Below are positions 1 through 37,607 of a stretch of DNA of 37,607 nucleotides, piece after piece; within the stretch, counting starts at the first letter, position 1, and each line of letters starts with the position of its first letter. The stretch lies in the IMG/VR virus record IMGVR_UViG_2636415906_000005. One strand, 5' to 3'. The translations under genes were made by a program, and so were the position numbers. The notes beneath the pieces were generated by a model that had not been told where the DNA came from, made no database searches, and was given only the letters and a program-made list of their open reading frames with translations. The stretch is from a virus. Lineage: Duplodnaviria; Heunggongvirae; Uroviricota; Caudoviricetes.

Positions 1-1
1 A

Positions 2-1297
2 TTAATTTTTCATTGCTTCGTTATGGGGCATGGTTGGGGCAAACTCGCTTAACTGTGTATTTAACAAAGCTACCTGTGCATTATTGTTTTCAGACATCCA
101 TTTTCCGTATACCTGAAATACCATTTGCGCATCTGCATGGCCCATCTGGTTTGCTATAAATGCCGGGTTAGCACCAGCTGTCAGCGACCAGCAGGCATAA
201 GTATGTCTCGACTGATATGATTTTCGATGGCGGAGTCCGGCACGTTTTATCGCTGCGTCCCACATCTGCCTTATTGAGTCAACGGTAAAATGGTCACCAT
301 AATTTTTTACTCTCGCTGACACTTCAGGTTGAAAAACAAAGGTGCATTTATGTTTTTCTGTTCTGCCATACTCTCTGAGGTGAACATCAATGATATGCTC
401 TTTGCTCAGTCTCGTTAATGTCATCTGACTCCGGAGAGCGTCGATTGCTGGCTTAATAAGATGAATGACCCGATTGGTTCCCGCCTGTGTTTTTGGTACC
501 GTGAAACGGTCTTTTGCTAAATTTCTCCTGATCATCATTGTTCCATTTTTCAGATCTATGTCCTCCCATCCAAGTGCACACAGCTCACCAGGGCGAACGC
601 CAGTATAAACAGAAACACACCATAAATTTTTGGCTTGCTGATTTCTGCACGCATCGATAAGACGGATGAATTCCTCCCGCGAAAGAGGATCCGGAATGGT
701 TCTTGATTCCTTTAATGGCGAGATCCCCTTAAACGGGTTATCTACCAGGTAACCGTTATCAACACCAAACTGGAACACGGCGTTAAGATTTGTCATGTAA
801 TTATTTACAGTTACAGCCGATCTCCCTGGTTGTGTAACAATATAGTTACTTTTGGGGATCTGGTATCCAGTCAGTAGCTCTTTACGAACCTCCAGTAATT
901 TTTCTTTATTAATCGATGAGGCAAGATTTTTTTCACCGATTATGCTCAGGATATTTTTGATGACGGCACGGTATGTGTTGAGTGATGTTTTTGCGACTTC
1001 AGTTTCTTTCAGTGCCAGAAATTTTTCAGCCAGTTCTTTTATGGTTAAATCTTGTCGGGCCTCACCAAATTTTTCCAGATTGCGTGAGGAGGGAAACTGT
1101 TTTGCATAGTCGAAAACACCAGTTTTTATTGCGTAACAAACAGAGGCGCGTAGCTCACCTGCAACGCGCCTGTTTTTTGCTGTGTCAGGAACCCCCAGGT
1201 TTTCCCTGACTCTTACGCCTTTATAAACAAACCAGATACGTAATTTCCCTCCATGGTTTTCCACGCCTGTCGGATATTTCATTTCAACTTCTCTCAT
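2..1297 (-). CDS. int: Phage integrase, tyrosine site-specific recombinase (lambda Int family)
   Basis: 431-aa ORF with a C-terminal catalytic region of the tyrosine recombinase type (SRHTYACW ... HADAQMVFQVYGKW) and N-terminal arm-binding-like region; sits at the prophage edge next to an excisionase-like gene. True start may be the internal Met (MKYPTGV). Confidence 0.9.
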   Translation of the reverse strand: MREVEMKYPTGVENHGGKLRIWFVYKGVRVRENLGVPDTAKNRRVAGELRASVCYAIKTGVFDYAKQFPSSRNLEKFGEARQDLTIKELAEKFLALKETEVAKTSLNTYRAVIKNILSIIGEKNLASSINKEKLLEVRKELLTGYQIPKSNYIVTQPGRSAVTVNNYMTNLNAVFQFGVDNGYLVDNPFKGISPLKESRTIPDPLSREEFIRLIDACRNQQAKNLWCVSVYTGVRPGELCALGWEDIDLKNGTMMIRRNLAKDRFTVPKTQAGTNRVIHLIKPAIDALRSQMTLTRLSKEHIIDVHLREYGRTEKHKCTFVFQPEVSARVKNYGDHFTVDSIRQMWDAAIKRAGLRHRKSYQSRHTYACWSLTAGANPAFIANQMGHADAQMVFQVYGKWMSENNNAQVALLNTQLSEFAPTMPHNEAMKN

Positions 1298-1316
1298 TAG
1301 TTAGTGTGGCTTTTAG

Positions 1317-1568
1317 TCAAGTAAGATGACGTCTTGGTCTTGCTGATGCCTGGCGCTCAATCCAGCGATCAATTTCTTCCAGGTTGTAAAAGCATGGACT
1401 GTTATCCCATGGCATACCGTCATGAGCGACATGCTTATATTCCCTTCCTTCCATAAACGATTTTTCCCGGGCCTTTTTTAAGGTACCTTTTTTTATTCCT
1501 TTCAGCGCAATTAACTGCTCTTCGGATACCCATTTGCCGGGAGAGACAATCATGATTACTTCGCTCAT
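1317..1568 (-). CDS. xis: Excisionase-like small DNA-binding protein (putative Xis)
   Basis: 83-aa ORF immediately upstream of int on the same strand, the canonical xis position; basic, with a GREYK motif reminiscent of lambdoid excisionase-like proteins. Assignment is by position and size. Confidence 0.55.
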   Translation of the reverse strand: MSEVIMIVSPGKWVSEEQLIALKGIKKGTLKKAREKSFMEGREYKHVAHDGMPWDNSPCFYNLEEIDRWIERQASARPRRHLT

Positions 1569-1640
1569 CGATTTCTTTATCTCTTACATTAGACGAGCGC
1601 CGGTTGCAGAATACCAGTCACAACCGGCGACAGTTGAACA

Positions 1641-4112
1641 TTAAGAATCAGCCTGACTCGGGATCAGTTTTTGCCAGATAACTGAAACGTATTTTGCCTG
1701 GTAACGGGCGTCATCAAGTGCATTATGGCGCTCACCTTCGAATTGAATAGCCGTTCTGGCATCGAAGTCTATGGCTTTCCCCAGCTCAACGATTGTGCGT
1801 ACATCGCGATCGTTGTAGTAACGCCACGGGCAGGGGATCCCCTGCCGTTCGTATGAACGGCGCAAAATCGTGTTGTCGAAGTTGGCTCCATTTCCCCAGA
1901 CCTGAACAAAAAATTCACCGGAGTTTTCGTCGATAAATTCCCGCAATTGTAACAGTGCATCATCTAACGGGATTTCATCGGTCATAATGGCAGATTGCGC
2001 TTCGCGTGATTGCTTAAGCCACCATTTAATGGTGTCCCGATCAATGACTCCGCCAGCAGTTTCCAGATCGATAGTCTTACTAAATTCCGGTCCCATATCT
2101 CCGGTTTGCGGATCGAAAAATATTGCACCTATTGAGATGATCGGGGCATCAGGATTTTTTCCCATGGTTTCAAGGTCGATCATTAGATGGTCACACGTCC
2201 TGCTGGTGGATGTGATTTCGTGATGACCGTTCACCTTAATTGAGTGATCTGCCGTCTCGCCAGTTTCATTATCGCTATCGTGATGCTGATTGCCGCCAGT
2301 GTTCTCCTTGTGTGGATGTTCAGCGCCTTCCATTTTCTCCGGATCATCTTCCTGAACTTCAACCTGATACTCTTCATCGAATGTTTCCTGGTATGTTGCG
2401 TCGCCCATTACCGCGCCACAATCAGGGCAGTTGCCGCCGCCGGTCTGACCGCAGGCGGTGCAGACTTTTTCCACTTTCTGTTGCGCCACTGATTCAGGCT
2501 GTTTCGTTTCTGGCTCGTTTTGTAACGCATTTGGGCTGTTTTGTTCCGCTTTTTGGTAGTTCCGTTCCGATTCATGCTGGTTCTGGTTCACAGAATCGCG
2601 GGTCTGGATCCCCTTAACCCATTTCGGATCATTCGGGTCACTAATCCCTTCAACAAATTCACCACGTGATGCAGCAAGCAACTTATCGGCGTCAGGCTGG
2701 ATGATATTGGCTGCCTGCATAATTTTGTTTACTTCGTCAGCGGTAACTTTTATCGGCTCTGGTTGTTCTGAATCTTCAGCGGTATCTACATTTTGCGGTA
2801 AGCCCGTGTATGTGCCATTTTTTCGGGCAAAATATTCTTCTTTTGTGATTTCAGTGGCGCCAGCAGCCAGTGCCTTATCCAGACCAGAAAGTTTGTTTGC
2901 GCGACCGTATTTTTCTCCGTCCTTATCTGCGAAGAGGAAATAGAACGGCCCCTCACGCTCTACAGATGGTTCAGCTTCCGGCGCGGTTTCATTTTTTGGG
3001 ATATCAGATACCTCAGTTTCCACTGCATCAGTTTGTGTTTCTGATGACTGGAGAACATCAACAGTGCCCAGGTCTGTTTCTTCATTCTCAAACACGCCCT
3101 TTGTCGTCAGGTATTCGCAGATATATTTGTTCAGTGCTACGGGATCTTTGTGAATGTCGATCGGACGTTCACGGACAAGGCCAAAAATAGTTTGGCGGTC
3201 GTAGCGAAGGGCATCAGGCTGTTTGCGCATTGATGCCGAGATACGCTTCCAGTCTTCGCGGTCGTTATCGATAACTTCATTTTTTGCCCAGCGATGGATG
3301 CTGCCGTCAATGTTTCCGGCATCCACATCACCAGGCCAGAGAGCGTAGGCCAGTTCGTCATCCAGTGTTTTCCATGTCTGCTTGTATTCGCGATGAATGG
3401 CAGCAATGACCGGGCTGATTTTTCCTGTTGAATTTTCAGTGTACTGTTGATTGGCTCTGGCGCGGGCGAGATCAACAACAGACGTGTATTTTCCGGTTTC
3501 CTTGCGTTCACCTTCGCGACGTTTTTTCCAGATGCGCATCTCTGCCTGAATTTCGGGCCATTTGGCACCAGGAATACATTTATGCTTAACCCACCCAATG
3601 GCGTGCAACTTAAGCTCCGGATACATGGCGTTAACTTCTGGCATTTTCATCAACGCTTCAACGATATGTCCGTCGAATGTTGCCATGTCTTCCTGCAACA
3701 ATTCCTGTGCGCTAATAACCATATCAACGGTGATGTTTTCACATGTGTCGAACTTAACCATGACAGCGTTCTGTACTTCAGGGGCCAGCTTGTCAAAAGT
3801 GACGTTCATCGGATCGGATTCAGTCTCAACCGGGACAAAAGAAGCAGACTCCTCATCCCAGCGGTTTTCCTGCATATATTCAGCATCCCATGAATCGAGG
3901 GCAGGGCGGGGTATGCCAGGTTTATCCTCGCAGACAATAAATTTATAAGCGCAGTCCTGAGCAGCCGGATAATGTTCCAGGAATTGCCAGTGAAATTTTG
4001 CTCGAGCACGGCGTTCGTCGCTAGCTTCAATGGCTGTGGCTACAGCCACAGCGCCTTCTTCCCTTGTTGCCAGTTCGTCAGGAATAGCGGCGCAAATAAA
4101 GACTTTACTCAT
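1641..4112 (-). CDS. RecE-like exodeoxyribonuclease VIII family protein with C-terminal DEDDh (DnaQ-like) 3'-5' exonuclease domain
   Basis: 823-aa ORF. The C-terminal 180 aa carry Exo I (HLMIDLETMG), Exo II (VWGNGANFDNT) and Exo III (HNALDDARYQAKY) motifs. Internal segments (ASRGEFVEGISDPNDPKWVKGIQTRD) match my recollection of E. coli RecE-family proteins. Located in the early-left operon. Confidence 0.8.
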   Translation of the reverse strand: MSKVFICAAIPDELATREEGAVAVATAIEASDERRARAKFHWQFLEHYPAAQDCAYKFIVCEDKPGIPRPALDSWDAEYMQENRWDEESASFVPVETESDPMNVTFDKLAPEVQNAVMVKFDTCENITVDMVISAQELLQEDMATFDGHIVEALMKMPEVNAMYPELKLHAIGWVKHKCIPGAKWPEIQAEMRIWKKRREGERKETGKYTSVVDLARARANQQYTENSTGKISPVIAAIHREYKQTWKTLDDELAYALWPGDVDAGNIDGSIHRWAKNEVIDNDREDWKRISASMRKQPDALRYDRQTIFGLVRERPIDIHKDPVALNKYICEYLTTKGVFENEETDLGTVDVLQSSETQTDAVETEVSDIPKNETAPEAEPSVEREGPFYFLFADKDGEKYGRANKLSGLDKALAAGATEITKEEYFARKNGTYTGLPQNVDTAEDSEQPEPIKVTADEVNKIMQAANIIQPDADKLLAASRGEFVEGISDPNDPKWVKGIQTRDSVNQNQHESERNYQKAEQNSPNALQNEPETKQPESVAQQKVEKVCTACGQTGGGNCPDCGAVMGDATYQETFDEEYQVEVQEDDPEKMEGAEHPHKENTGGNQHHDSDNETGETADHSIKVNGHHEITSTSRTCDHLMIDLETMGKNPDAPIISIGAIFFDPQTGDMGPEFSKTIDLETAGGVIDRDTIKWWLKQSREAQSAIMTDEIPLDDALLQLREFIDENSGEFFVQVWGNGANFDNTILRRSYERQGIPCPWRYYNDRDVRTIVELGKAIDFDARTAIQFEGERHNALDDARYQAKYVSVIWQKLIPSQADS

Positions 4113-4205
4113 TTTGTTTTAACCTCATGACAGATTTAAGGATGAACAAATCCCTGCCATTGCTGGCATATAAGAATGAAACCGGATATTTATTACGGAA
4201 CTGTT

Positions 4206-4397
4206 TTAAAGACCTGCCGGGATTTCGATATTATACTGGTGAATAACTTTATCGACCGGGTAACAGTTACCGGGAATTTTCTGTTCGGTTGCTGCAGTCA
4301 TACACTCCTGCATTGTCCTGTGAACACTGACTGCAATATCAACTGGCTCTCCGGAAACAAGAAAAACTGTCAGAACAAGCGCAAATGCTGAATTCAT
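4206..4397 (-). CDS. ydfD: YdfD-like small lysis/toxic protein
   Basis: Internal Met of the 81-aa track ORF gives a 63-aa product MNSAFALVLTVFLVSGEPVDIAVSVHRTMQECM..., near-identical to my recollection of E. coli K-12 YdfD; directly downstream of dicB as in the Qin prophage. Confidence 0.7.
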   Translation of the reverse strand: MNSAFALVLTVFLVSGEPVDIAVSVHRTMQECMTAATEQKIPGNCYPVDKVIHQYNIEIPAGL

Positions 4398-4582
4398 TGT
4401 GCACATCCTTTTGGCATCAGACGTAAACGAGCCAGCATTGAAACAATGCATATTTTATTTAATAGCTCCCGTTCTTGTTTTCTCTTGTTAATGGCATCTT
4501 CAGTAAATACAGGGTTACTGATAGTGACACCAATTTCAAAACAACCTTCAGACGTATTAACGTTTGGTAATAACGTTTTCAT
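4394..4582 (-). CDS. dicB: Cell division inhibitor DicB (MinC-dependent FtsZ-ring inhibitor)
   Basis: Internal Met of the 97-aa track ORF gives a 62-aa product MKTLLPNVNTSEGCFEIGVTISNPVFTEDAINKRKQERELLNKICIVSMLARLRLMPKGCAQ, which matches my memory of K-12 DicB; GAGGA ribosome-binding site about 8 nt upstream on the minus strand. Confidence 0.85.
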   Translation of the reverse strand: MKTLLPNVNTSEGCFEIGVTISNPVFTEDAINKRKQERELLNKICIVSMLARLRLMPKGCAQ

Positions 4583-4751
4583 TATCGCGTCCTCAACAAT
4601 GAATTTTGTGATGCAGTGCCTGGTGCCTCCAGGTGACGTTAACCAGTTAACAATTAACGCCGGATACAGAGAATCCACCCATAACACTGTTTTTGGTTTT
4701 AACTGTTCCGCGTGCGCTTAGCCGCATTCACCGCATCACAAAATTCACTTT

Positions 4752-4809
4752 AAAAACGGCGGCAGAGCAGTCACGGAGTAAAACTGATACCGCCAAACGT
4801 CACCAGAAA
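4752..4809 (-). ncRNA. dicF: DicF small regulatory RNA (antisense regulator of ftsZ and other mRNAs) with intrinsic terminator
   Basis: Reverse complement of 4752-4809 reads TTTCTGGTGACGTTTGGCGGTATCAGTTTTACTCCGTGACTGCTCTGCCGCCGTTTTTA, matching the DicF sequence as I recall it, with a terminal GC hairpin plus U-run; immediately upstream of dicB as in Qin. Ends are approximate. Confidence 0.85.
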
Positions 4810-5068
4810 ATTGATAACAGAGGGCGTTGCAGCGGGGTTGTCACTTAAGCGTATGGTCAACCTGACAACTCGGTGTCCTCAACGGGGAAGGAATAACCCC
4901 GCCATACTTACCGCCGCGCCATTTCGCGGGTTGCCACAACCGGAAGCGCACGGTCGAATTAAATTTAACGACACCGTACAGTGAGACGAACTTCGCCGTG
5001 CGCTTTCGTGTTGTGTGCCTGCTTTTAACCACGTCAGGCGAGGTGGTATCCTTAAAATCACCACAGTT

Positions 5069-5644
5069 TTAAGGATTCATTAAGCAATGTCGCAACCACC
5101 AATAAATCCGCTTAAGAACATGAAAATTGATTACTGGTATAAAGCGCTTACAGTTGTTGGCGCTGCGTTGTTTGTCTTTAATGGAACGTCTTTTTTTGAC
5201 AGATATCCCGTTGTTCCATTGGGTTTTTTGTCCTCCGGCATCTTTTTTATTGGTTTGGGGGAGTGGATTAATCACCCTCTCAAAGTGAGATTTATTGGTC
5301 CTGGAGTTTGGACTCGTGGATATAATCGTTCTTCGTGCGCACTCGGTATCATCTTCGACATACTTGGTTGTTTCCTGATTGTTACAGGAGTCGTCAAGTT
5401 CTTCTGATGTAAAACCGCAAATGGGGCACGTAACGGGAATTTTGAAAAGCGTTTCTCCGGGTTCCAGAACAAAATTTTCTGCGGTCTGATTTTGCTTCTC
5501 ATATTTGTGCTCCGCGTCATTGTGAGAGCACATTCTTATTCTGAGTGCCTGTTTAAACTCACTGAAGCTGAGAGCTTCTTCGCCTTCGGCAAGGCCTTCG
5601 AAGTATTCTTCGTAAGCCTTTTCCATGATTGTGTCGAAATCCAT
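5069..5644 (-). CDS. Hypothetical early-left protein (ydfB/ydfC-region equivalent) with CPICGF zinc-ribbon-like motif; 3' extent uncertain
   Basis: ATG at 5644 overlaps the ydfA stop; the first ~90 aa (MDFDTIMEKAYEEYFEGLAEGEE ... CPICGF) look protein-like, while the C-terminal half is Lys/Asn-rich low complexity and overlaps a plus-strand membrane-like ORF (5087-5407). One of the two readings is probably spurious. Confidence 0.4.
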   Translation of the reverse strand: MDFDTIMEKAYEEYFEGLAEGEEALSFSEFKQALRIRMCSHNDAEHKYEKQNQTAENFVLEPGETLFKIPVTCPICGFTSEELDDSCNNQETTKYVEDDTECARRTIISTSPNSRTNKSHFERVINPLPQTNKKDAGGQKTQWNNGISVKKRRSIKDKQRSANNCKRFIPVINFHVLKRIYWWLRHCLMNP

Positions 5645-5645
5645 A

Positions 5646-5801
5646 TCACTCACCTGAGTTTCTTTCCAGCCAGCGACGGGCACCATTTTCGGTTTTAAAC
5701 GTTTTGCTTTTGGTATACGTCATCGCGGTGAACGTACCGTCCTGGTTGGGGAACACGCCACATACCAGAGATTCGCTGTTGCCAAGATCGATAGTATCCA
5801 T
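5646..5801 (-). CDS. ydfA: YdfA-like small protein
   Basis: 51-aa product MDTIDLGNSESLVCGVFPNQDGTFTAMTYTKSKTFKTENGARRWLERNSGE from the internal Met of the 103-aa track ORF; first gene of the early-left operon downstream of dicA, the same position and size as K-12 ydfA. Confidence 0.6.
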   Translation of the reverse strand: MDTIDLGNSESLVCGVFPNQDGTFTAMTYTKSKTFKTENGARRWLERNSGE

Positions 5802-5874
5802 GCTGACCTCATTTCCCCTTAACGCCGGGGTAGCGGAACTGTTTGCTGAGAACACCGTGCGGTGTCTTGATTGA

Positions 5875-5993
5875 AGTAATTTAGTTTTCTCATTATTTTT
5901 CGTCAAGGTTTTTTGATGAGAAAACTCAAGTATTGGCGCAAGATAAAGCCAATACATTGAAATGTAAGGCTTTAAAATTTTGTGAAGGGATGA
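5875..5993 (-). promoter_or_regulatory. PL-like early-left promoter/operator region downstream of dicA, containing an OL-like operator repeat (5918-5936)
   Basis: Non-coding interval between the dicA stop and ydfA; contains GAGAAAACTCAAGTATTGG (5918-5936), which matches the dicA/dicC intergenic sequence at 6454-6471 in 18 of 19 positions, and a TATTGG-N12-CCAATA inverted repeat. Confidence 0.45.
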
Positions 5994-6401
5994 TTATTGA
6001 TGCTTGTTGCGTTTGCGAGCCTCTAATAGCTCGGTGAACAGGCGATTAAAATTCTCAACGCGGGCGCGGAGTTCGCTGAGTTGTGCTTGTTGCTCTGATT
6101 TAGGAAGTGCGCGATACAAACGCAGCATCTCTAACTCATCTTCCGATAAGTCTAAGGCACTATCGAGTGAAACAGGGGGAGCTGGTGTTTTGTCCTCGTC
6201 GCCAAACAGTATCCAGGTTGGTGAACATTGCAATACCTCGGCGAGGCGATGCAAATTTTGCCCGCGCGGGGCTGTATGGTCACTTTCCCATAATGAAATT
6301 GATGAGCCAGATACGCCAGCAGCTTTGCTTAAACCGTTTTGACTTAAGCCTACCTGCTTACGTCTTTTTCTAATGCGTTGACCTAAAGTTTTCTCGTTCA
6401 T
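5994..6401 (-). CDS. dicA: HTH-type transcriptional repressor DicA (P22 C2-like immunity repressor)
   Basis: Internal Met gives a 135-aa product with an N-terminal XRE-type helix-turn-helix (LSQNGLSKAAGVSGSSISLWE) and the C-terminal block VLQCSPTWILFGDEDK that I recall from K-12 DicA; divergent from a Cro-like gene. Confidence 0.85.
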   Translation of the reverse strand: MNEKTLGQRIRKRRKQVGLSQNGLSKAAGVSGSSISLWESDHTAPRGQNLHRLAEVLQCSPTWILFGDEDKTPAPPVSLDSALDLSEDELEMLRLYRALPKSEQQAQLSELRARVENFNRLFTELLEARKRNKHQ

Positions 6402-6478
6402 ATTTAGATATCTTAATAACCCTTGACTTGAGATTCCTTGAGTGATTAGCATTGAGAAAACTCAATATTGGAGGTGCG
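6402..6478. promoter_or_regulatory. Divergent dicA/dicC promoter-operator region (immunity switch)
   Basis: 77-bp intergenic region between divergent repressor genes; contains the inverted repeat TTGAGAAAACTCAA (6452-6465) and the near-palindrome TTAGATATCTTAA, consistent with repressor operators. Confidence 0.5.
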
Positions 6479-6706
6479 ATGTTTAAATCAGACGTAATTA
6501 ATTTTTACGGTACGAAAGCCAAAGTAGCGAAAGCTGCTGGCGTTGACCCATCTGCTGTTTCTCAATGGCAAGAGCTGGTTCCTGAAGGTCGCGCGATGCG
6601 TCTACAGGAGGCATCTGGCGGCGAGCTTCTGTATGATCCCAAGGTTTATGACGAATATCGTAAGACGAAGCGGGCGGGGCGGTTGAACAATGAAAATCAC
6701 TCCTGA
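6479..6706 (+). CDS. dicC: DicC, Cro-like repressor
   Basis: 75-aa product from the ATG at 6479, preceded by GGAGG (6470-6474); C-terminal part LVPEGRAMRLQEASGGEL.YDPKVYDEYRKTKRAGRLNNENHS matches my recollection of K-12 DicC; divergent from dicA. Confidence 0.8.
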   Translation: MFKSDVINFYGTKAKVAKAAGVDPSAVSQWQELVPEGRAMRLQEASGGELLYDPKVYDEYRKTKRAGRLNNENHS

Positions 6707-7211
6707 ACAGGCTCGTGAGGCTCTGGATGCCTGGATATGTCGACCAGGAATGACACAGGAGCAGGCGACGATATTAATCACTGAAGCATTCTGGGCTTTG
6801 AAAGAGCGCCCGAACATCGATGTTCAGCGTGTCACAGATGAAGGTGGCGCGGTTGATCAGCGAGCGCTTGGCGTTAATCGAGTGAAGATATTCGAACGCT
6901 GGAAGGCTATCGACACTAGGGATAAGCGTGAAAAGTTCACGGCGCTAGTGCCTGCAATTATGGAGGCTATCCGGATTAATGATTTCAGGTTGTATCGTGA
7001 AATTAGTGACGGAAAAAGCATCACGTACATGATCGCCGGGTTAAACAAAGAATATGGCGATGTGGTGGAGTCCGGACTGCTTTTTGCTGATCCTGCCGTA
7101 GTGGATCGTGAAACTGACGAACTTATAGAAAAAGCAATTGCTTTCAAACTTGCGTATCGACAGCAATACAAACAAAAAGCTGGATGGAATTATGAGCCTT
7201 CTTTTTGCTGA
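6690..7211 (+). CDS. Early-right protein, YdaT-like (CII-position regulator/toxin YdaT family)
   Basis: 173-aa ORF overlapping the dicC stop, in the position occupied by cII/ydaT in lambdoid prophages; the family assignment is a loose, memory-based similarity. Confidence 0.45.
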   Translation: MKITPEQAREALDAWICRPGMTQEQATILITEAFWALKERPNIDVQRVTDEGGAVDQRALGVNRVKIFERWKAIDTRDKREKFTALVPAIMEAIRINDFRLYREISDGKSITYMIAGLNKEYGDVVESGLLFADPAVVDRETDELIEKAIAFKLAYRQQYKQKAGWNYEPSFC

Positions 7212-8157
7212 ACGCCCACTGGTTATAAACACACAGCTTGCGATGAAGATTGGCTTAAATGAAGCCATTGTGTTGCAGCAGTTGCATTACTGGTTGAGAG
7301 ATACCAATTCCGGCATGGAATGTGATGGTGTTCGCTGGATTTACAACACAACGGAACAATGGCTGGAACAGTTCCCATTCTGGTCAGAGTCAACGTTAAA
7401 GCGCGCGTTTGCAAGTCTGAAAACGCTGGGGCTTTTGCGTTGTGAAAAGCTCAATAAATCAAAGCGCGATATGACCAATTTCTACACGATCAACTACGGG
7501 AGCGAGCTTTTAGATGGTGGCAAATTGAGCGAATCCATCGGTTTAAAATGCGCCGCTCCATCAGGTCAAAATGACACGATGGAAGAGGTCAAAATGAAAC
7601 GCTCCATTGGTTCAAAACGACCCAATGTCATCGGGTCAAAATGGCCTGATGATCTTACAGAGAATACAACAGAGATTACTACAGAGAATAAAAACACTTT
7701 TCGTCCGGAAGCTTCGCAACCGGACCCGCAGACCGCTGAACAGGATTTTTTAACCCGGAACCCCGACGCGGTTGTGTTTAGTGCGAAAAAACGCCAGTGG
7801 GGTAGCAGGGAGGATTTGGCGTGTGCGCAGTGGATTTGGGGGCGGATCGTGAACCTTTACGAACAGGCTGCCAGCGACGATGGAGAGATCATGCGACCAA
7901 AAGAGCCTAACTGGACAGCCTGGGCCAATGACGTGCGCACAATGCGGATGCTGGATGGCAGAAGCCACAGACAAATTTGCGAAATGTTTGGTCGGGTACA
8001 GCGAGATCAATTCTGGGTAAAAAACATCATGAGCCCGTCAAAACTCCGCGAAAAATGGGACGAACTGGTCATCCGCCTGGGACGTTCACCTGTACAGCGT
8101 TGTATGAATCATATTTCTGAACCGGATACAGAAATTCCGCCTGGTTTCAGAGGATAA
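7192..8157 (+). CDS. Putative phage replication initiation protein (O-like / replisome organizer)
   Basis: About 321-aa ORF from the ATG at 7192 (overlaps the upstream gene end); the N-terminal predicted winged-helix region and the position after the cro/cII-like genes suggest a replication initiator. No DnaC/P-like helicase loader follows. Confidence 0.5.
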   Translation: MSLLFAERPLVINTQLAMKIGLNEAIVLQQLHYWLRDTNSGMECDGVRWIYNTTEQWLEQFPFWSESTLKRAFASLKTLGLLRCEKLNKSKRDMTNFYTINYGSELLDGGKLSESIGLKCAAPSGQNDTMEEVKMKRSIGSKRPNVIGSKWPDDLTENTTEITTENKNTFRPEASQPDPQTAEQDFLTRNPDAVVFSAKKRQWGSREDLACAQWIWGRIVNLYEQAASDDGEIMRPKEPNWTAWANDVRTMRMLDGRSHRQICEMFGRVQRDQFWVKNIMSPSKLREKWDELVIRLGRSPVQRCMNHISEPDTEIPPGFRG

Positions 8158-8197
8158 GTTTTGATTTCAGGTCATGAGGTAATTTTAAGGGGGACTT

Positions 8198-8599
8198 GTG
8201 GCAAAAGTTTTTACACAAGAAGAGCGGGAAAAAATTAAAGGGCAGGTGGTGGAACTCGTGCGCCAGAGCGGTCGTGAGACGTTACGGCAACTGGAAGCTA
8301 AAACAGGTGCGACTAGATATCTGATGAGCGTTCTTGCCAGAGAGCTGGTAGCCAGTGGCGATGTATACAACTCCGGCTACGGGTTATTCCCGTCTGAACA
8401 GGCGCGTAAGGACTGGCAAAACGCCCGCAAAAAACTATCGAGGGCAAAGGTGAAGAAAACAGCTGTGGTTGATCCGGACCTTATCTGGTCGTTACCTGAT
8501 GGAGAAATACGTCGCTACGACAGTCGCCTAAACATAATCTGTCGCGAGTGCCGGATGAGTGAAGTTATGCAGCGCATACTGGCATTTTATCAGGGATAA
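8198..8599 (+). CDS. Hypothetical phage protein (GTG start)
   Basis: 133-aa ORF with normal GC directly after the replication gene; no recognisable motif. Confidence 0.45.
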   Translation: MAKVFTQEEREKIKGQVVELVRQSGRETLRQLEAKTGATRYLMSVLARELVASGDVYNSGYGLFPSEQARKDWQNARKKLSRAKVKKTAVVDPDLIWSLPDGEIRRYDSRLNIICRECRMSEVMQRILAFYQG

Positions 8600-8696
8600 T
8601 GTTAGGTATTTTAGACGTTACTAGATTAAAAAGCATTAGTTCAGGAGTGAATTGACATTCTCATTTTTCATGGCACAGGGTAGATCTGGCGTGGTT

Positions 8697-8720
8697 GTCC
8701 GCTTTGTGCCAGAAGCGGAC
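8697..8720. repeat. Hairpin GTCCGC-N12-GCGGAC (left flank of AT-rich island)
   Basis: 6-bp perfect inverted repeat with a 12-nt loop; the same stem sequence and loop length recur at 10404-10427. Confidence 0.7.
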
Positions 8721-8798
8721 GTTACAATACAATCACTATGCTAATGCGCATTGATATGTGATATAACAATAATCAACCGTTCAAAAAGGAGCATTTAT

Positions 8799-9821
8799 AT
8801 GAGCAGGATGATAATTGATACAAATATTCTTTACTCACTAGTTGGTCTGTCGACAAACCAAAAAATAATTAACTCCCCTATAGATCAATTCAAATTATCC
8901 ATTACGACACCATCACTCATAGAAGTGATCTCTAAATATTGCAATGACTTAGGGGCTGTAAAAAAATGCATTAGCCCAATCATAAACGGAAATATTGAAC
9001 TAATTAGCATTGGTCATACTCCAATCTCAAATGAATTTCTTTATAGGTTGCATTTTTCAGACAAAATAGACGAAGTAAAAGATATTATTGATAATGTTAG
9101 AGCACTAAAAATATCTAGAGAGGCTGAGTTTTATAGGTTCATACTCATACTGGTTGTCTCTGGTTTGTTTGAGGTTATTAGAGAAGATGGATACAAGTTT
9201 GATAACGATGTACAAAATCAAAGTCAACTTAGTCTTGTGCAGACTCTACTTGAATCTAATATGGAATTAATTTTAGACTTCTTTAAAGATGAGTTGCGGA
9301 ATGGATATATTAATGGAAATGAGCAGCAATCAGCTTTGAAAGCTTTTGAAACCATGCTTATCGGACTCCTACATGCTTTTCATGTCAACTATCATATGAT
9401 TAAAACTGACACAGTTAACATTTCCGGAAGCCAAGACAGACTCAAAAATCTGTATGATAGTATAAAAAATGATAATTTTGATAAAAAGTTTAAAAAATAT
9501 ATGGAGAATCCAATATCCCTTGCCTGCAAAAAAAAACACGAATCAGTAGTTGATAACTACCTGAAAGAAATGGAGGAGGGGATTTCTGGCGCTCGTGGGC
9601 TTACTAAGAATTCGTTGAGCTTTCTAATGAGCAAGGTTGAGGATGCATATAAAAATGGTCGTAAATTACGAAAAAATGACATATTTGACTTTCTAATAGT
9701 TATTTCTCTAAATATGCCAGACACTTTGATTTTAACACTTGATAAAGGTTTTTTAAAAGACCTTAAAGATCTTCACCCTAACAGCTATAAAAAGTGTCTG
9801 GATTTCGGTTTTGTAAATTAA
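8799..9821 (+). CDS. Hypothetical 340-aa protein in an AT-rich cargo island; possible split PIN-like nuclease (candidate defense/accessory gene)
   Basis: ATG at 8799 with AAGGAG 7 nt upstream. The N-terminus MSRMIIDTNILYSLVG resembles the first PIN-domain strand with its conserved Asp; the C-terminus NDIFDFLIVISLNMPDTLILTLDKGF resembles the C-terminal PIN acidic motifs. Coding sequence is visibly AT-rich compared with the flanking phage genes (GC not computed). Confidence 0.65.
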   Translation: MSRMIIDTNILYSLVGLSTNQKIINSPIDQFKLSITTPSLIEVISKYCNDLGAVKKCISPIINGNIELISIGHTPISNEFLYRLHFSDKIDEVKDIIDNVRALKISREAEFYRFILILVVSGLFEVIREDGYKFDNDVQNQSQLSLVQTLLESNMELILDFFKDELRNGYINGNEQQSALKAFETMLIGLLHAFHVNYHMIKTDTVNISGSQDRLKNLYDSIKNDNFDKKFKKYMENPISLACKKKHESVVDNYLKEMEEGISGARGLTKNSLSFLMSKVEDAYKNGRKLRKNDIFDFLIVISLNMPDTLILTLDKGFLKDLKDLHPNSYKKCLDFGFVN

Positions 9822-9846
9822 AAATATATTGATGTAAAATAAAACG

Positions 9847-9915
9847 CACCCACATTTAACTTAGCTAGACTATATCCTTCAATTATTCTATCTGCTTTTT
9901 GTTAAATGTGGGGTT
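9847..9915. repeat. Inverted repeat CCCACATTTAAC / GTTAAATGTGGG (12-bp arms, about 45-nt spacer) just downstream of the 340-aa gene
   Basis: Perfect 12-bp arms read directly from the sequence; could form a long stem-loop terminator or structured RNA element. Coordinates approximate. Confidence 0.6.
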
Positions 9916-10403
9916 GCAGATGTTACGAGTCAATTAAATTTGCAAGTCAGGTAGAATTGATAAGAATTGCAATACGAATCCGTGAACATTAATGCTAACG
10001 CTAAGTATACGAAAGATATTGTAAATATACTTCTTTTTTTGTTTTTAAGTTCTTTTATTTGACAGTAGTTCCATCATTCAATTGCGTATTATCTTCCAAT
10101 GCCAGTGACACTCCCTCATTATGAGAGGATTGTGGTAATCAAAAGAAAAATTAATATCACGCCAAGAATATTCGAAACCAACCCTATGGTGTTAAGTCCT
10201 GGTGATGTCATTTAGTTTGCTCTAGGTTTATTATTCAGAAAGCAAAGAATATTCGTTAAATTATTATGTTAGCTTTAATTATTAAAAAACATGTTAATTA
10301 TCATCAAATGAGCACTTATCATCATTTTAGTCAAAGAGGTAGTGAGTATTCATTCTGGATCATAACTGCCTTCCTGTTTACGCTAGTGTTTTTTAAAGTC
10401 GAT

Positions 10404-10427
10404 GTCCGCTCATCGCTCAAAGCGGAC
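10404..10427. repeat. Hairpin GTCCGC-N12-GCGGAC (right flank of AT-rich island)
   Basis: Same 6-bp stem and 12-nt loop architecture as 8697-8720, in direct orientation, at the other end of the AT-rich segment. Confidence 0.7.
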
Positions 10428-10679
10428 TAGAAGGTTAGCTTGTGTCGGACTTTGCGTATTAAATGACTAGTGGTTGAGCCCCATTTCCACAGAAAAAATC
10501 AGAGAAACTATACCCAATAGTTGTATTGAATCACTGACGAGACAGCCTCATATTCATCAGGACTGGTGTACGTCCAATACAGGAGGTTGTGGTGCTGGTT
10601 CTCAAATGTGCGCTGGCTATTACGGCTGTAATGGCGATTTATTGTCTTGCTATTGTTCTTATGGATCGCCTTTCTGACT

Positions 10680-10892
10680 GATTTCACATTGGCGAGGTAA
10701 CGGTAGTTAAGTAGAATGGCTGCGGGTGCTTGAGGCTATCTGCCTCGGGCATGAACACCAACGGCAGATAGAGAAAAGCCCCAGTTAACATTACGCGTCC
10801 TGCAAGACGCTTAACATTAATCTGAGGCCAATTTCATGCTAGACACATGTAGGTTAGCCTCTTACGTGCCGAAAGGCAAGGAGAAGCAGGCT
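10680..10892 (+). promoter_or_regulatory. hok mRNA leader with overlapping mok-like frame (from 10836) and expected Sok-antisense target region
   Basis: Upstream of hokD there is an overlapping ORF starting at 10836 (MLDTCRLASYVPKGKEKQA...), the mok-like arrangement, and a 9-bp inverted repeat CTATCTGCC...GGCAGATAG typical of structured hok leaders. The Sok promoter itself was not pinpointed. Confidence 0.4.
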
Positions 10893-11048
10893 ATGAAGCA
10901 GCAAAAGGCGATGTTAATCGCCCTGATCGTCATCTGTTTAACCGTCATAGTGACGGCACTGGTAACGAGGAAAGACCTCTGCGAGGTACGAATCCGAACC
11001 GGGCAGACGGAGGTCGCTGTCTTCACAGCTTACGAACCTGAGGAGTAA
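10893..11048 (+). CDS. hokD: Hok/Gef family type I toxin HokD (RelF)
   Basis: 51-aa product MKQQKAMLIALIVICLTVIVTALVTRKDLCEVRIRTGQTEVAVFTAYEPEE, which I recognise as HokD/RelF; followed by a fold-back repeat CGAGGGAgaaaTCCCTCG and an intrinsic terminator. Confidence 0.9.
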   Translation: MKQQKAMLIALIVICLTVIVTALVTRKDLCEVRIRTGQTEVAVFTAYEPEE

Positions 11049-11118
11049 GAGACCCGGCGAGGGAGAAATCCCTCGCCACCTCTGATGTGGCAGGCATCCT
11101 CAACGCACCCGCACTTAA

Positions 11119-11140
11119 CCCGCTTCGGCGGGTTTTTGTT
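11119..11140 (+). terminator. Rho-independent terminator after hokD
   Basis: CCCGC-ttcg-GCGGG hairpin followed by TTTTTGTTTTT. Confidence 0.6.
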
Positions 11141-11264
11141 TTTATTTTCAACGCGTTTGAAGTTCTGGACGGTGCCGGAATAGAATCAAAAATACTTAAG
11201 TAGCGCGCAGGGATAAGAGGGATGGTCCCGTAAAGGGGAGAGCTAATTATCCGGAAGGATTCTG

Positions 11265-11516
11265 ATGATGAACATCGAAGAACTGCGTAAAATTTTTTGT
11301 GAAGATGGCCTCTATGCGGTGTGCGTTGAAAATGGAAATCTTGTTAGTCATTACCGCATTATGTGTTTGCGAAAGAATGGGGCTGCGTTAATTAATTTTG
11401 TGGATGGTCGAGTGACAGACGGATTTATCTTGCGCGAAGGTGAGTTTGTCACTTCATTACAGGCACTGAAAGAGATCGGAATAAAAGCAGGCTTTTCAGC
11501 TTTTGCAGAAGAATAA
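11265..11516 (+). CDS. Hypothetical 83-aa protein (Rem-like by size and position next to hokD)
   Basis: ORF MMNIEELRKIFCEDGLYAVC...; K-12 Qin carries an 83-aa rem gene adjacent to hokD, but I cannot confirm sequence identity from memory. Confidence 0.45.
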   Translation: MMNIEELRKIFCEDGLYAVCVENGNLVSHYRIMCLRKNGAALINFVDGRVTDGFILREGEFVTSLQALKEIGIKAGFSAFAEE

Positions 11517-11582
11517 ACTCATCTACAATCTTGCGCGGGGCTGAACTCCCGCTGAGTAACACCGTGCCACCGGAGAAAACCG

Positions 11583-11861
11583 ATGGCACGCAACGTAAAA
11601 TATTACAATTCTGATAATTCGCCCGTTCTTGCCTGCACGCACGAGCGGTATTCTCACGCATTCAAGTCTGAATGGTTCCAACACCCTCCATGCACTGAAG
11701 AGCAGGCTGAATGGATAATTCAGTGTTACCGCAGGCGCGGATACGAGGTTAAGAAAGCCCTTAGTCTCGACTACCGTCACTGGATAATCTCAGTCAGATT
11801 GCCTTACTCCGAACGCCCACCACGTGCGTCCCGCACTTTCCAGCAACGGATCTGGAGGTAA
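11583..11861 (+). CDS. Hypothetical 92-aa protein
   Basis: ORF with protein-like composition upstream of, and overlapping the annotated start of, the DUF968 gene; could alternatively be a frameshifted 5' part of it. Confidence 0.4.
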   Translation: MARNVKYYNSDNSPVLACTHERYSHAFKSEWFQHPPCTEEQAEWIIQCYRRRGYEVKKALSLDYRHWIISVRLPYSERPPRASRTFQQRIWR

Positions 11862-12912
11862 CGTGCGGGTATTACTTAGACCTGTTCTGGTGCCTGAGCT
11901 TGGGCTGGTGGTCCTTAAGCCGGGCCGTGAATCCATACAGATATTTCATAATCCTCGAGTGCTGGTGGAACCGGAACCAAAAAGCATGCGTAATCTGCCA
12001 TCCGGAGTCGTTCCTGCCGTTGGCCAGCCGCTGGCGGAAGACAAAACATTGCTGCCGTTTTTTAGTAACGCACGGGTAATTCGTGCTGCTGGTGGTGCTG
12101 GTGCATTGTCTGACTGGCTGTTGCGCCATATTAAATCCTGCCAGTGGCCACACGGCGATTATCATCACAGCGAAACCGTTATTCACCGTTATGGTACCGG
12201 CGCAATGGTGTTGTGCTGGCACTGCGACAACCAGCTGCGTGACCAGACATCCGAATCACTCGAGCAACTTGCTCATCAAAATCTGTCAGCATGGATGATT
12301 GACGTCATCGGTCACGCAATAAGCGGTACGCAGGAGCGTGAATTATCTCTGGCTGAATTATCCTGGTGGGCGGTCCGCAATCAGGTGGCGGACGCGCTAC
12401 CGGAAGCGGTATTACGTCGTTCGCTGGGGTTGCGTGCGGAAAAAATCCGCTCAATGTACCGTGAAAGCGACATCGTACCGGGAGAGCAGACCGCCACCAG
12501 CATACTGAAACAGCGCACAAAAAATCTTGCGCCGCTGCCTCACGCCCACCAGCAACAGAACCCACCACAGGAAAAGACGGTGGTCAGCATTGCCGTTGAT
12601 CCTGAGTCTCCGGAATCTTTCATGAAACGACCTAAACGTCGCCGCTGGGTTAACGAGAAATACACACGCTGGGTGAAGACACAGCCGTGTGCGTGTTGTG
12701 GTAAGCCAGCCGACGATCCCCATCACCTGATTGGTCATGGTCAGGGCGGAATGGGGACAAAATCTCACGATATTTTCACGCTACCGCTGTGTCGGGAGCA
12801 TCACAACGAGCTTCATGCGGATCCTCTGGCGTTCGAAGAAAAGCATGGTTCTCAGGTTGATTTAATTTTTCGTTTTCTTGATCACGCCTTTGCAACTGGC
12901 GTGCTTGGGTAA
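11824..12912 (+). CDS. ydfU: DUF968 family protein (YdfU-like) with C-terminal HNH-like zinc-binding motif
   Basis: C-terminus CACCGKPADDPHHLIGHGQGGMGTKSHDIFTLPLCREHHNELH carries a CxxC...HH...C..HH..H pattern typical of HNH/DUF968 proteins; this is the position occupied by ydfU in Qin. True start codon uncertain (possibly the Met at 11986). Confidence 0.65.
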   Translation: MRPALSSNGSGGNVRVLLRPVLVPELGLVVLKPGRESIQIFHNPRVLVEPEPKSMRNLPSGVVPAVGQPLAEDKTLLPFFSNARVIRAAGGAGALSDWLLRHIKSCQWPHGDYHHSETVIHRYGTGAMVLCWHCDNQLRDQTSESLEQLAHQNLSAWMIDVIGHAISGTQERELSLAELSWWAVRNQVADALPEAVLRRSLGLRAEKIRSMYRESDIVPGEQTATSILKQRTKNLAPLPHAHQQQNPPQEKTVVSIAVDPESPESFMKRPKRRRWVNEKYTRWVKTQPCACCGKPADDPHHLIGHGQGGMGTKSHDIFTLPLCREHHNELHADPLAFEEKHGSQVDLIFRFLDHAFATGVLG

Positions 12913-12924
12913 AAGAGGTGAGTG

Positions 12925-13299
12925 ATGCTCATAGATTTGGTTTTACCTTACCCGCCGACGGTGAACACTTACTGGCGACGCCGTGGCAGCACATATTTTA
13001 TCTCGGAGGAGGGAAAGCGTTATCGCCGGGCTGTGGCGCTTATTGTTCGCCAGCAGCGGCTGAAATTAAGCCTGTCCGGAAGGCTGGCGATAAAGGTGAT
13101 TGCAGAGCCACCGGATAAGCGTCGTCGCGACCTGGACAATATCCTGAAAGCACCGCTGGATGCGCTGACGCATGCGGGAGTGTTAATGGACGATGAGCAG
13201 TTTGATGAAATCAATATCGTTCGTGGTCAGCCAGTATCTGGTGGACGTCTGGGGGTGAAGATTTACCCCATAATGCATGAAGAGCAGGTCAAAAAATGA
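12925..13299 (+). CDS. rusA: Crossover junction endodeoxyribonuclease RusA (Holliday junction resolvase)
   Basis: 124-aa product with the RusA-family blocks PPTVNTYWRRRG and DKRRRDLDNILKAPLDALTHAGVLMDD; AAGAGG ribosome-binding site 6 nt before the ATG; standard NinR-region position before Q. Confidence 0.85.
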   Translation: MLIDLVLPYPPTVNTYWRRRGSTYFISEEGKRYRRAVALIVRQQRLKLSLSGRLAIKVIAEPPDKRRRDLDNILKAPLDALTHAGVLMDDEQFDEINIVRGQPVSGGRLGVKIYPIMHEEQVKK

Positions 13300-14117
13300 A
13301 ACTGGAAGATTTACCGAAATACTACTCCCCAAAATCCCCTTGCCTGACCGATGCATCGGCCTCAACGTCAAAAGATGCGCTGAGTATCACTGATGTGATG
13401 GCCGCGCAGGGCATGACACAGAATCGGGCTGAGATGGGGTTTTCTGCGTTCCTGGGGAAAATGGGCATCAGTATGAATGACAGGGCGCGGGCAACAGAAT
13501 TACTGGCAGATTATGCACTCAGTCGGTGCGATCGTGTGGCGGCGTTGAGAAAACTTCCGGTAGAAATAAAACCGTTAGTGATGCGCATTATGGCTTCGTA
13601 CGCTTTTGAGGATTATGCCCGCAGCGCAGCGAGTAAAAAGCAGTGCCCTTGTTGCTATGGGGAAAAATTTATTGAAAGCGTAGTTTTTACAAACAAGGTC
13701 CAGTATCCGGATGGTAAGCCGCCGGTATGGGCAAAGTGTACGAAAGGTGTGTATCCGTCTTACTGGGAAGAATGGAAAAAAGTCAGGGAGGTGGTAAAAG
13801 TTGCCTGTCCGGAGTGTGGCGGAAAGGGTGAGGTTTCCACCGTCTGTAAGGATTGCCGTGGGCGTGGTGTCGCCATTCACCGTGAAGAGTCGGTAAAACG
13901 TGGTATGCCTGTTATCAGAGACTGCCAGCGTTGTGGTGGTCGTGGCTATGAAAGACTACCATCAACGGAGGCATTTAATGCTATATGCGAGGTGACAAAC
14001 CAGATAACACGCGCGTCATGGGAAAAAACAGTTAAGAAATTCTATGATGCGCTGGTGACCCGGTTTGATATTGAAGAAGCATGGGCTGAGCGGCAGTTAA
14101 AAAAGGTAACTAGGTAA
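13296..14117 (+). CDS. Putative late-gene antiterminator (Q-like) with DnaJ-type zinc-finger repeats
   Basis: 273-aa ORF whose start overlaps the rusA stop; contains repeated CxxCxGxG motifs (CPECGGKG, CKDCRGRG, CQRCGGRG); positioned immediately before a tR'-like terminator, tRNA genes and the lysis cassette. Confidence 0.6.
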   Translation: MKLEDLPKYYSPKSPCLTDASASTSKDALSITDVMAAQGMTQNRAEMGFSAFLGKMGISMNDRARATELLADYALSRCDRVAALRKLPVEIKPLVMRIMASYAFEDYARSAASKKQCPCCYGEKFIESVVFTNKVQYPDGKPPVWAKCTKGVYPSYWEEWKKVREVVKVACPECGGKGEVSTVCKDCRGRGVAIHREESVKRGMPVIRDCQRCGGRGYERLPSTEAFNAICEVTNQITRASWEKTVKKFYDALVTRFDIEEAWAERQLKKVTR

Positions 14118-14199
14118 CAAGGTTGATTTTTCCGGAATCTGTGGTAAATTCGTCATAACGATGGGCTTTTTATACCTGACGTTAGAAGAGTTTCTACAA

Positions 14200-14222
14200 C
14201 CCGCCACCGAGCGGGTTTTTTA
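14200..14222 (+). terminator. Rho-independent terminator downstream of Q (tR'-like)
   Basis: CCCGC-caccga-GCGGG hairpin followed by TTTTTTATT, about 85 bp after the Q-like stop. Confidence 0.55.
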
Positions 14223-14260
14223 TTGCGGAATTAATTACGGACCGTTATTATTCTGCTCCC

Positions 14261-14336
14261 GGTCCTTTAGCTCAGTGGTGAGAGCGAGCGACTCATAATC
14301 GCCAGGTCGCTGGTTCAAATCCAGCAAGGGCCACCA
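14261..14336 (+). tRNA. tRNA with anticodon CAU, most similar to tRNA-Ile2 (lysidine, ileX/ileZ-like); tRNA-Met not excluded
   Basis: 76-nt cloverleaf folded by hand: acceptor GGTCCTT/AAGGGCC, D-arm TAGCTCAGTGGTGAGAGC, anticodon loop CTCATAA, T-arm GCTGG-TTCAAAT-CCAGC, 3' CCA; resembles my memory of E. coli tRNA-Ile2. Confidence 0.85.
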
Positions 14337-14398
14337 TCACAAACCGCCATGAGCTTATCAGGAAGAGCAGACGACACGATAACAGGGTTGTTGGTGGC

Positions 14399-14412
14399 GG
14401 GGGGGGGGGGGG
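14399..14412. repeat. Homopolymeric G tract (about 14 G) between the two tRNA genes
   Basis: GGCGGGGGGGGGGGGGGCGGG read directly from 14397-14416. Confidence 0.9.
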
Positions 14413-14446
14413 CGGGTCCCCGATGGCGGTCCATTATCGGTATTCA

Positions 14447-14523
14447 GCGTTGTTAGCTCAGCCGGACAGAGCAATTGCCTTCTAAGCAATCGGTCACTGG
14501 TTCGAATCCAGTACAGCGCGCCA
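14447..14523 (+). tRNA. tRNA-Arg (anticodon UCU)
   Basis: 77-nt cloverleaf: acceptor GCGTTGT/ACAGCGC, anticodon stem ATTGC/GCAAT with loop CTTCTAA, T-arm ACTGG-TTCGAAT-CCAGT, 3' GCCA. Confidence 0.85.
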
Positions 14524-14633
14524 TATTCATTCTTCCAGATTCCTTCCGGCAGAGCCTTATACTGGAATATACCTGGCTCAGGATATTGTTGAAAATATTA
14601 TATGTTTGTCAAAAATAAAAGTTCTGTTAAGTA

Positions 14634-14987
14634 TTGATTGAGTGTTTGTTATACGGTCTAATGGTTTTTTCAGCATTAAATATTTATCATTCATATGGTG
14701 TGGGTAGAGTGAATATTGATGAGGCGTCGGGGTGTTTCATCCTTAGGCAGCGTATTGATATAGTCAATGCAGCACGAGCAAAGGCCTTCAGCCGTTTGAC
14801 AGTTTTGTTCTGTGCTCCTGATCGTCTTTCGGGAAGAGACGTTATTATTCTGAATAGTGATGCTATACAGAGGGTTTGCGATGAGTTCATGGTTGCTAAT
14901 TCAGAATTATTTGCTCTTGTTCAGGAGTACAACAGAATAGCCAGGACCTGTGGTATGGATGAACTTCGGATTACTCATCTGGGGTAG
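14634..14987 (+). CDS. Hypothetical protein downstream of the tRNA genes (start uncertain)
   Basis: 117-aa track ORF with no strong ribosome-binding site identified; sits in the cargo position between Q/tRNAs and the lysis genes. Confidence 0.35.
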   Translation: MIECLLYGLMVFSALNIYHSYGVGRVNIDEASGCFILRQRIDIVNAARAKAFSRLTVLFCAPDRLSGRDVIILNSDAIQRVCDEFMVANSELFALVQEYNRIARTCGMDELRITHLG

Positions 14988-15520
14988 ATACATATCTGGA
15001 TTATCACCTGTTACGGTAAAAAGTGATTGCTTACTGTTTTTGTGAATGGCATTGCAGCAGCCGGATAATGTCAGTGCTGGCTGACGGTGTGCTGGTGGCG
15101 GGTGTGGTGGTTGTTGCTTTCCCGTTGCTGAAAAAGAAAACGCCAGACTGTTAGCCGGGTATCAGTTAGCGGGAGAAATTTTTAAATACTTCACAATTCA
15201 GGCGGTTGACTGTTCTCTGGTTTGCGGGGAGTTTGTTAAAAGAAACTGGCATGGTGAATCCCCCTGTGCGGAGGGGCAATCAGCGAGTAGGTATATGGGA
15301 TAATCGCGGATTCAGGTGCTGGTACTGAATTCACCGGGAGGCACCCGGCACCATGCACTTCAATAGATTCTCTCCACATTATGGATATTCTTTCAGAATA
15401 TCCCACGCAGACTTTGTGTAAATGTTAACAAATGTGCGTTTTATTTGATCTGATTCGCTGTTTGAGCGTCCAAAACAACGGTATATATAATCCTTTACTA
15501 TATGACATATGTGAGGAAAA

Positions 15521-15949
15521 ATGGGTTTTCGTAGCGCATCAATTCTTACGTTGATTATTAGTGGGATTATTATCGGGTGCACTGATGCTGTATCGACAAA
15601 TTATCATGACCGTACATCATATTACTCCGATAAAGCAATAGAGACACAGTATGTGAGTTTATCTGAACGTACTTCTGATGTTAGTGAGGATATCCGTCTG
15701 TATGCCCATCAAATCAAGAGCGCCATCGAAAAACAGTTCGGGGATGCGAGTAAGTATTCAGGAAAAGAGTGTACACTGAGAATGCATATGGCCCCGAATG
15801 GCCTTCTACTGGAGGTTAAAAGAGAAAGTGGAGACCTCGATTTATGTCGTGAAGCGATGAATGCGATAAAGAATGCTGATATACCTGCCCCCCCTTCGCC
15901 GGAAGTATATAAAGTATTTCAAAATGGGGTGCTGGATTTTAAACCCTGA
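15521..15949 (+). CDS. Lipoprotein with TolA C-terminal (domain III)-like fold
   Basis: Signal peptide with lipobox-like IIGC; the C-terminal 85 aa (YAHQIKSAIEKQFGDASKYSGKECTLRMHMAPNGLLLEVKRESGDLDLCREAMNAIKNADIPAPPSPEVYKVFQNGVLDFKP) aligns closely with my recollection of E. coli TolA domain III; GAGGA ribosome-binding site before the ATG. Confidence 0.75.
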   Translation: MGFRSASILTLIISGIIIGCTDAVSTNYHDRTSYYSDKAIETQYVSLSERTSDVSEDIRLYAHQIKSAIEKQFGDASKYSGKECTLRMHMAPNGLLLEVKRESGDLDLCREAMNAIKNADIPAPPSPEVYKVFQNGVLDFKP

Positions 15950-16099
15950 TATTTATTGTTTTGTAATAAACGGTTTCGGCTTAGGTTTGTTCTGACACAA
16001 CTACGGCACTGAGCTAAATCTAGCGGATAGTCAGCTCTGAGCCAGTGGCGGACGTAACAACTACTATTGCTGAGATTTTAATGGATTGAGGAGCAAGAA

Positions 16100-16495
16100 G
16101 TGGGATTAAAGAAAATCGTTATGTTGACTTTTTGGGTCAGTTTTGTTGCGGGATGCACACCTTTACACCCTTCAGATTGCCACAAAACTACTGCTACAGG
16201 TAGTTGCAGTTCAGGACGCTGGGATGATCAGGATGAATGGGGGGCGCAAGCGCGGGGAATCAGAGCTGCAATTAATGCCAAACTTGATGAGCCGCATAAC
16301 TGGAAAGGGAAAAAATGCAGGTTGCATATGGAATTCTCTCAGGATGGCACGGCGTTAAAAATATCTACCAGTAACGGTGATAAAGCCTATTGCGAAGCGA
16401 TAAAGTCCGCAGCTCATAAAGCCAAATTTCCGGCCTTCAACAATCCGGAAGTCTACAGAGATTTTCAGAAATCTGGCTTTGACATGCGAGGTTAG
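16100..16495 (+). CDS. Paralogous lipoprotein with divergent TolA domain III-like region
   Basis: GTG start after GAGGAG; signal peptide with lipobox VAGC; conserved skeleton GKKCRLHMEF..DG.ALKI....GD.AYCEAI.SAA.KAKFPAF..PEVYRDFQ shared with the upstream paralog. Confidence 0.7.
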   Translation: MGLKKIVMLTFWVSFVAGCTPLHPSDCHKTTATGSCSSGRWDDQDEWGAQARGIRAAINAKLDEPHNWKGKKCRLHMEFSQDGTALKISTSNGDKAYCEAIKSAAHKAKFPAFNNPEVYRDFQKSGFDMRG

Positions 16496-16620
16496 CTCTT
16501 CAATTACTATATCTCATTCATAGCAAACTGACAGATTTGATGATGTTCTATATACGAAACCTGTGATGTCAAGTCTGAGCTAATACAAATAAACATAATA
16601 TCAGAGAAATACATTTTATT

Positions 16621-16643
16621 AGCTCGCTACGGCGAGCTTTTTA
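16621..16643 (+). terminator. Rho-independent terminator between the lipoprotein genes and the lysis cassette
   Basis: AGCTCGC-tacg-GCGAGCT hairpin followed by TTTTT. Confidence 0.6.
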
Positions 16644-16746
16644 TATTGCATCGTCTCCAGCATATATATCAATTAAGGCTCTGATTGATGTGTCTGGAAG
16701 CCTACACATAATAACTATGCCATCCGTTCCGTGCGGAGGTGAGGCT

Positions 16747-16962
16747 ATGAAATCCATGGACAAAATTTCAACAGGCATTGCCTACGGCACCTCCGCAGGC
16801 AGTGCTGGCTACTGGTTTTTACAGCTGCTCGATAAAGTCACGCCCTCACAGTGGGCAGCAATAGGTGTGCTGGGTAGCCTGGTATTTGGCCTGCTGACGT
16901 ACCTGACAAACCTTTATTTCAAGATTAAAGAAGACAAGCGTAAGGCTGCACGGGGAGAGTAA
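16747..16962 (+). CDS. Class II holin (phage 21 S-like pinholin) with dual-start motif
   Basis: 71-aa product [71 protein letters not shown], recognised as S21-type pinholin; Met1/Met4 dual start; GGAGGTGAGG ribosome-binding site. Confidence 0.85.
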
Positions 16963-16966
16963 TTCA

Positions 16967-17311
16967 ATGACTCAAAAATATGAACTGATTGTGAAAGGGA
17001 TCCGCAATTTTGAGAATAAAGTTACGGTAACTTTAGCGTTACGGGACAAAGAACGCTTTGACGGTGAAATTTTTGACCTGGACATCTCGCTGGACCGTGT
17101 TGAAGGTGCCGCGCTGGAGTTTTATGAGGCAGCAGCCAGAAGGAGCATCAGACAGGTCTTCCTGGATGTTGCTGCCGGGTTATGTGAAGGGGATGAGCTG
17201 TCGCCGGAAAAGCGCCCCATAATTTTAGAGGCGCAGAATGTGTGGATAACCTACAAAGGAAAGCTACCGGGAAGAATTACTGGTTCTCTGAAGACTCCGC
17301 CGAAATGGTAA
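16967..17311 (+). CDS. Hypothetical 114-aa protein inserted between holin and endolysin
   Basis: ATG 5 nt after the holin stop with GGGGAGAG upstream; protein-like composition; no family recognised. Confidence 0.5.
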   Translation: MTQKYELIVKGIRNFENKVTVTLALRDKERFDGEIFDLDISLDRVEGAALEFYEAAARRSIRQVFLDVAAGLCEGDELSPEKRPIILEAQNVWITYKGKLPGRITGSLKTPPKW

Positions 17312-17549
17312 TTTCACCAGCATATTTTTCTTCCAGTAATACCGCCAGCCACTTGAAAGAATTTTGTTGTTGCTGGGACCATTTGGGGTTGAGTGATTCA
17401 AGCTGGAGCGATGCCAGTGTTGGTTGCATTTGTTCCTTGGGAATTGAGAATGCCAGATATGAAAATGCGACAGTAAGGGCATTTACATCATCCCGAAGCT
17501 TGGAAATGCAGTCGAGCAACTCCTGTAGAGAAATGGTGCTATTGTCCAT
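17277..17549 (-). CDS. Hypothetical 90-aa protein, convergent with and 3'-overlapping the preceding gene
   Basis: Minus-strand ATG at 17549 preceded by GAGAGGA about 7 nt upstream; overlaps the 16967-17311 gene by about 35 bp at the 3' ends; a competing plus-strand ORF (17242-17574) exists. Confidence 0.4.
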   Translation of the reverse strand: MDNSTISLQELLDCISKLRDDVNALTVAFSYLAFSIPKEQMQPTLASLQLESLNPKWSQQQQNSFKWLAVLLEEKYAGEITISAESSENQ

Positions 17550-17654
17550 AAACAATCCTCTCTATTGTATTTAACTATTCCTTGCCTGATTCAACAGGCC
17601 GGGACAGATAAACATATCCAGGGTTCAGAAACCGATAAATCCTGATAAATATCC

Positions 17655-18197
17655 ATGAACGTAAAAATCAGATACGGCCTGTCGGCTGCCGTTCTGGCAC
17701 TGATTGCCGTCGGTGCGCCTGCGCCTGATATTCTCGACCAGTTTCTGAATGAAAAAGAAGGTAACCACACAACGGCATACCGCGATGGTTCCGGCATCTG
17801 GACCATCTGTCGGGGTGCCACGGTGGTGGATGGAAAACCCGTTTTTCCCGGTATGAAACTGTCGAAGGAAAAATGCGACCAGGTTAACGCCATTGAACGG
17901 GATAAGGCGCTGGCATGGGTGGAGCGCAATATTAAAGTGCCACTGACCGAACCACAGAAAGCGGGTATAGCGTCATTTTGTCCCTATAACATTGGCCCCG
18001 GTAAGTGTTTCCCGTCGACGTTTTATAAGCGGCTGAATGCCGATGATCGTAAGGGGGCATGCGAGGCGATTCGCTGGTGGATAAAAGATGGTGGGCGTGA
18101 TTGCCGCCTGACAAAAGGGCAGAAGAATGGCTGTTATGGGCAGGTCGAGCGGCGCGATCAGGAAAGCGCACTGGCGTGCTGGGGGCTGGAGCAATGA
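17655..18197 (+). CDS. SAR endolysin (T4-lysozyme-like glycoside hydrolase with N-terminal signal-anchor-release segment)
   Basis: N-terminal hydrophobic segment LSAAVLALIAVGAPAP followed by the catalytic E-x8-D-x5-T triad (EGNHTTAYRDGSGIWT); pairs with the pinholin. Confidence 0.85.
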   Translation: MNVKIRYGLSAAVLALIAVGAPAPDILDQFLNEKEGNHTTAYRDGSGIWTICRGATVVDGKPVFPGMKLSKEKCDQVNAIERDKALAWVERNIKVPLTEPQKAGIASFCPYNIGPGKCFPSTFYKRLNADDRKGACEAIRWWIKDGGRDCRLTKGQKNGCYGQVERRDQESALACWGLEQ

Positions 18198-18730
18198 AAA
18201 TTAATCCGGATCTTATAGGCGTTGTCGTTATTGCTGGCCTTTCGGTCGCTCTCGTCAAGAGTTGCTCTCACGCCAGTAATCTTCAGAGCGATAACGACGT
18301 TCTGCGAAGTGACAACTCTATGCTGGGGCAGGTAATCGCCACCCAGGCATTCAACTTCAATCGATTCAATCAGGTTGCAGAACATGCCAACAGTCTTAAC
18401 TCCCTGATCGACACCAGCACCGAAAAAACCGTAATCGAATACCGGGAGATTCTCCGCCGTGAAAAAACCTGTGATCTGCCTGTTCCTGCTGATATCGCTG
18501 GTGGGTTGCTCGAATACACGTACCGTTTACGTGCCAGCGCCATGCACACCGATACCGGCAGACCTAATGAAGCCTATGATCGTACCGCTACCACCAGCTC
18601 AATGACCTACTGCCAAGCTGTCTTGTGGATTAAGCCGCTACTGGCGTTGATAGAAAAAGGAAATAATAATTTTTCGAGTATTCGTGAAATTGATGAGTTG
18701 CGTTACAGACCATCTGAGCATGGCCAGTAA
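18194..18730 (+). CDS. Inner-membrane spanin Rz (i-spanin)
   Basis: ATG overlaps the endolysin stop (ATGA); N-terminal transmembrane segment VVVIAGLSVALV followed by a predicted coiled-coil region; standard position. Confidence 0.75.
   Translation: MKINPDLIGVVVIAGLSVALVKSCSHASNLQSDNDVLRSDNSMLGQVIATQAFNFNRFNQVAEHANSLNSLIDTSTEKTVIEYREILRREKTCDLPVPADIAGGLLEYTYRLRASAMHTDTGRPNEAYDRTATTSSMTYCQAVLWIKPLLALIEKGNNNFSSIREIDELRYRPSEHGQ
18459..18605 (+). CDS. Outer-membrane lipoprotein spanin Rz1 (o-spanin), embedded in Rz in the +1 frame
   Basis: 48-aa hand translation from GTG: MKKPVICLFLLISLVGCSNTRTVYVPAPCTPIPADLMKPMIVPLPPAQ, with lipobox LVGC and a Pro-rich mature part; absent from the ORF track because it is under 60 aa. 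Confidence 0.6.
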   Translation: MKKPVICLFLLISLVGCSNTRTVYVPAPCTPIPADLMKPMIVPLPPAQ

Positions 18731-18805
18731 GGTTGCAGGAAATTTAAAATCTGGCGATGAAATTTAATATTAGAAATTCATTGCCTAGTGAGATTAATAA
18801 TGGGC

Positions 18806-18847
18806 ATCCCTTTGTGACGATAAGCTTTAACACATTCACAAAGGGAT
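18806..18847. repeat. 12-bp perfect inverted repeat ATCCCTTTGTGA / TCACAAAGGGAT between convergent Rz and the minus-strand cargo gene (likely bidirectional terminator)
   Basis: Read directly from the sequence; lies between the 3' ends of convergent genes. Confidence 0.55.
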
Positions 18848-18898
18848 ATTTAATATAGGGTGGTTAATTCCCACTTGCTGTGGTGTTTAGGGGGTAAT

Positions 18899-19591
18899 TC
18901 AAATCTTATCTAACTCATTATAGGCTTCGATAATAAAAATTCTGATTTTAATAAGGCATGATTCAATGAAAGGAATTACTTCATGGTCATTCCCATGGAA
19001 TCTTATTTTTTTCTCTTCGGTAATGACTATGTTTAAAGGTACACCATTACCACTTCTTTGTAATTTCCCATTTTCGAAAGTAAAGTCTTCTAATTTTTTG
19101 CCATTGATGTGGTTGTTTTTAAAGAGAATTTTTGCTGAGCTTCCTGCTGTGATTAAACCAAAACCATCTACGCTCACACTTAGGTCTTTAACAGAACTCT
19201 CTTCTCTTAAGGGGATTGGTTGTCTGTGCTTTACTTCATTAGTGAGATTACACATCATTTCCAACCAAGATTCGCCAGTGTGATAATCCTGTATAGAAGT
19301 AAAAATTTTATATAATGGAGAAGATGATGGTGGGTTTATTTTTAGCGTCTTTGAGAAAAATTTATCAATAAACTCTTTTTTTCCGTAAGGGAAATATATT
19401 TTGGGGCGCTCATCATTACTGCGTGGAGAAATATATTTATCATAGGTATCATTAGCGAGATACTCTAAGGAACTTCGTAAGTTTTCCAAAATAGCTTTGA
19501 CTTTTACAGGCTTGATATGCTGTGTCTGTCTCATTATGTCAAGACTTTCTTCAACTTCTTGCAATAAGTCCAACGAGCCTTCTCTAGACAT
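18899..19591 (-). CDS. Hypothetical 230-aa protein, AT-rich minus-strand cargo gene in the bor-equivalent position (candidate accessory/defense gene)
   Basis: Long ORF on the strand opposite all neighbouring late genes, with AAGGAG about 9 nt upstream of the ATG on the minus strand and visibly low GC; no recognised family. Confidence 0.65.
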   Translation of the reverse strand: MSREGSLDLLQEVEESLDIMRQTQHIKPVKVKAILENLRSSLEYLANDTYDKYISPRSNDERPKIYFPYGKKEFIDKFFSKTLKINPPSSSPLYKIFTSIQDYHTGESWLEMMCNLTNEVKHRQPIPLREESSVKDLSVSVDGFGLITAGSSAKILFKNNHINGKKLEDFTFENGKLQRSGNGVPLNIVITEEKKIRFHGNDHEVIPFIESCLIKIRIFIIEAYNELDKI

Positions 19592-19969
19592 ACAGGTAAT
19601 TCTCCTTTATGAATTTTCAACATGTTATAACTAATAATATATTTATCATATAACTGTATGAATAAATTGTGAGATTAGTAATGCAAGTTTCTATCCATAG
19701 TGTTCTCTAAGTACCCGCTTCCATCATGTTGTTACGGACGGTATGGCTAAAACAAAGCACCTGAAGTTAAACGTTCTGAACTTTATGCTCGTTGAGCATA
19801 TGAATTATCTGTAACCCGATGCGCTGGTTGTGGTTCACATTGATGGTCGTAATCAGCAGCGGTGGTGCCTGATGGCATGCAACTTCTTACTTATAAAACT
19901 TCGTATGGAATTGTTGCCATAACGAGCCCAGCTTAGCAGTTTTTAATGGGTCCTCCCGGCAGTGTGTCC

Positions 19970-20060
19970 TGCCACGGGGCGGGAGCGTCGCGGAAAAAGG
20001 CTAGTTTTTGAAATTTCATTCGTCATCACCACTACTGTAATGTATTGATATTACAGTGGT
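19970..20060 (+). other. cos-like region (cosN/cosB candidate) upstream of the terminase small subunit
   Basis: GGGGCGGGAGCGTCGCGG resembles the lambda cosN core GGGCGGCGACCTCGCGGG as I recall it; followed by CATTCGTCAT and the palindrome CTGTAAT-N9-ATTACAG. Coordinates approximate. Confidence 0.35.
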
Positions 20061-20162
20061 TTTATTTTTGTGGTGTCGATTTTGATTGTTTTTTGTTCAT
20101 CACTAACACCGTTTGCCTAAAGTTGTTCGCAAGATGCATGTTTAAAACATTCTGGAGCGGGT

Positions 20163-20657
20163 ATGGATCGAGAGTTAAAAAATCTGACGCTGAATATCAG
20201 TCAACTGGCGGCTCTGTCAGGTGTACATCGCCAGACTGCTGCGGCAAGGCTGCAAAATCTACCCGTTGCAGGGGGGCATGAAAGCAACCTCAAGCTTTAT
20301 CGGGTGGTTGATATTGTGTCGGCATTTCTGGCATTACCACCGCCGGTTGCAGAAGGCGAAATGGACGCGCATGAGCGCAAAGCCTGGTATCAGTCTGAAC
20401 GTGAGCGTCTTAAGTTCGAACAGGAAACGGCACAACTCATTCCGGCCAGTGATGTCAGACGGGAGTTTGCCATCTGGGCAAAAGCGGTCGTGCAGGTGCT
20501 GGAGACATTACCGGATATTCTTGAACGTGACTGCGGTCTGCAGCCTGCCGCTGTGAGCCGTGTTCAGTCCATTATTGATGATCTGCGCGATCAGATAGCC
20601 CTGCGGGTGACCGAAGCAGGTGCGGATGATGAGGAGGAATTACAGCGGGAGGAGTAA
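20163..20657 (+). CDS. Terminase small subunit (Nu1-like)
   Basis: 164-aa product with an N-terminal helix-turn-helix (LNISQLAALSGVHRQTAAARL) and an acidic C-terminus; immediately precedes, and overlaps the start of, the large subunit. Confidence 0.8.
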   Translation: MDRELKNLTLNISQLAALSGVHRQTAAARLQNLPVAGGHESNLKLYRVVDIVSAFLALPPPVAEGEMDAHERKAWYQSERERLKFEQETAQLIPASDVRREFAIWAKAVVQVLETLPDILERDCGLQPAAVSRVQSIIDDLRDQIALRVTEAGADDEEELQREE

Positions 20658-22759
20658 TGCTGAATCAGGAAACCGCAAAGGCAGCACGAACCGATTCAGG
20701 TTATATCCTTCGCGCACCGAGACGAATGCGGGTTGCTGATGCCGTTGCTCAGTATATGCGGGTGCCCATGGGGGCAGGGAACTCAGTCCCGTGGGATCCG
20801 CTGGTGGCACCGTATGTTATTGAGCCGATGAACTGCCTGGCCTCGCGTGAATACGACGCAGTGATATTTGTTGGCCCGGCACGAACCGGCAAGACTATCG
20901 GCCTGATTGACGGCTGGGTGATTTACAACGTGATTTGCGATCCTGCTGATATGCTGATCATACAGATGACGGAGGAAAAAGCCCGCGAACACTCCAAAAA
21001 ACGACTCGCCAGAACGTTTCGCGTCAGCCCGGAAGTGGTCAGTCGCCTGAGTCCGAACAAAAATGACAACAACGTTTATGACAGAACATTCCTTGCTGGT
21101 AACTACCTGAAAATCGGCTGGCCGTCAGTCAATATCATGTCCTCATCAGATTATAAATGCGTCGCGCTGACGGATTATGACCGTTTTCCGGAAGATATTG
21201 ATGGCGAGGGGGATGCTTTCTCTCTTGCCTCAAAACGTACCACAACATTTATGTCCAGTGGTATGACGCTTGTGGAGAGTTCCCCCGGCAGGGATGTGAA
21301 GGATGTGAAATGGCGACGGACTTCACCGCATGAGGCTCCACCAACCACGGGGATACTGTCGCTCTATAACCGTGGCGATCGCCGTCGCTGGTACTGGCCT
21401 TGTCCACACTGTGGTGAGTATTTTCAGCCCTGCGGCGATGTGGTTGCTGGTTTCCGTGATATTGCCGATCCCGTGCTGGCAAGTGAGGCGGCTTATATTC
21501 AGTGTCCTTCCTGTTCAGGACGGATTATGCCTGAACAAAAACGTGAGCTGAACGGACGTGGGGTCTGGTTGCGGGATGGTGAATCCATCAATGCGGATGG
21601 CAGTCGTTATGGTGATCCCCGACGCTCACGTATTGCGTCATTCTGGATGGAGGGTCCGGCAGCTGCTTACCAGACACTCTCGCAACTCGTTTACAAACTG
21701 CTTACTGCAGAACAGGAATACGAGACAACCGGAAGTGAAGAAACACTCAAGACGGTTATCAATACCGACTGGGGATTACCTTATCTTCCCCGCGCCAGCA
21801 TGGAGCAACGAAAAAGTGAACTGCTTGAGCAGCGGGCAGAGCCAGTTCCTTCCCGCAGTGTGCCGGATGGCGTTAATTTCCTTGTGGCGACAGTGGATGT
21901 GCAGGCGGGACGTCATCGCCGTTTTGTGGTTCAGGTAACGGGCTATGGCAGCCGTGGCGAACGCTGGATTATTGATCGTTACAACATCACGCAGTCATTG
22001 CGCGGTGACAGCGACGGGGAGAGCCAGCGAATTGATCCGGCCAGCTATCCGGAAGACTGGGATGTCCTGCTGACGGATGTTTTTCATAAAAGCTGGCCGC
22101 TGGCCTCCGATCCTTCTCAACAAATGCGACTGATGGCAATGGCGGTGGACTCCGGCGGTGAAGACGGGGTCACTGATAATGCCTATAAATTCTGGCGTCG
22201 TTGCCGTCGTGATGGCCTTGGTAAACGTATTTACCTGTTTAAGGGCGACAGCATCCGGCGCGCAAAACTGATCACCCGTACATTCCCTGATAACACCGGA
22301 CGAACGGGCCGACGGGCGCAGGCCGCAGGTGATGTGCCGCTCTGGCTTCTTCAGACGGATGCACTGAAAGACCGGGTGAATAACGCGTTATGGCGTGACT
22401 CGCCAGGTCCCGGCTATGTGCATTTCCCTGACTGGCTGGGGAGTTGGTTTTACGACGAACTGACGTATGAAGAGCGGAGCAGTGACGGGAAATGGAGTAA
22501 GCCAGGTCGCGGTGCCAACGAAGCTTTTGACCTGATGGTGTATGCCGAGGCTCTGGTCATTCTGCATGGATACGAAAAGATCCGCTGGCCGGATGCACCG
22601 GAGTGGGCGAGCCGGGAAACCTGGCTGGAGTGTGTCCCGGACAGTACCGAACCGTCACCCACACCGGAACCGGTATCCACGCCTGTTAAAAAACAAAAAC
22701 GGAAGAAAACAGTAACTGACGATGTTAACCCCTGGCTGACTTCCGGAGGATGGTTATGA
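20657..22759 (+). CDS. Terminase large subunit (lambda gpA-like)
   Basis: 700-aa ORF with a Walker A-like GPARTGKT motif and overall lambda A-like organisation. Confidence 0.9.
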   Translation: MLNQETAKAARTDSGYILRAPRRMRVADAVAQYMRVPMGAGNSVPWDPLVAPYVIEPMNCLASREYDAVIFVGPARTGKTIGLIDGWVIYNVICDPADMLIIQMTEEKAREHSKKRLARTFRVSPEVVSRLSPNKNDNNVYDRTFLAGNYLKIGWPSVNIMSSSDYKCVALTDYDRFPEDIDGEGDAFSLASKRTTTFMSSGMTLVESSPGRDVKDVKWRRTSPHEAPPTTGILSLYNRGDRRRWYWPCPHCGEYFQPCGDVVAGFRDIADPVLASEAAYIQCPSCSGRIMPEQKRELNGRGVWLRDGESINADGSRYGDPRRSRIASFWMEGPAAAYQTLSQLVYKLLTAEQEYETTGSEETLKTVINTDWGLPYLPRASMEQRKSELLEQRAEPVPSRSVPDGVNFLVATVDVQAGRHRRFVVQVTGYGSRGERWIIDRYNITQSLRGDSDGESQRIDPASYPEDWDVLLTDVFHKSWPLASDPSQQMRLMAMAVDSGGEDGVTDNAYKFWRRCRRDGLGKRIYLFKGDSIRRAKLITRTFPDNTGRTGRRAQAAGDVPLWLLQTDALKDRVNNALWRDSPGPGYVHFPDWLGSWFYDELTYEERSSDGKWSKPGRGANEAFDLMVYAEALVILHGYEKIRWPDAPEWASRETWLECVPDSTEPSPTPEPVSTPVKKQKRKKTVTDDVNPWLTSGGWL

Positions 22760-22968
22760 ACCAGAATGATATCGAAGCCATGATTCAGCGTTATACGGAA
22801 GCTGAAATGGCGGTGCTGGACGGAAAATCCGTCACCTTTAATGGTCAGCAGATGACCATGGAAAACTTATCTGAGATCCGGCAGGGGCGGCAGGAGTGGG
22901 AGCGCCGCCTTGCGGCTCTGATTACACGACGACGGGGGCATCCCGGGTACCGGCTGGCGAGGTTCTGA
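22756..22968 (+). CDS. Head-tail joining protein (gpW-like)
   Basis: 70-aa product ending ...RRLAALITRRRGHPGYRLARF, similar to the lambda gpW C-terminus; ATG overlaps the terminase stop. Confidence 0.7.
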   Translation: MNQNDIEAMIQRYTEAEMAVLDGKSVTFNGQQMTMENLSEIRQGRQEWERRLAALITRRRGHPGYRLARF

Positions 22969-24476
22969 TGGCAATTCTTGATGATGTGATTGGCGTTTTT
23001 TCACCAGGATGGAAAGCGGCAAGGCTGCGTTCCCGTGCGGTGATCCAGGCTTATGAGGCCGTAAAAACGACGCGGACACACAAAGCCCGGCGGGAAAACC
23101 GAACTGCCGACCAGTTAAGCCAGTACGGGGCCGTGTCGTTACGTGAGCAGGCCCGTTACCTTGATAACAACCACGATCTGGTCATTGGTGTATTTGACAA
23201 GCTGGAAGAACGGGTGGTGGGGAAAAACGGGATTATTGTCGAGCCACATCCGGTATTACGCAATGGGGCCATTGCCCGTGACCTGGCTGCGGAGATTCGC
23301 ACCCGATGGAGTGAATGGTCTGTCAGCCCGGAAGTCACCGGGCAGTTTACCCGTCCGATGCTGGAACGTCTGATGCTGCGTACCTGGCTGCGCGATGGTG
23401 AGGTGTTTGTCCAGATGGTTTCCGGGCGCATAAACAGCCTGACGCCTTCTGCCGGTGTTCATTTCTGGCTGGAGGCACTCGAGCCGGACTTTATTCCCAT
23501 GACCAGTGATGAGAGCAACAGGCTGAATCAGGGCGTGTTTGTTGATGACTGGGGGCGTCCCGAAAAATATCTGGTGTATAAAAGTCGTCCCGTATCCGGA
23601 CGGCAGATGGAAACCAAAGAAGTGGATGCAGAGCGAATGCTGCATCTTAAATTTGTTCGCCGTCTGCACCAGATGCGCGGGACGTCTTTGTTGTCCGGTG
23701 TGCTGATCCGCCTCAGTGCCCTGAAAGAGTATGAAGATTCTGAGCTGACTGCAGCAAGGATCGCCGCTGCTCTGGGGATGTACATCCGGAAAGGCGACGG
23801 GCAGAGCTATGAACCGGATGGTAATGGCAGCAAGGATAAGGAACGCGAGCTTACCATTCAGCCAGGCATTATTTACGACGATCTGAAACCCGGCGAAGAA
23901 ATCGGAATGGTGAAGTCGGATCGTCCCAATCCTAACCTTGAAACTTTTCGTAATGGTCAGTTGCGTGCCGTGGCGGCGGGCAGTCGTCTGAGTTTTTCCA
24001 GTACGGCACGCAACTATAACGGCACTTACAGCGCCCAGCGTCAGGAGCTGGTTGAATCCACTGATGGCTACCTGATCCTGCAGGACTGGTTTATTGGTGC
24101 CGTCACCCGCCCGATGTATCGTGCCTGGCTGAAACAGGCTGTGGCATCCGGTGTTATCAGGCTACCCCGCGATCTTGACCGTTCTTCACTGTATACCGCG
24201 GTGTATTCCGGACCGGTGATGCCGTGGATTGACCCTGTTAAGGAGGCTGAGGCCTGGAAAATTCAGATTCGTGGTGGAGCAGCGACAGAATCAGACTGGG
24301 TACGTGCAGGTGGTCGTAATCCGGATGATGTCAAACGTCGGCGCAAGGCCGAAATTGATGAAAACCGCACGCTGGATCTGGTATTTGATACCGATCCGGC
24401 CAGTGATAAAGGAGGCAGCAGTGCCGCAACGAAACGACAGGAGCCGCAGCACACCGACGACCAGTCCGAAGAATAA
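22968..24476 (+). CDS. Portal protein (lambda gpB-like)
   Basis: About 502-aa product from MAILDDVIGVFSPGWKAARLRSRAVIQAYEAVKTTRTHKARRENRTADQL..., recognised as lambda-like portal; ATG overlaps the W stop. Confidence 0.9.
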   Translation: MAILDDVIGVFSPGWKAARLRSRAVIQAYEAVKTTRTHKARRENRTADQLSQYGAVSLREQARYLDNNHDLVIGVFDKLEERVVGKNGIIVEPHPVLRNGAIARDLAAEIRTRWSEWSVSPEVTGQFTRPMLERLMLRTWLRDGEVFVQMVSGRINSLTPSAGVHFWLEALEPDFIPMTSDESNRLNQGVFVDDWGRPEKYLVYKSRPVSGRQMETKEVDAERMLHLKFVRRLHQMRGTSLLSGVLIRLSALKEYEDSELTAARIAAALGMYIRKGDGQSYEPDGNGSKDKERELTIQPGIIYDDLKPGEEIGMVKSDRPNPNLETFRNGQLRAVAAGSRLSFSSTARNYNGTYSAQRQELVESTDGYLILQDWFIGAVTRPMYRAWLKQAVASGVIRLPRDLDRSSLYTAVYSGPVMPWIDPVKEAEAWKIQIRGGAATESDWVRAGGRNPDDVKRRRKAEIDENRTLDLVFDTDPASDKGGSSAATKRQEPQHTDDQSEE

Positions 24477-24489
24477 TTCCTGGTTCAGG

Positions 24490-25668
24490 ATGCAGGCTGG
24501 TCACCAGAGTGACGCGGATATTTATATTTATGACGAGATTGGTTTCTGGGGTGTTACAGCGAAGCAGTTTATCAGTGATCTGAATGCACTGGGCGATATC
24601 ACCCACATTAATCTCCATATCAATTCACCGGGTGGCGATGTCTTTGAAGGCATCGCCATTTTTAATGCACTGAAAACACATGGTGCGTCCATTACCGTTT
24701 ATGTCGACGGTGTGGCGGCGTCAATGGCGTCGGTCATTGCGATGGTGGGAAACCCGGTCATTATGCCGGAAAACACCTTCATGATGATTCATAAACCATT
24801 TGGCTTTACGGGCGGTGATGCGGAGGACATGCGCACCTATGCCGACCTGCTCGATAAGGTTGAGGCGGTTCTGTTACCCGCTTATGCACAGAAAACCGGG
24901 AAAACCACCGATGAAATTGCTGCCATGCTGGCGGATGAGACCTGGATGTCCGGTGCCGAATGTCTGGCACATGGATTTGCTGATCAGGTGACGCCAGCCG
25001 TTAAGGCAATGGCATGTATTCAGTCAAAACGTACAGAGGAATTTAAAAAGATGCCGGAATCCATTCGAAACATGATTACTCCGCCACGCAACAGTGCTCC
25101 ACGCGTACAGGATGATGAACCTGCAGCCTCCCGGACGCCAGTGCAGGCAGCAGCACCCGTGGTGGATGAAAACAGTATCCGTGCGCAGGTACTGGCAGAG
25201 CAAAAAGCGCGTGTAAACGGTATTAATGATCTGTTTGCCATGTTTGGCGGGCGTTATCAGACGCTGCAGGCTCAGTGTCTTGCCGATCCTGAATGTTCGC
25301 TGGAGCAGGCCCGCGAAAAGCTGTTGAACGAGATGGGGCGCGAGTCCACGCCATCCAATAAAAATACACCGGCTCATATTTATGCCGGTAATCTGGAGGC
25401 CACAGGGCTGTATCAGGTGCCGTTGTCAGCGGCGCAGCCGGGCGATGTGCTGCTGTGCTGTTTTGGTTCATCGGTGCCGAATCATGCCGCCATTTACTGT
25501 GGCGACGGCGGGCTGCTGCACCATATTCCTGAACAACTGAGCAAACGAGAGAGGTATACCGACAAATGGCAGCGACGCACACACTCCCTCTGGCGTCACC
25601 GGGCATGGCGCGCATCTGCCTTTACGGGGATTTACAACGATTTGGCCGCCGCATCGATCTGCGTGTGA
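24490..25668 (+). pseudogene. Chimeric ORF: head maturation protease (gpC-like, ClpP/S49 fold) N-terminal part fused in frame to a tail assembly protein K-like (NlpC/P60-type) C-terminal fragment; scar of a head/tail gene deletion
   Basis: The N-terminal 200 aa carry ClpP/S49-like motifs (INSPGGDVFEGIAIFNALK ... VAASMASVIAMVG ... MIHKP). The C-terminal 90 aa (QPGDVLLCCFGSSVPNHAAIYCGDGGLLHHIPEQ...) look like the NlpC/P60-type end of lambda K. It is followed directly by gpI and gpJ, with no scaffold, capsid, tail tube or tape-measure genes in between. Confidence 0.6.
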
Positions 25669-26207
25669 AAACGGGGGCCGAAGCCATCCGGGCGCTGGCC
25701 ATGCAGATCCCGGCGTTTCGTCAGAAGCTGAGCGACGGCTGGTATCAGGTACGCATTGCCGGGCGTGATACAGGTGAAACGGAATTATCAGCCCGTCTTA
25801 ATGAACCGCTGGCAAATGGTGCTGTGATCCATATCGTGCCGCGTCTGGCGGGAGCCAAAAGTGGCGGTGTGTTTCAGGCTGTGCTGGGGGCGGCTGTTAT
25901 GGCGGTTGCTATATGGATGCCGGGGGTAGGAATTATGGCGAGTAATCTGCTGTTTTCTCTCGGTGCCAGTATGACGCTTGGCGGTGTTGCACAGATGCTG
26001 GCCCCTAAACCCAAAACCCCCCGCACACAGACAACGGATAACGGCAAACAGAACACCTATTTTTCTTCACTGGATAACATGGTTGCCCAGGGCAATGTTC
26101 TGCCTGTTCTGTACGGTGAAATGCGCGTGGGGTCACGCGTGGTTTCTCAGGAGATCAGCACGGCAGACGAAGGGGATGGTGGTCAGGTTGTGGTGATTGG
26201 TCGCTGA
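25566..26207 (+). CDS. Tail assembly protein I (lambda gpI-like)
   Basis: 213-aa product with the C-terminal block TTDNGKQNTYFSSLDNMVAQGNVLPVLYGEMRVGSRVVSQEISTADEGDGGQVVVIGR, recognised as gpI; precedes J. Confidence 0.85.
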   Translation: MAATHTLPLASPGMARICLYGDLQRFGRRIDLRVKTGAEAIRALAMQIPAFRQKLSDGWYQVRIAGRDTGETELSARLNEPLANGAVIHIVPRLAGAKSGGVFQAVLGAAVMAVAIWMPGVGIMASNLLFSLGASMTLGGVAQMLAPKPKTPRTQTTDNGKQNTYFSSLDNMVAQGNVLPVLYGEMRVGSRVVSQEISTADEGDGGQVVVIGR

Positions 26208-26228
26208 TGCAAAATGTTTTATGTGAAA

Positions 26229-26247
26229 CCGCCTGCGGGCGGTTTTG
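26229..26247 (+). terminator. Hairpin plus T-run between I and J (weak terminator-like element)
   Basis: CCGCC-tgcg-GGCGG followed by TTTTG. Confidence 0.3.
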
Positions 26248-26267
26248 TCGTTTATGGAGCGTGAGGA

Positions 26268-29200
26268 ATGGGTAAAGGAAGCAGTAAGGGGCATACCCCG
26301 CGCGAAGCGAAGGACAACCTGAAGTCCACGCAGTTGCTGAGTGTGATTGATGCCATCAGTGAAGGGCCGATTGAAGGTCCGATGGATGGATTAAAAAGCG
26401 TGCTGCTGAACAGTACGCCGGTGCTGGACAGTGATGGGAATACCAACATCGCCGGTGTCACGGTGGTGTTCCGGGCTGGTGAGCAGGAGCAGACTCCGCC
26501 GGAGGGATTTGAATCCTCCGGCTCCGAGACGGTGTTGGGTACGGAAGTGAAATACGACACGCCGATCACCCGCGCCATCACGTCGGCAAACATCGACCGA
26601 CTGCGCTTTACCTTCGGTGTGCAGGCACTGGTGGAAACCACCTCAAAGGGGGACCGGAATCCGTCGGAAGTTCGCCTGCTGGTTCAGATACAGCGTAATG
26701 GTGGCTGGGTGACGGAAAAAGACATCACCATTAAGGGCAAAACCACCTCGCAGTATCTGGCCTCGGTGGTGGTGGATAACCTGCCGCCGCGCCCGTTTAA
26801 TATCCGGATGCGCAGAATGACGCCGGACAGCACCACAGACCAGCTGCAGAACAAAACGCTCTGGTCGTCATACACCGAAATCATCGATGTGAAACAGTGC
26901 TACCCGAACACGGCACTGGTCGGCGTGCAGGTGGACTCGGAACAGTTCGGCAGCCAGCAGGTGAGCCGTAATTATCATCTTCGCGGGCGCATTCTGCAGG
27001 TGCCGTCGAACTATAACCCGCAGACGCGGCAATACAGCGGTATCTGGGACGGAACGTTTAAGCCAGCATACAGCAACAACATGGCCTGGTGTCTGTGGGA
27101 TATGCTGACCCATCCGCGCTACGGCATGGGGAAGCGTCTCGGTGCGGCGGATGTGGACAAATGGGCGCTGTATGTCATCGGCCAGAATTGCGACCAGTCG
27201 GTGCCGGATGGCTTTGGTGGCACGGAGCCGCGCATCACCTGTAATGCCTACCTGACCACACAGCGCAAGGCGTGGGATGTTCTCAGTGATTTCTGCTCGG
27301 CGATGCGCTGTATGCCGGTATGGAACGGGCAGACGCTGACGTTCGTGCAGGACCGACCGTCGGATAAGGTGTGGACCTATAACCGCAGTAATGTGGTGAT
27401 GCCGGATGATGGCGCGCCGTTCCGCTACAGCTTCAGTGCCCTGAAGGACCGTCATAATGCCGTTGAGGTGAACTGGATTGACCCGGATAACGGCTGGGAG
27501 ACGGCGACAGAGCTTGTTGAAGATACGCAGGCCATTCTCCGTTACGGTCGTAACGTCACGAAGATGGATGCCTTTGGCTGTACCAGCCGGGGGCAGGCGC
27601 ACCGCGCCGGGCTGTGGCTGATTAAAACGGAACTACTGGAAACGCAGACCGTGGACTTCAGCGTGGGTGCGGAAGGGCTTCGCCATGTGCCGGGCGATGT
27701 CATTGAAATCTGCGATGATGACTATGCGGGGATCAGCACCGGCGGGCGCGTGCTGGCGGTGAACAGCCAGACCCGGACGCTGACGCTCGACCGTGAAATC
27801 ACGCTGCCATCCTCCGGTACCACGCTGATAAGCCTGGTTGACGGAAGTGGCAATCCGGTCAGCGTGGAGGTCCAGTCCGTCACCGACGGCGTGAAGGTAA
27901 AAGTGAGCCGTGTTCCTGACGGCGTTGCCGGATACAGCGTATGGGGGCTGAAGCTGCCGACGCTGCGCCAGCGCCTGTTCCGCTGCGTGAGTATCCGTGA
28001 GAACGACGACGGCACGTATGCCATCACCGCCGTGCAGCATGTACCGGAAAAAGAAGCCATCGTGGATAACGGGGCGCACTTTGACGGCGACCAGAGCGGC
28101 ACGGTGAATGGTGTCACGCCGCCAGCAGTGCAGCACCTGACTGCCGAAGTCACCGCAGACAGCGGGGAGTATCAGGTACTGGCCCGCTGGGACACGCCGA
28201 AGGTGGTGAAGGGCGTGAGTTTCATGCTTCGCCTGACCGTGGCAGCGGATGACGGCAGTGAGCGGCTGGTCAGCACGGCCCGGACGACGGAAACCACTTA
28301 CCGCTTCACACAACTGGCTCTGGGGAACTACAGGCTGACAGTCCGGGCAGTAAATGCGTGGGGGCAGCAGGGCGATCCGGCGTCGGTATCGTTCCGGATT
28401 GCCGCACCGGCAGCGCCGTCGCGGATTGAGCTGACGCCGGGCTATTTTCAGATAACCGCCACGCCGCATCTTGCGGTTTATGATCCGACGGTACAGTTTG
28501 AGTTCTGGTTCTCGGAAAAGCGGATTGCGGATATCAGGCAGGTTGAAACCACAGCACGCTATCTTGGCACGGCGCTGTACTGGATAGCCGCCAGTATCAA
28601 TATCAGGCCGGGCCATAATTATTATTTTTACGTTCGCAGTGTGAACACCGTTGGCAAATCGGCATTCGTGGAGGCTGTTGGTCAGCCGAGTGATGACGCA
28701 TCCGGCTATCTGGATTTTTTCAAAGGCGAGATAGGGAAAACCCATCTGGCTCAGGAGCTGTGGACGCAGATTGATAACGGTCAGCTTGCGCCTGACCTGG
28801 CTGAAATCAGGACATCCATTACGGATGTCAGCAATGAAATCACACAGACCGTCAATAAGAAACTGGAAGACCAGAGTGCAGCGATCCAGCAGATACAGAA
28901 GGTTCAGGTTGATACAAATAATAATCTGAACAGCATGTGGGCTGTGAAGCTGCAGCAGATGCAGGACGGACGCCTTTATATCGCGGGTATCGGTGCCGGT
29001 ATTGAGAACACCCCCGACGGCATGCAGAGTCAGGTGCTGCTGGCGGCAGACAGGATTGCGATGATTAATCCTGCAAATGGCAACACAAAACCGATGTTTG
29101 TTGGTCAGGGTGATCAGATATTCATGAATGAAGTGTTCCTGAAATATCTGACGGCTCCCACCATTACCAGCGGCGGTAATCCTCCTGCATTTTCCCTGAC

Positions 29201-29747
29201 ACCGGACGGAAAGCTGACCGCTAAAAATGCAGATATCAGTGGCAGTGTGAATGCGAACTCCGGGACGCTCAACAACGTTACGATAAATGAGAACTGTCAG
29301 ATTAAAGGGAAACTGTCAGCCAACCAGATTGAAGGCGATATTGTCAAAACAGTGGGTAAGGCTTTCCCGCGGGACTCCCGGGCACCGGAGCGGTGGCCAT
29401 CAGGGACCATTACCGTCAGGATTTATGACGATCAGCCGTTTGACCGGCAGATTGTTATTCCGGCGGTGGCATTCAGCGGTGCTAAACATGAGAGAGAGCA
29501 TACTGATATTTACTCCTCATGCCGCCTGATAGTGAAGAAAAATGGTGCTGAAATTTATAACCGTACCGCGCTGGATAATACGCTGATTTACAGTGGTGTT
29601 ATTGATATGCCTGCTGGTCACGGCCACATGACGCTGGAGTTTTCGGTGTCAGCATGGCTGGTAAATGACTGGTATCCCACAGCAAGTATCAGCGATTTGC
29701 TGGTTGTGGTGATGAAGAAAGCCACCGCAGGCATCAGTATCAGCTGA
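26268..29747 (+). CDS. Tail tip / host specificity protein J (central tail fiber)
   Basis: 1159-aa product starting [38 protein letters not shown], recognised as lambda J-like over most of its length; the C-terminal receptor-binding region differs from what I recall of lambda. Confidence 0.95.
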
Positions 29748-29766
29748 ATTTTATAACCCATATACG

Positions 29767-29790
29767 GGCGCCAGAAATGGCGCCTTTTTT
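29767..29790 (+). terminator. Rho-independent terminator after J
   Basis: GGCGCC-agaaat-GGCGCC hairpin followed by TTTTTT. Confidence 0.6.
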
Positions 29791-29814
29791 ATTGCAGAAA
29801 AGCGAGAGGTAATT

Positions 29815-30414
29815 ATGCGTAAAGTTTGTGCAGCCATTTTGTCCGCAGCCATCTGTCTGGCCGTATCCGGTGCGCCTGCATGGGCGTCTGAGCAGCAGGC
29901 CACACTGAGCGCAGGGTATCTTCATGCCCGTACGAACGCTCCCGGCAGCGATAATCTGAACGGGATTAACGTGAAATACCGTTATGAGTTTACGGACACG
30001 CTGGGGCTGATTACGTCATTCAGTTATGCCAACGCTGAAGATGAGCAAAAAACGCATTACAGCGATACCCGCTGGCATGAGGATTCCGTGCGTAATCGCT
30101 GGTTCAGCGTGATGGCGGGGCCGTCTGTGCGCGTGAATGAATGGTTCAGCGCGTATGCGATGGCGGGTATGGCTTACAGCCGTGTGTCGACTTTCTCCGG
30201 GGATTATATCCGCGTAACTGACAACAAGGGGAAAACGCACGATGTGCTGACCGGAAGTGATGACGGTCGCCACAGCAACACGTCTCTGGCGTGGGGAGCT
30301 GGCGTGCAGTTTAACCCGACCGAATCCGTGGCCGTTGATGTCGCTTATGAAGGCTCCGGCAGTGGTGACTGGCGCACTGACGGGTTCATCGTGGGTGTTG
30401 GTTATAAATTCTGA
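29815..30414 (+). CDS. lom: Lom outer membrane beta-barrel protein (Ail/Lom family)
   Basis: 199-aa product with signal peptide MRKVCAAILSAAICLAVSGAPAWA and a C-terminal beta-strand ending GVGYKF; the lambda lom position between J and stf. Confidence 0.9.
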   Translation: MRKVCAAILSAAICLAVSGAPAWASEQQATLSAGYLHARTNAPGSDNLNGINVKYRYEFTDTLGLITSFSYANAEDEQKTHYSDTRWHEDSVRNRWFSVMAGPSVRVNEWFSAYAMAGMAYSRVSTFSGDYIRVTDNKGKTHDVLTGSDDGRHSNTSLAWGAGVQFNPTESVAVDVAYEGSGSGDWRTDGFIVGVGYKF

Positions 30415-30441
30415 TTAGCCAGGTAACACAGTGTTATGACA

Positions 30442-30467
30442 GCCCGCCGGTTCAGGCGGGCTTTTTT
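30442..30467 (+). terminator. Rho-independent terminator after lom
   Basis: GCCCGCC-ggttca-GGCGGGC hairpin followed by TTTTTTG. Confidence 0.65.
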
Positions 30468-30472
30468 GTGGG

Positions 30473-33400
30473 GTGAATATGGCAGTAAAGATTTCAGGTG
30501 TACTGAAAGACGGCACAGGAAAACCGGTACAGAACTGCACAATCCAGCTGAAAGCAAAACGTAACAGTACCACGGTGGTGGTGAACACGCTGGCTTCAGA
30601 AAATCCGGATGAAGCCGGGCGTTACAGTATGGACGTTGAGTACGGTCAGTACAGCGTTATTCTGTTGGTGGAAGGATTCCCGCCGTCACATGCCGGGACC
30701 ATCACAGTGTATGAAGATTCCCGACCCGGTACGCTGAATGATTTTCTCGGTGCCATGACGGAGGATGATGCCCGTCCGGAGGCACTGCGCCGTTTTGAGC
30801 TGATGGTGGAAGAGGTGGCGCGTAACGCGTCCGTGGTGGCACAGAACACGGCAGCCGCAAAGAAGTCAGCCAGTGATGCCAGCACATCTGCCAGTGAGGC
30901 GGCAACCCGTGCGACTGATGCTGCAGGCTCAGCACGCGCAGCCAGCACGTCAGCCGGACAGGCCGCGTCGTCGGCTCAGTCAGCATCTTCCAGCGCAGGA
31001 ACGGCATCAACAAAGGCCACTGAAGCATCGAAAAGTGCTGCTGCTGCAGAGTCCTCAAAAAGCGCGGCAGCTACCAGTGCCAGTGCCGCGAAAACGTCAG
31101 AAACGAATGCTGCAGCGTCACAACAATCAGCAGCCACTTCTGCATCCACCGCGACCACGAAAGCGTCAGAAGCTGCCACCTCAGCCCGGGATGCGGCGGC
31201 TTCAAAAGAGGCGGCAAAATCATCAGAAACGAACGCATCCTCGAGCGCCAGTAGCGCAGCTTCCTCGGCAACGGCGACAGCAAATTCTGCGAAGGCGGCC
31301 AAAACGTCCGAGACGAACGCCAGGTCTTCTGAAACGGCAGCGGGACAGAGTGCCTCAGCTGCGGCAGGCTCAAAAACAGCGGCTGCGTCGTCTGCCAGCG
31401 CCGCGTCAACAAGTGCCGGGCAGGCCTCAGCCAGTGCCACCGCCGCCGGAAAATCGGCAGAAAGCGCCGCATCATCCGCTTCAACAGCCACAACGAAGGC
31501 TGGCGAAGCCACTGAGCAGGCCAGCGCAGCAGCGAGGTCAGCTTCCGCAGCGAAGACATCCGAAACGAACGCGAAAGCGTCGGAAACCCGTGCAGAATCC
31601 TCAAAAACGGCTGCTGCATCGTCCGCCAGTTCGGCGGCGTCATCGGCATCATCTGCGTCTGCTTCAAAAGATGAGGCGAGCAGACAGGCATCAGCAGCGA
31701 AAGGCAGCGCCACGACGGCATCCACGAAGGCGACAGAGGCAGCTGGCAGTGCGACGGCGGCAGCTCAGAGCAAAAGTACGGCGGAATCCGCGGCAACGCG
31801 CGCTGAGACAGCGGCAAAACGGGCAGAGGATATTGCATCCGCCGTGGCGCTTGAGGATGCGAGCACGACGAAAAAGGGGATAGTACAGCTCAGCAGTGCG
31901 ACCAACAGCACTTCCGAGTCACTGGCGGCAACGCCAAAAGCCGTTAAGGCCGCGTATGACCTGGCTAACGGGAAATACACCGCACAGGATGCAACGACAG
32001 CACAGAAAGGGATAATCCAGCTAAGCAGCGCGACCAACAGCACGTCTGAAACGCTGGCGGCAACGCCAAAGGCAGTAAAATCAGCCTATGACAATGCAGA
32101 GAAACGTCTGCAGAAAGACCAGAACGGCGCTGATATACCCGATAAGGGACGCTTCCTGAACAACATTAACGCGGTCAGTAAAACAGACTTTGCTGATAAG
32201 CGTGGTATGCGTTATGTGCGGGTTAACGCTCCTGCAGGTGCAACATCTGGAAAATATTACCCTGTTGTTGTTATGCGTTCTGCTGGCTCAGTAAGCGAAC
32301 TGGCATCAAGGGTCATTATCACCACGGCAACGCGAACCGCAGGAGATCCGATGAATAACTGCGAGTTTAACGGATTTGTTATGCCTGGTGGCTGGACTGA
32401 CAGGGGGCGTTATGCTTATGGAATGTTCTGGCAATATCAAAACAATGAACGAGCCATCCACTCAATAATGATGAGTAATAAGGGCGATGATTTGCGCTCT
32501 GTGTTCTATGTTGATGGCGCTGCTTTCCCTGTTTTTGCGTTTATCGAAGATGGCCTGTCAATATCCGCACCTGGTGCTGATCTCGTTGTTAATGATACGA
32601 CCTATAAGTTTGGGGCAACAAATCCAGCGACTGAATGTATCGCGGCGGACGTTATCCTTGATTTTAAGAGTGGGCGTGGTTTTTATGAGTCTCATTCGTT
32701 AATCGTTAACGATAACTTGTCGTGCAAAAAACTTTTTGCCACAGACGAAATTGTAGCGCGTGGTGGTAATCAGATTCGAATGATAGGTGGGGAGTATGGG
32801 GCATTATGGCGTAATGATGGCGCTAAAACTTACCTGCTGCTTACCAATCAAGGTGATGTTTATGGTGGATGGAATACATTAAGACCGTTTGCTATTGATA
32901 ACGCAACCGGCGAACTGGTTATTGGAACCAAGCTGTCTGCAAGTCTGAACGGTAACGCATTGACAGCAACAAAGCTGCAAACGCCAAGACTGGTTTCTGG
33001 GGTTGAGTTTGATGGTTCCAAAGATATTACTTTAACCGCCGCGCATGTGGCTGCTTTTGCCAGAAGGGCAACGGATACATATGCCGATGCGGATGGTGGC
33101 GTTCCCTGGAATGCCGAATCAGGCGCTTACAATGTCACCCGCTCTGGCGACAGCTATATTCTGGTTAACTTCTATACCGGAGTCGGAAGTTGCCGGACCT
33201 TGCAGATGAAGGCGCATTACAGAAATGGTGGTCTGTTCTACCGTTCTTCAAGAGACGGTTATGGTTTTGAGGAAGACTGGGCAGAAGTTTATACCTCGAA
33301 AAATCTTCCACCAGAAAGCTACCCAGTCGGCGCACCAATCCCGTGGCCATCAGATACCGTTCCGTCTGGTTATGCCCTGATGCAGGGGCAGACTTTTGAC

Positions 33401-34009
33401 AAATCTGCTTACCCGAAACTTGCGGCCGCTTATCCGTCAGGCGTGATCCCTGATATGCGTGGCTGGACGATTAAGGGCAAGCCCGCCAGTGGTCGTGCCG
33501 TATTGTCTCAGGAACAGGACGGCATTAAATCGCACACCCACAGCGCCAGCGTATCCAGTACGGATTTGGGTACGAAAACCACATCATCGTTTGATTACGG
33601 CACTAAATCCACGAATAACACTGGTGCGCATACTCATAGTTTAAGTGGCAGCACGAATGCAGCTGGTAATCACAGCCATAGAGATGGCCGTCGATTTAAC
33701 CCCAGTGTTTTTAAAGATACTTATCAATATGGTTATACAAGCTCAGGTCAAAATACCTGGGGTGTACAAGGTTCAGTAGGTATGTCTACGGGGTGGTTAG
33801 CTAATACCAGTACAGATGGTAATCATAGCCACTCACTGTCCGGCACAGCAGCATCTGCAGGTGCACACGCGCATACTGTCGGTATTGGTGCTCATACGCA
33901 CTCCGTTGCGATTGGTTCACATGGACACACCATCACCGTTAACGCTGCTGGTAATGCGGAAAACACCGTCAAAAACATCGCATTTAACTATATTGTGAGG
34001 CTTGCATAA
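30473..34009 (+). CDS. stf: Side tail fiber protein (Stf-like) with long Ala/Ser-rich repeat shaft and His-rich C-terminal domain
   Basis: 1178-aa product; N-terminus [30 protein letters not shown] is tail-fiber-like; a low-complexity A/S/T/K/E shaft with recurring AAKTSETNA motifs; C-terminal GAHTHS/NHSHS repeats typical of lambda/T4 gp37-type fiber tips. Confidence 0.9.
30830..31890 (+). repeat. Degenerate tandem coding repeats (Ala/Ser-rich, recurring AAKTSETNA / SETNA(K/R)SSE units) within stf
   Basis: Repeated motif visible in the translation and the DNA; explains the several long artefactual ORFs in other frames and on the minus strand of this interval. Confidence 0.6.
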
Positions 34010-34590
34010 TGGCATTCAGAATGAGTGAACAACCACGGACCATAAAAATTTATAATCTGCTGGTCGGAACTAATGAATTTATTGGTGAAGGTGACGCATA
34101 TATTCCGCCTCATACAGGTCTGCCAGCAAACAGTACCGATATTGCACCACCAGATATTCCTGCTGGCTTTGTGGCTGTTTTCAACAGTGATGAGGCATCG
34201 TGGCATCTCGTTGAAGACCATCGGGGTAAAACGGTTTATGACGTGGCTTCCGGCGACGCGTTATTTATTTCTGAACTCGGCTCATTACCGGAAAATGTCA
34301 CCTGGTTATCCCCGGAAGGGGAGTTTCAGAAGTGGAACGGCACAGCCTGGGTGAAAGATGCAGAAGCAGAAAAACTATTCCGGATCCGGGAGGCGGAAGA
34401 AACAAAAAACAGCCTGATGCAGGCAGCGAATGAGCATATTGCGCCACTTCAGGATGCTGTAGATCTGGAAATCGCAACGGAGGAAGAAAACTCGTTGCTG
34501 GAAGCCTGGAAAAAGTATCGGGTGTTGCTGAACCGTGTTAATACAACAACTGCACCGGATATTGAATGGCCAGTAGCACCTATAGGGTAA
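34009..34590 (+). CDS. tfa: Tail fiber assembly protein (Tfa)
   Basis: 193-aa product; start overlaps the stf stop; C-terminal motif [31 protein letters not shown] is characteristic of Tfa chaperones. Confidence 0.85.
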
Positions 34591-35180
34591 ATTCGTAATG
34601 ATTACCTAAATACGTTATTCTTTTGTTCAAAAAGTGATTTTGCTATAGGTAGGGAGTATGTTCTTGGATTAAGAATAAAAAATCGCCATGAAAGAGCTTC
34701 ATGGCGAGTACATAAACGTACAAAATGTGATGAAAGTAGAGTGGCGTAAGCCACTATATTAAGATATGACAATAGCGAACAAAAGTAAATAACATTTTAT
34801 GGACGTTTAATTGTTAATTATAAAAACTAGAGTGCCCGATATTGTTTATCTTGCTTTAAAATAATGTACTCAAACCAAATTTTTGAGCTAAAAGCTCAAA
34901 TAATATAAATGCAATGATAATGTTTAATAAGACAATTAGCTTGCTTTGTATTTTCATTTCGGAATACTGTTAAGTAACTTTGATGACCCTAACAATAGAT
35001 CGGAATTTTCTTAGAGTCAATGGTCACTGTTTTTGTTTGCAAAGCAAATGTTTTGGTGGTTATAAGTTTTCCTAATATAGTCACCTATGCAACTTGTTCC
35101 GTGTGGAGATTAAAGGTTAAAATTTAATGCGAAGATGGAATTATAATATATTTTTTTATAATTAATTTAACCTTAACATC

Positions 35181-35277
35181 GTTGCTGGCGGCATGGAAGA
35201 AATATCGGGTCTTACTGATATCGTGTTGGCACTTCCTTAGTGCGGTTATCGAATGGCCAGCTGTACCTGTGGGGTAA
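35181..35277 (+). pseudogene. Remnant of an alternative tfa 3' end (degenerate duplicate)
   Basis: DNA about 70% similar by eye to tfa 34495-34590; reads ..[20 protein letters not shown] with an internal stop. Confidence 0.5.
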
Positions 35278-35949
35278 AAACTTTATATGGATGCTATTTT
35301 TATAATAGCTGGTAAAAACTGGCCGAACTGAAATTCACTGTTGATAAAAAAGATGTGTTTGAGTGTATGTCATTGTTTTCTTAATGGAATCCACTAGAAT
35401 GCAGCGAATTTAAGAAGGTGGGTTTTTATTGGAATATAAACTACAATAATGCTCAACTCGTTCGTAGAATTGTTTTTTCTTATTTCTTGGAATGCTAACC
35501 ATTATATGCATTATGGGGGCGATACTTCCTGATAATTTACATGATGCATACATTGAAGCAATAAATTCAATATCATTGTCATCAAAGTTAAAGCTTTCTC
35601 CGTCCATTTCAATTCCTTATGTGTTTGGCACAACTGATGCTGTATCCCATGAGAATTTATGCAAGTTGTTATGTTTGATTTGATATTGCAATGATAATTG
35701 TAGCTAATTGTTTTCAATTGAGTGAAAGTTTATTTCGAGTGATTAAGTCGAAAAAAAAGATTTCTCACGGTTAGTAAGCATATTAGGTCAGTATTCAGAT
35801 ATGAATGGTATTAATGACTAAATTTTCAATCATATATGGATTTTTATGCTGATGAAGATGTTTTATTTGGCGATTCGTCAAGCATCTTCACTTAAGTAAT
35901 CGTATATTTTAAGAGTGCAAAAGAGAAAGGGACAACGTTGCTCGCACTC

Positions 35950-36035
35950 TGGATTAAATATAGGGTGTTGTTAAACTGCGTTGATACATAATTGTACCGG
36001 ATATTGAGTGGTCTGAAGTCCCAGTCATTAAGTAA
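35950..36035 (+). pseudogene. Second degenerate tfa 3'-end remnant
   Basis: CTGGATTAAATATAGGGTGTTGTTAAACTGCGTTGATACATAATTGTACCGGATATTGAGTGG resembles the tfa C-terminal coding sequence; the motif CTTAAGTAATCG also recurs near 35890. Confidence 0.45.
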
Positions 36036-36323
36036 TCGTTTCGTGATATGCCGCAGAAACGTTGTATGCAATAACGTTCTGCGGTTGGCTGATGCACTTT
36101 CGAGAGTGTATTGAATAATTTCAAGCCGTTATTGTTTTTACGCGTAACACCATGAAAAGACTGCTTATCTGTTGGGGTGTTTTTTGGGGCATATATGGGA
36201 CAGAAATAGGCCACAGATAGATAGTAAGATCGAACTCAGGATGCTTTTGAAAAAATGTAACTATCTGAAAAAACCTAGAAAGCGCCAAGGAAACCACAGA
36301 ATGAGAAAAAACATCTGTGAATT

Positions 36324-37607
36324 ATGGATTTCCAGTTATATTCGCTCGGCGCAGCGTTAGTGTTTCATGAAATATTTTTTCCTGAATCATCAACGGCAAT
36401 GGCGTTAATTTTGGCAATGGGAACCTACGGTGCAGGTTATGTGGCGCGTATTGTCGGAGCATTTATTTTCGGCAAAATGGGCGACAGAATAGGGCGTAAA
36501 AAAGTGCTCTTTATTACCATCACCATGATGGGGATCTGTACCACCTTAATTGGTGTGTTACCGACCTATGCACAGATTGGTGTTTTTGCCCCCATCTTGC
36601 TGGTGACGCTGCGTATTATTCAGGGGTTGGGTGCAGGTGCGGAAATTTCCGGTGCCGGTACGATGCTGGCGGAATATGCACCAAAAGGTAAGCGCGGAAT
36701 TATCTCCTCATTTGTAGCTATGGGAACTAACTGCGGAACCTTGAGCGCAACGGCAATCTGGGCCTTTATGTTCTTCATTCTCAGTAAAGAGGAACTGCTG
36801 GCGTGGGGATGGCGTATACCGTTCCTGGCGAGCGTTGTCGTGATGGTCTTTGCTATCTGGTTACGTATGAATCTGAAAGAAAGCCCGGTCTTTGAGAAGG
36901 TTAATGACAGCAACCAACCCACAGCAAAACCTGCACCTGCTGGTAGCATGTTCCAGAGCAAATCCTTCTGGCTGGCAACAGGGCTGCGTTTTGGTCAGGC
37001 GGGTAACTCCGGGTTAATTCAGACTTTCCTTGCAGGCTATTTAGTGCAGACGTTATTGTTTAACAAAGCAATTCCAACAGATGCATTGATGATTAGTTCG
37101 ATTCTCGGCTTTATGACCATTCCGTTCCTTGGTTGGTTATCCGATAAAATTGGTCGCCGGATCCCGTATATTATTATGAATACCTCCGCGATTGTGCTGG
37201 CATGGCCAATGCTTTCTATCATTGTAGATAAAAGCTATGCCCCGAGCACCATTATGGTTGCACTGATTGTGATTCATAACTGTGCGGTGCTGGGATTATT
37301 TGCTCTGGAAAACATTACCATGGCAGAAATGTTCGGCTGTAAAAACCGCTTTACCCGGATGGCTATTTCTAAAGAAATTGGTGGTCTTATCGCTTCCGGT
37401 TTTGGTCCTATCCTGGCGGGTATTTTCTGCACCATGACGGAATCCTGGTATCCGATCGCCATTATGATCATGGCATATTCAGTAATTGGTTTAATCTCTG
37501 CGCTGAAAATGCCAGAGGTGAAAGACCGTGATTTAAGTGCGCTGGAAGACGCTGCGGAAGATCAACCGCGTGTTGTAAGAGCTGCGCAACCTTCCAGAAG
37601 TCTGTAA
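36324..37607 (+). CDS. ydfJ: MFS metabolite:H+ symporter YdfJ (host gene; 5' part disrupted by prophage insertion)
   Basis: 427-aa ORF with the MFS motif GKMGDRIGRKKV and multiple transmembrane segments, matching my recollection of E. coli YdfJ. Only about 50 aa precede the TM2-TM3 loop motif, implying loss of TM1. The ORF ends at the window end. Confidence 0.85.
   Translation: MDFQLYSLGAALVFHEIFFPESSTAMALILAMGTYGAGYVARIVGAFIFGKMGDRIGRKKVLFITITMMGICTTLIGVLPTYAQIGVFAPILLVTLRIIQGLGAGAEISGAGTMLAEYAPKGKRGIISSFVAMGTNCGTLSATAIWAFMFFILSKEELLAWGWRIPFLASVVVMVFAIWLRMNLKESPVFEKVNDSNQPTAKPAPAGSMFQSKSFWLATGLRFGQAGNSGLIQTFLAGYLVQTLLFNKAIPTDALMISSILGFMTIPFLGWLSDKIGRRIPYIIMNTSAIVLAWPMLSIIVDKSYAPSTIMVALIVIHNCAVLGLFALENITMAEMFGCKNRFTRMAISKEIGGLIASGFGPILAGIFCTMTESWYPIAIMIMAYSVIGLISALKMPEVKDRDLSALEDAAEDQPRVVRAAQPSRSL

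Follow-up and report, generated by a model that had tools for sequence, protein, structure and literature searches.

The inverted repeats that flank the repressor gene of this Qin/mEp460-like prophage are, as we judge with good confidence from the comparative evidence, the operators of a heteroimmune lambdoid switch of the Qin (DicA/DicC) type, and through them the repressor very probably silences both the cro-like gene and the dicF/dicB operon. This reading is supported by the clustering of the repeats, their position on promoters, the gene content, a within-species conservation footprint, conservation across genera, covariation with the repressor recognition helix, equivalence to the K-12 operator Oc and the presence of the same region in a functional phage. 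Binding, the pairing of each protein with its sites, the transcription start points and cooperativity are deduced from sequence. The layout as such is textbook for lambdoid phages and is already in print for K-12 Qin; the novelty lies only in the operator word and the site map of a common heteroimmune variant, for which no description was found in the searchable literature.

Prophage context and immunity region

The window (the whole stretch of DNA analysed, 37,607 nucleotides) is a lambdoid prophage of the Qin/mEp460-like type, inserted at ydfJ; it is 99.9% identical to a prophage of E. coli ACN002, the strain whose annotation supplied the names ydfA, dicB and rem. Between the repeats, a gene on the minus strand (5994-6401) encodes a repressor of 135 aa with an HTH_3 domain of the P22 C2-like type and no peptidase S24 domain, whose residues 1-72 match the DNA-binding domain of P22 C2 (1adr, E 8e-16; 2r1j, E 3.8e-15). 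A reading of the sequence alone had called this gene dicA. The product is rather a heteroimmune homologue, 56% identical to K-12 DicA, and because it combines the same position and architecture with this level of identity, the gene is the homologue at the K-12 dicA locus but belongs to a different allele class. RefSeq names it only 'helix-turn-helix domain-containing protein', not dicA.

Divergently transcribed from this HTH_3 gene is the DicC homologue, a Cro-like gene of the Pfam family P22_Cro (6479-6706, plus strand) with a product of 75 aa. Compared with K-12 DicC, its N-terminal DNA-binding part is only 36% identical while its C-terminus is 98% identical, the N-terminus being immunity-specific. 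On the other side lies the leftward operon (4394-5801, minus strand), composed of ydfA (5646-5801), a ydfB-like ORF, the DicF sRNA (4757-4808; Rfam match, 72.5 bits) and dicB (4394-4582), with a DUF1391 domain match in the dicB operon. The order to the left of the repeats is thus ydfA, the ydfB-like ORF, DicF, dicB, ydfD, exo, xis and int, and to the right the P22_Cro-family gene is followed by ydaT-like and replication genes, hokD/sok and rem, an annotated antirepressor gene (11265-11516).

DNA homology to K-12 extends up to about 5871 and starts again near 6578, leaving a non-homologous block of approximately 5872-6577. Since K-12 homology stops and resumes at its edges, this block corresponds to an immunity-specific cassette, and all candidate sites described below fall inside it. 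The immunity region is common, being present at a query coverage of at least 80% in 795 of 5,426 complete E. coli genomes.

The repeats and their clustering

Two repeats had been picked out by the sequence-only reading, GAGAAAACTCAAGTATTGG on the left (5918-5936, 19 nt) and GAGAAAACTCAATATTGG on the right (6454-6471, 18 nt). Both strings were recovered at these coordinates, and each holds the TGAG-N4-CTCA inverted repeat ascribed to it. They had been said to differ at one position: there is indeed a single difference, which, as the unequal lengths imply, is a 1-nt indel (an extra G at 5930) and not a substitution. The exact word common to both copies is the 13-mer TGAGAAAACTCAA (5917-5929 and 6453-6465). 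In the right copy the dyad ATTGAG-AAAA-CTCAAT (6451-6466) is perfect, and in the left one, ATGAG-AAAA-CTCAA (5916-5929), the arms are 4 bp long.

The conserved unit is shorter than the 19 bp first proposed, and corresponds to a 14-bp dyad, TTGAG-AAAA-CTCAA, with a functional extent of probably 14-16 bp. The longer unit was rejected on account of its '(G)TATTGG' tail, which is hypervariable among 52 distinct haplotypes drawn from 84 related loci of the species and is missing from both the ESC818 clade and the Buttiauxella relatives. In the left copy this tail forms part of a non-conserved hairpin stem.

Concerning the abundance of the motif, five copies of the 9-mer core GAGAAAACT were counted in the 37.6-kb window against 0.29 expected, five being reached in 0 of 100 shuffles, and four of them lie within 5883-6462. 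The dyad TTGAGNNNNCTCAA, allowing up to two mismatches, gives 16 matches window-wide against 18 expected, i.e. the chance level; however, 5 of these 16 fall inside 586 bp (5880-6465), where about 0.3 would be estimated from the window-wide rate, with starts at 5880, 5916, 6403, 6428 and 6452. Given the excess of the core and the clustering of dyad matches at 5880-6465, the repeat is real and non-random, and it has more copies than the two originally counted.

No enrichment of the dyad pattern that would indicate a window-wide regulon was found outside 5880-6465. The matches at 27432 and 36004 were discarded as regulon sites, being isolated and inside annotated coding sequences; these are gpJ (26265-29744) and the ydfJ pseudogene. 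It should be noted that GAGAAAACT also occurs at codons 3-5 of the repressor gene (6387-6395) and at 13547, and that the operator model leaves both copies unexplained. The copy at 6387-6395 was considered as an operator and rejected as unsupported, since it has 6/10 mismatches to the dyad and is not retained in the Buttiauxella relatives of the same specificity.

Candidate operators and promoters

A consensus scan of 5600-6750 predicts only two sigma-70-like promoters. The first, on the plus strand, would drive the cro-like (DicC-like) gene (6423-6452, TTGACT-18-TAGCAT), and K-12 PdicC has the same -35 and layout. The second, on the minus strand, would lead into ydfA-DicF-dicB as the analogue of dicBp (5906-5878, TTGACG-17-TAAATT); its -35 is conserved at the same place in other immunity types. 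Transcription is predicted to start at about 6459 from the plus-strand promoter and at about 5871 from the minus-strand one.

The strongest candidate operator, O_C (6452-6465), is TTGAG-AAAA-CTCAA without any mismatch. It begins in the last base of the cro-like -10 and covers the predicted start point (around +1), and its position matches that of Oc in K-12. The right repeat had been described as overlapping the dicC ribosome-binding site, which applies only to the last GG of the tail, touching GGAGG (6470-6474), since the dyad itself ends 4 nt upstream.

On the left side, O_B2 (5916-5929; ATGAG-AAAA-CTCAA, one mismatch) is the left repeat as first reported. Its assignment to the ydfA-dicF-dicB promoter region is correct in that it lies upstream of the leftward -35, beyond an A-rich UP-like tract, but it does not cover the -35; from the position of the hexamers its centre would be at about -51. 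A further candidate, O_B1 (5880-5893; TTTAGTTTTCTCAT, reading ATGAGAAAACTAAA on the minus strand), occupies the spacer and the -10 of the leftward promoter, with its centre at about -15 by the same estimate. O_B1 is a third strong copy, on the opposite strand and overlapping the core promoter, which had been overlooked.

Two weaker candidates, each with two mismatches, lie on the right side. The middle one (6428-6441, TTGAGATTCCTTGA) abuts or overlaps the -35 TTGACT and starts 24 bp before O_C. The other (6403-6416, TTTAGATATCTTAA) is adjacent to the start codon of the repressor gene and begins 25 bp ahead of the middle site; its sequence conforms to TTNAG-N4-CTNAA and resembles the P22 operator core. 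Hence, the starts on the right side (6403, 6428, 6452) are spaced by 25 and 24 bp, and the left side presents two sites only, 36 bp apart.

Conservation and covariation with the recognition helix

Within the species, the 14-mer at 6452-6465 is invariant in the 52 haplotypes, and the positions on either side of it (6449-6451 and 6466-6468) vary strongly. In the two left cores any variants are rare, next to a hypervariable 3' flank at 5930-5937, and O_B1 is kept in nearly all haplotypes. Counting columns with at least three minor haplotypes, none of the 42 columns of the three cores qualifies, against 34 of the 226 other intergenic columns (Fisher p 0.004, a value that overstates independence because the haplotypes are phylogenetically related, so that the footprint is indicative only); of the flanking columns, 17/24 are variable.

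The dyads are also conserved across genera. Two Buttiauxella prophages (L009 and L010) encode repressors 74-76% identical to that of the window, with the same recognition helix, and amid otherwise diverged DNA the gene is flanked on either side by ATTGAGTTTTCTCAAT (or CCTGAG.../ACTGAG...), with TTGAGAAAACTAA covering the leftward -10. O_C is kept in these relatives, O_B2 is kept as ATTGAGTTTTCTCAAT in L009 and ACTGAGTTTTCTCAAT in L010, and O_B1 as TTGAGAAAACTAA in both.

The weak right-side sites behave differently from each other. The middle one has no variable column in the 52 haplotypes, and is only partly kept in Buttiauxella. The one at 6403-6416 is invariant in the 52 haplotypes and conserved in L009 and L010, and also in a Citrobacter locus (L011) whose main operators differ from those of the window. 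Because it is conserved where the helix differs, this site does not track repressor specificity, and may belong to the repressor's own promoter or leader rather than act as an operator. By analogy with Om and Oa of K-12 (see below), both weak sites may be non-functional.

To relate operator word and protein, 17 loci with at least four types of recognition helix were compared. All four loci with the helix VS[GD]SSISLWES have TTGAG-N4-CTCAA, allowing one mismatch, on both sides of the gene, and none of the remaining 13 loci does. Of the 10 loci whose helices are of the type [IV][SA]HV[ST][IV]SQWE, 9 have TTAG-N6-CTAA upstream and 8 have it on both sides, at the positions that the dyads occupy in the window, with the experimentally validated Oc among these sites; the window has no copy of it on either side of the gene, compared with two and one in K-12-type loci. 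Loci with the helix RSSVSVFKWES or KSSVSVFKWEN have a word of their own, TAACTTTTGTTA. Each helix type is thus accompanied by its own word on both sides of the repressor gene, and the Cro N-terminus changes in parallel with the word. The layout remains constant across immunity types: a single site has its start within the cro -10, and a pair spaced by 35-36 bp brackets the leftward -35.

The first reading had proposed an OL/OR-like arrangement in which one repressor controls both the cro-like gene and the division-inhibition operon. The location of the dyads on the only two predicted promoters of the region, together with the helix covariation, supports that proposal.

Comparison with K-12 Qin, P22, lambda and related phages

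For K-12, the published model places operators on either side of dicA (Bejar 1988, as cited in PMC10448788), and the lambdoid model of operators shared by repressor and Cro has been applied to DicA/DicC (PMC10448788). DicA represses dicBp 22-fold, with derepression in a dicA deletion, and its induction is not RecA-dependent, flipping of a bistable switch having been reported (PMC10448788). Oc (TTGTTAGTCATAACTAACAA, as given in Yun 2012) is the one operator shown to bind DicA in vivo; it overlaps the dicC -10 and is inactivated by single-base changes, whereas Om and Oa, predicted from sequence, displayed no DicA binding when tested alone (PMC3441716).

The window shares with K-12 Qin the gene order (ydfA, repressor, divergent cro-like gene, ydaT-like), a repressor of 135 aa with no autocleavage domain, its location upstream of dicF/dicB, the presence of rem, a strongest operator that begins in the cro-like -10, and a second operator set at the ydfA-dicF-dicB promoter, with two sites 35-36 bp apart around the -35. 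Set against the published DicA operators, the agreement is one of position, O_C being the equivalent of Oc, and not of sequence, as the K-12 word is absent from the window. The word is TTGAG-AAAA-CTCAA instead of TTGTTAGTCATAACTAACAA, that is, TTGAG against TTAGT when the half-sites are compared in the frame of P22; the immunity blocks are not homologous, with the repressor 56% and the Cro N-terminus 36% identical. A different half-site spacing (N4 versus N6) was considered and rejected: in the 14-bp frame of P22 both words read as 5-N4-5 with the outer TT conserved, hence the half-site geometry is unchanged from K-12.

P22 C2 recognizes 18-bp operators with TTAAG half-sites separated by four uncontacted A/T bp, with V33 and Q37 at the interface (PMC5175364). 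The N-terminal domain of C2 (1adr/2r1j) is the closest solved relative of the window repressor, and the cro gene belongs to Pfam P22_Cro. Common features are also the 5-bp half-sites, the 4-bp A/T-rich centre and the outer TT (TTGAG-AAAA-CTCAA versus TTAAG-ATAT-CTTAA; the 18-bp P22 immC consensus is ATTTAAGATATCTTAAAT), and the 24-25 bp spacing of the right-side candidate sites. The differences concern the half-site, TTGAG instead of TTAAG; the C2 contact residues N32/V33/Q37, which align to G/S/L in the window repressor; the C-terminal LexA-like cleavage domain, which the window repressor lacks, only HTH families giving a match; and the leftward operon, which consists of cell-division inhibitors and not of P22 early-left genes.

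With lambda OL/OR the window would share the principle of one repressor and one Cro acting on common operators at two flanking promoters to give a bistable switch. It differs in that the proteins are of another subfamily, the sites are smaller, the left side has two clear sites where three would be classical, no more than about 540 bp separates the clusters, and induction, judging from domain content, would not be RecA-dependent.

The same immunity region, with all sites, occurs in mEp460_ev081 (LR597641.1) and HannyBb (PP925841.1), at 99.3-99.7% identity over 711 bp, likewise with dicB to the left; the window is a prophage, whereas these are free, functional phage genomes. For mEp460_ev081, a functional temperate phage, the identity of the immunity region is 99.7%. 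No operator analysis of either phage was found in the searchable literature, where a search for the operator word yielded irrelevant primer matches only.

Proposed mechanism

In the switch that we propose, a dimer of the 135-aa DicA-like repressor would bind O_C, presumably in the P22 manner as the operator geometry is the same as for P22 C2. Since O_C starts in the -10 and covers the predicted start point, its occupancy would turn off the DicC-like gene. The same repressor on O_B1 and O_B2 would keep ydfA-DicF-dicB silent. RNA polymerase would be occluded at the cro-like promoter by O_C at +1 and at the leftward promoter by O_B1 at about -15, and O_B2, at about -51, would add a cooperative or UP-element-blocking contribution to repression. 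The DicC-like Cro would use the same sites and shut the repressor gene when the switch flips. As the repressor has no autocleavage (S24) domain, release is expected to depend either on the Rem antirepressor or on a flip of the bistable switch, as in K-12.

Alternative explanations

Four other explanations were weighed, which even taken together are unlikely, with conservation, covariation and position speaking against each of them. According to one, the dyads serve the Cro-like DicC homologue alone, and the DicA-like repressor uses other sites, such as the TTAAG/TTTAG-type palindrome at 6403-6416. The parallel change of the Cro N-terminus with the operator word would fit, and for K-12 the direct genome-wide binding data are for DicC, not DicA: DicC ChIP-seq infers one site on each side of dicA, with a TTNG...CNAA palindrome (PMC11430063), and a 2020 survey gives the DicA binding location at dicB as 'unknown' (PMC7567609). 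The repressor helix, however, covaries with the word just as cleanly, K-12 DicA itself binds Oc, the positional equivalent of O_C, and the palindrome at 6403-6416 is kept in L011 despite a different helix. Sharing of operators by repressor and Cro, as is the case in lambdoid phages, points in the same direction, and we regard exclusive use by Cro as very improbable.

A role in termination or promoter activation has to be considered for the left copy, which might mainly be the repressor-gene terminator (a hairpin at 5930-5955 plus the U-rich UUGAGUUUUCUC) and/or owe its A/T tracts to UP-like elements. The hairpin (minus strand, GUAUUGGC-N10-GCCAAUAC) is located just downstream of the repressor gene and immediately 5' of the T-rich strand of O_B2; it has a z-score of -3.6, appears in the centroid fold but not in the MFE, and explains why the left repeat has its GTATTGG tail. 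The hairpin may act as a terminator stem, O_B2 providing the U-rich tail, and by its estimated position O_B2 falls between -45 and -58, the zone of UP-element action. Against this, a terminator scan of the region gave no match, and the stem, of 8 bp with four G-C pairs, is disrupted in the ESC818 clade and missing from K-12, while the dyad is retained. Neither function explains why identical dyads are present at O_C and at O_B1, or why the word covaries with the helix, so that as the main role both are scarcely credible, and a secondary one is the most that would be left. A structured RNA or terminator was rejected as the main explanation on the same grounds, an Rfam search having likewise returned no family at the repeat site.

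The similarity could also be historical, left over from a duplication or from gene conversion involving the two promoter regions, or as a recombination linker at module boundaries. In the window it does run past the dyad into a non-palindromic tail (CCAATA), and L010 has a comparable common tail with a 1-nt offset. Among close relatives, however, the tails are the most variable part and the dyads are invariant; the dyads persist across genera in diverged surroundings, lie inside the immunity-specific block and not at its edges, and are replaced in each immunity type by its own word at the same promoter positions, all of which makes a relic most improbable. Pure chance is countered by the same conservation, covariation and promoter positions.

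Significance and wider readings

Taking the repeats as operators of the switch, the operator word of this prophage can now be written, TTGAG-A4-CTCAA, and for every immunity type, that of K-12 among them, the comparison fixes the expected places of the repressor at the promoter of the dicB operon, the first across spacer and -10 and the second upstream of the -35. This provides mutation targets and probes for dicBF induction in clinical and commensal strains and in phage mEp460_ev081, and implies nothing conceptually new.

Readings that go beyond a routine operator set are, on the whole, doubtful. Repressor-mediated looping between the clusters, about 540 bp apart and enclosing the repressor gene, is a possibility. 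The loci may also form a specificity series on one scaffold and geometry, composed of TTAAG with N32/V33/Q37 (P22), TTGAG with G32/S33/L37 (window) and TTAGT with H32/V33/Q37 (K-12 Qin), which, if true, would amount to a readable recognition code for C2-type HTH domains. Finally, the operator flanks may be under diversifying selection that tunes the sensitivity of the switch through indirect readout: few positions in the 680-bp immunity region are as polymorphic as those immediately flanking the operators, and the dyads are frozen.

Variation around the predicted operators and the repressor start

The predicted operator dyads are frozen in sequence, but the columns that directly flank them (5908-5909, 5930-5937, 6449-6450 and 6466-6468), each of which carries several alleles, rank among the most polymorphic of the 680-bp immunity region. 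This variability beside the dyads could reflect relaxed constraint or, as a second reading, operator affinity that is being tuned.

Adjoining the start codon of the repressor, the DicA homologue of the window, lies a further palindrome, TTTAGATATCTTAA (6403-6416), which comes within a single base of TTAAGATATCTTAA, the core of the P22 operator recognized by the C2 repressor of that phage. It shows no variation among the 52 haplotypes of the region and is also kept in the Citrobacter braakii locus L011, despite the different main operators found there. The palindrome may belong to the promoter or leader of the repressor gene itself, or else may be an OR3-like site.

The core word of the dyads, GAGAAAACT, has two more exact copies in the window. 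The copy at 13547-13555 is located within the Q-like antiterminator gene, in the context TTGAGAAAACTTCC, which amounts to a perfect left half-site followed by A4, while the copy at 6387-6395 falls within the repressor gene, inside codons 3-5, and the Buttiauxella relatives have not retained it.

Downstream of the repressor, a hairpin of the form GUAUUGGC-N10-GCCAAUAC (5930-5955, - strand, fold z-score of -3.6) lies about 40 nt past the stop codon and is immediately followed by UUGAGUUUUCUC, that is, operator O_B2. It could act as a weak terminator whose U-tract doubles as operator sequence; conservation of the hairpin is absent in the ESC818 clade and in K-12.

Additional genes and RNA features

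At the ydfB position, a 205-aa ORF (5069-5686, - strand), whose start resembles YdfB, has a full-length match to phrog_35040 (E 5e-141), despite which a ydfB pseudogene is the sole RefSeq annotation there. On the opposite strand runs a hydrophobic 106-aa ORF (5087-5407, + strand), for which a family search gave no match. The heteroimmune prophage of the window also carries an annotated rem gene (11265-11516); in K-12, Rem serves as the antirepressor to DicA, with which the repressor of the window shares 56% identity.

Other RNA features comprise the sok antisense RNA with hokD (10724-11048), the STnc100 sRNA (15220-15410), the IS009 RNA (34352-34550) and annotated Ile and Arg tRNA genes (14261-14520).

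Qin-type loci under other taxon labels

Among the compared loci, L007, L008 and L012 come from contigs assigned to Bacillota, Veillonella parvula and Collinsella MAGs, and contain E. coli Qin-type prophage DNA. The repressors of L007 and L008 share 99% identity with that of the window; the L012 repressor shares 58% identity with it and is near-identical in sequence to K-12 DicA. Most likely, these contigs are mis-binned.

What the first reader, a model, noticed from the sequence alone, without database searches (positions are those of the whole stretch)
8600..10470. Hairpin-bracketed AT-rich cargo island carrying a 340-aa protein with split PIN-like termini
Between the early replication genes and hokD lies about 1.8 kb of visibly AT-rich DNA that is not part of the conserved lambdoid backbone. 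Its one long gene (8799-9821) has a strong AAGGAG ribosome-binding site. The N-terminus (MIIDTNIL...TTPSLIEV) and C-terminus (NDIFDFLIVISL...TLILTLDKGF) together resemble the acidic-residue framework of a PIN nuclease, separated by about 250 aa of unrelated sequence. The island is flanked by two hairpins of identical design (GTCCGC-N12-GCGGAC at 8697-8720 and 10404-10427), and a 12-bp perfect inverted repeat sits just after the gene. This looks like a self-contained moron, plausibly a single-gene anti-phage or abortive-infection nuclease that I cannot assign to a named system.
Basis: partly seen in the sequence, partly recalled or inferred. Interest (0 to 1): 0.8.

Follow-up and report, generated by a model that had tools for sequence, protein, structure and literature searches.

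The report
Hairpin-ended prophage cassette carrying PIN nuclease
This is a 1.7-kb swappable gene cassette in a Qin-like E. coli prophage: its two hairpin ends belong to a widespread set of boundary sites that flank many known anti-phage genes, and its cargo is an uncharacterised PIN-fold nuclease that is probably a one-gene phage-defence protein.

Summary

**The hairpins.** They mark the exact ends of a mobile unit. The same 1.73 kb recurs at 89-91% identity in Enterobacter, Serratia and Proteus, in unrelated contexts. The same L and R motifs flank at least 64 different cargos in viral contigs, including Dsr1, PD-T7-1, DarG and GmrSD. They also flank phage P2's Z/fun locus, where inverted repeats were noted in 2004. 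The switch from context-linked to cargo-linked sequence falls at the invariant 7-nt loop cores.

**Best reading.** This is a defence-type cassette exchanged at these sites, carrying a self-contained PIN RNase. Neither the defence function nor the recombination mechanism has been tested.

The parts
8697..8720 (+). Left boundary site 'L': GTCCGCTT-TGTGCCAG-AAGCGGAC. The outer arm (8697-8703) travels with the phage context; the inner arm (8714-8720) travels with the cargo.
   Evidence: The homology with Enterobacter, Serratia and Proteus copies starts at 8697-8703. The same motif is found in 120 or more viral contigs.
8705..8711 (+). Invariant loop core TGTGCCA of L. The switch from context-linked to cargo-linked sequence falls here, so this is the inferred crossover region.
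   Evidence: Linkage map. Junction list for at least 7 cargos at the same slot.
8712..10412 (+). Cargo-linked part of the cassette: inner arms plus cargo.
8786..8791 (+). Ribosome-binding site AAGGAG, 7 nt before the ATG.
8799..9821 (+). Gene for a 340-aa PIN-fold protein. The PIN core is roughly residues 1-75 plus 290-340; the helical insert is roughly residues 78-290. Conserved residues: D7, T8, N9, E42, E108, N293, D294, D297, D315.
9849..9912 (.). Perfect 12-bp inverted repeat (CCCACATTTAAC / GTTAAATGTGGG, 40 nt apart) between the two convergent genes. It is conserved in the four copies aligned here (window, Enterobacter, Serratia, Proteus). On the minus strand it is followed by a T-rich run, so it may act as a terminator.
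   Evidence: z = -4.2 and -4.1.
9960..10211 (-). Frameshifted remnant of an 82-96 aa protein with two hydrophobic segments (MTSPELNAIGLISNILGVILIFFFG...). It is intact in the Enterobacter, Serratia and Proteus copies. The lower coordinate is approximate.
   Evidence: gene calls.
10404..10427 (+). Right boundary site 'R': GTCCGCT-CA-TCGCTCA-A-AGCGGAC. It is roughly the reverse complement of L but has a different loop core.
   Evidence: Homology with the other genera ends at 10422-10427.
10413..10419 (+). Invariant loop core TCGCTCA of R; the inferred crossover region on the right.
8198..8599 (+). lygF/DUF977 ('Ren-like') gene: the conserved left flank of the variable slot. It is context, not part of the cassette.
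10724..10898 (+). sok/hokD leader (Rfam RF01794, 115 bits): the conserved right flank of the slot. It is context, not part of the cassette.

Best explanation
Window 8697-10427 is one member of a family of exchangeable gene cassettes found in enterobacterial temperate phages and related elements.

**The cassette.** Each cassette is bounded by two related 24-27-nt palindromic sites in inverted orientation: L (GTCCGCT-Y-TGTGCCA-GR-AGCGGAC-RTT) and R (AAY-GTCCGCT-NN-TCGCTCA-A-AGCRGAC). Here the cassette fills the variable slot between lygF and sok/hokD of a Qin-like lambdoid prophage integrated next to rspB.

I infer that cassettes are swapped by recombination within or at the invariant 7-nt loop cores. 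L pairs with L and R pairs with R. The cores of L and R differ, so a cassette is replaced rather than excised. This explains why the slot is never empty. The enzyme is unknown.

**The cargo.** It is a single 340-aa protein whose N- and C-termini form one PIN (VapC-like) metal-dependent nuclease domain, interrupted by an all-helical insert of about 220 aa. I infer that it is a one-gene abortive-infection or defence RNase. In this reading the insert keeps the PIN site inactive, playing the part a separate VapB antitoxin plays in VapBC, until a phage cue releases it. The enzyme then cuts tRNA, rRNA or mRNA and stops phage growth.

**Shown:** the anatomy, the PIN fold, the residue conservation, the mobility of the unit, the boundary-site family and its cargo spectrum.

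**Inferred:** the defence role, RNA as substrate, autoinhibition by the insert, and site-specific exchange.
For: **Protein**
- The model has pLDDT 89.8 and pTM 0.86.
- Distant relatives hit Pfam PIN. P0134 and P0162 score 25.0 bits and P0146 scores 24.3, all above the 23.6 cut-off, at profile positions 1-57. P0118 residues 298-328 match profile positions 88-114.
- D7, E42, E108, N293 and D297 are invariant, and D294 and D315 are at least 90% conserved, in 69 members down to about 15% identity.
- The 154 representatives are nearly all full-length, 330-360 aa.
- There is no conserved neighbour gene.

**Mobility**
- The same unit recurs at 89-91% identity in E. hormaechei, S. liquefaciens and P. 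terrae, with homology ending inside the hairpins.
- Homologues at 62-63% identity also sit in L/R cassettes, in a P2 Z-region and next to DarTG.

**Boundary family**
- At least 64 distinct cargos were found, with a median length of 1.66 kb. Cargo GC is 0.39 against 0.48 in the flanks.
- L followed by R is the dominant order (69 pairs), and arrays have R-to-L gaps of 24-30 nt.
- Cargo proteins include Dsr1, PD-T7-1, PD-T7-5, PD-T4-2, PDC-S15/S31/S35, GmrSD/mREase_IV, DarG, NsnA and RT-protease/TIR.
- P2 Z/fun is bounded by the same motifs.

**Exchange point and occupancy**
- Positions 1-15 of L follow the context and positions 18-27 follow the cargo. R is the mirror image. The explicit junctions of at least 7 cargos at this slot show the same thing.
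- No E. coli genome of 5,426 has the two flanks within 760 bp of each other.
Against: - There is no experiment on this protein or its family.
- The window protein itself has no significant Pfam, PADLOC or PDB sequence hit. A family profile does not reach VapC significantly in PDB (E = 0.66).
- I could not inspect the geometry of the acidic residues in the model.
- PIN domains also occur in proteins with no role in defence.
- Some L/R cargos are not defence genes (MFS, ArsB, GNAT, glyoxalase).
- No recombinase has been identified.
- Changes in the stems are one-sided, not compensatory, so hairpin folding itself is not supported by covariation.
- The linkage map rests on non-independent pairs. 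It cannot exclude short-homology recombination centred on the conserved core.
- Some cassettes have an R-type core at both ends.
Confidence: 0.6

Rival explanations
1. The hairpins are passive. They are conserved regulatory or structural elements (a terminator, insulator or promoter -35) that are shared by many phages. Cassettes move by ordinary or phage-SSAP (single-strand annealing protein) short-homology recombination across these 24-27-nt patches, not by a dedicated site-specific system.
For: - No recombinase gene is linked to the sites. P2, lambdoid phages and plasmid-like contigs all carry them.
- The window prophage encodes a RecE-like exonuclease.
- Downstream of L the consensus is RTTGNT, which resembles a -35 element.
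- The promoter scan finds GTGCCA-16-TACAAT across L.
- Positions next to the cores show some leakage of linkage.
- The 2026 paper on P2/P4 hotspots lists homologous or illegitimate recombination as open options.
Against: - The switch between context- and cargo-linked sequence is concentrated at the 7-nt cores at both ends.
- L and R keep different invariant cores across dozens of unrelated contexts.
- There is no U-tract after either hairpin, and the folding energies are weak.
- Homology of 15 nt or less on either side of the switch is very short for RecA.
Confidence: 0.3
2. The unit is a non-autonomous transposon (MITE-like, with cargo). Its 24-40-bp imperfect terminal inverted repeats are used by a transposase supplied in trans.
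For: - L is roughly the reverse complement of R, 20 of 24 nt.
- In some cassettes the inverted repeat extends inward: RTTGCTAACAGCGTT / AACGCTGTTAGCAAY.
- The unit occurs in unrelated contexts.
Against: - There are no target-site duplications. The flanking bases are inverted, not direct.
- The outer arms travel with the context, not with the cargo.
- The slot is never empty in 5,426 genomes.
- Arrays have a fixed 24-30-nt spacing.
- The 2026 study reports that transposable elements are almost non-existent in P2/P4 and that no significant numbers were found in their defence hotspots.
Confidence: 0.07
3. The PIN protein is not a defence effector. It could be an ordinary toxin of a toxin-antitoxin pair whose partner is the small convergent membrane protein or an unrecognised RNA. 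It could also be a nuclease that serves the prophage itself, for example in RNA turnover or counter-defence.
For: - The closest folds are VapC toxins.
- The 87%-identical copies carry a second small gene.
- L/R cassettes also carry non-defence cargo.
Against: - The small gene is frameshifted in this E. coli version of the cassette (present in 72 genomes), while the PIN gene stays intact.
- The small gene is absent from the cassettes carrying the 62-63% homologues.
- No upstream VapB-like gene exists in any context.
- Neighbours and sister cassettes are dominated by defence genes.
Confidence: 0.2

Closest known systems
Z/fun moron of phage P2 and the 'Z-regions' of P2-like coliphages (Nilsson, Karlsson & Haggard-Ljungquist 2004, Mol Biol Evol 21:1; GenBank AJ512681 P2-EC48 Z-region ORF1-3)
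   Same: - The L and R motifs are the same. In P2, L is CTGACAGTCCGCTCTGTGCCAAGAGCAGAC and R is GTCCGCTCCTCGCTCAAAGCAGACTGTCAG.
- ORF1 of P2-EC48 is a 62% homologue of the window protein. That record annotates a 'left inverted repeat' that ends at the L motif.
- A review states that fun is flanked by inverted repeats enabling site-specific recombination (PMC8987985).
   Different: - Here the cassette lies in a lambdoid (Qin-like) prophage between lygF and hokD, not between the tail-fibre and sheath genes of a P2-like phage.
- The P2-EC48 protein was only called a 'putative lysogenic conversion protein'.
- I could not read the 2004 paper itself, so I do not know how much of the wider picture it already describes (arrays, defence cargo, core-level junctions).
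VapC-type PIN-domain toxins (Pfam PF01850), e.g. 5sv2 VapC21, 3zvk VapC2, 6sd6 Shigella VapC
   Different: - A helical insert of about 220 aa splits the domain.
- There is no adjacent VapB antitoxin.
- The window protein is below every Pfam threshold.
- Substrate and activity are unknown.
Integron gene cassettes and attC sites
   Same: Both are short promoter-poor cargos, often one gene, separated by imperfect palindromes. Both form arrays of cassettes. In both, exchange happens at the palindromes.
   Different: - No IntI or attI is present.
- Each cassette has a site at both ends, rather than one attC.
- There is no RYYYAAC/GTTRRRY core.
- The cargo lies in either orientation.
- The stems show no compensatory changes.
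pdif modules of Acinetobacter plasmids (XerC/XerD sites in inverted pairs around resistance or TA genes; from my own knowledge)
   Same: Both are discrete modules bounded by inverted copies of a site of about 28 bp, built as two arms around a short central region. Both are found in many contexts.
   Different: The arm sequences are unrelated to dif (GGTGCGCATAA / TTATGTTAAAT). Any role for Xer here is untested.
PeSL 'mobile regulatory cassettes' of T4-type phages (Arbiol et al. 2010; from my own knowledge)
   Same: Conserved stem-loop-containing sequences flank variable genes in hyperplastic regions of phage genomes and are proposed to mediate shuffling.
   Different: PeSLs are direct repeats containing an early promoter and act through homologous recombination in virulent phages. 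Here the sites are inverted, have two different cores, and sit in temperate phages.
Fused toxin-antitoxin defence proteins such as CapRel(SJ46) (from my own knowledge)
   Same: Both are a single polypeptide in a prophage that combines a toxin-type catalytic domain with an extra domain able to gate it.
   Different: The toxin fold differs (PIN here, RelA/SpoT-like pyrophosphokinase there). Gating by the insert is only my inference.

Membership tests
PIN-domain nucleases (VapC-like, PF01850) | Three-layer alpha/beta/alpha fold with a parallel beta-sheet | tested here: met
PIN-domain nucleases (VapC-like, PF01850) | Four conserved acidic residues on beta1, alpha2 and the C-terminal strands | tested here: inconclusive
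   D7 and E42 are invariant, and D294, D297 and D315 are invariant or at least 90% conserved, in 69 diverse members. I could not check that they cluster in space, because no model coordinates were available.
PIN-domain nucleases (VapC-like, PF01850) | Sequence score above the Pfam gathering cut-off | tested here: not met
   The window protein has no PIN hit even at E = 10. Three distant relatives pass (25.0, 25.0 and 24.3 bits against 23.6). The family profile against PDB gives VapC at E = 0.66.
Type II VapBC toxin-antitoxin module | Small antitoxin gene immediately upstream in one operon | tested here: not met
   No upstream small gene exists in the window or in seven other contexts.
L/R inverted-repeat cassettes (P2 Z/fun type) | L site with TGTGCCA core at one end, and R site with TCGCTCA core in inverted orientation at the other end | tested here: met
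.
L/R inverted-repeat cassettes (P2 Z/fun type) | The same cargo occurs in unrelated contexts, and different cargos occur in the same context, with junctions in the sites | tested here: met
L/R inverted-repeat cassettes (P2 Z/fun type) | Movement by site-specific recombination | not testable with these tools
   Only junction mapping was possible. No recombinase has been identified.
Integron cassette | IntI integrase, attI, and attC with R''/R' (RYYYAAC/GTTRRRY) boxes | tested here: not met
   No integron integrase is annotated in the prophage. The sites lack the AAC/GTT boxes.
Known or candidate anti-phage systems (PADLOC-DB 2.0) | Match to a system model | tested here: not met
   The window protein has 0 hits. 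Ten distant relatives give only E of 0.01 or worse.
DDE or other transposon with terminal inverted repeats | Target-site duplication, and presence/absence polymorphism of the whole unit | tested here: not met
   The flanking bases are inverted, not direct. No empty slot exists in 5,426 genomes.

The most novel reading that the evidence does not exclude
The L and R sites are the recognition sites of a dedicated, still unidentified site-specific recombination system. It would carry out natural cassette exchange through two sites whose different cores prevent them from recombining with each other, much like engineered recombinase-mediated cassette exchange. The platforms would include P2-like phages, lambdoid prophages, DNA next to satellites, and plasmid-like elements of Enterobacterales. 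In effect this would be an integron-like distribution system for anti-phage genes. The PIN-insert protein would be one of its uncharacterised one-gene immune effectors.
Probability: 0.35. Interest if true: 0.9.

Novelty: new variant of a known kind. Interest (0 to 1): 0.7.

Why it matters
There are two reasons.

**The protein.** It defines a compact family with no annotation: a PIN nuclease split by a large helical insert, with no partner gene. It rides in the same cassettes and islands as proven defence genes. That makes it a ready candidate for a new one-gene defence system with a built-in regulator.

**The boundary sites.** How defence genes are swapped so quickly at phage hotspots is an open question. 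A September 2026 study of thousands of P2 and P4 elements concludes that the recombination processes 'still need to be elucidated' and mentions no boundary motif.

The L/R sites give a concrete handle on that question that can be tested at the bench. They mark cassette ends in P2's Z/fun locus, in lambdoid lygF-hokD slots, in arrays, and next to DarTG on a plasmid-like contig. The junctions fall at two different invariant 7-nt cores.

The sites also give a simple search key for finding new defence genes: look at anything lying between an L and an R.

Tried and rejected
- **Family libraries:** Pfam, PADLOC, PHROGs, NCBIfam and PDB sequence searches with the window protein found nothing significant.
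- **Structure searches:** a family profile against PDB gave no significant PIN hit. Foldseek against viral structures found nothing useful, probably because the domain is split. The afdb50 library was not available.
- **Other collections:** no homologue in PLSDB plasmids.
- **RNA families:** Rfam finds only sok in the region, and nothing for the hairpins.
- **Terminators:** the scan finds no terminator at either hairpin.
- **Empty slot:** a search of 5,426 E. coli genomes found none.
- **Literature:** searches for the motif strings and for their pseudo-peptide readings found nothing. Nilsson et al. 2004 and Odegrip et al. 2006 are not held.
- **Hairpin covariation:** stem changes are one-sided. 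Only the closing pair 8/17 is associated (Fisher p = 4e-4), so a structural hairpin requirement is not supported.
- **P2 TO region:** it carries no L/R sites in the P2 record examined. The sites therefore mark the Z/fun hotspot, not all hotspots.
- **Ideas considered and dropped:** integron attC, IS200/IS605 ends, REP/RAYT, Xer/dif and invertase gix/hix sites. The sequences, or the position of the junctions, do not fit.
- **Genome-wide scan caveat:** the 16-mer scan is diluted by chance hits. Only 59 of 123 matches carry the hairpin arm.
Full report
**1. The observation**

The region is as described.
- GC falls to 0.29-0.36 between about 8600 and 10450. It is 0.44-0.56 on either side.
- The long ORF runs from ATG 8799 to the stop at 9821 (340 aa). 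AAGGAG lies at 8786-8791.
- GTCCGC-N12-GCGGAC occurs at 8697-8720 and 10404-10427. Shuffles of the window give 0.01 such patterns.
- These two copies are also the longest inverted repeat of the region, 24 nt and 83% complementary.
- The 12-bp perfect inverted repeat lies at 9849-9860 / 9901-9912.

**2. Context**

The window is a Qin-like lambdoid prophage integrated next to rspB, the same place as cryptic Qin of K-12. The gene order around the island is:
- cI/cro-type switch
- ydaT-like gene
- replication gene
- lygF (DUF977)
- the island
- sok/hokD (Rfam RF01794, 115 bits)
- rem
- ydfU
- rusA
- Q

The full island is present in 72 of 5,426 complete E. coli genomes, and all 25 best matches listed are 100% identical. 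Isolated phages mEp460_ev081, Tritos and Evi share the flanks. The two whose slot I examined, mEp460_ev081 and Tritos, carry a different gene of about 445 aa on the other strand.

**3. The protein**

No curated library recognises it.

*Family size and shape*
- Only 26 clusters match among 5.8 billion proteins.
- An exhaustive profile search finds 154 representatives among 1.84 billion. Nearly all are 330-360 aa and match end to end.

*Fold*
- With the family alignment, AlphaFold gives a confident model: pLDDT 89.8, pTM 0.86.
- It has beta strands only at residues 3-6, 32-36, 67-69 and 309-312. Residues about 78-290 form a block of long helices.

*Sequence support*
- Distant relatives reach Pfam PIN. 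At the N-terminus, P0134 and P0162 score 25.0 bits and P0146 scores 24.3, against a cut-off of 23.6. At the C-terminus, P0118 residues 298-328 match profile positions 88-114.
- In 69 members down to about 15% identity, D7, E42, E108, N293 and D297 are invariant. T8, N9, Y12, Y170, D294 and D315 are at least 90% conserved.

Membership by sequence threshold is not met for this protein itself, and a family profile does not reach VapC significantly in PDB.

**4. The rest of the island**

The 580 bp after the gene are not empty. In the Enterobacter, Serratia and Proteus copies, a convergent gene encodes an 82-96 aa protein with two hydrophobic segments. In the window it is broken by frameshifts into three frames. 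It is absent from cassettes carrying the 62-63% homologues. It is therefore dispensable for carrying the PIN gene and is not an obligatory antitoxin. The 12-bp inverted repeat lies between the two convergent genes and is conserved in all four copies.

**5. The hairpins are the ends of a mobile unit**

*Same cargo, different context.* BLAST of the island against loci that encode 85-87% identical proteins shows 89-91% DNA identity running from 8697-8703 to 10422-10427, and nothing beyond. The three contexts are unrelated:
- E. hormaechei: inside a prophage tail-fibre/invertase region, near Dsr1.
- S. liquefaciens: beside a P4-like satellite.
- P. terrae: next to PRTase-CE/NADAR and Gabija.

*Different cargo, same context.* mEp460_ev081 and Tritos match the window up to 8723 and again from 10396-10404.

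*The ends.* They are L = GTCCGCT-Y-TGTGCCA-GR-AGCGGAC-RTT and R = AAY-GTCCGCT-NN-TCGCTCA-A-AGCRGAC. L is approximately the reverse complement of R.

**6. A widespread boundary-site family**

*How common it is*
- The 16-mer TGTGCCAGRAGCGGAC hits at least 120 viral contigs.
- A count of that size could arise by chance in a collection this large. However, nearly all hits extend to the full hairpin.
- An R site usually follows on the same strand 0.3-4 kb downstream.

*What lies between the sites*
- I found at least 64 distinct cargos, with a median length of 1.66 kb. They are mostly one gene, on either strand.
- Cargo GC is 0.39 against 0.48 in the flanks.
- L-then-R is the dominant order (69 pairs). 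Arrays exist in which R is followed 24-30 nt later by the next L.

*Cargo census.* Scanning the 56 longest cargo proteins gave:
- Dsr1 (full length), PD-T7-1, PD-T7-5 and PD-T4-2.
- PDC-S15, PDC-S31 and PDC-S35.
- mREase_IV/GmrSD, Mrr, DarG and NsnA.
- RT-protease and RT-TIR.
- HEPN_LA2681, CAP12-type TIR and PRTase-CE.
- Some non-defence genes as well.

*Diverged PIN homologues in the same kind of cassette*
- A 62% homologue lies in a three-cassette array in a P2 Z-region (L255).
- A 63% homologue lies directly after a DarT/DarG cassette (L257).

**7. Relation to what is known**

- Phage P2 itself has L and R around its Z/fun moron, between the tail-fibre assembly gene and FI.
- GenBank AJ512681 (P2-EC48 'proviral Z-region') annotates a 'left inverted repeat' that ends at the L motif. 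Its ORF1, a 'putative lysogenic conversion protein', is 62% identical to the window protein.
- A review summarises Nilsson et al. [quoted passage not shown] I could not read the original paper.
- Two later studies of P2/P4 hotspots mention no hairpin, palindrome or inverted repeat. The 2026 study states that the recombination processes remain to be elucidated and that transposable elements are almost absent.
- The P2 TO region in the record I examined has no L/R sites.

**8. Where the exchange happens**

I compared two kinds of site pairs. One kind shares the flank but not the cargo: 98 pairs for L and 68 for R. The other kind shares the cargo but not the flank: 22 pairs for L and 13 for R.
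- In L, positions 1-15 follow the flank and positions 18-27 follow the cargo.
- In R, the pattern is the mirror image.

The explicit junctions at the lygF-hokD slot show the same for at least 7 cargos. On the left, GTCCGCTTTGTGCCA is constant and the next bases vary. On the right, the bases vary up to a constant TCGCTCAAAGCGGAC.

The switch therefore lies in or at the invariant 7-nt cores, TGTGCCA in L and TCGCTCA in R. The layout of two arms of 7-10 bp around a 7-8-bp asymmetric core is that of a tyrosine-recombinase core site. That comparison is from my own knowledge, not a test.

Different cores at the two inverted ends would prevent excision or inversion but would allow replacement. This fits the finding that no E. 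coli genome has an empty slot.

*Caveats*
- The pairs are not independent.
- Positions next to the cores show some leakage of linkage.
- Stem changes are one-sided, not compensatory.
- Some cassettes have R-type cores at both ends.
- No recombinase is known.

Short-homology recombination centred on a conserved functional element remains a serious rival explanation.

**9. Mechanism proposed for the protein (inferred)**

It is a PIN-fold, metal-dependent nuclease, most likely an RNase as in VapC. It is carried without an antitoxin. The helical insert is the obvious candidate for an internal gate or sensor.

The gene sits in a cassette class, and in neighbourhoods, that are dominated by anti-phage genes. 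My best estimate is a one-gene abortive-infection or defence effector (confidence about 0.6). The alternatives are a toxin with an unrecognised partner, or a nuclease that serves the prophage.

**10. Verdict**

- The cargo is an uncharacterised variant of a known kind: a PIN nuclease carried as a prophage defence moron.
- The hairpins belong to an inverted-repeat system noted once, in 2004, at one P2 locus. Here that system turns out to be much wider, and it bears on a question still open in 2026.
- Interest: 0.7.

Noticed in passing
window 10589-10681 (+): A 30-aa hydrophobic ORF (MVLVLKCALAITAVMAIYCLAIVLMDRLSD) with AGGAGG 5 nt before its GTG start, and a terminator-like hairpin inside it at 10616-10635. 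It lies in the conserved block between R and sok/hokD and is not annotated in RefSeq. Phage Tritos differs from it by 3 synonymous and 2 conservative changes, which suggests a real small membrane peptide, possibly a second type I toxin-like gene.
   Followed up: partly
L134-L209 (genome-contig hits; e.g. L194, L189, L180, L158, L152): Alphaproteobacterial MAGs (Pseudolabrys, Methyloceanibacter, Hyphomicrobiales) carry hairpins with the same stem, ATGTCCGCT-N8-10-AGCGGACAT. They occur in tandem about 50 nt apart, with variable loops that include the L-type TGTGCCAG. This may be a much wider REP-like palindrome family sharing the stem. No cargo pattern was examined.
   Followed up: partly
L131 (E. 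coli K-12 MG1655, Qin) 4980-5996: K-12 Qin keeps degenerate L (about 4991) and R (about 5973) sites around flxA. relBE lies between that cassette and hokD, in the equivalent of the window's slot. flxA therefore looks like an old L/R cargo.
   Followed up: partly
L004 941-5041 (Enterobacter hormaechei CP047570): A full-length Dsr1 (SIR2) defence gene lies in its own L/R cassette 3 kb from the PIN cassette, with umuDC between them. So several cassettes occur in one prophage region.
   Followed up: partly
L007 7867-7882 and L009 3338-3352: There are solo or extra L-type sites. One lies about 25 nt upstream of the cassette's own L in Serratia. One lies about 40 nt downstream of R in Proteus, where it starts the next cassette (PRTase-CE + NADAR). 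These may be remnants or array junctions.
   Followed up: partly
window 12373-12393: A third GTCCGC-N9-GCGGAC pattern lies inside the ydfU (DUF968) reading frame. Its loop is unrelated to L or R, so it is probably chance.
   Followed up: no
E. coli genomes NZ_CP147069.1 and NZ_CP099754.1 (hits H1, H2): In two of the 72 genomes the island is interrupted by an insertion sequence: an IS4-like ISVsa5 in one and an IS3-family element in the other.
   Followed up: no
L132 3300-3340 / 4905-4945 and several viral loci: In the P2-type context the palindrome extends outward (CTGACAGTCCGC ... GCAGACTGTCAG) and, in some cassettes, inward (GCGGAC-RTTGCTAACAGCGTT ... AACGCTGTTAGCAAY-GTCCGC). That gives inverted repeats of about 40 nt. 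A second arm subtype (GGCWGC / GCWGCC) also exists.
   Followed up: partly

What the first reader, a model, noticed from the sequence alone, without database searches (positions are those of the whole stretch)
10680..11145. Orphan hokD type I toxin locus with no adjacent relBE
HokD is intact and carries the mok-like overlapping frame, leader inverted repeats and a terminator, but the relB-relE genes that neighbour it in K-12 Qin are absent; an AT-rich island lies upstream instead. Whether a functional Sok antisense promoter is present determines if this copy is a live toxin-antitoxin locus or a silenced relic.
Basis: partly seen in the sequence, partly recalled or inferred. Interest (0 to 1): 0.4.

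Follow-up and report, generated by a model that had tools for sequence, protein, structure and literature searches.

The report
Complete prophage hok/sok toxin-antitoxin locus
This is an ordinary, full-length copy of the well-known hok/mok/sok toxin–antisense RNA module carried by a lambda-like prophage; the relBE genes beside it in E. coli K-12 are a later insertion that cut the K-12 copy short, so their absence here is the normal state.

Summary
Window 10689-11143 holds an intact hokD gene (51 aa, identical to K-12 HokD). It also has a 70-codon in-frame mok ORF, a structured leader and a terminator. No relBE lies anywhere in the 37.6-kb window, and AT-rich DNA lies upstream.

The "orphan" reading is backwards. 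K-12 homology starts only 14 nt before the hokD ATG. K-12 has lost the hok promoter, leader, mok start and Sok gene to a substitution that carries relBE, as already published. Among 5426 complete E. coli genomes, 1167 have the relE-hokD junction and 4285 have the full leader.

The locus is 100% identical to phage mEp460 and 94% identical to hokW/mokW/sokW of 933W/Sp5, which was shown experimentally to be a working type I toxin-antitoxin. The Sok promoter (TTGCCT-17-TAACCT, minus strand 10879-10851) matches the sokW promoter exactly. Predicted folds reproduce the R1 model: tac/fbi end-pairing in the full-length mRNA, and tac/ucb plus mok-SD/dcb after 3' trimming.

Verdict: a live-looking but already known module, of low interest.

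Side observations:
- The Sok 5' tail is hypervariable among copies.
- A conserved, unannotated 29-aa hydrophobic ORF sits just upstream.
- The AT-rich DNA encodes a rare PIN-like cargo gene.

The parts
10689..10717 (+). hok mRNA promoter: -35 TTGGCG (10689-10694), 17-nt spacer, -10 TAGAAT (10712-10717)
   Evidence: Consensus scan gives 9/12 matches. TAGAAT is kept in 77 of 93 unique related loci. The position aligns with the R1-type hok promoter region.
10724..11140 (+). Full-length hok mRNA (about 417 nt). The +1 is assigned by homology to the R1 GGCGCUUGAGG start.
   Evidence: The Rfam RF01794 model starts at 10724. Supported by the alignment with R1-type and 933W loci and by the terminator at 11117-11134.
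10724..10735 (+). tac (translational activator) element GGGTGCTTGAGG
   Evidence: It pairs with fbi in the minimum-free-energy fold of the full-length RNA. It pairs with ucb when the 3' end is trimmed. It is invariant in 93 related loci, but those loci were collected with a pattern inside tac, so this invariance is partly by ascertainment.
10736..10771 (+). Leader hairpin CTATCTGCC/GGCAGATAG enclosed by the tac stem
   Evidence: Predicted in both the full-length and the truncated folds. It is part of the Rfam model structure.
10776..10784 (+). ucb (anti-SD of mok), AAGCCCCAG
   Evidence: It pairs with the mok SD region 10822-10828 in the full-length fold and with tac 10724-10731 in the truncated fold. 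This is the behaviour described for R1 (PMC9841398).
10774..10844 (-). Sok antisense RNA (about 71 nt): a 15-nt single-stranded 5' tail complementary to the mok start region, then a long hairpin and GGGGCUUUU
   Evidence: Coordinates were transferred from the sokW misc_RNA annotation of phage 933W through the alignment. Fold energy is -28.7 kcal/mol. Expression was not measured.
10851..10879 (-). Sok promoter: -35 TTGCCT (10879-10874), 17-nt spacer, -10 TAACCT (10856-10851)
   Evidence: Window 10852-10881 (minus strand), which spans the -35, the whole spacer and five of the six -10 bases, matches exactly a 30-nt oligonucleotide (YO-597) listed by Takada et al.. The sixth -10 base is also the same in the 933W sequence. 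The sokW promoter mutant loses antitoxin activity. The site aligns with the R1 Sok promoter TTGCGC-17-TATCCT. The spacer is 17 nt in 92 of 93 loci.
10824..10827 (+). mok Shine-Dalgarno GAGG
   Evidence: Sequestered by ucb in the full-length fold and paired with dcb in the truncated fold. Conserved.
10836..11048 (+). mok ORF (70 codons, in frame with hok, same stop codon)
   Evidence: The ATG is kept in 92 of 93 loci and the ORF is intact in 81 of 93. The exact protein belongs to a 900-member cluster named Hok/Gef family.
10857..10861 (+). dcb (downstream complementary box) GCCTC
   Evidence: It pairs with the mok SD GAGGC 10824-10828 in all truncated-mRNA folds with a 3' end at 11085-11092.
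10893..11048 (+). hokD toxin CDS (51 aa), with SD GGAG at 10880-10883
   Evidence: PF01848 at E=1.2e-23. phrog_251 at E=2.8e-33. Identical to K-12 HokD.
11056..11077 (+). 3' UTR stem-loop GGCGAGGGA-GAAA-TCCCTCGCC, the likely protective 3' end of the processed mRNA
   Evidence: Predicted in the full-length fold. It aligns with the R1 3' stem-loop. The role is inferred from R1 (PMC9841398).
11098..11110 (+). fbi (fold-back inhibitory) element CCTCAACGCACCC
   Evidence: 12 bp with tac and one bulge; duplex energy -21.5 kcal/mol. Kept in related loci. The R1-type locus has a changed but still complementary pair, GGCGC/GCGCC.
11117..11143 (+). Intrinsic terminator AACCCGC-TTCG-GCGGGTT followed by a T-run
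   Evidence: Also present downstream of K-12 hokD.

Best explanation
Window 10689-11143 is a complete hok/mok/sok type I toxin-antitoxin module of the hokD/hokW lineage. It is carried in the early-right region of an mEp460-like (Qin-type) lambdoid prophage integrated next to rspAB.

Inferred mechanism, as in plasmid R1:
1. A moderate promoter makes a stable ~417-nt hok mRNA. Its 5' tac element pairs with the 3' fbi element, and ucb masks the mok ribosome-binding site. The full-length RNA is therefore neither translated nor bound by Sok.
2. Slow 3' trimming removes fbi. tac then pairs with ucb, and the mok SD/dcb hairpin forms. The RNA becomes both translatable and a target for Sok.
3. The unstable ~71-nt Sok RNA is made from its own promoter on the opposite strand. 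It pairs with the mok start region, blocks mok translation and hence the coupled hok translation, and triggers RNase III cleavage.
4. When Sok transcription stops, whether by loss of the element, prophage induction or host shut-off, the processed hok mRNA is translated and the 51-aa membrane toxin depolarises the cell.

Shown here: every sequence element is present and intact, and the two alternative folds are predicted. Shown by others for the 94%-identical hokW/sokW: toxicity, Sok-promoter-dependent protection, Sok loss and HokW production on mitomycin C induction, and a two-fold gain in phage release. Inferred: that this copy behaves in the same way.

The K-12 hokD next to relBE is a 5'-truncated derivative of this arrangement.
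For: Identity of the locus:
- Hok/Gef domain and PHROG 'MokW-like host killing'.
- Rfam RF01794 at 115 bits, gathering score 59.
- 100% identity to phage mEp460 and 94% to 933W hokW/mokW/sokW, which carries an annotated SokW RNA.
- Element-by-element alignment with an R1-type hok/sok locus.

Regulatory elements:
- hok promoter found by the scan.
- The Sok promoter region matches exactly the 30-nt oligonucleotide YO-597 listed for the experimentally validated sokW.
- Full-length minimum-free-energy fold has tac/fbi plus ucb/mok-SD. Truncated folds have tac/ucb plus mok-SD/dcb. This is the scheme described for R1 (PMC9841398).

Conservation:
- The hok ORF is intact in 91 of 93 unique related copies, the mok ATG is kept in 92 of 93, and the Sok promoter spacer is 17 nt in 92 of 93.
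- A compensatory change occurs in hairpin 10867-70/10875-78.

Derived state of K-12:
- K-12 homology starts at window 10879.
- relE-hokD junction in 1167 genomes against the full leader in 4285 of 5426.
- Published statement that relBE integration truncated hokD (PMC6379469). relBEF is cotranscribed (PMC5120126).
Against: - No expression data exist for this copy.
- The Sok promoter is weak by consensus: TTGCCT/TAACCT scores 7/12 and is not listed by the generic scan. The classical R1 Sok promoter scores 8/12 and would also fail that scan.
- The Sok terminator U-tract is short (UUUU then CUCU).
- The truncated-mRNA fold depends on where the 3' end is placed. An end at 11094-11100 gives other structures.
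[quoted passage not shown] An intact sequence does not guarantee that phenotype.
- The Sok tail differs from sokW at 6 of about 20 nt, so quantitative behaviour may differ.
Confidence: 0.88

Rival explanations
1. The locus looks intact but is a functionally silent relic. All elements are present, yet the module neither kills on loss or shut-off nor affects the phage, as was concluded for several chromosomal hok loci.
For: As summarised, native chromosomal hokA, hokB and hokC loci did not mediate post-segregational killing and were not rifampicin-activated. The Sok and hok promoters are only moderate matches to consensus. Tyr47 (TAC, 11031-11033) may need A-to-I editing to Cys for full toxicity, as reported for the hok family.
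Against: The locus is 100% identical to the copy in phage mEp460, a deposited phage genome record. The Hok protein is nearly invariant across about 93 unique copies, with pairwise differences of 0.032 over the CDS and 0.036 at third codon positions. The close homologue hokW/sokW is toxic, is protected by Sok and affects phage release. The HokD coding sequence is toxic when expressed.
Confidence: 0.1
2. One reading: this is an unusual orphan hokD that has lost, or never gained, its normal relBE partners, so its regulation is in doubt.
For: In K-12 and 1167 of 5426 genomes, hokD lies directly downstream of relE and is cotranscribed with relBE.
Against: K-12 hokD lacks everything upstream of its SD, whereas this copy has the full leader, which is shared with R1, 933W and 4285 of 5426 E. 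coli genomes. The literature describes relBE as a horizontally acquired insertion that truncated hokD. The slot upstream of hok holds at least 62 different sequence clusters in 137 loci, and relBE is only one of them.
Confidence: 0.02

Closest known systems
hokW/mokW/sokW of Stx2 phage 933W / Sakai prophage 5 (AF125520; Takada et al. 2021, PMC8621323)
   Same: 94% DNA identity over the module. Same order of elements and the same in-frame 70-codon mok. The Sok -35, spacer and -10 are identical. tac and fbi are the same. It is also carried by a lambdoid prophage.
   Different: The Hok C-terminus differs (…FTAYEPEE here, …FVDYESEK in HokW). The Sok 5' tail and mok start differ at 6 of about 20 nt. 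This copy has a clear intrinsic terminator after fbi, while the 933W sequence diverges there. The position in the phage genome differs: here it lies between the replication genes and rem/ydfU/rusA/Q.
hok/mok/sok (parB) of plasmid R1 and IncF relatives
   Same: All named regulatory elements can be aligned or predicted: tac, ucb, mok SD, dcb, fbi, the Sok promoter position with its 17-nt spacer, and the 3' stem-loop. It belongs to the same Rfam family.
   Different: About 47% identity over the 500-nt stretch compared. Takada et al. give 44% protein identity between HokW and R1 Hok. There is a 16-19-nt extension of the Sok terminator / sokT hairpin. The tac/fbi sequences are changed but remain complementary. 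The carrier is a prophage, not a plasmid.
hokD (relF) of the relBEF operon, Qin prophage, E. coli K-12
   Same: Identical HokD protein. Same 3' UTR, fbi and terminator, and the same downstream genes rem, ydfU and Q. Same chromosomal attachment site next to rspAB.
   Different: K-12 lacks the hok promoter, tac, ucb, mok start, Sok gene and dcb. relE ends 71 nt upstream of hokD, and the gene is read from the relBE promoter.

Membership tests
[quoted passage not shown] | Small Hok/Gef-family membrane toxin ORF (about 50 aa) | tested here: met
   PF01848 at 82.9 bits against a cut-off of 22. phrog_251 at E=2.8e-33.
[quoted passage not shown] | Overlapping upstream mok reading frame with its own SD, through which hok is translated | tested here: met
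   70-codon ORF 10836-11048 with GAGG at 10824-10827. Conserved in 81-92 of 93 copies. Translational coupling itself cannot be tested here.
[quoted passage not shown] | cis-encoded antisense Sok RNA with its own promoter, overlapping the mok translation-initiation region | tested here: met
   The promoter is at the position of the R1 and sokW promoters and is identical in sequence to the sokW promoter. Window 10852-10881 matches the published 30-nt oligonucleotide YO-597 exactly. The predicted 71-nt RNA has a 5' tail and a hairpin. Transcription was not measured.
[quoted passage not shown] | Long-range 5'-3' pairing (tac/fbi) in the full-length mRNA | tested here: met
   12 bp in the minimum-free-energy structure; duplex energy -21.5 kcal/mol. 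Complementarity is kept, with changed bases, in the R1-type locus.
[quoted passage not shown] | Alternative fold after 3' processing: tac/ucb stem and mok-SD/dcb hairpin | tested here: met
   Predicted for 3' ends at 11085-11092. It is not the minimum-free-energy fold for ends at 11094-11100, so support rests on prediction and depends on the end chosen.
[quoted passage not shown] | Match to the curated covariance model of the hok leader / sok region (Rfam RF01794) | tested here: met
   115.3 bits against a gathering score of 59, full model length 1-157.
[quoted passage not shown] | Killing when Sok synthesis stops (post-segregational or rifampicin-induced killing) | not testable with these tools
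   Requires experiments. Shown for the homologue hokW/sokW after Sok promoter mutation and mitomycin C treatment.
K-12-type relBEF operon (hokD as third gene of relBE) | relB and relE immediately upstream of hokD, with the hok leader absent | tested here: not met
   No relBE in the window. A full leader is present instead.

The most novel reading that the evidence does not exclude
The 22-nt stretch that encodes the Sok 5' tail and the mok initiation region (10829-10850) may be a specificity cassette under diversifying selection. Among phage-borne hokD/hokW copies it differs about ten times more than hok third codon positions and falls into at least 25 discrete alleles, while the toxin stays nearly invariant. 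This would let several co-resident prophages each keep a private, non-cross-protecting addiction or induction-timing module. A second possibility is that the conserved 29-aa hydrophobic ORF fixed 136 nt upstream of the hok leader is a second small membrane toxin or a partner protein of this module.
Probability: 0.25. Interest if true: 0.45.

Novelty: already known. Interest (0 to 1): 0.12.

Why it matters
For the finding as posed, the value is corrective. The K-12 reference arrangement (relB-relE-hokD) is the exception, and annotating full-length prophage copies as 'hokD' invites the wrong expectation. Full-length hokD/hokW-type modules are present in about 79% of complete E. coli genomes, often in several copies. 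Their biology (prophage addiction, timing of lysis at induction, or abortive infection) therefore matters for how polylysogens behave, but the module itself is textbook.

The side observations would need experiments before they count as discoveries. They are the hypervariable Sok recognition tail, the linked unannotated 29-aa membrane ORF, and a very variable cargo slot upstream that here holds a rare PIN-like gene.

Tried and rejected
- relBE elsewhere in the window: tblastn and blastn with K-12 RelB, RelE and relBE DNA gave only chance-level hits.
- The generic sigma-70 scan did not list the Sok promoter. I did not treat this as evidence of absence, because the established R1 Sok promoter (TTGCGC-17-TATCCT, 8/12) would also fail that threshold, and the sokW promoter with the same sequence is functional.
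- My first guess placed ucb at 10857-10870. This was wrong. The literature and the folds place ucb at 10776-10784 and dcb at 10857-10861.
- Truncated-mRNA folding with 3' ends at 11094-11100 did not give the open conformation.
- Test of whether co-resident copies always carry different Sok tails: all 9 within-genome pairs differ. The random expectation is about 0.85 per pair, so this is not significant.
- RNAalifold on the leader of the upstream 29-aa ORF found only one-sided changes and no compensatory pairs, so no structure claim is made.
- The 29-aa ORF and the 340-aa AT-rich ORF gave no hits in Pfam, PHROGs or PADLOC.
- A profile search of the 340-aa family against PDB sequences gave nothing below E=0.2. 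Foldseek gave no match with E<=0.001.
- A literature search found no report of Sok-tail hypervariability in prophage hok loci.

Full report
**What is there**

The window is a lambdoid prophage. It is 100% identical over the queried 821 bp (window 10440-11260) to E. coli ACN002 (NZ_CP007491), where the element lies next to rspA-rspB, the attachment site of Qin in K-12. Of the first 25 kb, 62% matches phage mEp460 at 97% identity.

The gene order around the finding is:
- integrase, xis, exo, dicB, DicF (4757-4808, minus strand)
- repressor and cro, YdaT, a replication protein, DUF977
- an AT-rich 340-aa ORF
- hokD, rem, ydfU (DUF968), rusA, Q, two tRNAs
- lysis genes and terminase

**Check of the observation**

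- The hokD CDS (10893-11048) is intact. It encodes the same 51-aa protein as K-12 HokD and matches PF01848 at 82.9 bits and phrog_251 'MokW-like host killing'.
- A 70-codon ORF (10836-11048) starts 57 nt upstream, in frame, and ends at the same stop. The R1-type locus has the same arrangement.
- Rfam RF01794 matches 10724-10898 on the plus strand at 115 bits against a gathering score of 59. The model consensus runs from the tac sequence to the hok ATG. It therefore represents the hok leader in sense orientation, not the Sok strand.
- An intrinsic terminator lies at 11117-11134.
- K-12 RelB, RelE and relBE DNA find nothing beyond chance anywhere in the 37.6 kb.
- G+C falls to 0.29-0.36 between about 8650 and 10450.

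All parts of the observation are confirmed.

**Why 'orphan' is the wrong frame**

Homology between K-12 and the window begins at window 10879, 14 nt before the hokD ATG. A window-wide comparison shows K-12 matching window 6578-6969 and then 10879-12912. The K-12 segment ydfW-flxA-ydfV-relB-relE (L002 1933-4000) replaces window 6970-10878.

K-12 hokD has therefore lost its promoter, tac, ucb, mok start, Sok gene and dcb. It keeps only the SD, the CDS, the 3' UTR, fbi and the terminator. The literature already says this:
- relBEF is cotranscribed (PMC5120126).

Among 5426 complete E. coli genomes, the relE-hokD junction is present in 1167. The full leader (at least 80% of window 10700-10900) is present in 4285, at 9370 places in all, with up to nine per genome. 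The arrangement without relBE is the common and ancestral one.

**Is Sok there?**

The locus is 100% identical to the copy in phage mEp460. It is 94% identical to hokW/mokW/sokW of phage 933W, whose GenBank record annotates a SokW antisense RNA.

Transferring that annotation through the alignment gives Sok as 10844 to 10774 on the minus strand (71 nt). The promoter has -35 TTGCCT (10879-10874), a 17-nt spacer and -10 TAACCT (10856-10851).

Takada et al. (PMC8621323) showed four things for hokW/sokW:
- HokW is toxic.
- The native sokW gene protects against it.
- Mutating the sokW -10 removes protection, and sokW supplied in trans restores it partly.
- sokW RNA disappears and HokW accumulates after mitomycin C, and deletion of the locus halves phage release.

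Their 30-nt oligonucleotide YO-597, which spans the -35, the spacer and five of the six -10 bases, matches window 10852-10881 (minus strand) exactly. The R1-type Sok promoter (TTGCGC-17-TATCCT) aligns at the same columns.

The generic promoter scan does not list this site, because TAACCT scores only 3/6. The R1 Sok promoter would fail that scan too, so this is not informative.

The predicted Sok RNA has a 15-nt unpaired 5' tail, a long hairpin and GGGGCUUUU. Relative to the Rfam consensus and to R1, the hairpin carries a 16-19-nt extension.

**Does the mRNA have the R1 switch?**

ViennaRNA on 10724-11140 gives a minimum-free-energy fold of -174 kcal/mol. In this fold tac (10724-10735) pairs with fbi (11098-11110; 12 bp with one bulge), and ucb (10778-10784) pairs with the mok SD region (10822-10828).

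With the 3' end placed at 11085-11092, the fold changes. tac (10724-10731) pairs with ucb (10776-10782), and the mok SD GAGGC (10824-10828) pairs with dcb GCCTC (10857-10861). These are the closed and open conformations described for R1 (PMC9841398).

With ends at 11094-11100 other folds win, including the tac-proximal hairpin that resembles the described metastable structure. The prediction is therefore supportive but depends on the end chosen.

A 3' stem-loop at 11056-11077 aligns with the R1 protective stem-loop. The R1-type locus has different but still complementary tac/fbi sequences.

**Conservation**

I collected phage-borne copies from IMG/VR, giving 98 unique 500-nt loci, 93 of them at least 70% identical to the window. 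In these 93:
- The Hok protein is nearly invariant. 46 of 93 are identical to the window, and only two are disrupted.
- The mok ATG is kept in 92.
- The Sok -35 is TTGCCT in 75 and TTGACC in 18. The latter goes with a compensatory change in hairpin 10867-70/10875-78.
- The -10 is TAACCT in 70 and TAATCT in 11.
- The spacer is 17 nt in 92.

Conservation starts near 10689-10703 and ends near 11138, which gives the module boundaries.

**Verdict on the finding**

This is a full-length, apparently functional member of a textbook family. It is identical to a copy in a deposited phage genome (mEp460) and nearly identical to an experimentally characterised one. Nothing about the absence of relBE needs explaining.

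What cannot be settled here is the phenotype. [quoted passage not shown] The only demonstrated role for a prophage copy is help with lysis and phage release at induction.

I put 0.88 on 'a complete hok/mok/sok module working as in R1 and hokW'. I put about 0.1 on 'intact but phenotypically silent' and about 0.02 on the orphan reading.

**Things seen on the way**

(a) Hypervariable Sok tail. The 22 nt encoding the Sok 5' tail and mok initiation region (10829-10850) are far more variable than anything else in the module. Mean pairwise difference is 0.34, against 0.036 at hok third codon positions and 0.05-0.11 elsewhere. At least 25 discrete alleles were seen. The window and sokW differ at 6 of about 20 tail positions. 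All nine within-genome pairs I could sample carry different alleles, but random pairing would give that about a quarter of the time. I found no report of this in the library.

(b) A conserved small ORF. Immediately upstream, 10592-10681 encodes a 29-aa hydrophobic peptide, MLVLKCALAITAVMAIYCLAIVLMDRLSD, preceded by AGGAGG.
- It is intact in 115 of 115 IMG/VR instances and has no indels.
- Variable sites favour third codon positions (10, against 5 and 4).
- In at least 108 of 116 instances it is followed by hok at a fixed distance (136 nt from its start codon to the tac pattern where that pattern is present).
- PGAP does not annotate it under the matches examined, and it has no family match.

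(c) The AT-rich island. It is one ORF (8799-9821, 340 aa) with only 26 homologues in the 5.8-billion-protein set and no Pfam, PHROG or PADLOC match. A confident AlphaFold model (pLDDT 91) gives only weak Foldseek matches (E>0.6). These matches are repeatedly PIN-domain nucleases. The invariant D7, E42, D294/D297 and D315 fit a split PIN fold with a large helical insertion.

(d) A cargo hotspot. The 1.5 kb upstream of hok falls into 62 unrelated clusters in 137 loci. K-12's relBE is one occupant of this slot.

Noticed in passing
window 10829-10850 (both strands): The Sok 5' tail / mok initiation region is hypervariable among phage-borne hokD/hokW copies. Mean pairwise difference is 0.34, against 0.036 at hok third codon positions. 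At least 25 discrete alleles were seen while the toxin is nearly invariant. This may be a specificity determinant that lets several copies coexist. All 9 co-resident pairs sampled differ, but that is not statistically significant.
   Followed up: partly
window 10592-10681 (+), SD at 10581-10586; conserved block 10402-10681: An unannotated 29-aa hydrophobic ORF (MLVLKCALAITAVMAIYCLAIVLMDRLSD) with a strong SD. It is intact in 115 of 115 IMG/VR instances and is followed by hok at a fixed distance (136 nt to the tac pattern) in at least 108 of 116. It has no Pfam, PHROG or PADLOC match and is called only 'hypothetical protein' in a few genomes. It could be a small membrane protein or a second toxin-like peptide.
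   Followed up: partly
window 8799-9821 (+): The AT-rich island (G+C about 0.31) is one 340-aa ORF of a rare family: 26 homologues, found in E. coli, Serratia, Enterobacter and Proteus, with no family match. The AlphaFold2 model has pLDDT 91. It gives weak but repeated Foldseek matches to PIN/VapC/Utp24 nucleases. Invariant D7, T8, N9, E42, D294, D297 and D315 suggest a split PIN domain with a helical insertion of about 220 aa. It is a candidate defence or toxin cargo gene.
   Followed up: partly
window about 8650-10400, compared with loci L006-L227: The slot between the replication genes and hok is a cargo hotspot. The 1.5 kb upstream of hok falls into 62 unrelated sequence clusters in 137 loci. 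mEp460 has a different 449-aa reverse-strand gene there, and K-12 has ydfW-flxA-ydfV-relBE.
   Followed up: partly
window 10867-10878: The small hairpin TGCC-GAAA-GGCA just upstream of the hok SD shows a two-pair compensatory change (GACC…GGTC) in other copies. The same change turns the Sok -35 from TTGCCT into TTGACC.
   Followed up: partly
window 11031-11034: The Tyr47 codon of hokD is TAC followed by G. This is the UACG context reported for TadA A-to-I editing, which recodes Tyr to Cys in hok-family mRNAs (bioRxiv 10.1101/2025.08.07.668861).
   Followed up: no
window 11057-11138 (+): The hok 3' UTR plus terminator gives a sub-threshold match to the Salmonella prophage sRNA family isrK (RF01394, 25.7 bits, gathering score 50, E=0.0025).
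   Followed up: no
window 10724-10898 (+): The Rfam family RF01794, named 'sok antitoxin', matches the hok-sense strand from tac to the hok ATG. The real Sok RNA is on the opposite strand, so strand calls from this model are misleading.
   Followed up: yes
window 4757-4808 (-), 15220-15410 (+), 34352-34550 (+), 14261-14336 and 14447-14523 (+): Other RNA features of the prophage: DicF sRNA, STnc100, IS009, and two tRNA genes downstream of Q. One has anticodon CAU, called Met by ARAGORN and Ile by PGAP. The other is tRNA-Arg with anticodon UCU.
   Followed up: no

Follow-up and report, generated by a model that had tools for sequence, protein, structure and literature searches.

Genes for tRNAs downstream of the late antiterminator gene Q are common in lambdoid phages, among them SfI, Sf6, ST64T and P21, where they have been proposed to supplement the decoding of rare codons (PMC3636060). 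The tRNAs of these four phages occupy the same position as those described here but are of other kinds (Asn GUU, Thr UGU), and neither a pseudogene nor a homopolymer is reported with them. The closest described system is the ileZ-argN-argO cassette of Stx-converting phages. In Stx2a_1447 (AP012536) the block is annotated as ileZ, argN and argO followed by stx2A/B, and ARAGORN calls three tRNAs in it, with anticodons CAT, TCG and TCT; the Stx2e phage phiP27 has ileZ and argO only, with stx2e downstream (the gene content of both phages is taken from their GenBank annotations). Our own literature search on ileZ, argN and argO found nothing relevant, and in the literature searched we found no description of a series of decaying argN genes or of a hypervariable G run.

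We analysed a 37,607-nt stretch of DNA (the window; features lie on its plus strand unless stated otherwise) that carries a cassette of this known ileZ-(argN)-argO family in its two-tRNA form. Positions 14221-14538 match 289 phage records, mostly Stx2-converting, at 85-89% identity, in agreement with the sequence-only reading of this DNA, which had recognized the tRNA position of Stx-converting lambdoid phages. Homology and gene order hold across the whole block, but three functional tRNAs are not present, the middle gene having lost U8, the anticodon loop and T54/T55. Taken as a whole, the locus is very probably the rare-codon cassette of a lambda-like prophage, with two functional tRNAs, a dead argN between them, and within that relic a neutral run of G grown by slippage. 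The cassette itself is already known; what we add is modest and descriptive, namely a clear stepwise decay series of the middle tRNA and the hypervariable run that came out of it.

The comparison with individual relatives is instructive at the level of single positions. Over 318 nt the window is 85-86% identical to Stx2a_1447, with the same gene order and the same 40-nt leader containing TTGnnn-17-TATTAT; ileZ differs only by C3 to T and argO only by A69 to G. In the window, however, argN is a pseudogene and an open reading frame follows argO in place of stx2A/B, a terminator-like hairpin found after argO in Stx2a_1447 is absent, and the cassette lies directly after Q and tR' rather than after a DNA methylase gene. 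Phage phiP27 (89% identity) shares with the window a replaced anticodon arm in the middle element, but has an intact T arm (GCGGGGTTCGAGTCC) and no G run. Phage mEp460, 96.7% identical over the whole interval, and the common allele of E. coli prophages with a run of five G have the same Q gene, terminator, tRNAs and argN relic, and mEp460 departs from the window in having G5 rather than G14 in its relic, in keeping U8, and in having C3 in ileZ. Among 5426 complete E. coli genomes, 3070 have a match to part of the interval, in 1064 the match covers most of it, and RefSeq annotates both tRNAs in every E. coli genome inspected.

The prophage of the window is a lambda-like one of E. coli that lies between rspB and ydfJ, which we take to be the site of Qin in K-12. 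Its first 25,391 positions are 99.93% identical to the rspB-adjoining prophage of E. coli APEC E18005, its end lies in ydfJ, and the prophage carries dicB, DicF, hokD/sok and rem. Compared with APEC E18005 the prophage lacks about 8.8 kb, a stretch of head and tail genes reaching from the capsid gene as far as tail gene K. Because of this loss no particles are possible and a role of the tRNAs in virion production is moot here, so that any current benefit from them must fall to the host or to such prophage genes as remain.

ARAGORN calls exactly two tRNA genes across the 37.6-kb window, both on the plus strand: a tRNA of ileZ/ileX type with anticodon CAU (CAT in the gene) at 14261-14336 and a tRNA-Arg of argO type with anticodon UCU (TCT) at 14447-14523, each with CCA encoded. 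The Rfam tRNA model matches both full-length, end to end, with 69.4 bits for the CAU gene and 68.0 for the UCU gene against a gathering score of 29 (E ~1e-13). The phage-borne tRNA-Ile2(CAU) and tRNA-Arg(UCU) pair proposed from the sequence is thus present, and neither cloverleaf is rejected by either predictor. ARAGORN names the CAU tRNA "Met", as it does every CAT anticodon, and on that label the gene could be taken for an elongator tRNA-Met, a reading we consider extremely unlikely. With K-12 ileX the tRNA shares about 88% identity, and the elongator and initiator Met tRNAs are both distant from it; RefSeq labels it tRNA-Ile in 40 of 40 E. coli genomes among the matches listed; G1-C72 and C11-G24 exclude an initiator, whose 1:72 mismatch and A11-U24 pair are absent; and the acceptor pairs C4-G69 and C5-G68 that E. 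coli TilS needs (PMC1635315) are present (GGTCCTT...AAGGGCC). On these grounds (ileX identity, TilS pairs, lack of initiator features, RefSeq label) we identify it as tRNA-Ile2, which should read AUA once TilS has converted C34 to lysidine.

Both genes are held under structural constraint, since ileZ is nearly invariant (identical in 115 of 121 loci) and variation in argO among loci consists of wobble or compensatory stem changes only, the T-stem variant C51G/G65C seen in argO relatives being of the compensatory kind. The ileZ of the window has an A27-C43 mismatch at the top of the anticodon stem, which is also present in the commonest phage ileZ allele, and differs from that allele by one transition that yields U3-G70. 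The argO of the window agrees with the commonest argO allele at 76 of 77 positions, with G69 for A69 giving U4-G69, so that in each gene a single transition puts a wobble pair in place of a Watson-Crick pair of the acceptor stem. All 21 pairs of the argO cloverleaf are standard, and A20 and C35, which are identity elements for ArgRS, are present in the sequence. In anticodons and decoding roles the two tRNAs are the same as the host's ileX/ileY (Ile2, CAU) and argU (Arg, UCU), and the CAU tRNA has its TilS determinants in common with ileX; unlike the host genes they are prophage-borne, clustered, and tied to phage late-control signals.

Between the two genes lies a 110-nt spacer, recognizable as a decayed argN from its alignment with intact argN genes and from 61 distinct spacer variants; the earlier suggestion that it might be the remnant of a third tRNA is borne out by this comparison. 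Still present in the pseudogene (tRNA-Arg UCG, 14344-14433) are both strands of the acceptor stem (CCGCCAT on the 5' side and ATGGCGG on the 3' side), the D arm GCTT/ATCAGGAA/GAGC, CCCCG as the 3' strand of the T stem, and the discriminator with CCA (TCCA). The last 29 nt ahead of argO are identical in the window and in Stx2a_1447. Three lesions separate it from an intact gene. The anticodon arm has been exchanged for unrelated sequence whose hairpin fold has a loop of 3 nt, the T loop is destroyed, and U8 is changed to G, this last change being confined to alleles with a long G run.

Other loci preserve these lesions singly or in other combinations. The replaced anticodon arm with the T arm still intact occurs in phiP27 and in one further sampled locus (L036), while L067 has an intact argN anticodon arm and reads GGGG-GG-CGGGT where intact genes read GGGG-TT-CGGGT; from this sequence it follows that T54/T55 changed to G/G and fused with the G's of the T stem, giving a run of six. 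Intact and broken anticodon arms each occur both with intact and with broken T arms, and the existence of these four combinations implies that recombination or recurrent mutation has taken place. In the lineage of the window argN probably lost function stepwise, with the anticodon arm replaced, then T54/T55 changed to G/G, and then U8 to G, although the order is tentative, and L067 shows that the lesions occur in other combinations too. Among 118 sampled loci, 76 have three tRNAs and 33 have ileZ and argO only, at least three of the latter (L066, L109 and L121) representing independent decays; in others the middle position has been retargeted, to a UUU anticodon in two loci and to a second UCU in one. 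The middle tRNA has therefore been repeatedly lost or retargeted while selection keeps ileZ and argO almost invariant. CGN codons are already covered by host tRNAs, and tRNAs for AUA and AGA/AGG are scarce; the UCG tRNA may thus be largely redundant with the host's CGN-reading tRNAs, a plausible reason for its loss.

The acceptor-stem complementarity, D arm and CCA that persist in the relic, together with a centroid fold in which acceptor stem, D arm and a hairpin are still seen, could also be read as signs of a non-canonical tRNA or tRNA-like RNA that still functions, for instance by providing a signal for processing or by decoying anticodon nucleases. We give this only a slim chance. U8, T54 and T55 are gone and the loop of the anticodon hairpin is down to 3 nt; ARAGORN makes no call in 14344-14433, and a permissive Rfam search of 14100-14700 (E up to 10) gives no tRNA-like signal in the spacer; folded alone, the spacer does not exceed shuffled sequence in stability (z = -0.36); and the middle gene has decayed independently in the three other lineages named above.

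The T54/T55 site of this pseudogene is now a run of 14 G. The homopolymer, read directly at 14399-14412 in the context GGTGGC-G14-CGGGTCCCC, replaces the 5' strand of the T stem as well as T54/T55, and is the tract that had been reported between the two tRNAs. No other run of eight or more G or C occurs in the 37.6-kb window, and from the base composition about 2e-4 runs of 14 G would be expected. We collected 168 alleles of the relic lineage from IMG/VR, metagenomes, GTDB, six E. coli genomes, two named loci and the window. The run is G4 to G7 in 150 of them (four G in 8 alleles, five in 123, six in 18, seven in 1) and G9 to G16 in the remaining 18 (nine in 4, ten in 3, eleven in 1, twelve in 3, thirteen in 1, and fourteen, fifteen and sixteen in 2 each). 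Long runs are over-represented in the six E. coli genomes because these were picked for differing match lengths; in the 158 alleles obtained from IMG/VR and metagenomes by pattern scan, 10 (6%) have nine G or more. The U8G marker is present in every allele of G9 or longer, and all of these belong to one haplotype.

Homopolymers are error-prone, and two details might suggest that the run is an artefact of assembly or sequencing, not present at such length or at all: an extra G ahead of the run in the window (GGC where the others have GC) is unique among the 168 alleles, and one locus, L260, has an interrupted run, G15-A-G. We regard this as improbable. Runs of G9 to G16 occur at the same site in 17 further sampled loci, all of the U8G haplotype, which come from complete genomes, IMG/VR isolate genomes and a metagenome; an artefact would not follow a linked SNP. 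That the run length tracks U8G across independent assemblies is our reason for taking the tract as real, although lengths in individual assemblies, including the G14 of the window, may contain homopolymer sequencing error, and the unique GGC may be one such error.

Replication slippage is expected once a run exceeds about 8-9 nt, and the alleles behave as slippage would have it, in line with the earlier description of the tract as slippage-prone: length differs among near-identical loci. G10, G11, G12, G15 and G16 are found at loci with no substitution relative to the window over about 990 flanking nt, and the best 40 E. coli matches to a 461-nt query span 457-463 nt at identities of at least 99.1%, consistent with length variation. 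The tract is hypermutable, its length changing far faster than point substitutions accumulate. Under the account we favour, the T-loop change would have joined with the G's of the T stem to give a run of five or six G, one haplotype would then have passed the slippage-prone length, and its run would now be drifting between G9 and G16, with the window at G14. Two T to G changes in a T loop can, by this route, seed a hypermutable homopolymer in E. coli. A practical warning attaches to it as well, in that the tract varies between otherwise identical assemblies and its length should not be relied on in phylogeny or typing.

In Neisseria, Haemophilus and Campylobacter, genes are turned on and off by poly-G/C contingency loci, and these likewise combine a long G run with many length alleles in otherwise identical sequences. 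Length polymorphism in otherwise identical genomes is a feature that the tract shares with them; a position from which length would switch a gene is one that it lacks. Their tracts lie in reading frames or promoter spacers, whereas that of the window is part of a non-coding relic flanked by the two tRNAs and falls outside reading frames and promoter spacers alike. The only open reading frame across it is antisense, 43 codons long (14358-14489), and runs over the relic and the start of argO, and a simple promoter scan finds no promoter hexamers flanking the tract.

A rival idea is that the expanded run (G9-G16) is a phase-variable dial, heritable and quickly reversible, that tunes the maturation or supply of argO, or read-through to cargo and lysis genes, by way of a G-quadruplex (in DNA or RNA) or of polymerase stalling or slippage. 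Were it true, an E. coli prophage would have gained a contingency locus out of a dead tRNA. The lengths from 9 to 16 all occur on one otherwise identical haplotype, the tract belongs to a spacer that is transcribed ahead of argO and the late genes, and the stretch GGGGGGGGGGGGGGCGGG at 14399-14416 (G14 followed by CGGG), on the sense strand, is the sole canonical G-quadruplex motif in the window (four runs of at least three G with loops of 1-7 nt). We nevertheless judge the idea very unlikely to be right. Besides lying outside any coding frame or promoter spacer, the run originated within a tRNA pseudogene, most alleles (150 of 168) carry a short run of G4-G7, and no phenotype is linked to length. 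When the whole precursor was folded with runs of G4 to G20, in a model that ignores quadruplexes, there was no sign of interference with the cloverleaves: the argO cloverleaf probability stayed flat at 0.53-0.57, and that of ileZ, far from being impaired, rose slightly. An effect of the tract on expression would make it a rare E. coli contingency locus, but nothing found in this analysis points there and we found no evidence for function of the run. Most likely, then, the tract is a neutral by-product of pseudogene decay and not a regulator.

Upstream, the cassette adjoins lambda-type late-control elements: a Q-family protein, a promoter with a pause-type element, and an intrinsic terminator. 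The Q-type late antiterminator gene (13296..14117, 273 aa) matches Pfam PF03589 (Antiterm, 2e-54), is named 'anti-termination protein Q-like' in PHROG and 'antitermination protein' in RefSeq, and encodes a protein that shares 31% identity with lambda Q (E 5e-39). Lambda pR' can be aligned in register with the 100 nt that follow the gene (GGTAAATTCGTCATAACGATGGG in the window, GGTAAATTTGACTCAACGATGGG in lambda), which places a pR'-like late promoter at 14123..14162, with TTGATT at 14123-28, TGn-TAAATT at 14142-50 and a pause-type AACGAT at 14157-62; for these elements we use the lambda names, which we take to be established. In lambda the -10-like element downstream of the pR' start is the sigma-dependent pause where Q loads. 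A terminator scan finds, about 40-65 nt downstream of this promoter, an intrinsic terminator at 14198..14223 with a 7-bp GC-rich stem and a 6-nt loop, consisting of the hairpin AACCCGCCACCGAGCGGGTT at 14198-14217 and a following T run. A transcript from about 14157 to the terminator is predicted to be about 65 nt long and corresponds to lambda 6S RNA or to the StxS of Stx phages (PMC7547250). Given that likeness, the "tR'-like terminator" of the sequence-only reading is a fair description, and after induction we would expect Q-dependent read-through of it. Weak Rfam hits to Trp_leader, isrK and Plastid-ycf2 in the region all fall below threshold and represent either this hairpin or the antisense strand of a tRNA, the Trp_leader match reflecting the hairpin.

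Transcription of the tRNAs probably need not wait for induction. A candidate promoter, TTGCGG-17-TATTAT at 14223..14251, ends 9 nt before ileZ within the 40-nt cassette leader. The 29 distinct leaders from 118 loci, whose upstream contexts are of four or more unrelated kinds, all have an unchanged TATTAT at 9-10 nt from the tRNA and retain TTG 16-17 nt upstream of TATTAT, with the sequence between the two varying. A transcription start site published for the tRNAs of phage Sp5 fits this element. From the conserved leader element and the Sp5 start site together we conclude that the cassette probably has its own promoter, probably active in the lysogen. Simple promoter scanning omits both this promoter and pR', their -35 hexamers being weak (pR' matches at only 8 of 12 hexamer positions), and we identified the former by conservation and the latter by comparison with lambda. 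The pair does lie after a tR'-like terminator, as described earlier, but the tRNAs are probably not a late product only. Expression would thus come from two sources, a conserved sigma70-like promoter just upstream that is active in the lysogen and, after induction, Q-modified polymerase reading through tR'; host enzymes would cut the precursor, with RNase P making the 5' ends and endo- and exonucleases the 3' ends.

Codon usage fits a role of the two tRNAs in the supply of decoding capacity. AUA, AGA and AGG together make up 22.6 per 1000 codons in all open reading frames of the window and 4.8 per 1000 in a 50-kb core region of K-12 processed with the same ORF caller, a 4.7-fold difference (Fisher p ~8e-36), although the K-12 baseline may understate the genome average because the region includes highly expressed genes. 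The sequence-only reading had proposed a check for enrichment in the late genes: use of the three codons is 30.5 per 1000 in the early genes and 36.9 in the segment from after Q to lysis, so that it peaks in early and accessory and in post-Q and lysis genes, while the morphogenesis genes are lowest at 12.6. Genes of the prophage that are rich in rare codons include int and those at 8799-9821, 14661-14987 and 18899-19591. With use several-fold higher than in the host region, the tRNAs add decoding capacity for the prophage; tRNA-Ile2, lysidine-modified, would read AUA and tRNA-Arg(UCU) would read AGA and AGG, providing extra supply for prophage genes. The placing of tRNAs for AUA and AGA/AGG by late control and by horizontally acquired AT-rich cargo is textbook prophage biology.

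On its other side the cassette borders a variable cargo slot lying ahead of the lysis genes, so that it sits between this slot and the Q/pR'/tR' late control. In a sample of 113 IMG/VR loci, for which only the ileZ end and the argO start served as anchors, five large clusters and three singletons are seen downstream of argO and six clusters on the upstream side; the stx cluster accounts for 13 of the 113 loci, and the type found in the window is the commonest, with 38. From this pattern it follows that the cassette is a conserved module beside a variable cargo slot and that a toxin-free slot is the norm; the toxin-free, two-tRNA state is common, not special. The absence of toxin genes noted earlier holds up to tblastn, which finds no stx homologue in the window, only chance matches with E >1.

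In the slot held by stx in Stx phages the window has a putative coding sequence of 108 codons (14661..14987; phrog_2873, 3e-57). Searches of Pfam, NCBIfam, PADLOC and PDB sequences gave no informative match for it, and its homologues are near-identical proteins found in E. coli and Shigella only. It is intact and ungapped in 112 of 126 matches in the loci retrieved, its variable sites are distributed 5:6:7 over the three codon positions, and 9 of its 108 codons are AUA, AGA or AGG.

The middle tRNA of the cassette, of which the window keeps only the argN relic (14344-14433), is labile among relatives. Its anticodon is UUU in two IMG/VR loci (L013 and L052), while a second UCU stands at the same position in a third (L025). 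Three further IMG/VR loci (L066, L109 and L121) represent independent decays with mutations in the acceptor stem and T loop, and another, L067, carries a G6 T loop beside an intact anticodon arm. Directly 5' of the G run, the window reads GGC at 14396-14398, against GC in each of the 167 other alleles; the extra G reflects either a 1-nt insertion private to the window or a miscalled base at the homopolymer's edge. Both flanking tRNA genes carry an acceptor-stem transition that yields a wobble pair: U3-G70 in ileZ (14263), an allele present in 2 of 121 sampled loci with the window itself counted, and U4-G69 in argO (14516), present in 19 of the 121.

Upstream of the cassette, a short transcript of ~65 nt (14157-14223, + strand) is predicted to run from pR' to tR', the equivalent of 6S RNA in lambda and of StxS sRNA in Stx phages; its sole Rfam match is a sub-threshold hit to isrK at 16 bits. 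On the other side of the tRNAs, the Stx2a phage locus (L001) has a terminator-like hairpin and T run at its positions 1806-1825, 14 nt past argO and just upstream of stx2A, whereas the window has no equivalent. The stx slot of Stx phages is occupied in the window by a 108-codon ORF (14661-14987, + strand) assigned to PHROG 2873, of unknown function, in which AUA, AGA and AGG account for 9 of the 108 codons. This ORF is intact in 112 of its 126 matches among the fetched loci, its homologues were found in E. coli and Shigella only, and most RefSeq genomes leave it without annotation. Its variable sites show no third-position excess (5:6:7 by codon position). It is followed by a 43-codon ORF annotated in RefSeq as a DUF3927 family protein (15023-15154, +), which precedes an STnc100 sRNA (15220-15410, +; Rfam, 114 bits); a 2026 preprint ties STnc100/PasD to neighbourhoods of Q (PF03589). 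Rfam matches above gathering score elsewhere in the window are sok antitoxin RNA adjoining hokD (10724-10898, +), DicF (4757-4808, -) and IS009 (34352-34550, +).

Two small ORFs with a TolA C-terminal domain lie downstream of the tRNAs and ahead of the lysis genes, at 15521-15949 (+; Pfam PF06519 at 3e-23) and 16121-16495 (+). Both match NCBIfam TolA models and may be phage-borne TolA mimics. Use of AUA, AGA and AGG is very high in two AT-rich ORFs, 8799-9821 (+; GC 32%, 59 per 1000) and 18899-19591 (-; GC 34%, 57 per 1000). Both look like foreign accessory (moron) genes; a PADLOC search returned no match for either.

Two segments of the window, 1-25391 and 25389-37607, match the prophage of E. 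coli strain APEC E18005 ~8.8 kb apart, and their 3-nt overlap (25389-25391) marks a deletion junction. What is missing relative to APEC E18005 is most of a gene fusing prohead protease and capsid, together with the head-tail, tail tube and tape measure genes, M, L and part of K. Loss of these head and tail genes leaves the prophage defective.

Follow-up and report, generated by a model that had tools for sequence, protein, structure and literature searches.

Results

Gene content between the late antiterminator and the lysis genes

The window analysed here is the whole stretch of 37,607 nucleotides in IMG/VR virus record IMGVR_UViG_2636415906_000005, and the element that hosts the genes described below was found to be a defective lambdoid prophage of E. 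coli, inserted in ydfJ (the Qin locus). Reading rightwards, the gene order is Q, a tR'-like terminator, two tRNA genes, a DUF3927 gene, an STnc100 small RNA, two open reading frames (ORF1 and ORF2), a terminator, a P21-type holin gene, YdfR and lysozyme, with the following coordinates:

13296-14117, plus strand: late antiterminator Q, which bounds the cargo region on its left (Pfam PF03589 Antiterm, E 2e-54; RefSeq 'antitermination protein')
14198-14227, plus strand: tR'-like intrinsic terminator just 3' of Q (7-bp stem with 5 GC pairs, then TTTTATTGCG)
14261-14523, plus strand: two phage tRNA genes, one with a CAT anticodon (tRNA-Ile in RefSeq) and tRNA-Arg(TCT) (ARAGORN, Rfam tRNA, RefSeq)
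15023-15154, plus strand: DUF3927 small hydrophobic protein of 43 aa, an adjoining cargo gene (Pfam PF13064, E 1.7e-27)
15220-15410, plus strand: STnc100-family small RNA, directly 5' of the TolA-like unit (Rfam RF02076, 114 bits; gathering score 47)
15462-15491, plus strand: sigma-70 promoter-like site TTGAGC-18-TATAAT, 30 nt 5' of ORF1 (10 of 12 consensus matches)
15521-15949, plus strand: ORF1, 142 aa, with signal peptide, lipobox, linker and TolA-III domain (Pfam, PDB and alignment matches)
16088-16093, plus strand: GAGGAG Shine-Dalgarno of the ORF2 GTG start (read from the sequence)
16100-16495, plus strand: ORF2, 131 aa, with signal peptide, lipobox, linker and TolA-III domain (Pfam, PDB and AlphaFold/Foldseek matches)
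16621-16646, plus strand: intrinsic terminator closing the ORF1-ORF2 unit (7-bp stem including 5 GC pairs, a loop of 4 nt and a T-run behind it)
16747-18730, plus strand: lysis cassette of P21-type holin, YdfR/DUF1327 and lysozyme genes, with an Rz-like ORF in which a lipoprotein ORF is nested (Pfam PF04971 and PF07041; RefSeq; ORF list)

From its position we infer that the terminator behind Q is tR'. The promoter-like site, which is a consensus match only, has the joint-best consensus score between 14000 and 17000, and the stem of the terminator that closes the unit spans 16621-16638, followed by TTTTTATATT, about 100 nt upstream of the annotated holin start. An earlier note on this DNA had placed two ORFs at these coordinates, in the Q-to-lysis cargo region and with a terminator of their own, all of which was borne out. 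The GC content of ORF1 (0.42) and ORF2 (0.46) differs weakly from that of the window (0.48). Relatives of the DUF3927 gene are found in phages where they are annotated 'TciB-like', with a tciB annotation in phage JLK-2012. An identity of the STnc100 element with sRNA-17 of mEp460-like prophages was not supported, sRNA-17 having been reported to be without an Rfam homologue.

ORF1 and ORF2 are predicted outer-membrane lipoproteins

The N-terminus of ORF1 reads MGFRSASILTLIISGIIIGC, with the lipobox IIGC at residues 17-20, the lipid-acceptor position at Cys20 and Thr at +2, and that of ORF2 reads MGLKKIVMLTFWVSFVAGC, with VAGC at residues 16-19, Cys19 and again Thr at +2. Both fit the order of a positively charged n-region, a hydrophobic h-region and a lipobox of the form [LVI][ASTVI][GAS]C. 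For ORF2 this depends on the GTG start at 16100, six bases 3' of the Shine-Dalgarno, as the RefSeq start (ATG 16121) loses the positively charged beginning of the signal peptide. The Gly-Cys of the lipobox was invariant in an alignment of 13 sequences from both families, and homologues carry A, S, K or N at +2. In Lol sorting a +2 residue other than Asp directs a lipoprotein to the outer membrane, and both products are predicted to be lipidated and to reside there, judging by their signal peptides.

Each lipoprotein ends in a complete TolA domain III

Both proteins have a lipobox signal peptide and, behind it, a complete TolA domain III, as the earlier note had proposed, and the profile check against TolA_C was significant for each (Pfam PF06519; ORF1 82.2 bits, E 3.3e-23; ORF2 54.6 bits, E 1.3e-14; gathering cut-off 25). 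Solved E. coli TolA-III chains were matched at E 6e-28 by ORF1 and at E 5e-9 by ORF2. The domain of ORF1 (residues 55-142, nt 15683-15946) aligned without gaps to residues 334-421 of E. coli TolA at 59% identity, ending in LDFKP exactly as TolA does, and among full-length TolA representatives ORF1 was nearest to that of E. coli (59% versus 53% or less). ORF2 is only 31% identical to the same region, so that the consensus string by which the earlier note had likened both proteins to TolA-III holds as a pattern common to ORF1 and TolA and does not extend to ORF2. The ORF2 domain (approximately residues 45-131) was modelled by AlphaFold with a pLDDT of about 90 throughout, and the top Foldseek matches of the model were 3QDP, 3QDR, 2X9A and 1TOL (rmsd 1.0-1.5 Å, TM up to 0.93), the superposition on 3QDP giving an rmsd of 1.0 Å and a TM of 0.93.

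In binding to strand β3 of TolA-III, g3p-N1, ColN-T and TolB all need hydrogen bonds with its backbone at D418 and K420 (PMC4339652; PMC7391070). Across ten aligned lipoprotein homologues from three divergent families, which are 30-59% identical to TolA, this strand was kept as L/F/I-D-F/M-K/R in all ten, with D418 invariant and positions 417, 419 and 420 conservative, and the disulfide pair C363/C388 was likewise invariant in 10 of 10. The C-terminal LDF(K/R)(P/L) motif was present in most of 80 short cluster representatives. Unlike β3, the colicin A site (K368, K379, K396) is not conserved across families: ORF1 has H/K/K at these positions and so keeps two of the three lysines, and ORF2 has E/S/H and keeps none, so that binding of colicin A by ORF2 is not supported.

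The proteins are not full-length TolA

The N-termini of ORF1 and ORF2 are lipobox signal peptides and not the inner-membrane anchor (domain I) that couples TolA to TolQ-TolR, and with total lengths of 142 and 131 aa and linkers of about 25-35 residues neither has the long helical domain II. Matches to the TolA models (362 and 387 positions) covered the last 79-94 positions only, about one quarter. With NF007065 both proteins scored below the cut-off of 213 (ORF1 107.5 bits, ORF2 53.7 bits), and with TIGR02794 (cut-off 59.45) ORF1 passed at 74.4 through its C-terminal domain alone and ORF2 failed at 47.2; the pass on this domain is probably why RefSeq names ORF1 'tolA'. Both genes lie outside the tolQRA-tolB-pal cluster, between prophage Q and holin, and in PHROGs both fall within phrog_5772 ('unknown function'). 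In Pfam neither protein gave a significant match to families besides TolA and TonB, and no relation to Cor, Llp or TraT was seen. PADLOC returned no significant match for ORF1, ORF2, the DUF3927 protein or a 117-aa ORF, and membership of a known defence system was dropped.

ORF1 and ORF2 have separate histories

The two genes had been described as a tandem paralogous pair. They are 27% identical to one another, ORF1 is confined to prophages of E. coli and Shigella and ORF2 is spread across the Enterobacterales, and the DNA homology of ORF2 with other replicons is restricted to 16063-16498, with its onset at 16063-16070, so that only the ribosome-binding site and the ORF are shared. These three observations exclude a recent tandem duplication, and, as a cassette, ORF2 has been exchanged with plasmids and with chromosomes. 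Of 5426 complete E. coli genomes, 888 had ORF1, almost always on the chromosome, and 1269 had ORF2 (825 chromosomal and 525 plasmid places), both being annotated as intact CDSs in every row listed of these surveys. The ORF2 cassette is also carried by IncI-complex plasmids, pO157 and enterobacterial chromosomes, and full-length copies at 80-90% protein identity were present on at least 600 plasmids. In Citrobacter, Enterobacter and a genome labelled 'Serratia', ORF2-type genes stand amid ordinary chromosomal genes. The stand-alone genes of Citrobacter and Enterobacter, together with the plasmid copies, rule out a phage-specific family. In a set of 50,697 genomes of isolated phages, with many lambdoid and Stx phages among them, a single one carried ORF1 or ORF2.

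As a block the ORF1-ORF2 unit was at least 99% conserved in 79 of 80 viral contigs, with an exact copy of the promoter-like site in 74 of the 80 viral-contig loci and of the terminator in 73 of 80 related loci. In 45 viral contigs the unit stands behind a different left flank, and the one of these that was checked, L026, differs in its Q gene; the unit is thus combined with two left flanks or more, which is the presence/absence pattern of a moron. The STnc100 element is the left-most DNA common to this second class of prophage, being found 5' of ORF1 in L026 too, where its region is about 80% identical, with identity rising to at least 99% in the DNA to the right of about 15400. A variant of ORF1 stands alone in an Stx-phage-like prophage, directly after tRNA-Ile/tRNA-Arg and 5' of a nanS-p-type esterase gene, a site that we take to be the stx position.

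Lipoprotein-anchored TolA-III domains form a large family

Lipoprotein-anchored TolA-III proteins are a large family, with dozens of clusters of short proteins at 50% identity. A lipobox-like motif was detected in at least 58 of 80 short representatives drawn from a library of 1.84 billion proteins, and the short homologues examined from plasmids and chromosomes all had a lipobox and a residue other than Asp at +2. The architecture has been taken up by unrelated mobile elements, being carried by IncI1/B/O plasmids, directly after the relaxase gene, by pO157, by Klebsiella IncFIB plasmids and by small CloDF13-like bacteriocin plasmids, and on a K. oxytoca plasmid the gene adjoins one for an 'Exc2 family lipoprotein'. 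On the cloacin plasmid NZ_CP028539.3 the stop of the TolA-III lipoprotein gene overlaps the start of a gene (1337-1702) for a protein that consists of a TonB C-terminal domain behind a signal of the signal-peptidase-I type, and the two genes are translationally coupled. Kinship of this Klebsiella TolA/TonB pair with proteins K and L of CloDF13, which occupy the same variable slot, was rejected, as tblastn found no similarity. A neighbour-joining tree of about 134 short domains, built without support values, suggests, short of a firm phylogenetic conclusion, that the ORF2 type is a deep clade of short proteins only and that the lipoprotein forms of TolA-III are old and diverse. Databases already name proteins of the ORF1 and ORF2 type by homology; our literature search found no functional study of them and annotation-level mentions only, one of a 'TolA' in a Cronobacter prophage and one for a cloacin plasmid of Klebsiella.

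Selection on the domains and linkers

ORF2 is under strong purifying selection, with a dN/dS of 0.07-0.11 against plasmid and chromosomal copies at a dS of up to 1.1; the dN/dS of ORF1 was 0.34. The linker of ORF1 (residues 21-54) is variable (dN/dS 0.36), and that of ORF2 (residues 20-48, nt 16157-16243) is Cys/Trp-rich and highly conserved, more so than the domain itself (mean column identity 0.953 versus 0.914), and was modelled as disordered by AlphaFold. As a colicin-like TolB box the ORF2 linker bears a loose resemblance to GASDGSGWSSENNPW only, with the Trp spacing off by one residue and the DG(S/T)GWSSE core not kept, and we note this as a lead.

Discussion

A proposed periplasmic decoy of TolA

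Group A colicins, cloacin-type bacteriocins and filamentous phages all enter by way of TolA-III. We propose, at what we judge to be an even chance, that ORF1 and ORF2 are outer-membrane-tethered decoys which would confer tolerance to Tol-dependent colicins and filamentous phages. The two genes would form a self-contained cargo unit ('moron') reaching from the promoter-like site to the terminator at 16621-16646, to be transcribed in the lysogen, with the terminator shielding the holin gene from that transcription. Their products would be exported and lipidated at Cys20 or Cys19, so as to hold a TolA-III domain on a short tether just beneath the outer membrane, as an unenergised decoy for ligands that add a β-strand to strand β3. 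Among such ligands would be g3p of Ff and If1, through its N1 domain, TolA-binding colicins such as N, through their translocation domains, and TolB, through its N-terminus. The nuclease colicins E2-E9 and cloacin-type bacteriocins rely on that contact of TolB with TolA. Because the lipoproteins are uncoupled from TolQR and the proton-motive force, a caught ligand could not be drawn into the cell, which would halt import and leave the lysogen tolerant. Two copies would widen the range, ORF1 as a close imitation of E. coli TolA and ORF2 as a pan-enterobacterial cassette with a conserved linker epitope.

The conservation of β3, the purifying selection on ORF2 and the recurrence on plasmids make colicin protection, exclusion of Ff phages and modulation of Tol-Pal all plausible. 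The pairing of the tips of both import energisers on the cloacin plasmid points to the blocking of import and not to the tuning of Tol-Pal. Several observations count against a decoy. The genes lie within the Q-dependent late transcript and may be made mainly in lytic growth; at 31% identity to TolA-III, it is uncertain whether ORF2 would bind E. coli-specific ligands; catching the TolB N-terminus should cost envelope integrity; and an ORF2-type gene in an ordinary chromosomal setting, as in Enterobacter and Citrobacter, is as compatible with housekeeping as with protection. The lack of a PADLOC match, the altered colicin A site and the single isolated phage genome with either gene are counted on the same side.

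Comparison with known systems

The likeness to E. coli TolA-III (1TOL, 3QDP/3QDR, 2X9A, 1S62) extends to the fold, the Pfam family, the disulfide pair and the β3 strand. In contrast to TolA, ORF1 and ORF2 are without domains I and II and hence without coupling to TolQR and the proton-motive force, are predicted to be lipid-anchored to the opposite membrane and are encoded on mobile elements. A precedent for such a decoy dates from 1993, when Levengood-Freyermuth, Click and Webster reportedly made wild-type cells tolerant to colicins E1, E2, E3 and A with free periplasmic TolA-III, although not to the TonB-dependent colicin D, and the cells are said to have been leaky. That fragment was, like the domains described here, a TolQR-uncoupled domain in the periplasm beside native TolA, where it reportedly acted as a dominant negative; it was an over-produced soluble laboratory construct, whereas ORF1 and ORF2 are natural, lipid-anchored in prediction, diverged, under purifying selection and presumably present at low levels.

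In the superinfection immunity that pIII of filamentous phages confers, periplasmic g3p-N1 sequesters TolA and gives resistance to colicin A and phage (PMC10424213). Tol-dependent entry is there blocked by titrating one partner of the g3p-TolA pair, as it would be here, but in mirror image: the phage protein saturates the receptor, and ORF1 and ORF2, as copies of the receptor, would saturate the invader.

Llp of T5, Cor of lambdoid phages and TraT of the F plasmid are small lipoproteins of mobile elements that stand at the outer membrane and guard their carrier from later invaders. Llp plugs its outer-membrane receptor FhuA, and Cor and TraT, too, are taken to act at outer-membrane receptors. 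ORF1 and ORF2 resemble the three as small phage or plasmid lipoproteins sorted (in our case by prediction) to the outer membrane; they differ in being unrelated in sequence and in copying the periplasmic import hub, and would act one step later, against any class of receptor that feeds Tol. The TonB_C-only protein of NZ_CP028539.3 is another stand-alone C-terminal tip, of the other import energiser, with an export signal, and differs in being soluble and, by its signal type, not lipidated, and in being absent from this window.

Other readings of the two genes

The main alternative is that the genes modulate Tol-Pal deliberately, which we consider unlikely. A tethered TolA-III would compete for the TolB N-terminus and switch the mobilisation of Pal partly off, giving a looser outer membrane, more vesiculation, or an Rcs response with capsule, with colicin tolerance as a side effect; the phage could gain help with late lysis and release or a changed lysogen cell surface. 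This would agree with the TolB-binding β3 strand being the best conserved surface, with the position of the genes in the late operon directly 5' of holin and endolysin, and with the leakiness reported for cells with the 1993 fragment. Mutants of the TolA-TolB contact have the full tol phenotype with leakage (PMC4339652), and a review of Tol-Pal suggests that vesicle output could be regulated via TolB interactions (PMC7391070), both of which would suit such modulation. The affinity of TolA for TolB is low, however, at about 40 µM (PMC4339652), which means that strong interference would need high expression; such genes also occur where there is no lysis function to serve, on plasmids and chromosomes, a terminator splits the unit from the lysis genes of a prophage that has Rz/Rz1-like spanin ORFs of its own, and tuning of Tol-Pal leaves unexplained why a bacteriocin plasmid pairs such a gene with a TonB_C decoy.

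It is rather improbable that the TolA-III scaffold has been re-used for another partner, as a β-augmentation module that binds something besides colicins and filamentous phages, such as a protein of the host envelope or part of another mobile element, for example incoming conjugative machinery (entry exclusion). The ORF2 linker could then be the real specificity element: it is conserved above the domain, and its modelled disorder is typical of a binding epitope. The 'Exc2 family lipoprotein' neighbour in K. oxytoca, the position after the relaxase gene on IncI-complex plasmids and the conserved chromosomal gene of Enterobacter are in keeping with this, but the surface conserved across all families is the known TolB/g3p/ColN site, and the variable linker of ORF1 and its closeness to E. 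coli TolA speak for mimicry of the host protein.

That the genes are non-functional debris, phage-acquired tolA fragments that were mis-annotated and have no present role, would fit the plain 'tolA' label of ORF1 in RefSeq and the defective state of the prophage but is highly improbable and effectively refuted by the lipoprotein signal peptides that both ORFs have acquired, the low dN/dS of ORF2 at its high dS, the CDSs intact in every row listed, the retained disulfide pair and β3 strand, and the size of the family in dozens of clusters.

Significance

Returning to the decoy proposal, we extend it tentatively, and with less confidence than we give to its application to this locus, to the family as a whole: lipoproteins bearing TolA tips and secreted TonB tips may be a widespread mobile form of innate protection in the Enterobacterales, intercepting past the outer membrane. 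The targets would be Tol- and Ton-dependent bacteriocins and pilus-specific filamentous phages, and ORF2 would be a two-part mimic whose linker, as a second epitope, would possibly engage TolB as the TolB boxes of colicins do. I-pili are the receptors of phage If1. The g3p of If1 binds TolA-III (PDB 2X9A). If this wider proposal is true, it would account for some of the natural tolerance to colicins that is common in wild E. coli, and also for the presence of a TolA-III gene on conjugative plasmids, through which hosts become exposed to pilus phages.

Agents that use TolA-III are under development as narrow-spectrum antibacterials and also serve as laboratory tools. The resistance and defence catalogues that were searched hold no entry for these lipoproteins. 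If they are decoys, 16% to 23% of complete E. coli genomes would hold a ready-made, transferable tolerance factor, found among other places on pO157 of O157:H7 and on common resistance plasmids of the IncI complex. They would also represent a new principle of exclusion for mobile elements, in which a periplasmic hub is copied and the surface receptor is left unblocked, and would give research on Tol-Pal a set of natural, selected dominant-negative variants with which to separate TolB binding from toxin binding.

Two TolA domain III lipoproteins in the cargo region of the prophage

As the earlier note had placed them, ORF1 (142 aa) and ORF2 (131 aa) lie between the Q gene and the lysis genes, followed by a terminator of their own, in a cargo region read as follows.

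Features of the cargo region (window positions, strand)
13296-14117, +, Q gene (Pfam PF03589)
14198-14217, +, tR'-like terminator downstream of Q
14261-14336 and 14447-14523, +, two tRNAs
14634-14987, +, 117-aa ORF between the tRNAs and DUF3927, without RefSeq annotation
15023-15154, +, DUF3927 mini-protein
15220-15410, +, STnc100-family sRNA (Rfam RF02076; 114 bits, gathering score 47)
15462-15491, +, promoter-like site TTGAGC-18-TATAAT (10/12 matches)
15521-15949, +, ORF1
16100-16495, +, ORF2
16621-16638 and T-run, +, clean intrinsic terminator 3' of ORF2
downstream, +, P21-type holin closing the cargo region (Pfam PF04971)

The 117-aa ORF, which had no match in Pfam or PADLOC, may be a gene.

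The proposed likeness to TolA domain III (TolA-III) was confirmed, as both ORFs scored above threshold against Pfam TolA_C (E 3.3e-23 for ORF1 and 1.3e-14 for ORF2) and matched E. coli TolA-III chains of known structure (E 6e-28 and 5e-9, respectively). ORF1 aligned without gaps to E. coli TolA 334-421 with 59% identity and an identical C-terminal LDFKP, and ORF2 was 31% identical to E. coli TolA-III. The AlphaFold model of ORF2, confident for residues 45-131, superposed on 3QDP with an rmsd of 1.0 Å (TM 0.93), the next structural matches being TolA bound to colicin A, to If1 g3p and to M13 g3p. Neither protein is TolA itself: both lack a membrane anchor and the helical domain II, and neither gene lies in a tol cluster. 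The NF007065 score of 107.5 fell below the cut-off of 213, and it was only through its C-terminal domain that ORF1 passed the TIGR02794 cut-off, the probable reason for its RefSeq name, 'tolA'. The TolA likeness is not in itself new, since homology-based names already exist in RefSeq, PHROGs (phrog_5772, 'unknown function') and other sources; PADLOC holds no model for them, and the full-text literature yielded passing annotation remarks and no functional study.

The predicted lipobox signal peptides were also found, with canonical lipoboxes at the N-termini of ORF1 (MGFRSASILTLIISGIIIGC followed by T) and of ORF2 read from GTG 16100 (MGLKKIVMLTFWVSFVAGC followed by T), and with the Gly-Cys unchanged across 13 aligned sequences from the two families. 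RefSeq starts ORF2 at ATG 16121, a choice that drops the Lys-Lys n-region from the signal peptide. We consider GTG 16100, six bases downstream of a GAGGAG Shine-Dalgarno, the better start because plasmid homologues retain the N-terminal MGVKKIV that it gives.

Conservation of the pair among prophages

In 79 of 80 IMG/VR viral contigs, the holin was preceded by both ORF1 and ORF2 at unchanged spacing; the DNA from ~15400 to past 16660 was conserved at ≥99%, and exact copies of the promoter and terminator strings occurred in 74 and 73 of the loci, respectively. At 45 loci, homology to the window started only at ~15229, where the STnc100 element was ~80% identical, and the one of these checked (prophage locus L026) lacked tRNAs and had another Q gene upstream. 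The STnc100 sRNA (3125-3311 in L026), which immediately precedes the promoter-like site of ORF1, is the left-most DNA common to two prophage backgrounds, and a 109-nt piece (15249-15357) matched at 100% identity a stretch immediately 3' of stx1B in the Shigella phage 75/02 Stx. A diverged ORF1 variant (81% nucleotide identity, dN/dS 0.34) stands alone in a Stx-phage-like prophage of the E. coli STEC1589 chromosome (L018, 4933-5361; protein MYCRAVPVLVLILASLTTGC..., C-terminal LDFKL), directly 3' of tRNA-Ile/tRNA-Arg and 5' of a nanS-p-type (SASA-family) esterase, in a slot taken to be the position of stx genes. Among 50,697 isolated phage genomes, either gene was found only in mEp460_ev081.

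The gene content of the prophage begins with integrase, continues with dicB/DicF, Q, the lysis genes, terminase and portal, and ends with J, lom and tfaQ; the window is 99.97% identical to the prophage that E. coli ACN002 carries at ydfJ (the Qin locus). In that near-identical record, a truncated head maturation protease gene abuts an NlpC/P60 gene fragment (window ~24420-25670), which implies that a large deletion has removed head and tail genes; the prophage is therefore probably defective, with the TolA-like cargo still intact. A low-GC patch (0.38) that follows the Rz-like gene and precedes the terminase holds a 230-aa ORF (18899-19591, -), without a match in Pfam or PADLOC, which may be a further cargo gene. 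Rfam matches elsewhere were DicF (4757-4808, -), the sok antitoxin RNA adjoining hokD (10724-10898, +) and the IS009 RNA family (34352-34550, +).

Separate histories of ORF1 and ORF2

With a mutual identity of 27%, ORF1 and ORF2 are not products of a recent duplication. ORF1-type proteins were confined to E. coli and Shigella, occurring in 888 of 5426 complete E. coli genomes and nearly always on the chromosome, and the closest full-length TolA representative to ORF1 was that of E. coli (59%, against ≤53% for others). ORF2 stood at about the same distance (roughly 31%) from each of the full-length TolA representatives; its type was found in 1269 of the 5426 E. coli genomes (825 chromosomal and 525 plasmid places) and, at 79-90% identity, in Citrobacter, Enterobacter, Klebsiella, Raoultella and Serratia. 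Compared with plasmid and chromosomal copies, ORF2 gave a dN/dS of 0.07-0.11 with dS up to 1.1, and DNA similarity to them was limited to the RBS and ORF (16063-16498). The ORF2-type gene is a cassette common to phages, plasmids and chromosomes.

In Enterobacter (between gpx and ridA, in many assemblies), in Citrobacter and in a 'Serratia'-labelled genome, it is a solitary gene with ordinary chromosomal neighbours. With tblastn, homologues were found on 1297 plasmids, with full-length copies (88-89% protein identity) on ~600 E. coli/Shigella plasmids. On IncI1/B/O plasmids the gene lies directly 3' of the nikA-nikB relaxase genes (pHUSEC41-1, L012, 6965-7396) and on the pO157-type plasmids of O157:H7 it is flanked by the hok/psiAB leading region and toxB (L016, 6965-7396), in both cases with no functional name in any source. 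A 35% relative adjoins a thioredoxin-fold protein gene on Klebsiella IncFIB plasmids, and a K. oxytoca plasmid has an Exc2-family lipoprotein as neighbour. On small CloDF13-like Klebsiella bacteriocin plasmids, the TolA-III lipoprotein gene overlaps, stop to start, the gene for a secreted TonB_C-only protein (NZ_CP028539.3, L014, 969-1702; NZ_CP070146.1, L015, 3780-4703), the pair occupying a variable slot held in CloDF13 by the unrelated proteins K and L. In all chromosomal and plasmid homologues examined, a lipobox was present and residue +2 was not Asp. Searching 1.84 billion cluster representatives with a profile returned 613 clusters; among the best 150, 80 were 100-170 aa, at least 58 of these with a lipobox-like motif. 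Lipid-anchored TolA-III is therefore a large, old family and no quirk of this prophage.

Binding surface and possible roles

The g3p N1 domain (g3p-N1), colicin N and the TolB N-terminus each add a β-strand to TolA-III β3 (A415-K420), interactions all abolished by D418P and K420P, and colicin A binds the opposite face at β2 (L375-P380) with cation-π contacts to K368, K379 and K396 (PMC4339652; PMC3365938; PMC7391070). In every lipoprotein family β3 read L/F/I-D-F/M-K/R with D418 invariant, as was the disulfide pair, whereas the colicin A lysine positions varied (H/K/K in ORF1, E/S/H in ORF2, S/I/T-like in Klebsiella plasmid forms), making the TolB/g3p/colicin N site the common denominator.

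We put at about even the chance that ORF1 and ORF2 act as protective decoys against Tol-dependent import, the likeliest role, though an inferred one. A Lol-sorted lipoprotein would display TolA-III just beneath the outer membrane without coupling to TolQR. Incoming colicin translocation domains, g3p-N1 and the TolB N-terminus, which nuclease colicins exploit, would meet this TolA-like surface before any other; captured ligands could not be energised, so import should stall. Soluble periplasmic TolA-III reportedly gave tolerance to colicins E1, E2, E3 and A in the hands of Levengood-Freyermuth et al. in 1993. In the mirror experiment, periplasmic g3p-N1 gave resistance to colicin A and phage (PMC10424213). 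Protection in the carried state is favoured over a role in lysis because the gene was taken up by conjugative plasmids, with pili that attract phages dependent on TolA (If1 g3p-TolA complex, PDB 2x9a), because bacteriocin plasmids recruited it together with a TonB_C domain, and because the terminator insulates the holin.

The late-operon position and the identity of β3 as the TolB site would also suit deliberate modulation of Tol-Pal, in which capture of TolB causes leakiness, vesicles or Rcs induction; the homes on plasmids and chromosomes and the pairing with TonB_C argue against this, and we regard it as unlikely. Ranked just behind it, and similarly doubtful, is re-use of the TolA-III scaffold for a different partner, to which the ORF2 linker TPLHPSDCHKTTATGSCSSGRWDDQDEWG (residues 20-48, window 16157-16243) points, being better conserved than the domain (0.953 vs 0.914) yet modelled as disordered. 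With two conserved Cys and two Trp in an acidic stretch (family consensus PLHPSxCHKTTAxGSCSSGRWDDQDEWG, persisting in relatives at ~50% identity), this linker may form a second binding epitope; it resembles colicin TolB boxes only loosely. Non-functional debris is effectively excluded by the signal peptides and dN/dS.

The protective reading likens ORF1 and ORF2 to the exclusion lipoproteins of mobile elements and to dominant-negative TolA-III; lipoproteins of the ORF1 and ORF2 types are widespread and easily tested.

Follow-up and report, generated by a model that had tools for sequence, protein, structure and literature searches.

A YdfR-family gene and an oppositely oriented small gene between the holin and endolysin genes of an Escherichia coli lambdoid prophage

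INTRODUCTION

The lysis genes of phage 21, S21-R21-Rz/Rz1, encode a holin of the PF04971 family with an MKSM dual start, a SAR-type lysozyme and a spanin. In loci of the phage 21 type (R21), the start of the endolysin gene overlaps the stop of the holin gene in the sequence TAATG, and nothing lies between the two genes.

A different order is found in the cryptic Qin prophage of E. coli K-12, essQ(essD)-ydfR-rrrQ-rzpQ. Here, the S21-type holin gene is followed 4 nt on by ydfR, then by an rrrQ-type lysozyme gene and an Rz-like gene. The K-12 YdfR protein is 103 aa long, and the end of its gene overlaps the start of rrrQ.

Lysis regions of lambdoid phages may also carry morons. Lambda bor, which encodes an outer-membrane lipoprotein, was reportedly found by Barondess and Beckwith to be opposed to the late operon and expressed in the lysogen.

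Phage proteins that target RNase E have precedents in phiKZ Dip/gp37 and T7 gp0.7. K-12 YdfR resembles these modulators in that it also binds RNase E (PMC13232886). In that recent report, YdfR interacted in a two-hybrid assay with the catalytic half of the enzyme (RNase E 1–597), and residues 1–72 of YdfR were sufficient for the interaction. Strep-YdfR co-purified Rne 1–598 together with DNase-resistant nucleic acid, RNA. RNase E is the sole reported partner of K-12 YdfR, and overproduction of YdfR altered few transcripts and did not impair growth (PMC13232886). This was the single functional study of YdfR that we found; searches for functional literature on DUF1327, on ybl58 and on the WP accessions given below returned nothing, and a paper on the flanking regions of Stx2a phages was silent on the genes between S and R.

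This report concerns a stretch of viral DNA of 37,607 nt (IMG/VR virus record IMGVR_UViG_2636415906_000005), referred to below as the window. An initial annotation of the window, made from the sequence alone, had placed two convergent genes, both considered unknown, inside a lysis cassette of the phage 21 type. We compared this locus with the systems described above.

RESULTS

Layout of the lysis region

The window represents a lambdoid prophage of E. coli, with an integrase gene (2–1297), a CI-like repressor gene (5994–6452), a Q antiterminator gene (13296–14117; match to PF03589) and terminase from 20163. Several E. coli chromosomes were 100% identical to it across the 1.5-kb lysis region, and their RefSeq annotation (NCBI PGAP) gave exactly the lysis-region genes read here. 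The order was S21-type pinholin, ydfR, a minus-strand gene designated ORF90, SAR-type lysozyme and spanin. The features were as follows.

16621–16638, plus strand: terminator-like hairpin with T-run, candidate tR'-type terminator; 7-bp stem with 5 GC pairs, then TTTTTATATTG
16747–16962, plus strand: S21-type pinholin gene, 71 aa, dual-start MKSM; PF04971 'Bacteriophage P21 holin S' (E 8.7e-36), phrog_9876/phrog_20, RefSeq essD
16967–17311, plus strand: ydfR-family gene, 114 aa, ATG start; PF07041, phrog_406, RefSeq WP_000192451.1
17277–17549, minus strand: ORF90, 90 aa, ATG start; phrog_2411, RefSeq 'hypothetical protein' WP_000370545.1
17277–17311: convergent 3' overlap of ydfR and ORF90, 35 nt, read from the sequence
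17655–18197, plus strand: SAR-type endolysin gene, 180 aa, rrrQ-like; PF00959 (E 1e-23), phrog_7 endolysin
18194–18730, plus strand: Rz-like i-spanin gene; phrog_214 (E 2.1e-54)
18459–18605, plus strand: candidate o-spanin gene, an embedded +1-frame ORF of 48 aa with the lipobox LVGC

The hairpin at 16621–16638 lies just 5' of the holin gene. Since the gene for the Q antiterminator lies upstream of it, we regard it as a candidate tR'-type site for readthrough by Q-modified late transcription. The N-terminus of the lysozyme is Gly/Ala-rich, weakly hydrophobic and SAR-like; reading of the translation by eye revealed the N-terminal segment GLSAAVLALIAVGAPAP and an E-x8-D-x5-T motif. The embedded 48-aa ORF gave no match in Pfam.

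Both ORFs and the flanking lysis genes were found where the initial annotation had put them. As judged from the sequence, the parts of a phage 21-type cassette are present: a dual-start holin of the S21 family, a lysozyme with a predicted SAR-like N-terminus and a spanin. The locus differs from phage 21 in the type of its endolysin, which is rrrQ-like, and in the lack of contiguity between holin and endolysin genes, 692 bp and two genes intervening. It is closer to K-12 Qin, with which it shares the gene order described above. On the other hand, Qin lacks ORF90 and its 103-aa YdfR has another C-terminus, whereas the window encodes a YdfR of 114 aa and a 307-bp module with ORF90 separates ydfR from the lysozyme gene.

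The gene behind the holin belongs to the YdfR family

The plus-strand gene starts 4 nt past the holin stop with an ATG preceded by GGAGAG, and is co-oriented with the lysis genes. Its 114-aa product matched PF07041 (YdfR/DUF1327) with an E value of 7.6e-43 and 145.1 bits (cutoff 25) across profile positions 1–92 of 93, and phrog_406 with an E value of 2.6e-67. RefSeq names the product 'YdfR family protein' (WP_000192451.1). Its N-terminal domain was 82% identical to that of E. coli K-12 YdfR (P76160) across residues 1–74. The gene is thus not an unknown, as it had first been described, but a member of a known family that is usual between S21-type holin and lysozyme genes; a match of this kind for the plus-strand ORF had been named at the outset as a result that would speak against the first interpretation. 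A holin-adjacent, co-oriented ydfR upstream of a lysozyme gene is also present in K-12 Qin, mEp460 and 2H10.

The gene is common. It occurred at 8615 places in 4348 of the 5426 complete E. coli genomes (~80%). Deposited phage genomes with the gene numbered 101, among them mEp460, BP-4795 and numerous Stx1a and Stx2c phages. The range of the family was limited to Escherichia and Shigella.

Across the family, a constant N-terminal part, ~112 residues long or 74 in the K-12 type, is combined with C-termini that can be exchanged, so that the proteins measure 103/104, 114, 116, 161, 176 or 183 aa. In an AF2 model, YdfR was predicted to consist of three beta-strands and a long helix, with a C-terminus of low confidence. 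The Kyte-Doolittle maximum (19-residue window) was 0.69, with no transmembrane or SAR-like segment, and YdfR is soluble by prediction.

The RNase E interaction data come from the 103-aa K-12 protein, the C-terminus of which differs from that of the 114-aa variant (PMC13232886). By homology to K-12 YdfR, we infer that the 114-aa YdfR may also bind RNase E.

The holin–endolysin junction and lysis

The initial annotation started from the premise that the holin gene is normally followed directly by the endolysin gene. The 80 IMG/VR loci with the holin closest to that of the window were inspected, of which 72 could be evaluated, with the following results.

Lysozyme gene directly after the holin gene: 56 loci (R21-type, with TAATG overlap of the holin stop, in the two loci read)
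ydfR between holin and lysozyme genes, without ORF90: 12 loci
ydfR and ORF90 between holin and lysozyme genes: 4 loci
Lysozyme gene not found: 3 loci
Contig ending too early: 5 loci

The premise was borne out in this sample, with contiguous genes in 56 of the 72 evaluable loci. The two contiguous loci read base by base (L135 and L150) were the R21-type ones in the list.

The complete arrangement of the window, holin-ydfR-ORF90-lysozyme, was also found in the complete genome of phage Chlobot, in the partial record of phage vB_EcoS-783R2 and in the Rac-type prophage region of Nico21(DE3), a BL21(DE3)-derived strain. A scan for intrinsic terminators on the plus strand of 16967–17655 called none, and the sole candidate in a looser hairpin scan of this strand was a weak hairpin-U4 at ~17120, inside ydfR. 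With no plus-strand terminator called and the arrangement present in deposited phage genomes, it is unlikely that the two genes decouple the holin from the endolysin, as had been suggested. From its sequence, the arrangement probably does not disturb lysis.

YdfR, alone or with ORF90, might instead be an accessory or timing factor for lysis, acting on the triggering of the pinholin or the release of the SAR endolysin. ydfR was always right after an S21-type holin gene, with the gap of 4 nt, and in K-12 its end overlaps the start of rrrQ. Stx2 prophages keep a holin-ydfR-ORF90 unit before another lysis set (Phage_holin_8, Phage_holin_3_7 and Peptidase_M15_4). A genetic screen, as cited in PMC13232886, ties ydfR to envelope integrity. 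The fixed place of ydfR behind the holin gene hints at some lysis-related role, beyond what a cargo slot would explain. On the other hand, both proteins are predicted to be soluble, which sets them apart from antiholins and further lysis regulators that are embedded in the membrane, and in the 56 contiguous loci, where the lysozyme gene is next to the holin gene, ydfR is absent. K-12 YdfR has RNase E as its only reported partner, and overproduction of YdfR gave no growth or lysis phenotype (PMC13232886). These observations leave the lysis-timing module of the initial annotation unsupported, and we consider a role of YdfR as a lysis factor unlikely.

ORF90 and its relatives

The ORF90 protein is catalogued (PHROG 2411, WP_000370545.1) yet uncharacterised. 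It matched phrog_2411 over its full length, residues 1–90 on profile positions 1–90 of 90 (E 2.2e-59). The program-made list of ORFs extends the frame beyond the ATG at 17549 to a TTG at 17555.

The protein, of 10.2 kDa and pI 4.3, is acidic, and has no signal sequence and no transmembrane segment. Its Kyte-Doolittle maximum (19-residue window) was 0.88, and it is soluble by prediction. The AF2 model contained four helices (pLDDT 71). Searches of Pfam, NCBIfam and PADLOC with ORF90 gave no match, and Pfam scans with 14 members of its family at E values up to 1 gave scattered single matches only. A Foldseek search of PDB with the AF2 model returned nothing at E < 1; profile searches of both families, YdfR and ORF90, against PDB sequences returned nothing at E < 0.6, and the structure searches gave no significant match for either protein.

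A profile search of the full library and a word search with the profile recovered relatives of ORF90 at 30–63% identity. They came from Citrobacter, many species of Serratia, Sodalis, Chania, Gibbsiella and others, and the distant ones in other genera were at 30–40% identity. A core motif, ELLDxIxxLRxxVNxLxxAFSYLAFS...ES, was common to the relatives.

The relatives occupied diverse contexts. In several Serratia species the homologue (X) is fixed in the chromosome, where the gene order is pyrC-dinI-X-bssS-solA. One diverged copy, on a chromosomal island, is next to iha, and another, on an IncF plasmid, is next to a gene for an autotransporter; both are flanked by IS remnants. A Citrobacter prophage has the gene upstream of its holin gene, and a further lambdoid contig has it close to the terminase genes. 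Wherever it was seen in a phage context, three in all, it is directed against the late genes. In a module-only search, the ORF90 module was found at 1352 places in 1220 of the 5426 complete E. coli genomes (~22%). Three deposited phage records carry ORF90.

Signals for expression of ORF90

The minus-strand ORF had been credited with a good ribosome-binding site, and this was confirmed: the Shine-Dalgarno sequence AGAGAGGA lies at 17563–17556 on the minus strand, with its GAGG core 7 nt before the ATG. A -10-like hexamer, TACAAT, precedes it at 17569–17564 (minus strand). An alignment of 11 upstream regions showed that TACAAT/TATAAT and GAGGATT were kept in the E. coli copies. The hexamer lies only ~6 nt ahead of the Shine-Dalgarno sequence, and the sole -35-like hexamer, TTGAAT at 17594–17589, is 19 nt away. 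A promoter scan called no promoter upstream of ORF90, and no convincing sigma-70 promoter was found there.

A possible end of the ORF90 transcript was also located.

17208–17234, minus strand: candidate weak intrinsic terminator for the ORF90 transcript; GCGCCTC-N9-GGGGCGC, then TTTT

This hairpin (-15 kcal/mol in a 40-nt fold) lies inside ydfR, ~43 nt beyond the ORF90 stop. Since it is equally conserved in ydfR copies without ORF90, such as that of 2H10, its conservation may reflect coding constraint alone.

dinI is an SOS gene and bssS is a biofilm regulator gene. The Serratia context would fit a broader reading, in which ORF90 represents a family, as yet unstudied, of regulators that are small, acidic and helical and are common to enterobacterial chromosomes and lambdoid prophages. 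In the lysogen, such a protein could serve as a regulator linked to stress or SOS, or convergent transcription of its gene towards ydfR and the pinholin gene could brake leaky expression of the lysis genes, possibly together with YdfR. We regard this as a speculative reading and quite unlikely. SOS control of ORF90 was considered and was unsupported: no LexA box (CTG-N10-CAG) was present within 16500–18300. In Serratia the LexA box belongs to dinI, and a weak box precedes the ORF90 homologue in some species only.

ORF90 could also be a gene for defence or superinfection exclusion, or its antisense transcript, running into ydfR and the holin gene, could guard against leaky holin expression in lysogens. 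The gene is polymorphic for presence and absence, sits in a variable slot opposed to the late genes and occurs with flanking IS remnants in other mobile contexts, as a defence gene might; the lack of a strong minus-strand terminator before the holin gene would suit the antisense role. Both versions appear distinctly improbable. PADLOC gave no match, and the stable core chromosomal homologue of Serratia, in a non-phage context, better fits a general cellular role. Purifying selection acted on the protein (see below), beyond the RNA.

ydfR and ORF90 are distributed independently

The initial annotation read the convergent overlap as a sign of mutual antisense regulation, possibly in a toxin-antitoxin-like module. 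If both genes were transcribed at once, the 35-nt overlap would give complementary transcript ends. Their distribution is that of independent genes. Each occurs without the other, at 8615 (ydfR) versus 1352 (ORF90) places in the complete E. coli genomes and in 101 versus 3 deposited phage records; each is far commoner without its neighbour. ORF90 was intact at sites where ydfR is 5'-deleted. Because each gene is found without its partner, obligate pairing is excluded, and the comparison of genomes indicates that ydfR and ORF90 are not a functional pair.

The features of known toxin-antitoxin systems were also wanting. Type II systems consist of co-transcribed, co-inherited neighbours, whereas these genes are convergent and not co-operonic. 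A type I system would contain a small hydrophobic membrane toxin, whereas both proteins are predicted to be soluble. Neither YdfR nor ORF90 showed similarity to a toxin-antitoxin family or a defence model in Pfam, NCBIfam or PADLOC, and overproduction of K-12 YdfR caused no growth defect (PMC13232886). A toxin-antitoxin-like or mutually antisense-regulated module is very improbable and is largely refuted by the distribution of the genes; antisense effects through the 35-nt overlap itself may occur but are unsupported.

A mosaic module carries ORF90

The limits of the DNA that brings in ORF90 were set by comparison with phage 2H10, which encodes a 183-aa YdfR and has no ORF90. Homology to 2H10 stops at ~17303 (YdfR codon 112) and restarts at 17611, 44 nt before the lysozyme start. 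The interval was defined as follows.

17304–17610: mosaic module, 307 bp, variable between related phages; ORF90 except for the final 9 codons, plus 61 nt 5' of the ORF90 start

The description of the two genes as inserted was upheld in this sense: relative to the S-R junction of phage 21, both genes are additional DNA, sharply delimited by mosaic junctions. On this alignment, the simplest explanation of the overlap of ydfR and ORF90 is that it resulted from the position of the mosaic junction.

ORF90 in diverged copies

The 96 full-length copies of ORF90 represented 26 distinct DNA sequences. The gene was intact in 23 of these variants, and the other three, all singletons, contained a nonsense codon.

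Nine representatives, with up to 24% protein divergence, were compared in all six frames over the 234 nt outside the ydfR overlap. In the ORF90 frame the mean dN/dS was 0.25, and none of the nine contained a stop. Variable sites at codon positions 1, 2 and 3 numbered 29, 27 and 46. Four other frames gave ratios of 0.96–1.33 and contained stops. The remaining frame, a plus-strand ORF of 110 aa (17242–17574), gave an even lower apparent ratio of 0.19, which is explained by the coincidence of its wobble positions with those of ORF90.

It is scarcely credible that ORF90 is a chance ORF or the antisense shadow of a plus-strand coding sequence: although the 110-aa plus-strand ORF spans the same DNA with its low ratio, it was broken by one or two stops in the four most diverged of the nine representatives and the ORF90 frame in none, and stand-alone homologues of ORF90 occur in unrelated chromosomal contexts. 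The C-terminus of a longer, decayed YdfR was considered as a source of such a shadow and was rejected, since the 183-aa protein of 2H10 aligned at residues 1–112 only and its C-terminal extension matched the ORF90 DNA in no frame.

The dN/dS ratio, the frame kept open in diverged copies and the existence of distant relatives all indicate that ORF90 is a genuine conserved protein-coding gene. The initial annotation had counted an untranslated minus-strand ORF among the outcomes that would tell against it; by its pattern of substitution, ORF90 behaves as a translated gene.

DISCUSSION

The locus is quite probably the common 'Qin-type' form of the S21 pinholin and SAR endolysin cassette in lambdoid prophages of E. 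coli, with a mosaic cargo slot at the holin–endolysin junction that has received two unrelated passengers. This lysis-region variant is ordinary and already catalogued, and gives no sign of a new kind of system.

The two passengers would be expressed differently. As ydfR has the same orientation as the holin gene and lies tightly against it, it would be made with the late, or lysis, transcript. Its product would be a soluble cytoplasmic protein, with an N-terminal region of ~72 residues for binding to the catalytic half of RNase E, and possibly to RNA as well. YdfR may in this way adjust the decay of host RNA late in infection, with no action on the envelope. To our knowledge, RNase E has no part in lysis.

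ORF90, on the other hand, would be an independent, reverse-oriented moron, placed like lambda bor. Like the bor-type morons it is small, lies beside the lysis genes opposed to late transcription, is present in some related phages and absent from others, and is bounded by sharp mosaic junctions. The likeness does not extend to the products, Bor being a lipoprotein of the outer membrane and ORF90 a predicted soluble, acidic, helical protein without a signal sequence. ORF90 is most probably expressed in the lysogen, from its own weak, putative promoter, and probably acts through binding another protein. We place low confidence in these specifics of a lysogen-expressed small protein that acts by protein binding.

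The practical outcome is a corrected annotation, with a YdfR-family gene and a catalogued hypothetical gene in the gap between holin and endolysin genes. Beyond this, the locus offers two modest leads: YdfR, present in ~80% of complete E. coli genomes and with one reported partner, RNase E, and ORF90, a conserved small protein encoded in ~22% of complete E. coli genomes, with fixed homologues in Serratia.

Variants of the lysis cassette at other loci

At positions 2165-3803 of two Stx2 prophage contigs, L087 and L088 (coordinates at comparison loci are locus-internal), the S21 holin gene, ydfR and ORF90, the convergent 90-aa gene, were followed by another set of lysis genes (Phage_holin_8, Phage_holin_3_7 and Peptidase_M15_4) in place of a lysozyme gene. 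Each of these prophages therefore carried two holin systems in tandem; those of L088 lay 3' of stx2AB.

In the L092-L094 lineage, ORF90 was intact and the 5' part of ydfR was deleted. After the lysozyme gene, a ParD-like/ParE-like toxin-antitoxin pair (1589-2123 in L092) took the usual position of the spanin genes.

The 44 nt directly 5' of the lysozyme start (17611-17654, plus strand) were conserved and common to the cassette variants. Reading these 44 nt for a Shine-Dalgarno sequence gave no match. In the K-12 prophage Qin, unlike in the window, the lysozyme start overlaps the ydfR stop.

ORF90 outside lysis cassettes

Two intact but diverged ORF90 copies (about 74% DNA identity; L099, 2946-3218, and L098, 2971-3240) lay where there was no lysis cassette. 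One neighbored iha, an adhesin/siderophore receptor gene; the other was on an IncF plasmid, next to an autotransporter gene. IS remnants surrounded both copies.

On Serratia chromosomes (L103-L108, 5001-5279), a 92-aa homologue was fixed between dinI and bssS, three genes 3' of rne. The LexA box before dinI was canonical, and a weak CTG-N10-CAG preceded the ORF90 homologue in only some species.

A Citrobacter prophage (L109) had a 63-aa ORF (5239-5430) convergent with its ORF90 homologue. The N-terminus of this ORF was similar to the C-terminal extension of P0168, a 161-aa YdfR variant, and its C-terminal end (ITGSLRAPIKL) to the YdfR C-terminus (ITGSLKTPPKW). This likeness in sequence suggested that C-terminal modules of YdfR have been shuffled together with ORF90.

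Genes flanking the cassette

Outside the cassette, the following features of the window were recorded.

14261-14336, plus strand: prophage tRNA with anticodon CAT (Met by ARAGORN, Ile in RefSeq), 3' of Q, the antiterminator gene
14447-14523, plus strand: prophage tRNA-Arg(TCT), likewise 3' of Q
15521-15949, plus strand: first gene of a tandem pair with a TolA C-terminal domain (PF06519, E 3.3e-23)
16100-16495, plus strand: second gene of this pair (PF06519, E 1.3e-14)
18899-19591, minus strand: 230-aa gene opposite the late genes, between spanin and terminase

The tandem TolA-domain genes were located after the tRNA genes and before the lysis cassette, and the N-termini of both products were lipobox-like (IIGC and VAGC). 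The pair may represent morons whose products hinder colicins or phages dependent on Tol.

The 230-aa product had no match in Pfam or PADLOC and is labeled 'hypothetical' in RefSeq. Its gene is a second cargo gene in reverse orientation in the late region.

A shadow ORF opposite ORF90

One further plus-strand frame was open across ORF90.

17242-17574, plus strand: 110-aa ORF, antisense shadow of ORF90

It shares wobble positions with ORF90, which accounts for its apparently low dN/dS (0.19). Stops interrupted the frame in diverged copies. This shadow ORF, with its misleading dN/dS, is a useful caution when calling ORFs.

Follow-up and report, generated by a model that had tools for sequence, protein, structure and literature searches.

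What is the gene that lies between the lysis and packaging genes of this prophage, on the strand opposite to both, and what might it do for the prophage or its host? The window, that is, the whole stretch of 37,607 nt that was analysed (IMG/VR record IMGVR_UViG_2636415906_000005), contains at this place a CDS with an ATG start on the minus strand (18899..19591), encoding a protein of 230 aa (26.5 kDa, pI 6.6). No other long ORF on the minus strand is found between lysis and packaging genes. An earlier note on this DNA had described it as the only gene opposed to the late genes around it; its strand is as described, but the RefSeq annotation places a second minus-strand ORF, of 92 aa, nearby at about 17277–17549. 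Upstream neighbours of the 230-aa gene are a P21-type holin, DUF1327/YdfR and a lysozyme, while DUF1441 (in the terS position), a GpA-type TerL and a lambda-type portal are found downstream. The prophage in the window is defective, yet the 230-aa gene is intact. Its low GC content, which had already been pointed out, amounts to 0.338 (GC3 0.307), compared to 0.48 for the window and 0.543 for terL (GC3 0.538). Composition and prophage comparison together delimit an AT-rich cargo segment at 18731..19947, with 35% GC.

The corresponding slot in phage lambda, between Rz and cos and antisense to the late operon, is occupied by bor, which has its own expression signals and encodes an outer-membrane lipoprotein of about 97 aa with a signal peptide and a lipobox. 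The 230-aa gene has the same slot and antisense orientation as bor. The earlier note was nevertheless right that its product is not Bor-like, as the 230-aa protein is helical and has neither signal peptide nor lipobox at its acidic, helical N-terminus (MSREGSLDLLQEVEE). The sole hydrophobic stretch of the protein, residues 205–223 (KD19 1.66), coincides with the fourth helix of the bundle in the structure models described below. The 230-aa protein is cytoplasmic and stand-alone. On the lysis side, the cargo segment borders an i-spanin-like gene (plus strand, 18194..18730) with an N-terminal TM helix, in which an o-spanin-like lipoprotein ORF with a lipobox is embedded (18459..18605). Architecture and position suggest that these two form a spanin pair. 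The name Rz, which the earlier note had used for the gene at 18194–18730, has the same basis, and the ORF had no Pfam match.

To see how the gene is distributed, we compared the window with related prophages. A prophage of Escherichia coli GN4554 encodes TerS and TerL proteins identical to those of the window and lacks the 230-aa gene. Homology between the two breaks at 18197 and is back from 19948, which is also where homology with other DUF1441/GpA prophages picks up again. The spanin allele belongs to the segment 18198–19947 and differs from that of related prophages. Among 5426 complete E. coli genomes, the 230-aa gene was found in 98, always on the chromosome and with 95–100% DNA identity.

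Homologues with 50–83% identity were found in Raoultella, Enterobacter, Cronobacter and Citrobacter. In these four genera the gene is located between spanin/lysis genes and HNH/terS/terL, on the opposite strand every time, and the same antisense slot is present in approximately 25 enterobacterial IMG/VR contigs. The locus search used alignment A1, the wide alignment A2 being too diverse. The recurrence of the slot spans five genera and several phage backbones. Endolysins at these loci are either GH19 enzymes or lysozymes, the holins vary too, and packaging involves either an HK97-type TerL with HNH or a GpA-type TerL with two terS alleles. In Rouxiella silvae, a P2-like prophage has a more distant homologue (32% identical) in the interval from gpQ (portal) to gpA. 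The earlier proposal of a moron slot is thus borne out by polymorphism among prophages with identical terminases and by antisense recurrence across five genera; homologues at bor-equivalent positions, which the note had suggested looking for, occur in several enterobacterial prophage genera.

Does the gene carry its own expression signals? The strong ribosome-binding site reported earlier is present as a Shine-Dalgarno sequence, AAGGAG (minus strand, 19602..19607), 10 nt 5' of the ATG. A comparison of upstream regions further identified a TAGnTATAAC block (minus strand, 19624..19633), of which the -10-like TATAAC occupies 19624–19629. In the form TAGnTATAAnA, 35–45 nt 5' of the ATG, this block shows no variation among five loci of different genera whose upstream regions have otherwise diverged. 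This fits a conserved -10 element with a putative promoter role. Downstream, an inverted-repeat search recovered the perfect 12-bp inverted repeat with an 18-nt loop that had been noticed before (18806..18847; arms 18806–18817 and 18836–18847), and confirmed it as the only one of its type in the window. It does separate the 230-aa gene from the spanin gene, lying between their convergent 3' ends. Shuffles of the whole window yielded a mean of 0.06 such repeats, and shuffles of the AT-rich segment yielded one in 0.35% of cases; the RNA fold over 111 nt at the hairpin had a z-score of -2.64. We rejected a canonical intrinsic terminator, as a terminator consensus scan did not pick out the hairpin at 18806–18847, which lacks a T-run. 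The hairpin is probably a 3'-end or terminator-type stem-loop of the moron transcript. Strong hairpins with unrelated sequences were present 3' of the gene in three of five other loci (L007, L056 and L059), while two had none. With the -10-like element and the 3' hairpins, the gene would have a promoter and terminator of its own, both of putative activity. An Rfam scan of 18400–20400 gave a single match at the hairpin, to mir-204, at chance level (E-value of 0.5, with a bit score well short of the gathering score).

Because it is present or absent between homologous phage genes, is atypical in composition, and has a -10-like element and 3' hairpins, we conclude that the 230-aa gene is a horizontally mobile moron in a polymorphic cargo slot, a status that is well supported. 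It sits as an insertion at the presumably cos-proximal position that separates the spanin genes from terS, where it is convergent with the late operon.

We next asked whether the protein belongs to a known family. None had been recognised in the earlier note, and at the level of sequence this holds: the 230-aa query matched nothing in Pfam, NCBIfam, PADLOC or the PDB sequences, and Pfam and PDB searches with the family profile or 114 family members gave nothing consistent. The only library match was PHROG 13652, annotated as function unknown. It does not hold at the level of structure, where the protein is HEPN-like (see below). A word-indexed search retrieved 74 relatives, every one of them unnamed, whereas an exhaustive profile search retrieved 1048 clusters (50% identity) at E ≤ 1e-3, 516 of which had E ≤ 1e-10. 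Nearly all members are stand-alone proteins of 220–250 aa. In representative genomes, they are found in Gamma-, Beta-, Alpha- and Deltaproteobacteria, Bacteroidota, Deinococcales, Planctomycetota, Verrucomicrobia, Nitrospirae, CPR lineages and two archaea, and there are copies on two Bacillus plasmids. No homologue was detected in 50,697 deposited phage genomes, either by DNA match or by tblastn. Pairwise dN/dS was approximately 0.09 for the whole protein, 0.011 for helices 2 and 3 of the predicted structure, and 0.085 for its beta insert, the last value coming from six usable pairs. Because dN/dS is approximately 0.09, the 230-aa gene is, judging by its substitution pattern, a constrained protein-coding gene under strong purifying selection. 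Positive selection was not detected, including in the beta insert with its dN/dS of 0.085.

These distributions bear on whether the protein serves the phage itself. A lytic-cycle function encoded on the other strand, such as that of a lysis or packaging accessory, might be expected of a gene that, in dozens of prophages, directly adjoins those for spanin and terminase. We consider such a function very improbable: prophages with identical terS/terL lack the gene, which shows that it is dispensable, it runs antisense to the late operon and is foreign in composition, and its relatives are found at non-phage sites of the chromosome in many phyla while being absent from deposited phage genomes.

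We also inspected the genes around the homologues. No neighbour gene of at least 50 aa was conserved in 43 loci from representative genomes, and a conserved partner gene of that size was rejected accordingly. Outside phages, the neighbours are mostly housekeeping genes, along with some genes of mobile elements (portal, GPA, IS110, Phd/YefM). The Neisseria copy lies within a yejABEF-like transporter operon. A handful of non-prophage homologues have strong defence neighbours, namely PARIS AriAB (4e-197), MzaA, DRT UG29, PDC-S45 and PsyrT. These cases hint weakly at a defence enrichment around non-phage homologues. The distant homologue P0072 has a 4-bp overlap with the gene for a 515-aa double ABC ATPase that matched the PADLOC mad3 and AriA models. 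We rejected this ATPase as a defence partner, as it is YejF over its full length (NF011713, E-value of 1e-179) and its gene is part of a yejABEF-like operon.

We also turned to structure prediction, as the earlier note had proposed. AF2 models were built with 27 sequences (pLDDT 89.5) and with 114 sequences (pLDDT 94.7, pTM 0.85), and helix and strand boundaries agree between the two. In the models, helix 1 (residues 3–23) and helix 2 (residues 28–53) are followed by an insert of loops and short helices (residues 54–108), helix 3 (residues 109–122), a seven-strand beta region inserted between helices 3 and 4 (residues 128–198; minus strand, 18998..19210) and helix 4 (residues 205–229). Conservation is concentrated on two of these helices. 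Helix 2 has a conserved face, K32-x3-E36-x2-R39-S40-x3-Y44-x3-D48 (KAILENLRSSLEYLAND; minus strand, 19448..19498), in which R39 is kept in 112 of the 114 members, K32 in 108, S40 and Y44 in 107 each and E36 in 104. The C-terminal end of helix 3 reads T117-N118-E-V-K121-H122 (minus strand, 19226..19243). K121 and H122 are invariant in all 114 members, as is P68; Q101 is kept in 113 and N118 in 106. Entropy among enterobacterial members was lowest in helices 2 and 3 (0.53–0.56 bits) and highest in the beta insert (1.57 bits). We propose that this variable insert may be a specificity or sensor module.

The arrangement of the helices points to the HEPN domain, as defined by Anantharaman et al. 2013 (PMC3710099). 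The AF2 models contain the four-helix up-down bundle of two alpha-hairpins on which this definition is based. K121 and H122 are the last residues of the helix at 109–122, with a His at the end of helix 3 as in HEPN domains, and N118 fills the position of the polar residue that follows the Arg. In helix 2, E36 followed by R39 forms an Ex2R motif, compared to the typical Ex3[KR] of HEPN, and the conserved face of this helix may correspond to the HEPN helix-2 acidic/basic motif. The loop and short-helix insert that separates helix 2 from helix 3 fits the definition as well. Further traits of the HEPN superfamily are dimers whose active-site cleft is composite and an RNase activity that needs no metal. 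If the HEPN topology applies, R39 and E36 would cluster with K121 and H122. The Arg of the Rx4-6H motif, however, is missing in all 114 members: position 117 is T in 81, N in 14 and V in 11, and no R is found five to seven residues before H122. Nor did profile searches link the protein to any established HEPN family, be it in Pfam (with the query and the 114 members), NCBIfam, PADLOC or the PDB. Foldseek found no significant match in the PDB, where HEPN toxins reached a probability of 0.3–0.5 only, and one unnamed viral homologue in BFVD, with nothing else. Structure prediction thus yields a HEPN-like fold that has no significant Foldseek counterpart in the PDB, and we predict that the core of the 230-aa protein is a HEPN-type four-helix bundle.

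Could a HEPN-like protein without this Arg still be active? HEPN families that lack the full motif are often non-catalytic, while the R-less Parep1/8 family of HEPN-T keeps the His and is predicted to be active through other basic residues (PMC3710099). Like Parep1/8, the 230-aa protein retains the His at the end of helix 3, has lost the Arg and conserves other basic residues, of which K121 and R39 are candidates for compensating the loss. Unlike the 230-aa protein, Parep1/8 proteins are archaeal, have MNT or other operon partners and lack a beta insert, and we detected no sequence relationship between the two.

The same features could also be read as those of a HEPN-like or generic helical bundle that is not a nuclease-type defence protein. 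It could be a lysogenic-conversion factor that binds a ligand, RNA or protein, a regulator, like MtlR among the HEPN proteins, or a protein of counter-defence, and would help the prophage or host by a route other than abortive infection. The family-wide absence of the canonical catalytic Arg would fit this, given how many HEPN families with an incomplete motif do not act as enzymes, and so would the missing PADLOC match and the many chromosomal homologues among housekeeping genes, including the Neisseria copy in a transporter operon. Against it, the invariant K-H pair and the N, R, E, K and Q residues that hardly vary, on two neighbouring helices where dN/dS is 0.011, resemble an enzyme's active site more than a surface for binding, Parep1/8 is predicted to stay active with the same loss, and both the P2 gpQ-gpA hotspot and the cos-adjacent lambdoid slot suit defence. 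We regard this reading, whether as binder, regulator or counter-defence protein, as rather unlikely.

HEPN-MNT and other type II toxin-antitoxin modules have an adjacent antitoxin gene (MNT, RnlB and similar). Only two of 111 neighbours of the family were of the Phd/YefM type and none was an MNT. What we found instead corresponds to the solo prophage HEPN proteins: a single gene with no conserved neighbour in 43 loci, borne by prophages in five enterobacterial genera. An addiction toxin, which would mainly stabilise the defective prophage and not fend off phages, would have to be paired with a small RNA or a peptide of fewer than 50 aa, as the detection of partners covered ORFs of at least 50 aa. 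Many HEPN proteins are indeed toxins of such modules (HEPN-MNT, RnlA, LsoA), the defective prophage keeps the gene intact, and the stable hairpin with its AT-rich flanks could encode an RNA. No small ORF or flanking element is kept across genera, however, apart from the short -10-like block. The downstream hairpins differ in sequence and are missing from two loci, the one Rfam match is what chance would give, and solo HEPN proteins such as HepS require no antitoxin. This makes an addiction toxin distinctly improbable.

Two prophage systems provide precedents for a solo effector. HepS, from the Gifsy-1 prophage of Salmonella, is a solo HEPN abortive-infection anticodon nuclease that forms a tetramer, is triggered by the J tail tip and targets tRNA (PMC13043305). 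Like the 230-aa protein, it is a single protein of fewer than 250 aa, encoded in an accessory-gene slot of a lambdoid prophage without a partner or inhibitor gene, and its homologues are scattered across families and often prophage-borne. HepS has the canonical R100-x4-H105, whereas the 230-aa protein has T117-N-x-x-K-H122, no family member having an Arg at that position, and the 70-residue beta insert is found only in the latter, which has no sequence similarity to any PDB chain. The proteins Tha-1 and Tha-2, both HEPN RNases of Staphylococcus aureus prophages, are activated by tail proteins, and their antisense arrangement shuts immunity down during the lytic cycle (PMC11087260). The 230-aa gene resembles tha in encoding a single, prophage-borne, predicted HEPN-like effector antisense to phage transcription. 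Tha differs in its canonical RNSIMH motif, its N-terminal domain of unknown fold, its dedicated inhibitor Ith, and its hosts and phage lineages, which are unrelated to those of the window. No Ith-type inhibitor gene was seen near the 230-aa gene in the loci examined.

Taken with these precedents, the evidence leads us to favour, at a little under an even chance, an autonomous moron that encodes a solo, non-canonical HEPN-like abortive-infection effector, akin to HepS or Tha. Whatever probability the readings considered here leave over falls to some other function. In the favoured scheme, the lysogen would make a latent, metal-independent RNase-type effector from the gene's own promoter, and its predicted active site would combine N118 and the invariant K121-H122, where helix 3 ends, with R39, E36 and K32 of helix 2. 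A component of a superinfecting phage may switch the effector on, possibly via the variable beta insert, and the active effector would then abort the infection in the manner of HepS and Tha, both solo HEPN proteins. What the analysis shows is the gene, its mobility, its recurrent position, the selection on it, the lack of a conserved partner, the similarity in fold and the geometry of the motif. We infer the nuclease chemistry, the expression in lysogens, the trigger, the defence role and the antisense silencing described below; for lysogen-expressed defence, the -10-like element, the fold, the location and the HepS and Tha precedents are what suggest it. During the lytic cycle of the prophage, Q-antiterminated late transcription running antisense through the gene would dampen its expression, as follows from the gene order and from established lambdoid late transcription. 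The convergent layout with the late operon could then illustrate how a prophage keeps from targeting itself.

How new would such an effector be? The earlier note had called the gene a candidate novel accessory or defence gene. Because the protein is HEPN-like by structure, it is likely to vary a type of defence effector that is already known, and is not wholly unknown. Solo HEPN defence by prophages has precedents as a general concept, and the novelty is in the R-less K-H motif, the beta insert and the slot. If it holds, the R-less K-H motif would widen the range of catalytically competent HEPN proteins, which matters for pipelines that filter on Rx4-6H.

The slot itself invites comparison with the cos-proximal gpQ-gpA hotspot of P2 (the old/tin locus), which is packed with anti-phage systems (Rousset et al., PMC9122126). 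Both hold cos-adjacent, highly polymorphic cargo, the P2 hotspot is enriched in anti-phage genes, and the Rouxiella homologue lies inside it. The window's prophage is lambdoid, unlike P2, and the 230-aa protein is unrelated to Old (ATPase-TOPRIM) or Tin. A bolder version of the defence reading, which we think fairly unlikely, is that the K-H dyad with N118, R39, E36 and Q101 forms a distinct enzyme class on a HEPN scaffold, as opposed to a degenerate HEPN, that the beta domain is a receptor for a phage protein, and that capture next to cos in lambdoid and P2-like phages marks the lambdoid interval from Rz to cos as a defence hotspot of general importance, equivalent to that of P2/P4. Apart from this version, if the gene does defend, its recurrence on several unrelated lambdoid backbones and in the P2 hotspot would stretch the idea of a cos-adjacent defence hotspot from P2/P4 to lambdoid phages, and the fixed slot would give a simple positional rule for mining prophage cargo.

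If the defence role is true, the approximately 1000 clusters would represent a widespread single-protein immune effector that neither the present defence catalogue (PADLOC) nor any curated protein library lists by name. A literature search for WP_023567552, A0A6D0AEH2 and phrog_13652 found no mention of them, and WP_023567552 was not found in the portion of the DefensePredictor supplements that was covered. The identical protein in E. coli ACN001 is labelled 'hypothetical' in RefSeq (WP_023567552.1), and at least 1000 contigs carry exactly this E. coli protein, named hypothetical throughout.

The prophage in the window is defective. A ClpP-type head-maturation protease domain and an NlpC/P60 domain, the latter resembling that of the tail-tip protein gpK, are joined in a single ORF (24229-25668), which is represented in RefSeq as two partial pseudogenes. 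Because of this fusion, we conclude that the capsid, tail-tube and tape-measure genes have been lost from the prophage. Despite this, the minus-strand gene for the 230-aa predicted HEPN-like protein is still intact.

The earlier note had described the 230-aa gene as a single gene opposite in strand to the late genes around it. It is not alone in this, as a second minus-strand ORF of 90 aa, annotated in RefSeq as a hypothetical protein (WP_000370545.1), lies within the lysis cassette at about 17277-17549, between the ydfR and lysozyme genes. On the plus strand, a stem-loop with a 13-bp stem and a 4-nt loop, followed by TTTATTTTTG, was found at 20031-20060, inside the conserved region and directly upstream of the DUF1441 gene that occupies the terS position. 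This region is the expected place for cos.

Directly upstream of the holin is a pair of TolA-like genes. RefSeq annotates the first (15521-15949) as "cell envelope integrity protein TolA" and the second (16100-16495), which starts with a lipoprotein-type signal (…VSFVAGC), as "TolA C-terminal domain-containing protein". These may represent a further moron pair, for example excluding Tol-dependent phages or colicins. Carrying over positions from the annotation of E. coli strain ACN001 (offset +6599) placed tRNA-Ile and tRNA-Arg genes downstream of the Q antiterminator, at about 14261-14523, and the type I toxin gene hokD upstream, at about 10893-11048.

In Enterobacter-type prophages, the homologue of the 230-aa protein adjoins a 485-aa ORF (L056, 3455-4912; also L057, L058, L086, L089 and L093), which is encoded on the phage strand between the homologue and HNH/terS. 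This ORF had no Pfam match and may be a second cargo gene sharing the slot with the homologue. The Neisseria homologues (loci L002-L006, L020, L022, L026 and L030) are found within a yejABEF-like peptide-transporter operon, where an acyl-CoA ligase gene precedes them and yejF begins with a 4-bp overlap at their stop codon. This apparently stable, housekeeping setting is odd for a putative toxin.

Among E. coli copies, the 1.3-kb segment bearing the gene is interrupted by an IS1X2 insertion in strain PK8566 (match H1; NZ_CP080172.1, 1945116-1947193). The sole E. coli "plasmid" match in PLSDB, with no annotation beneath it, was to an 834-kb record (CP054241.1, 12687-13346), which is probably a chromosomal fragment deposited as a plasmid.
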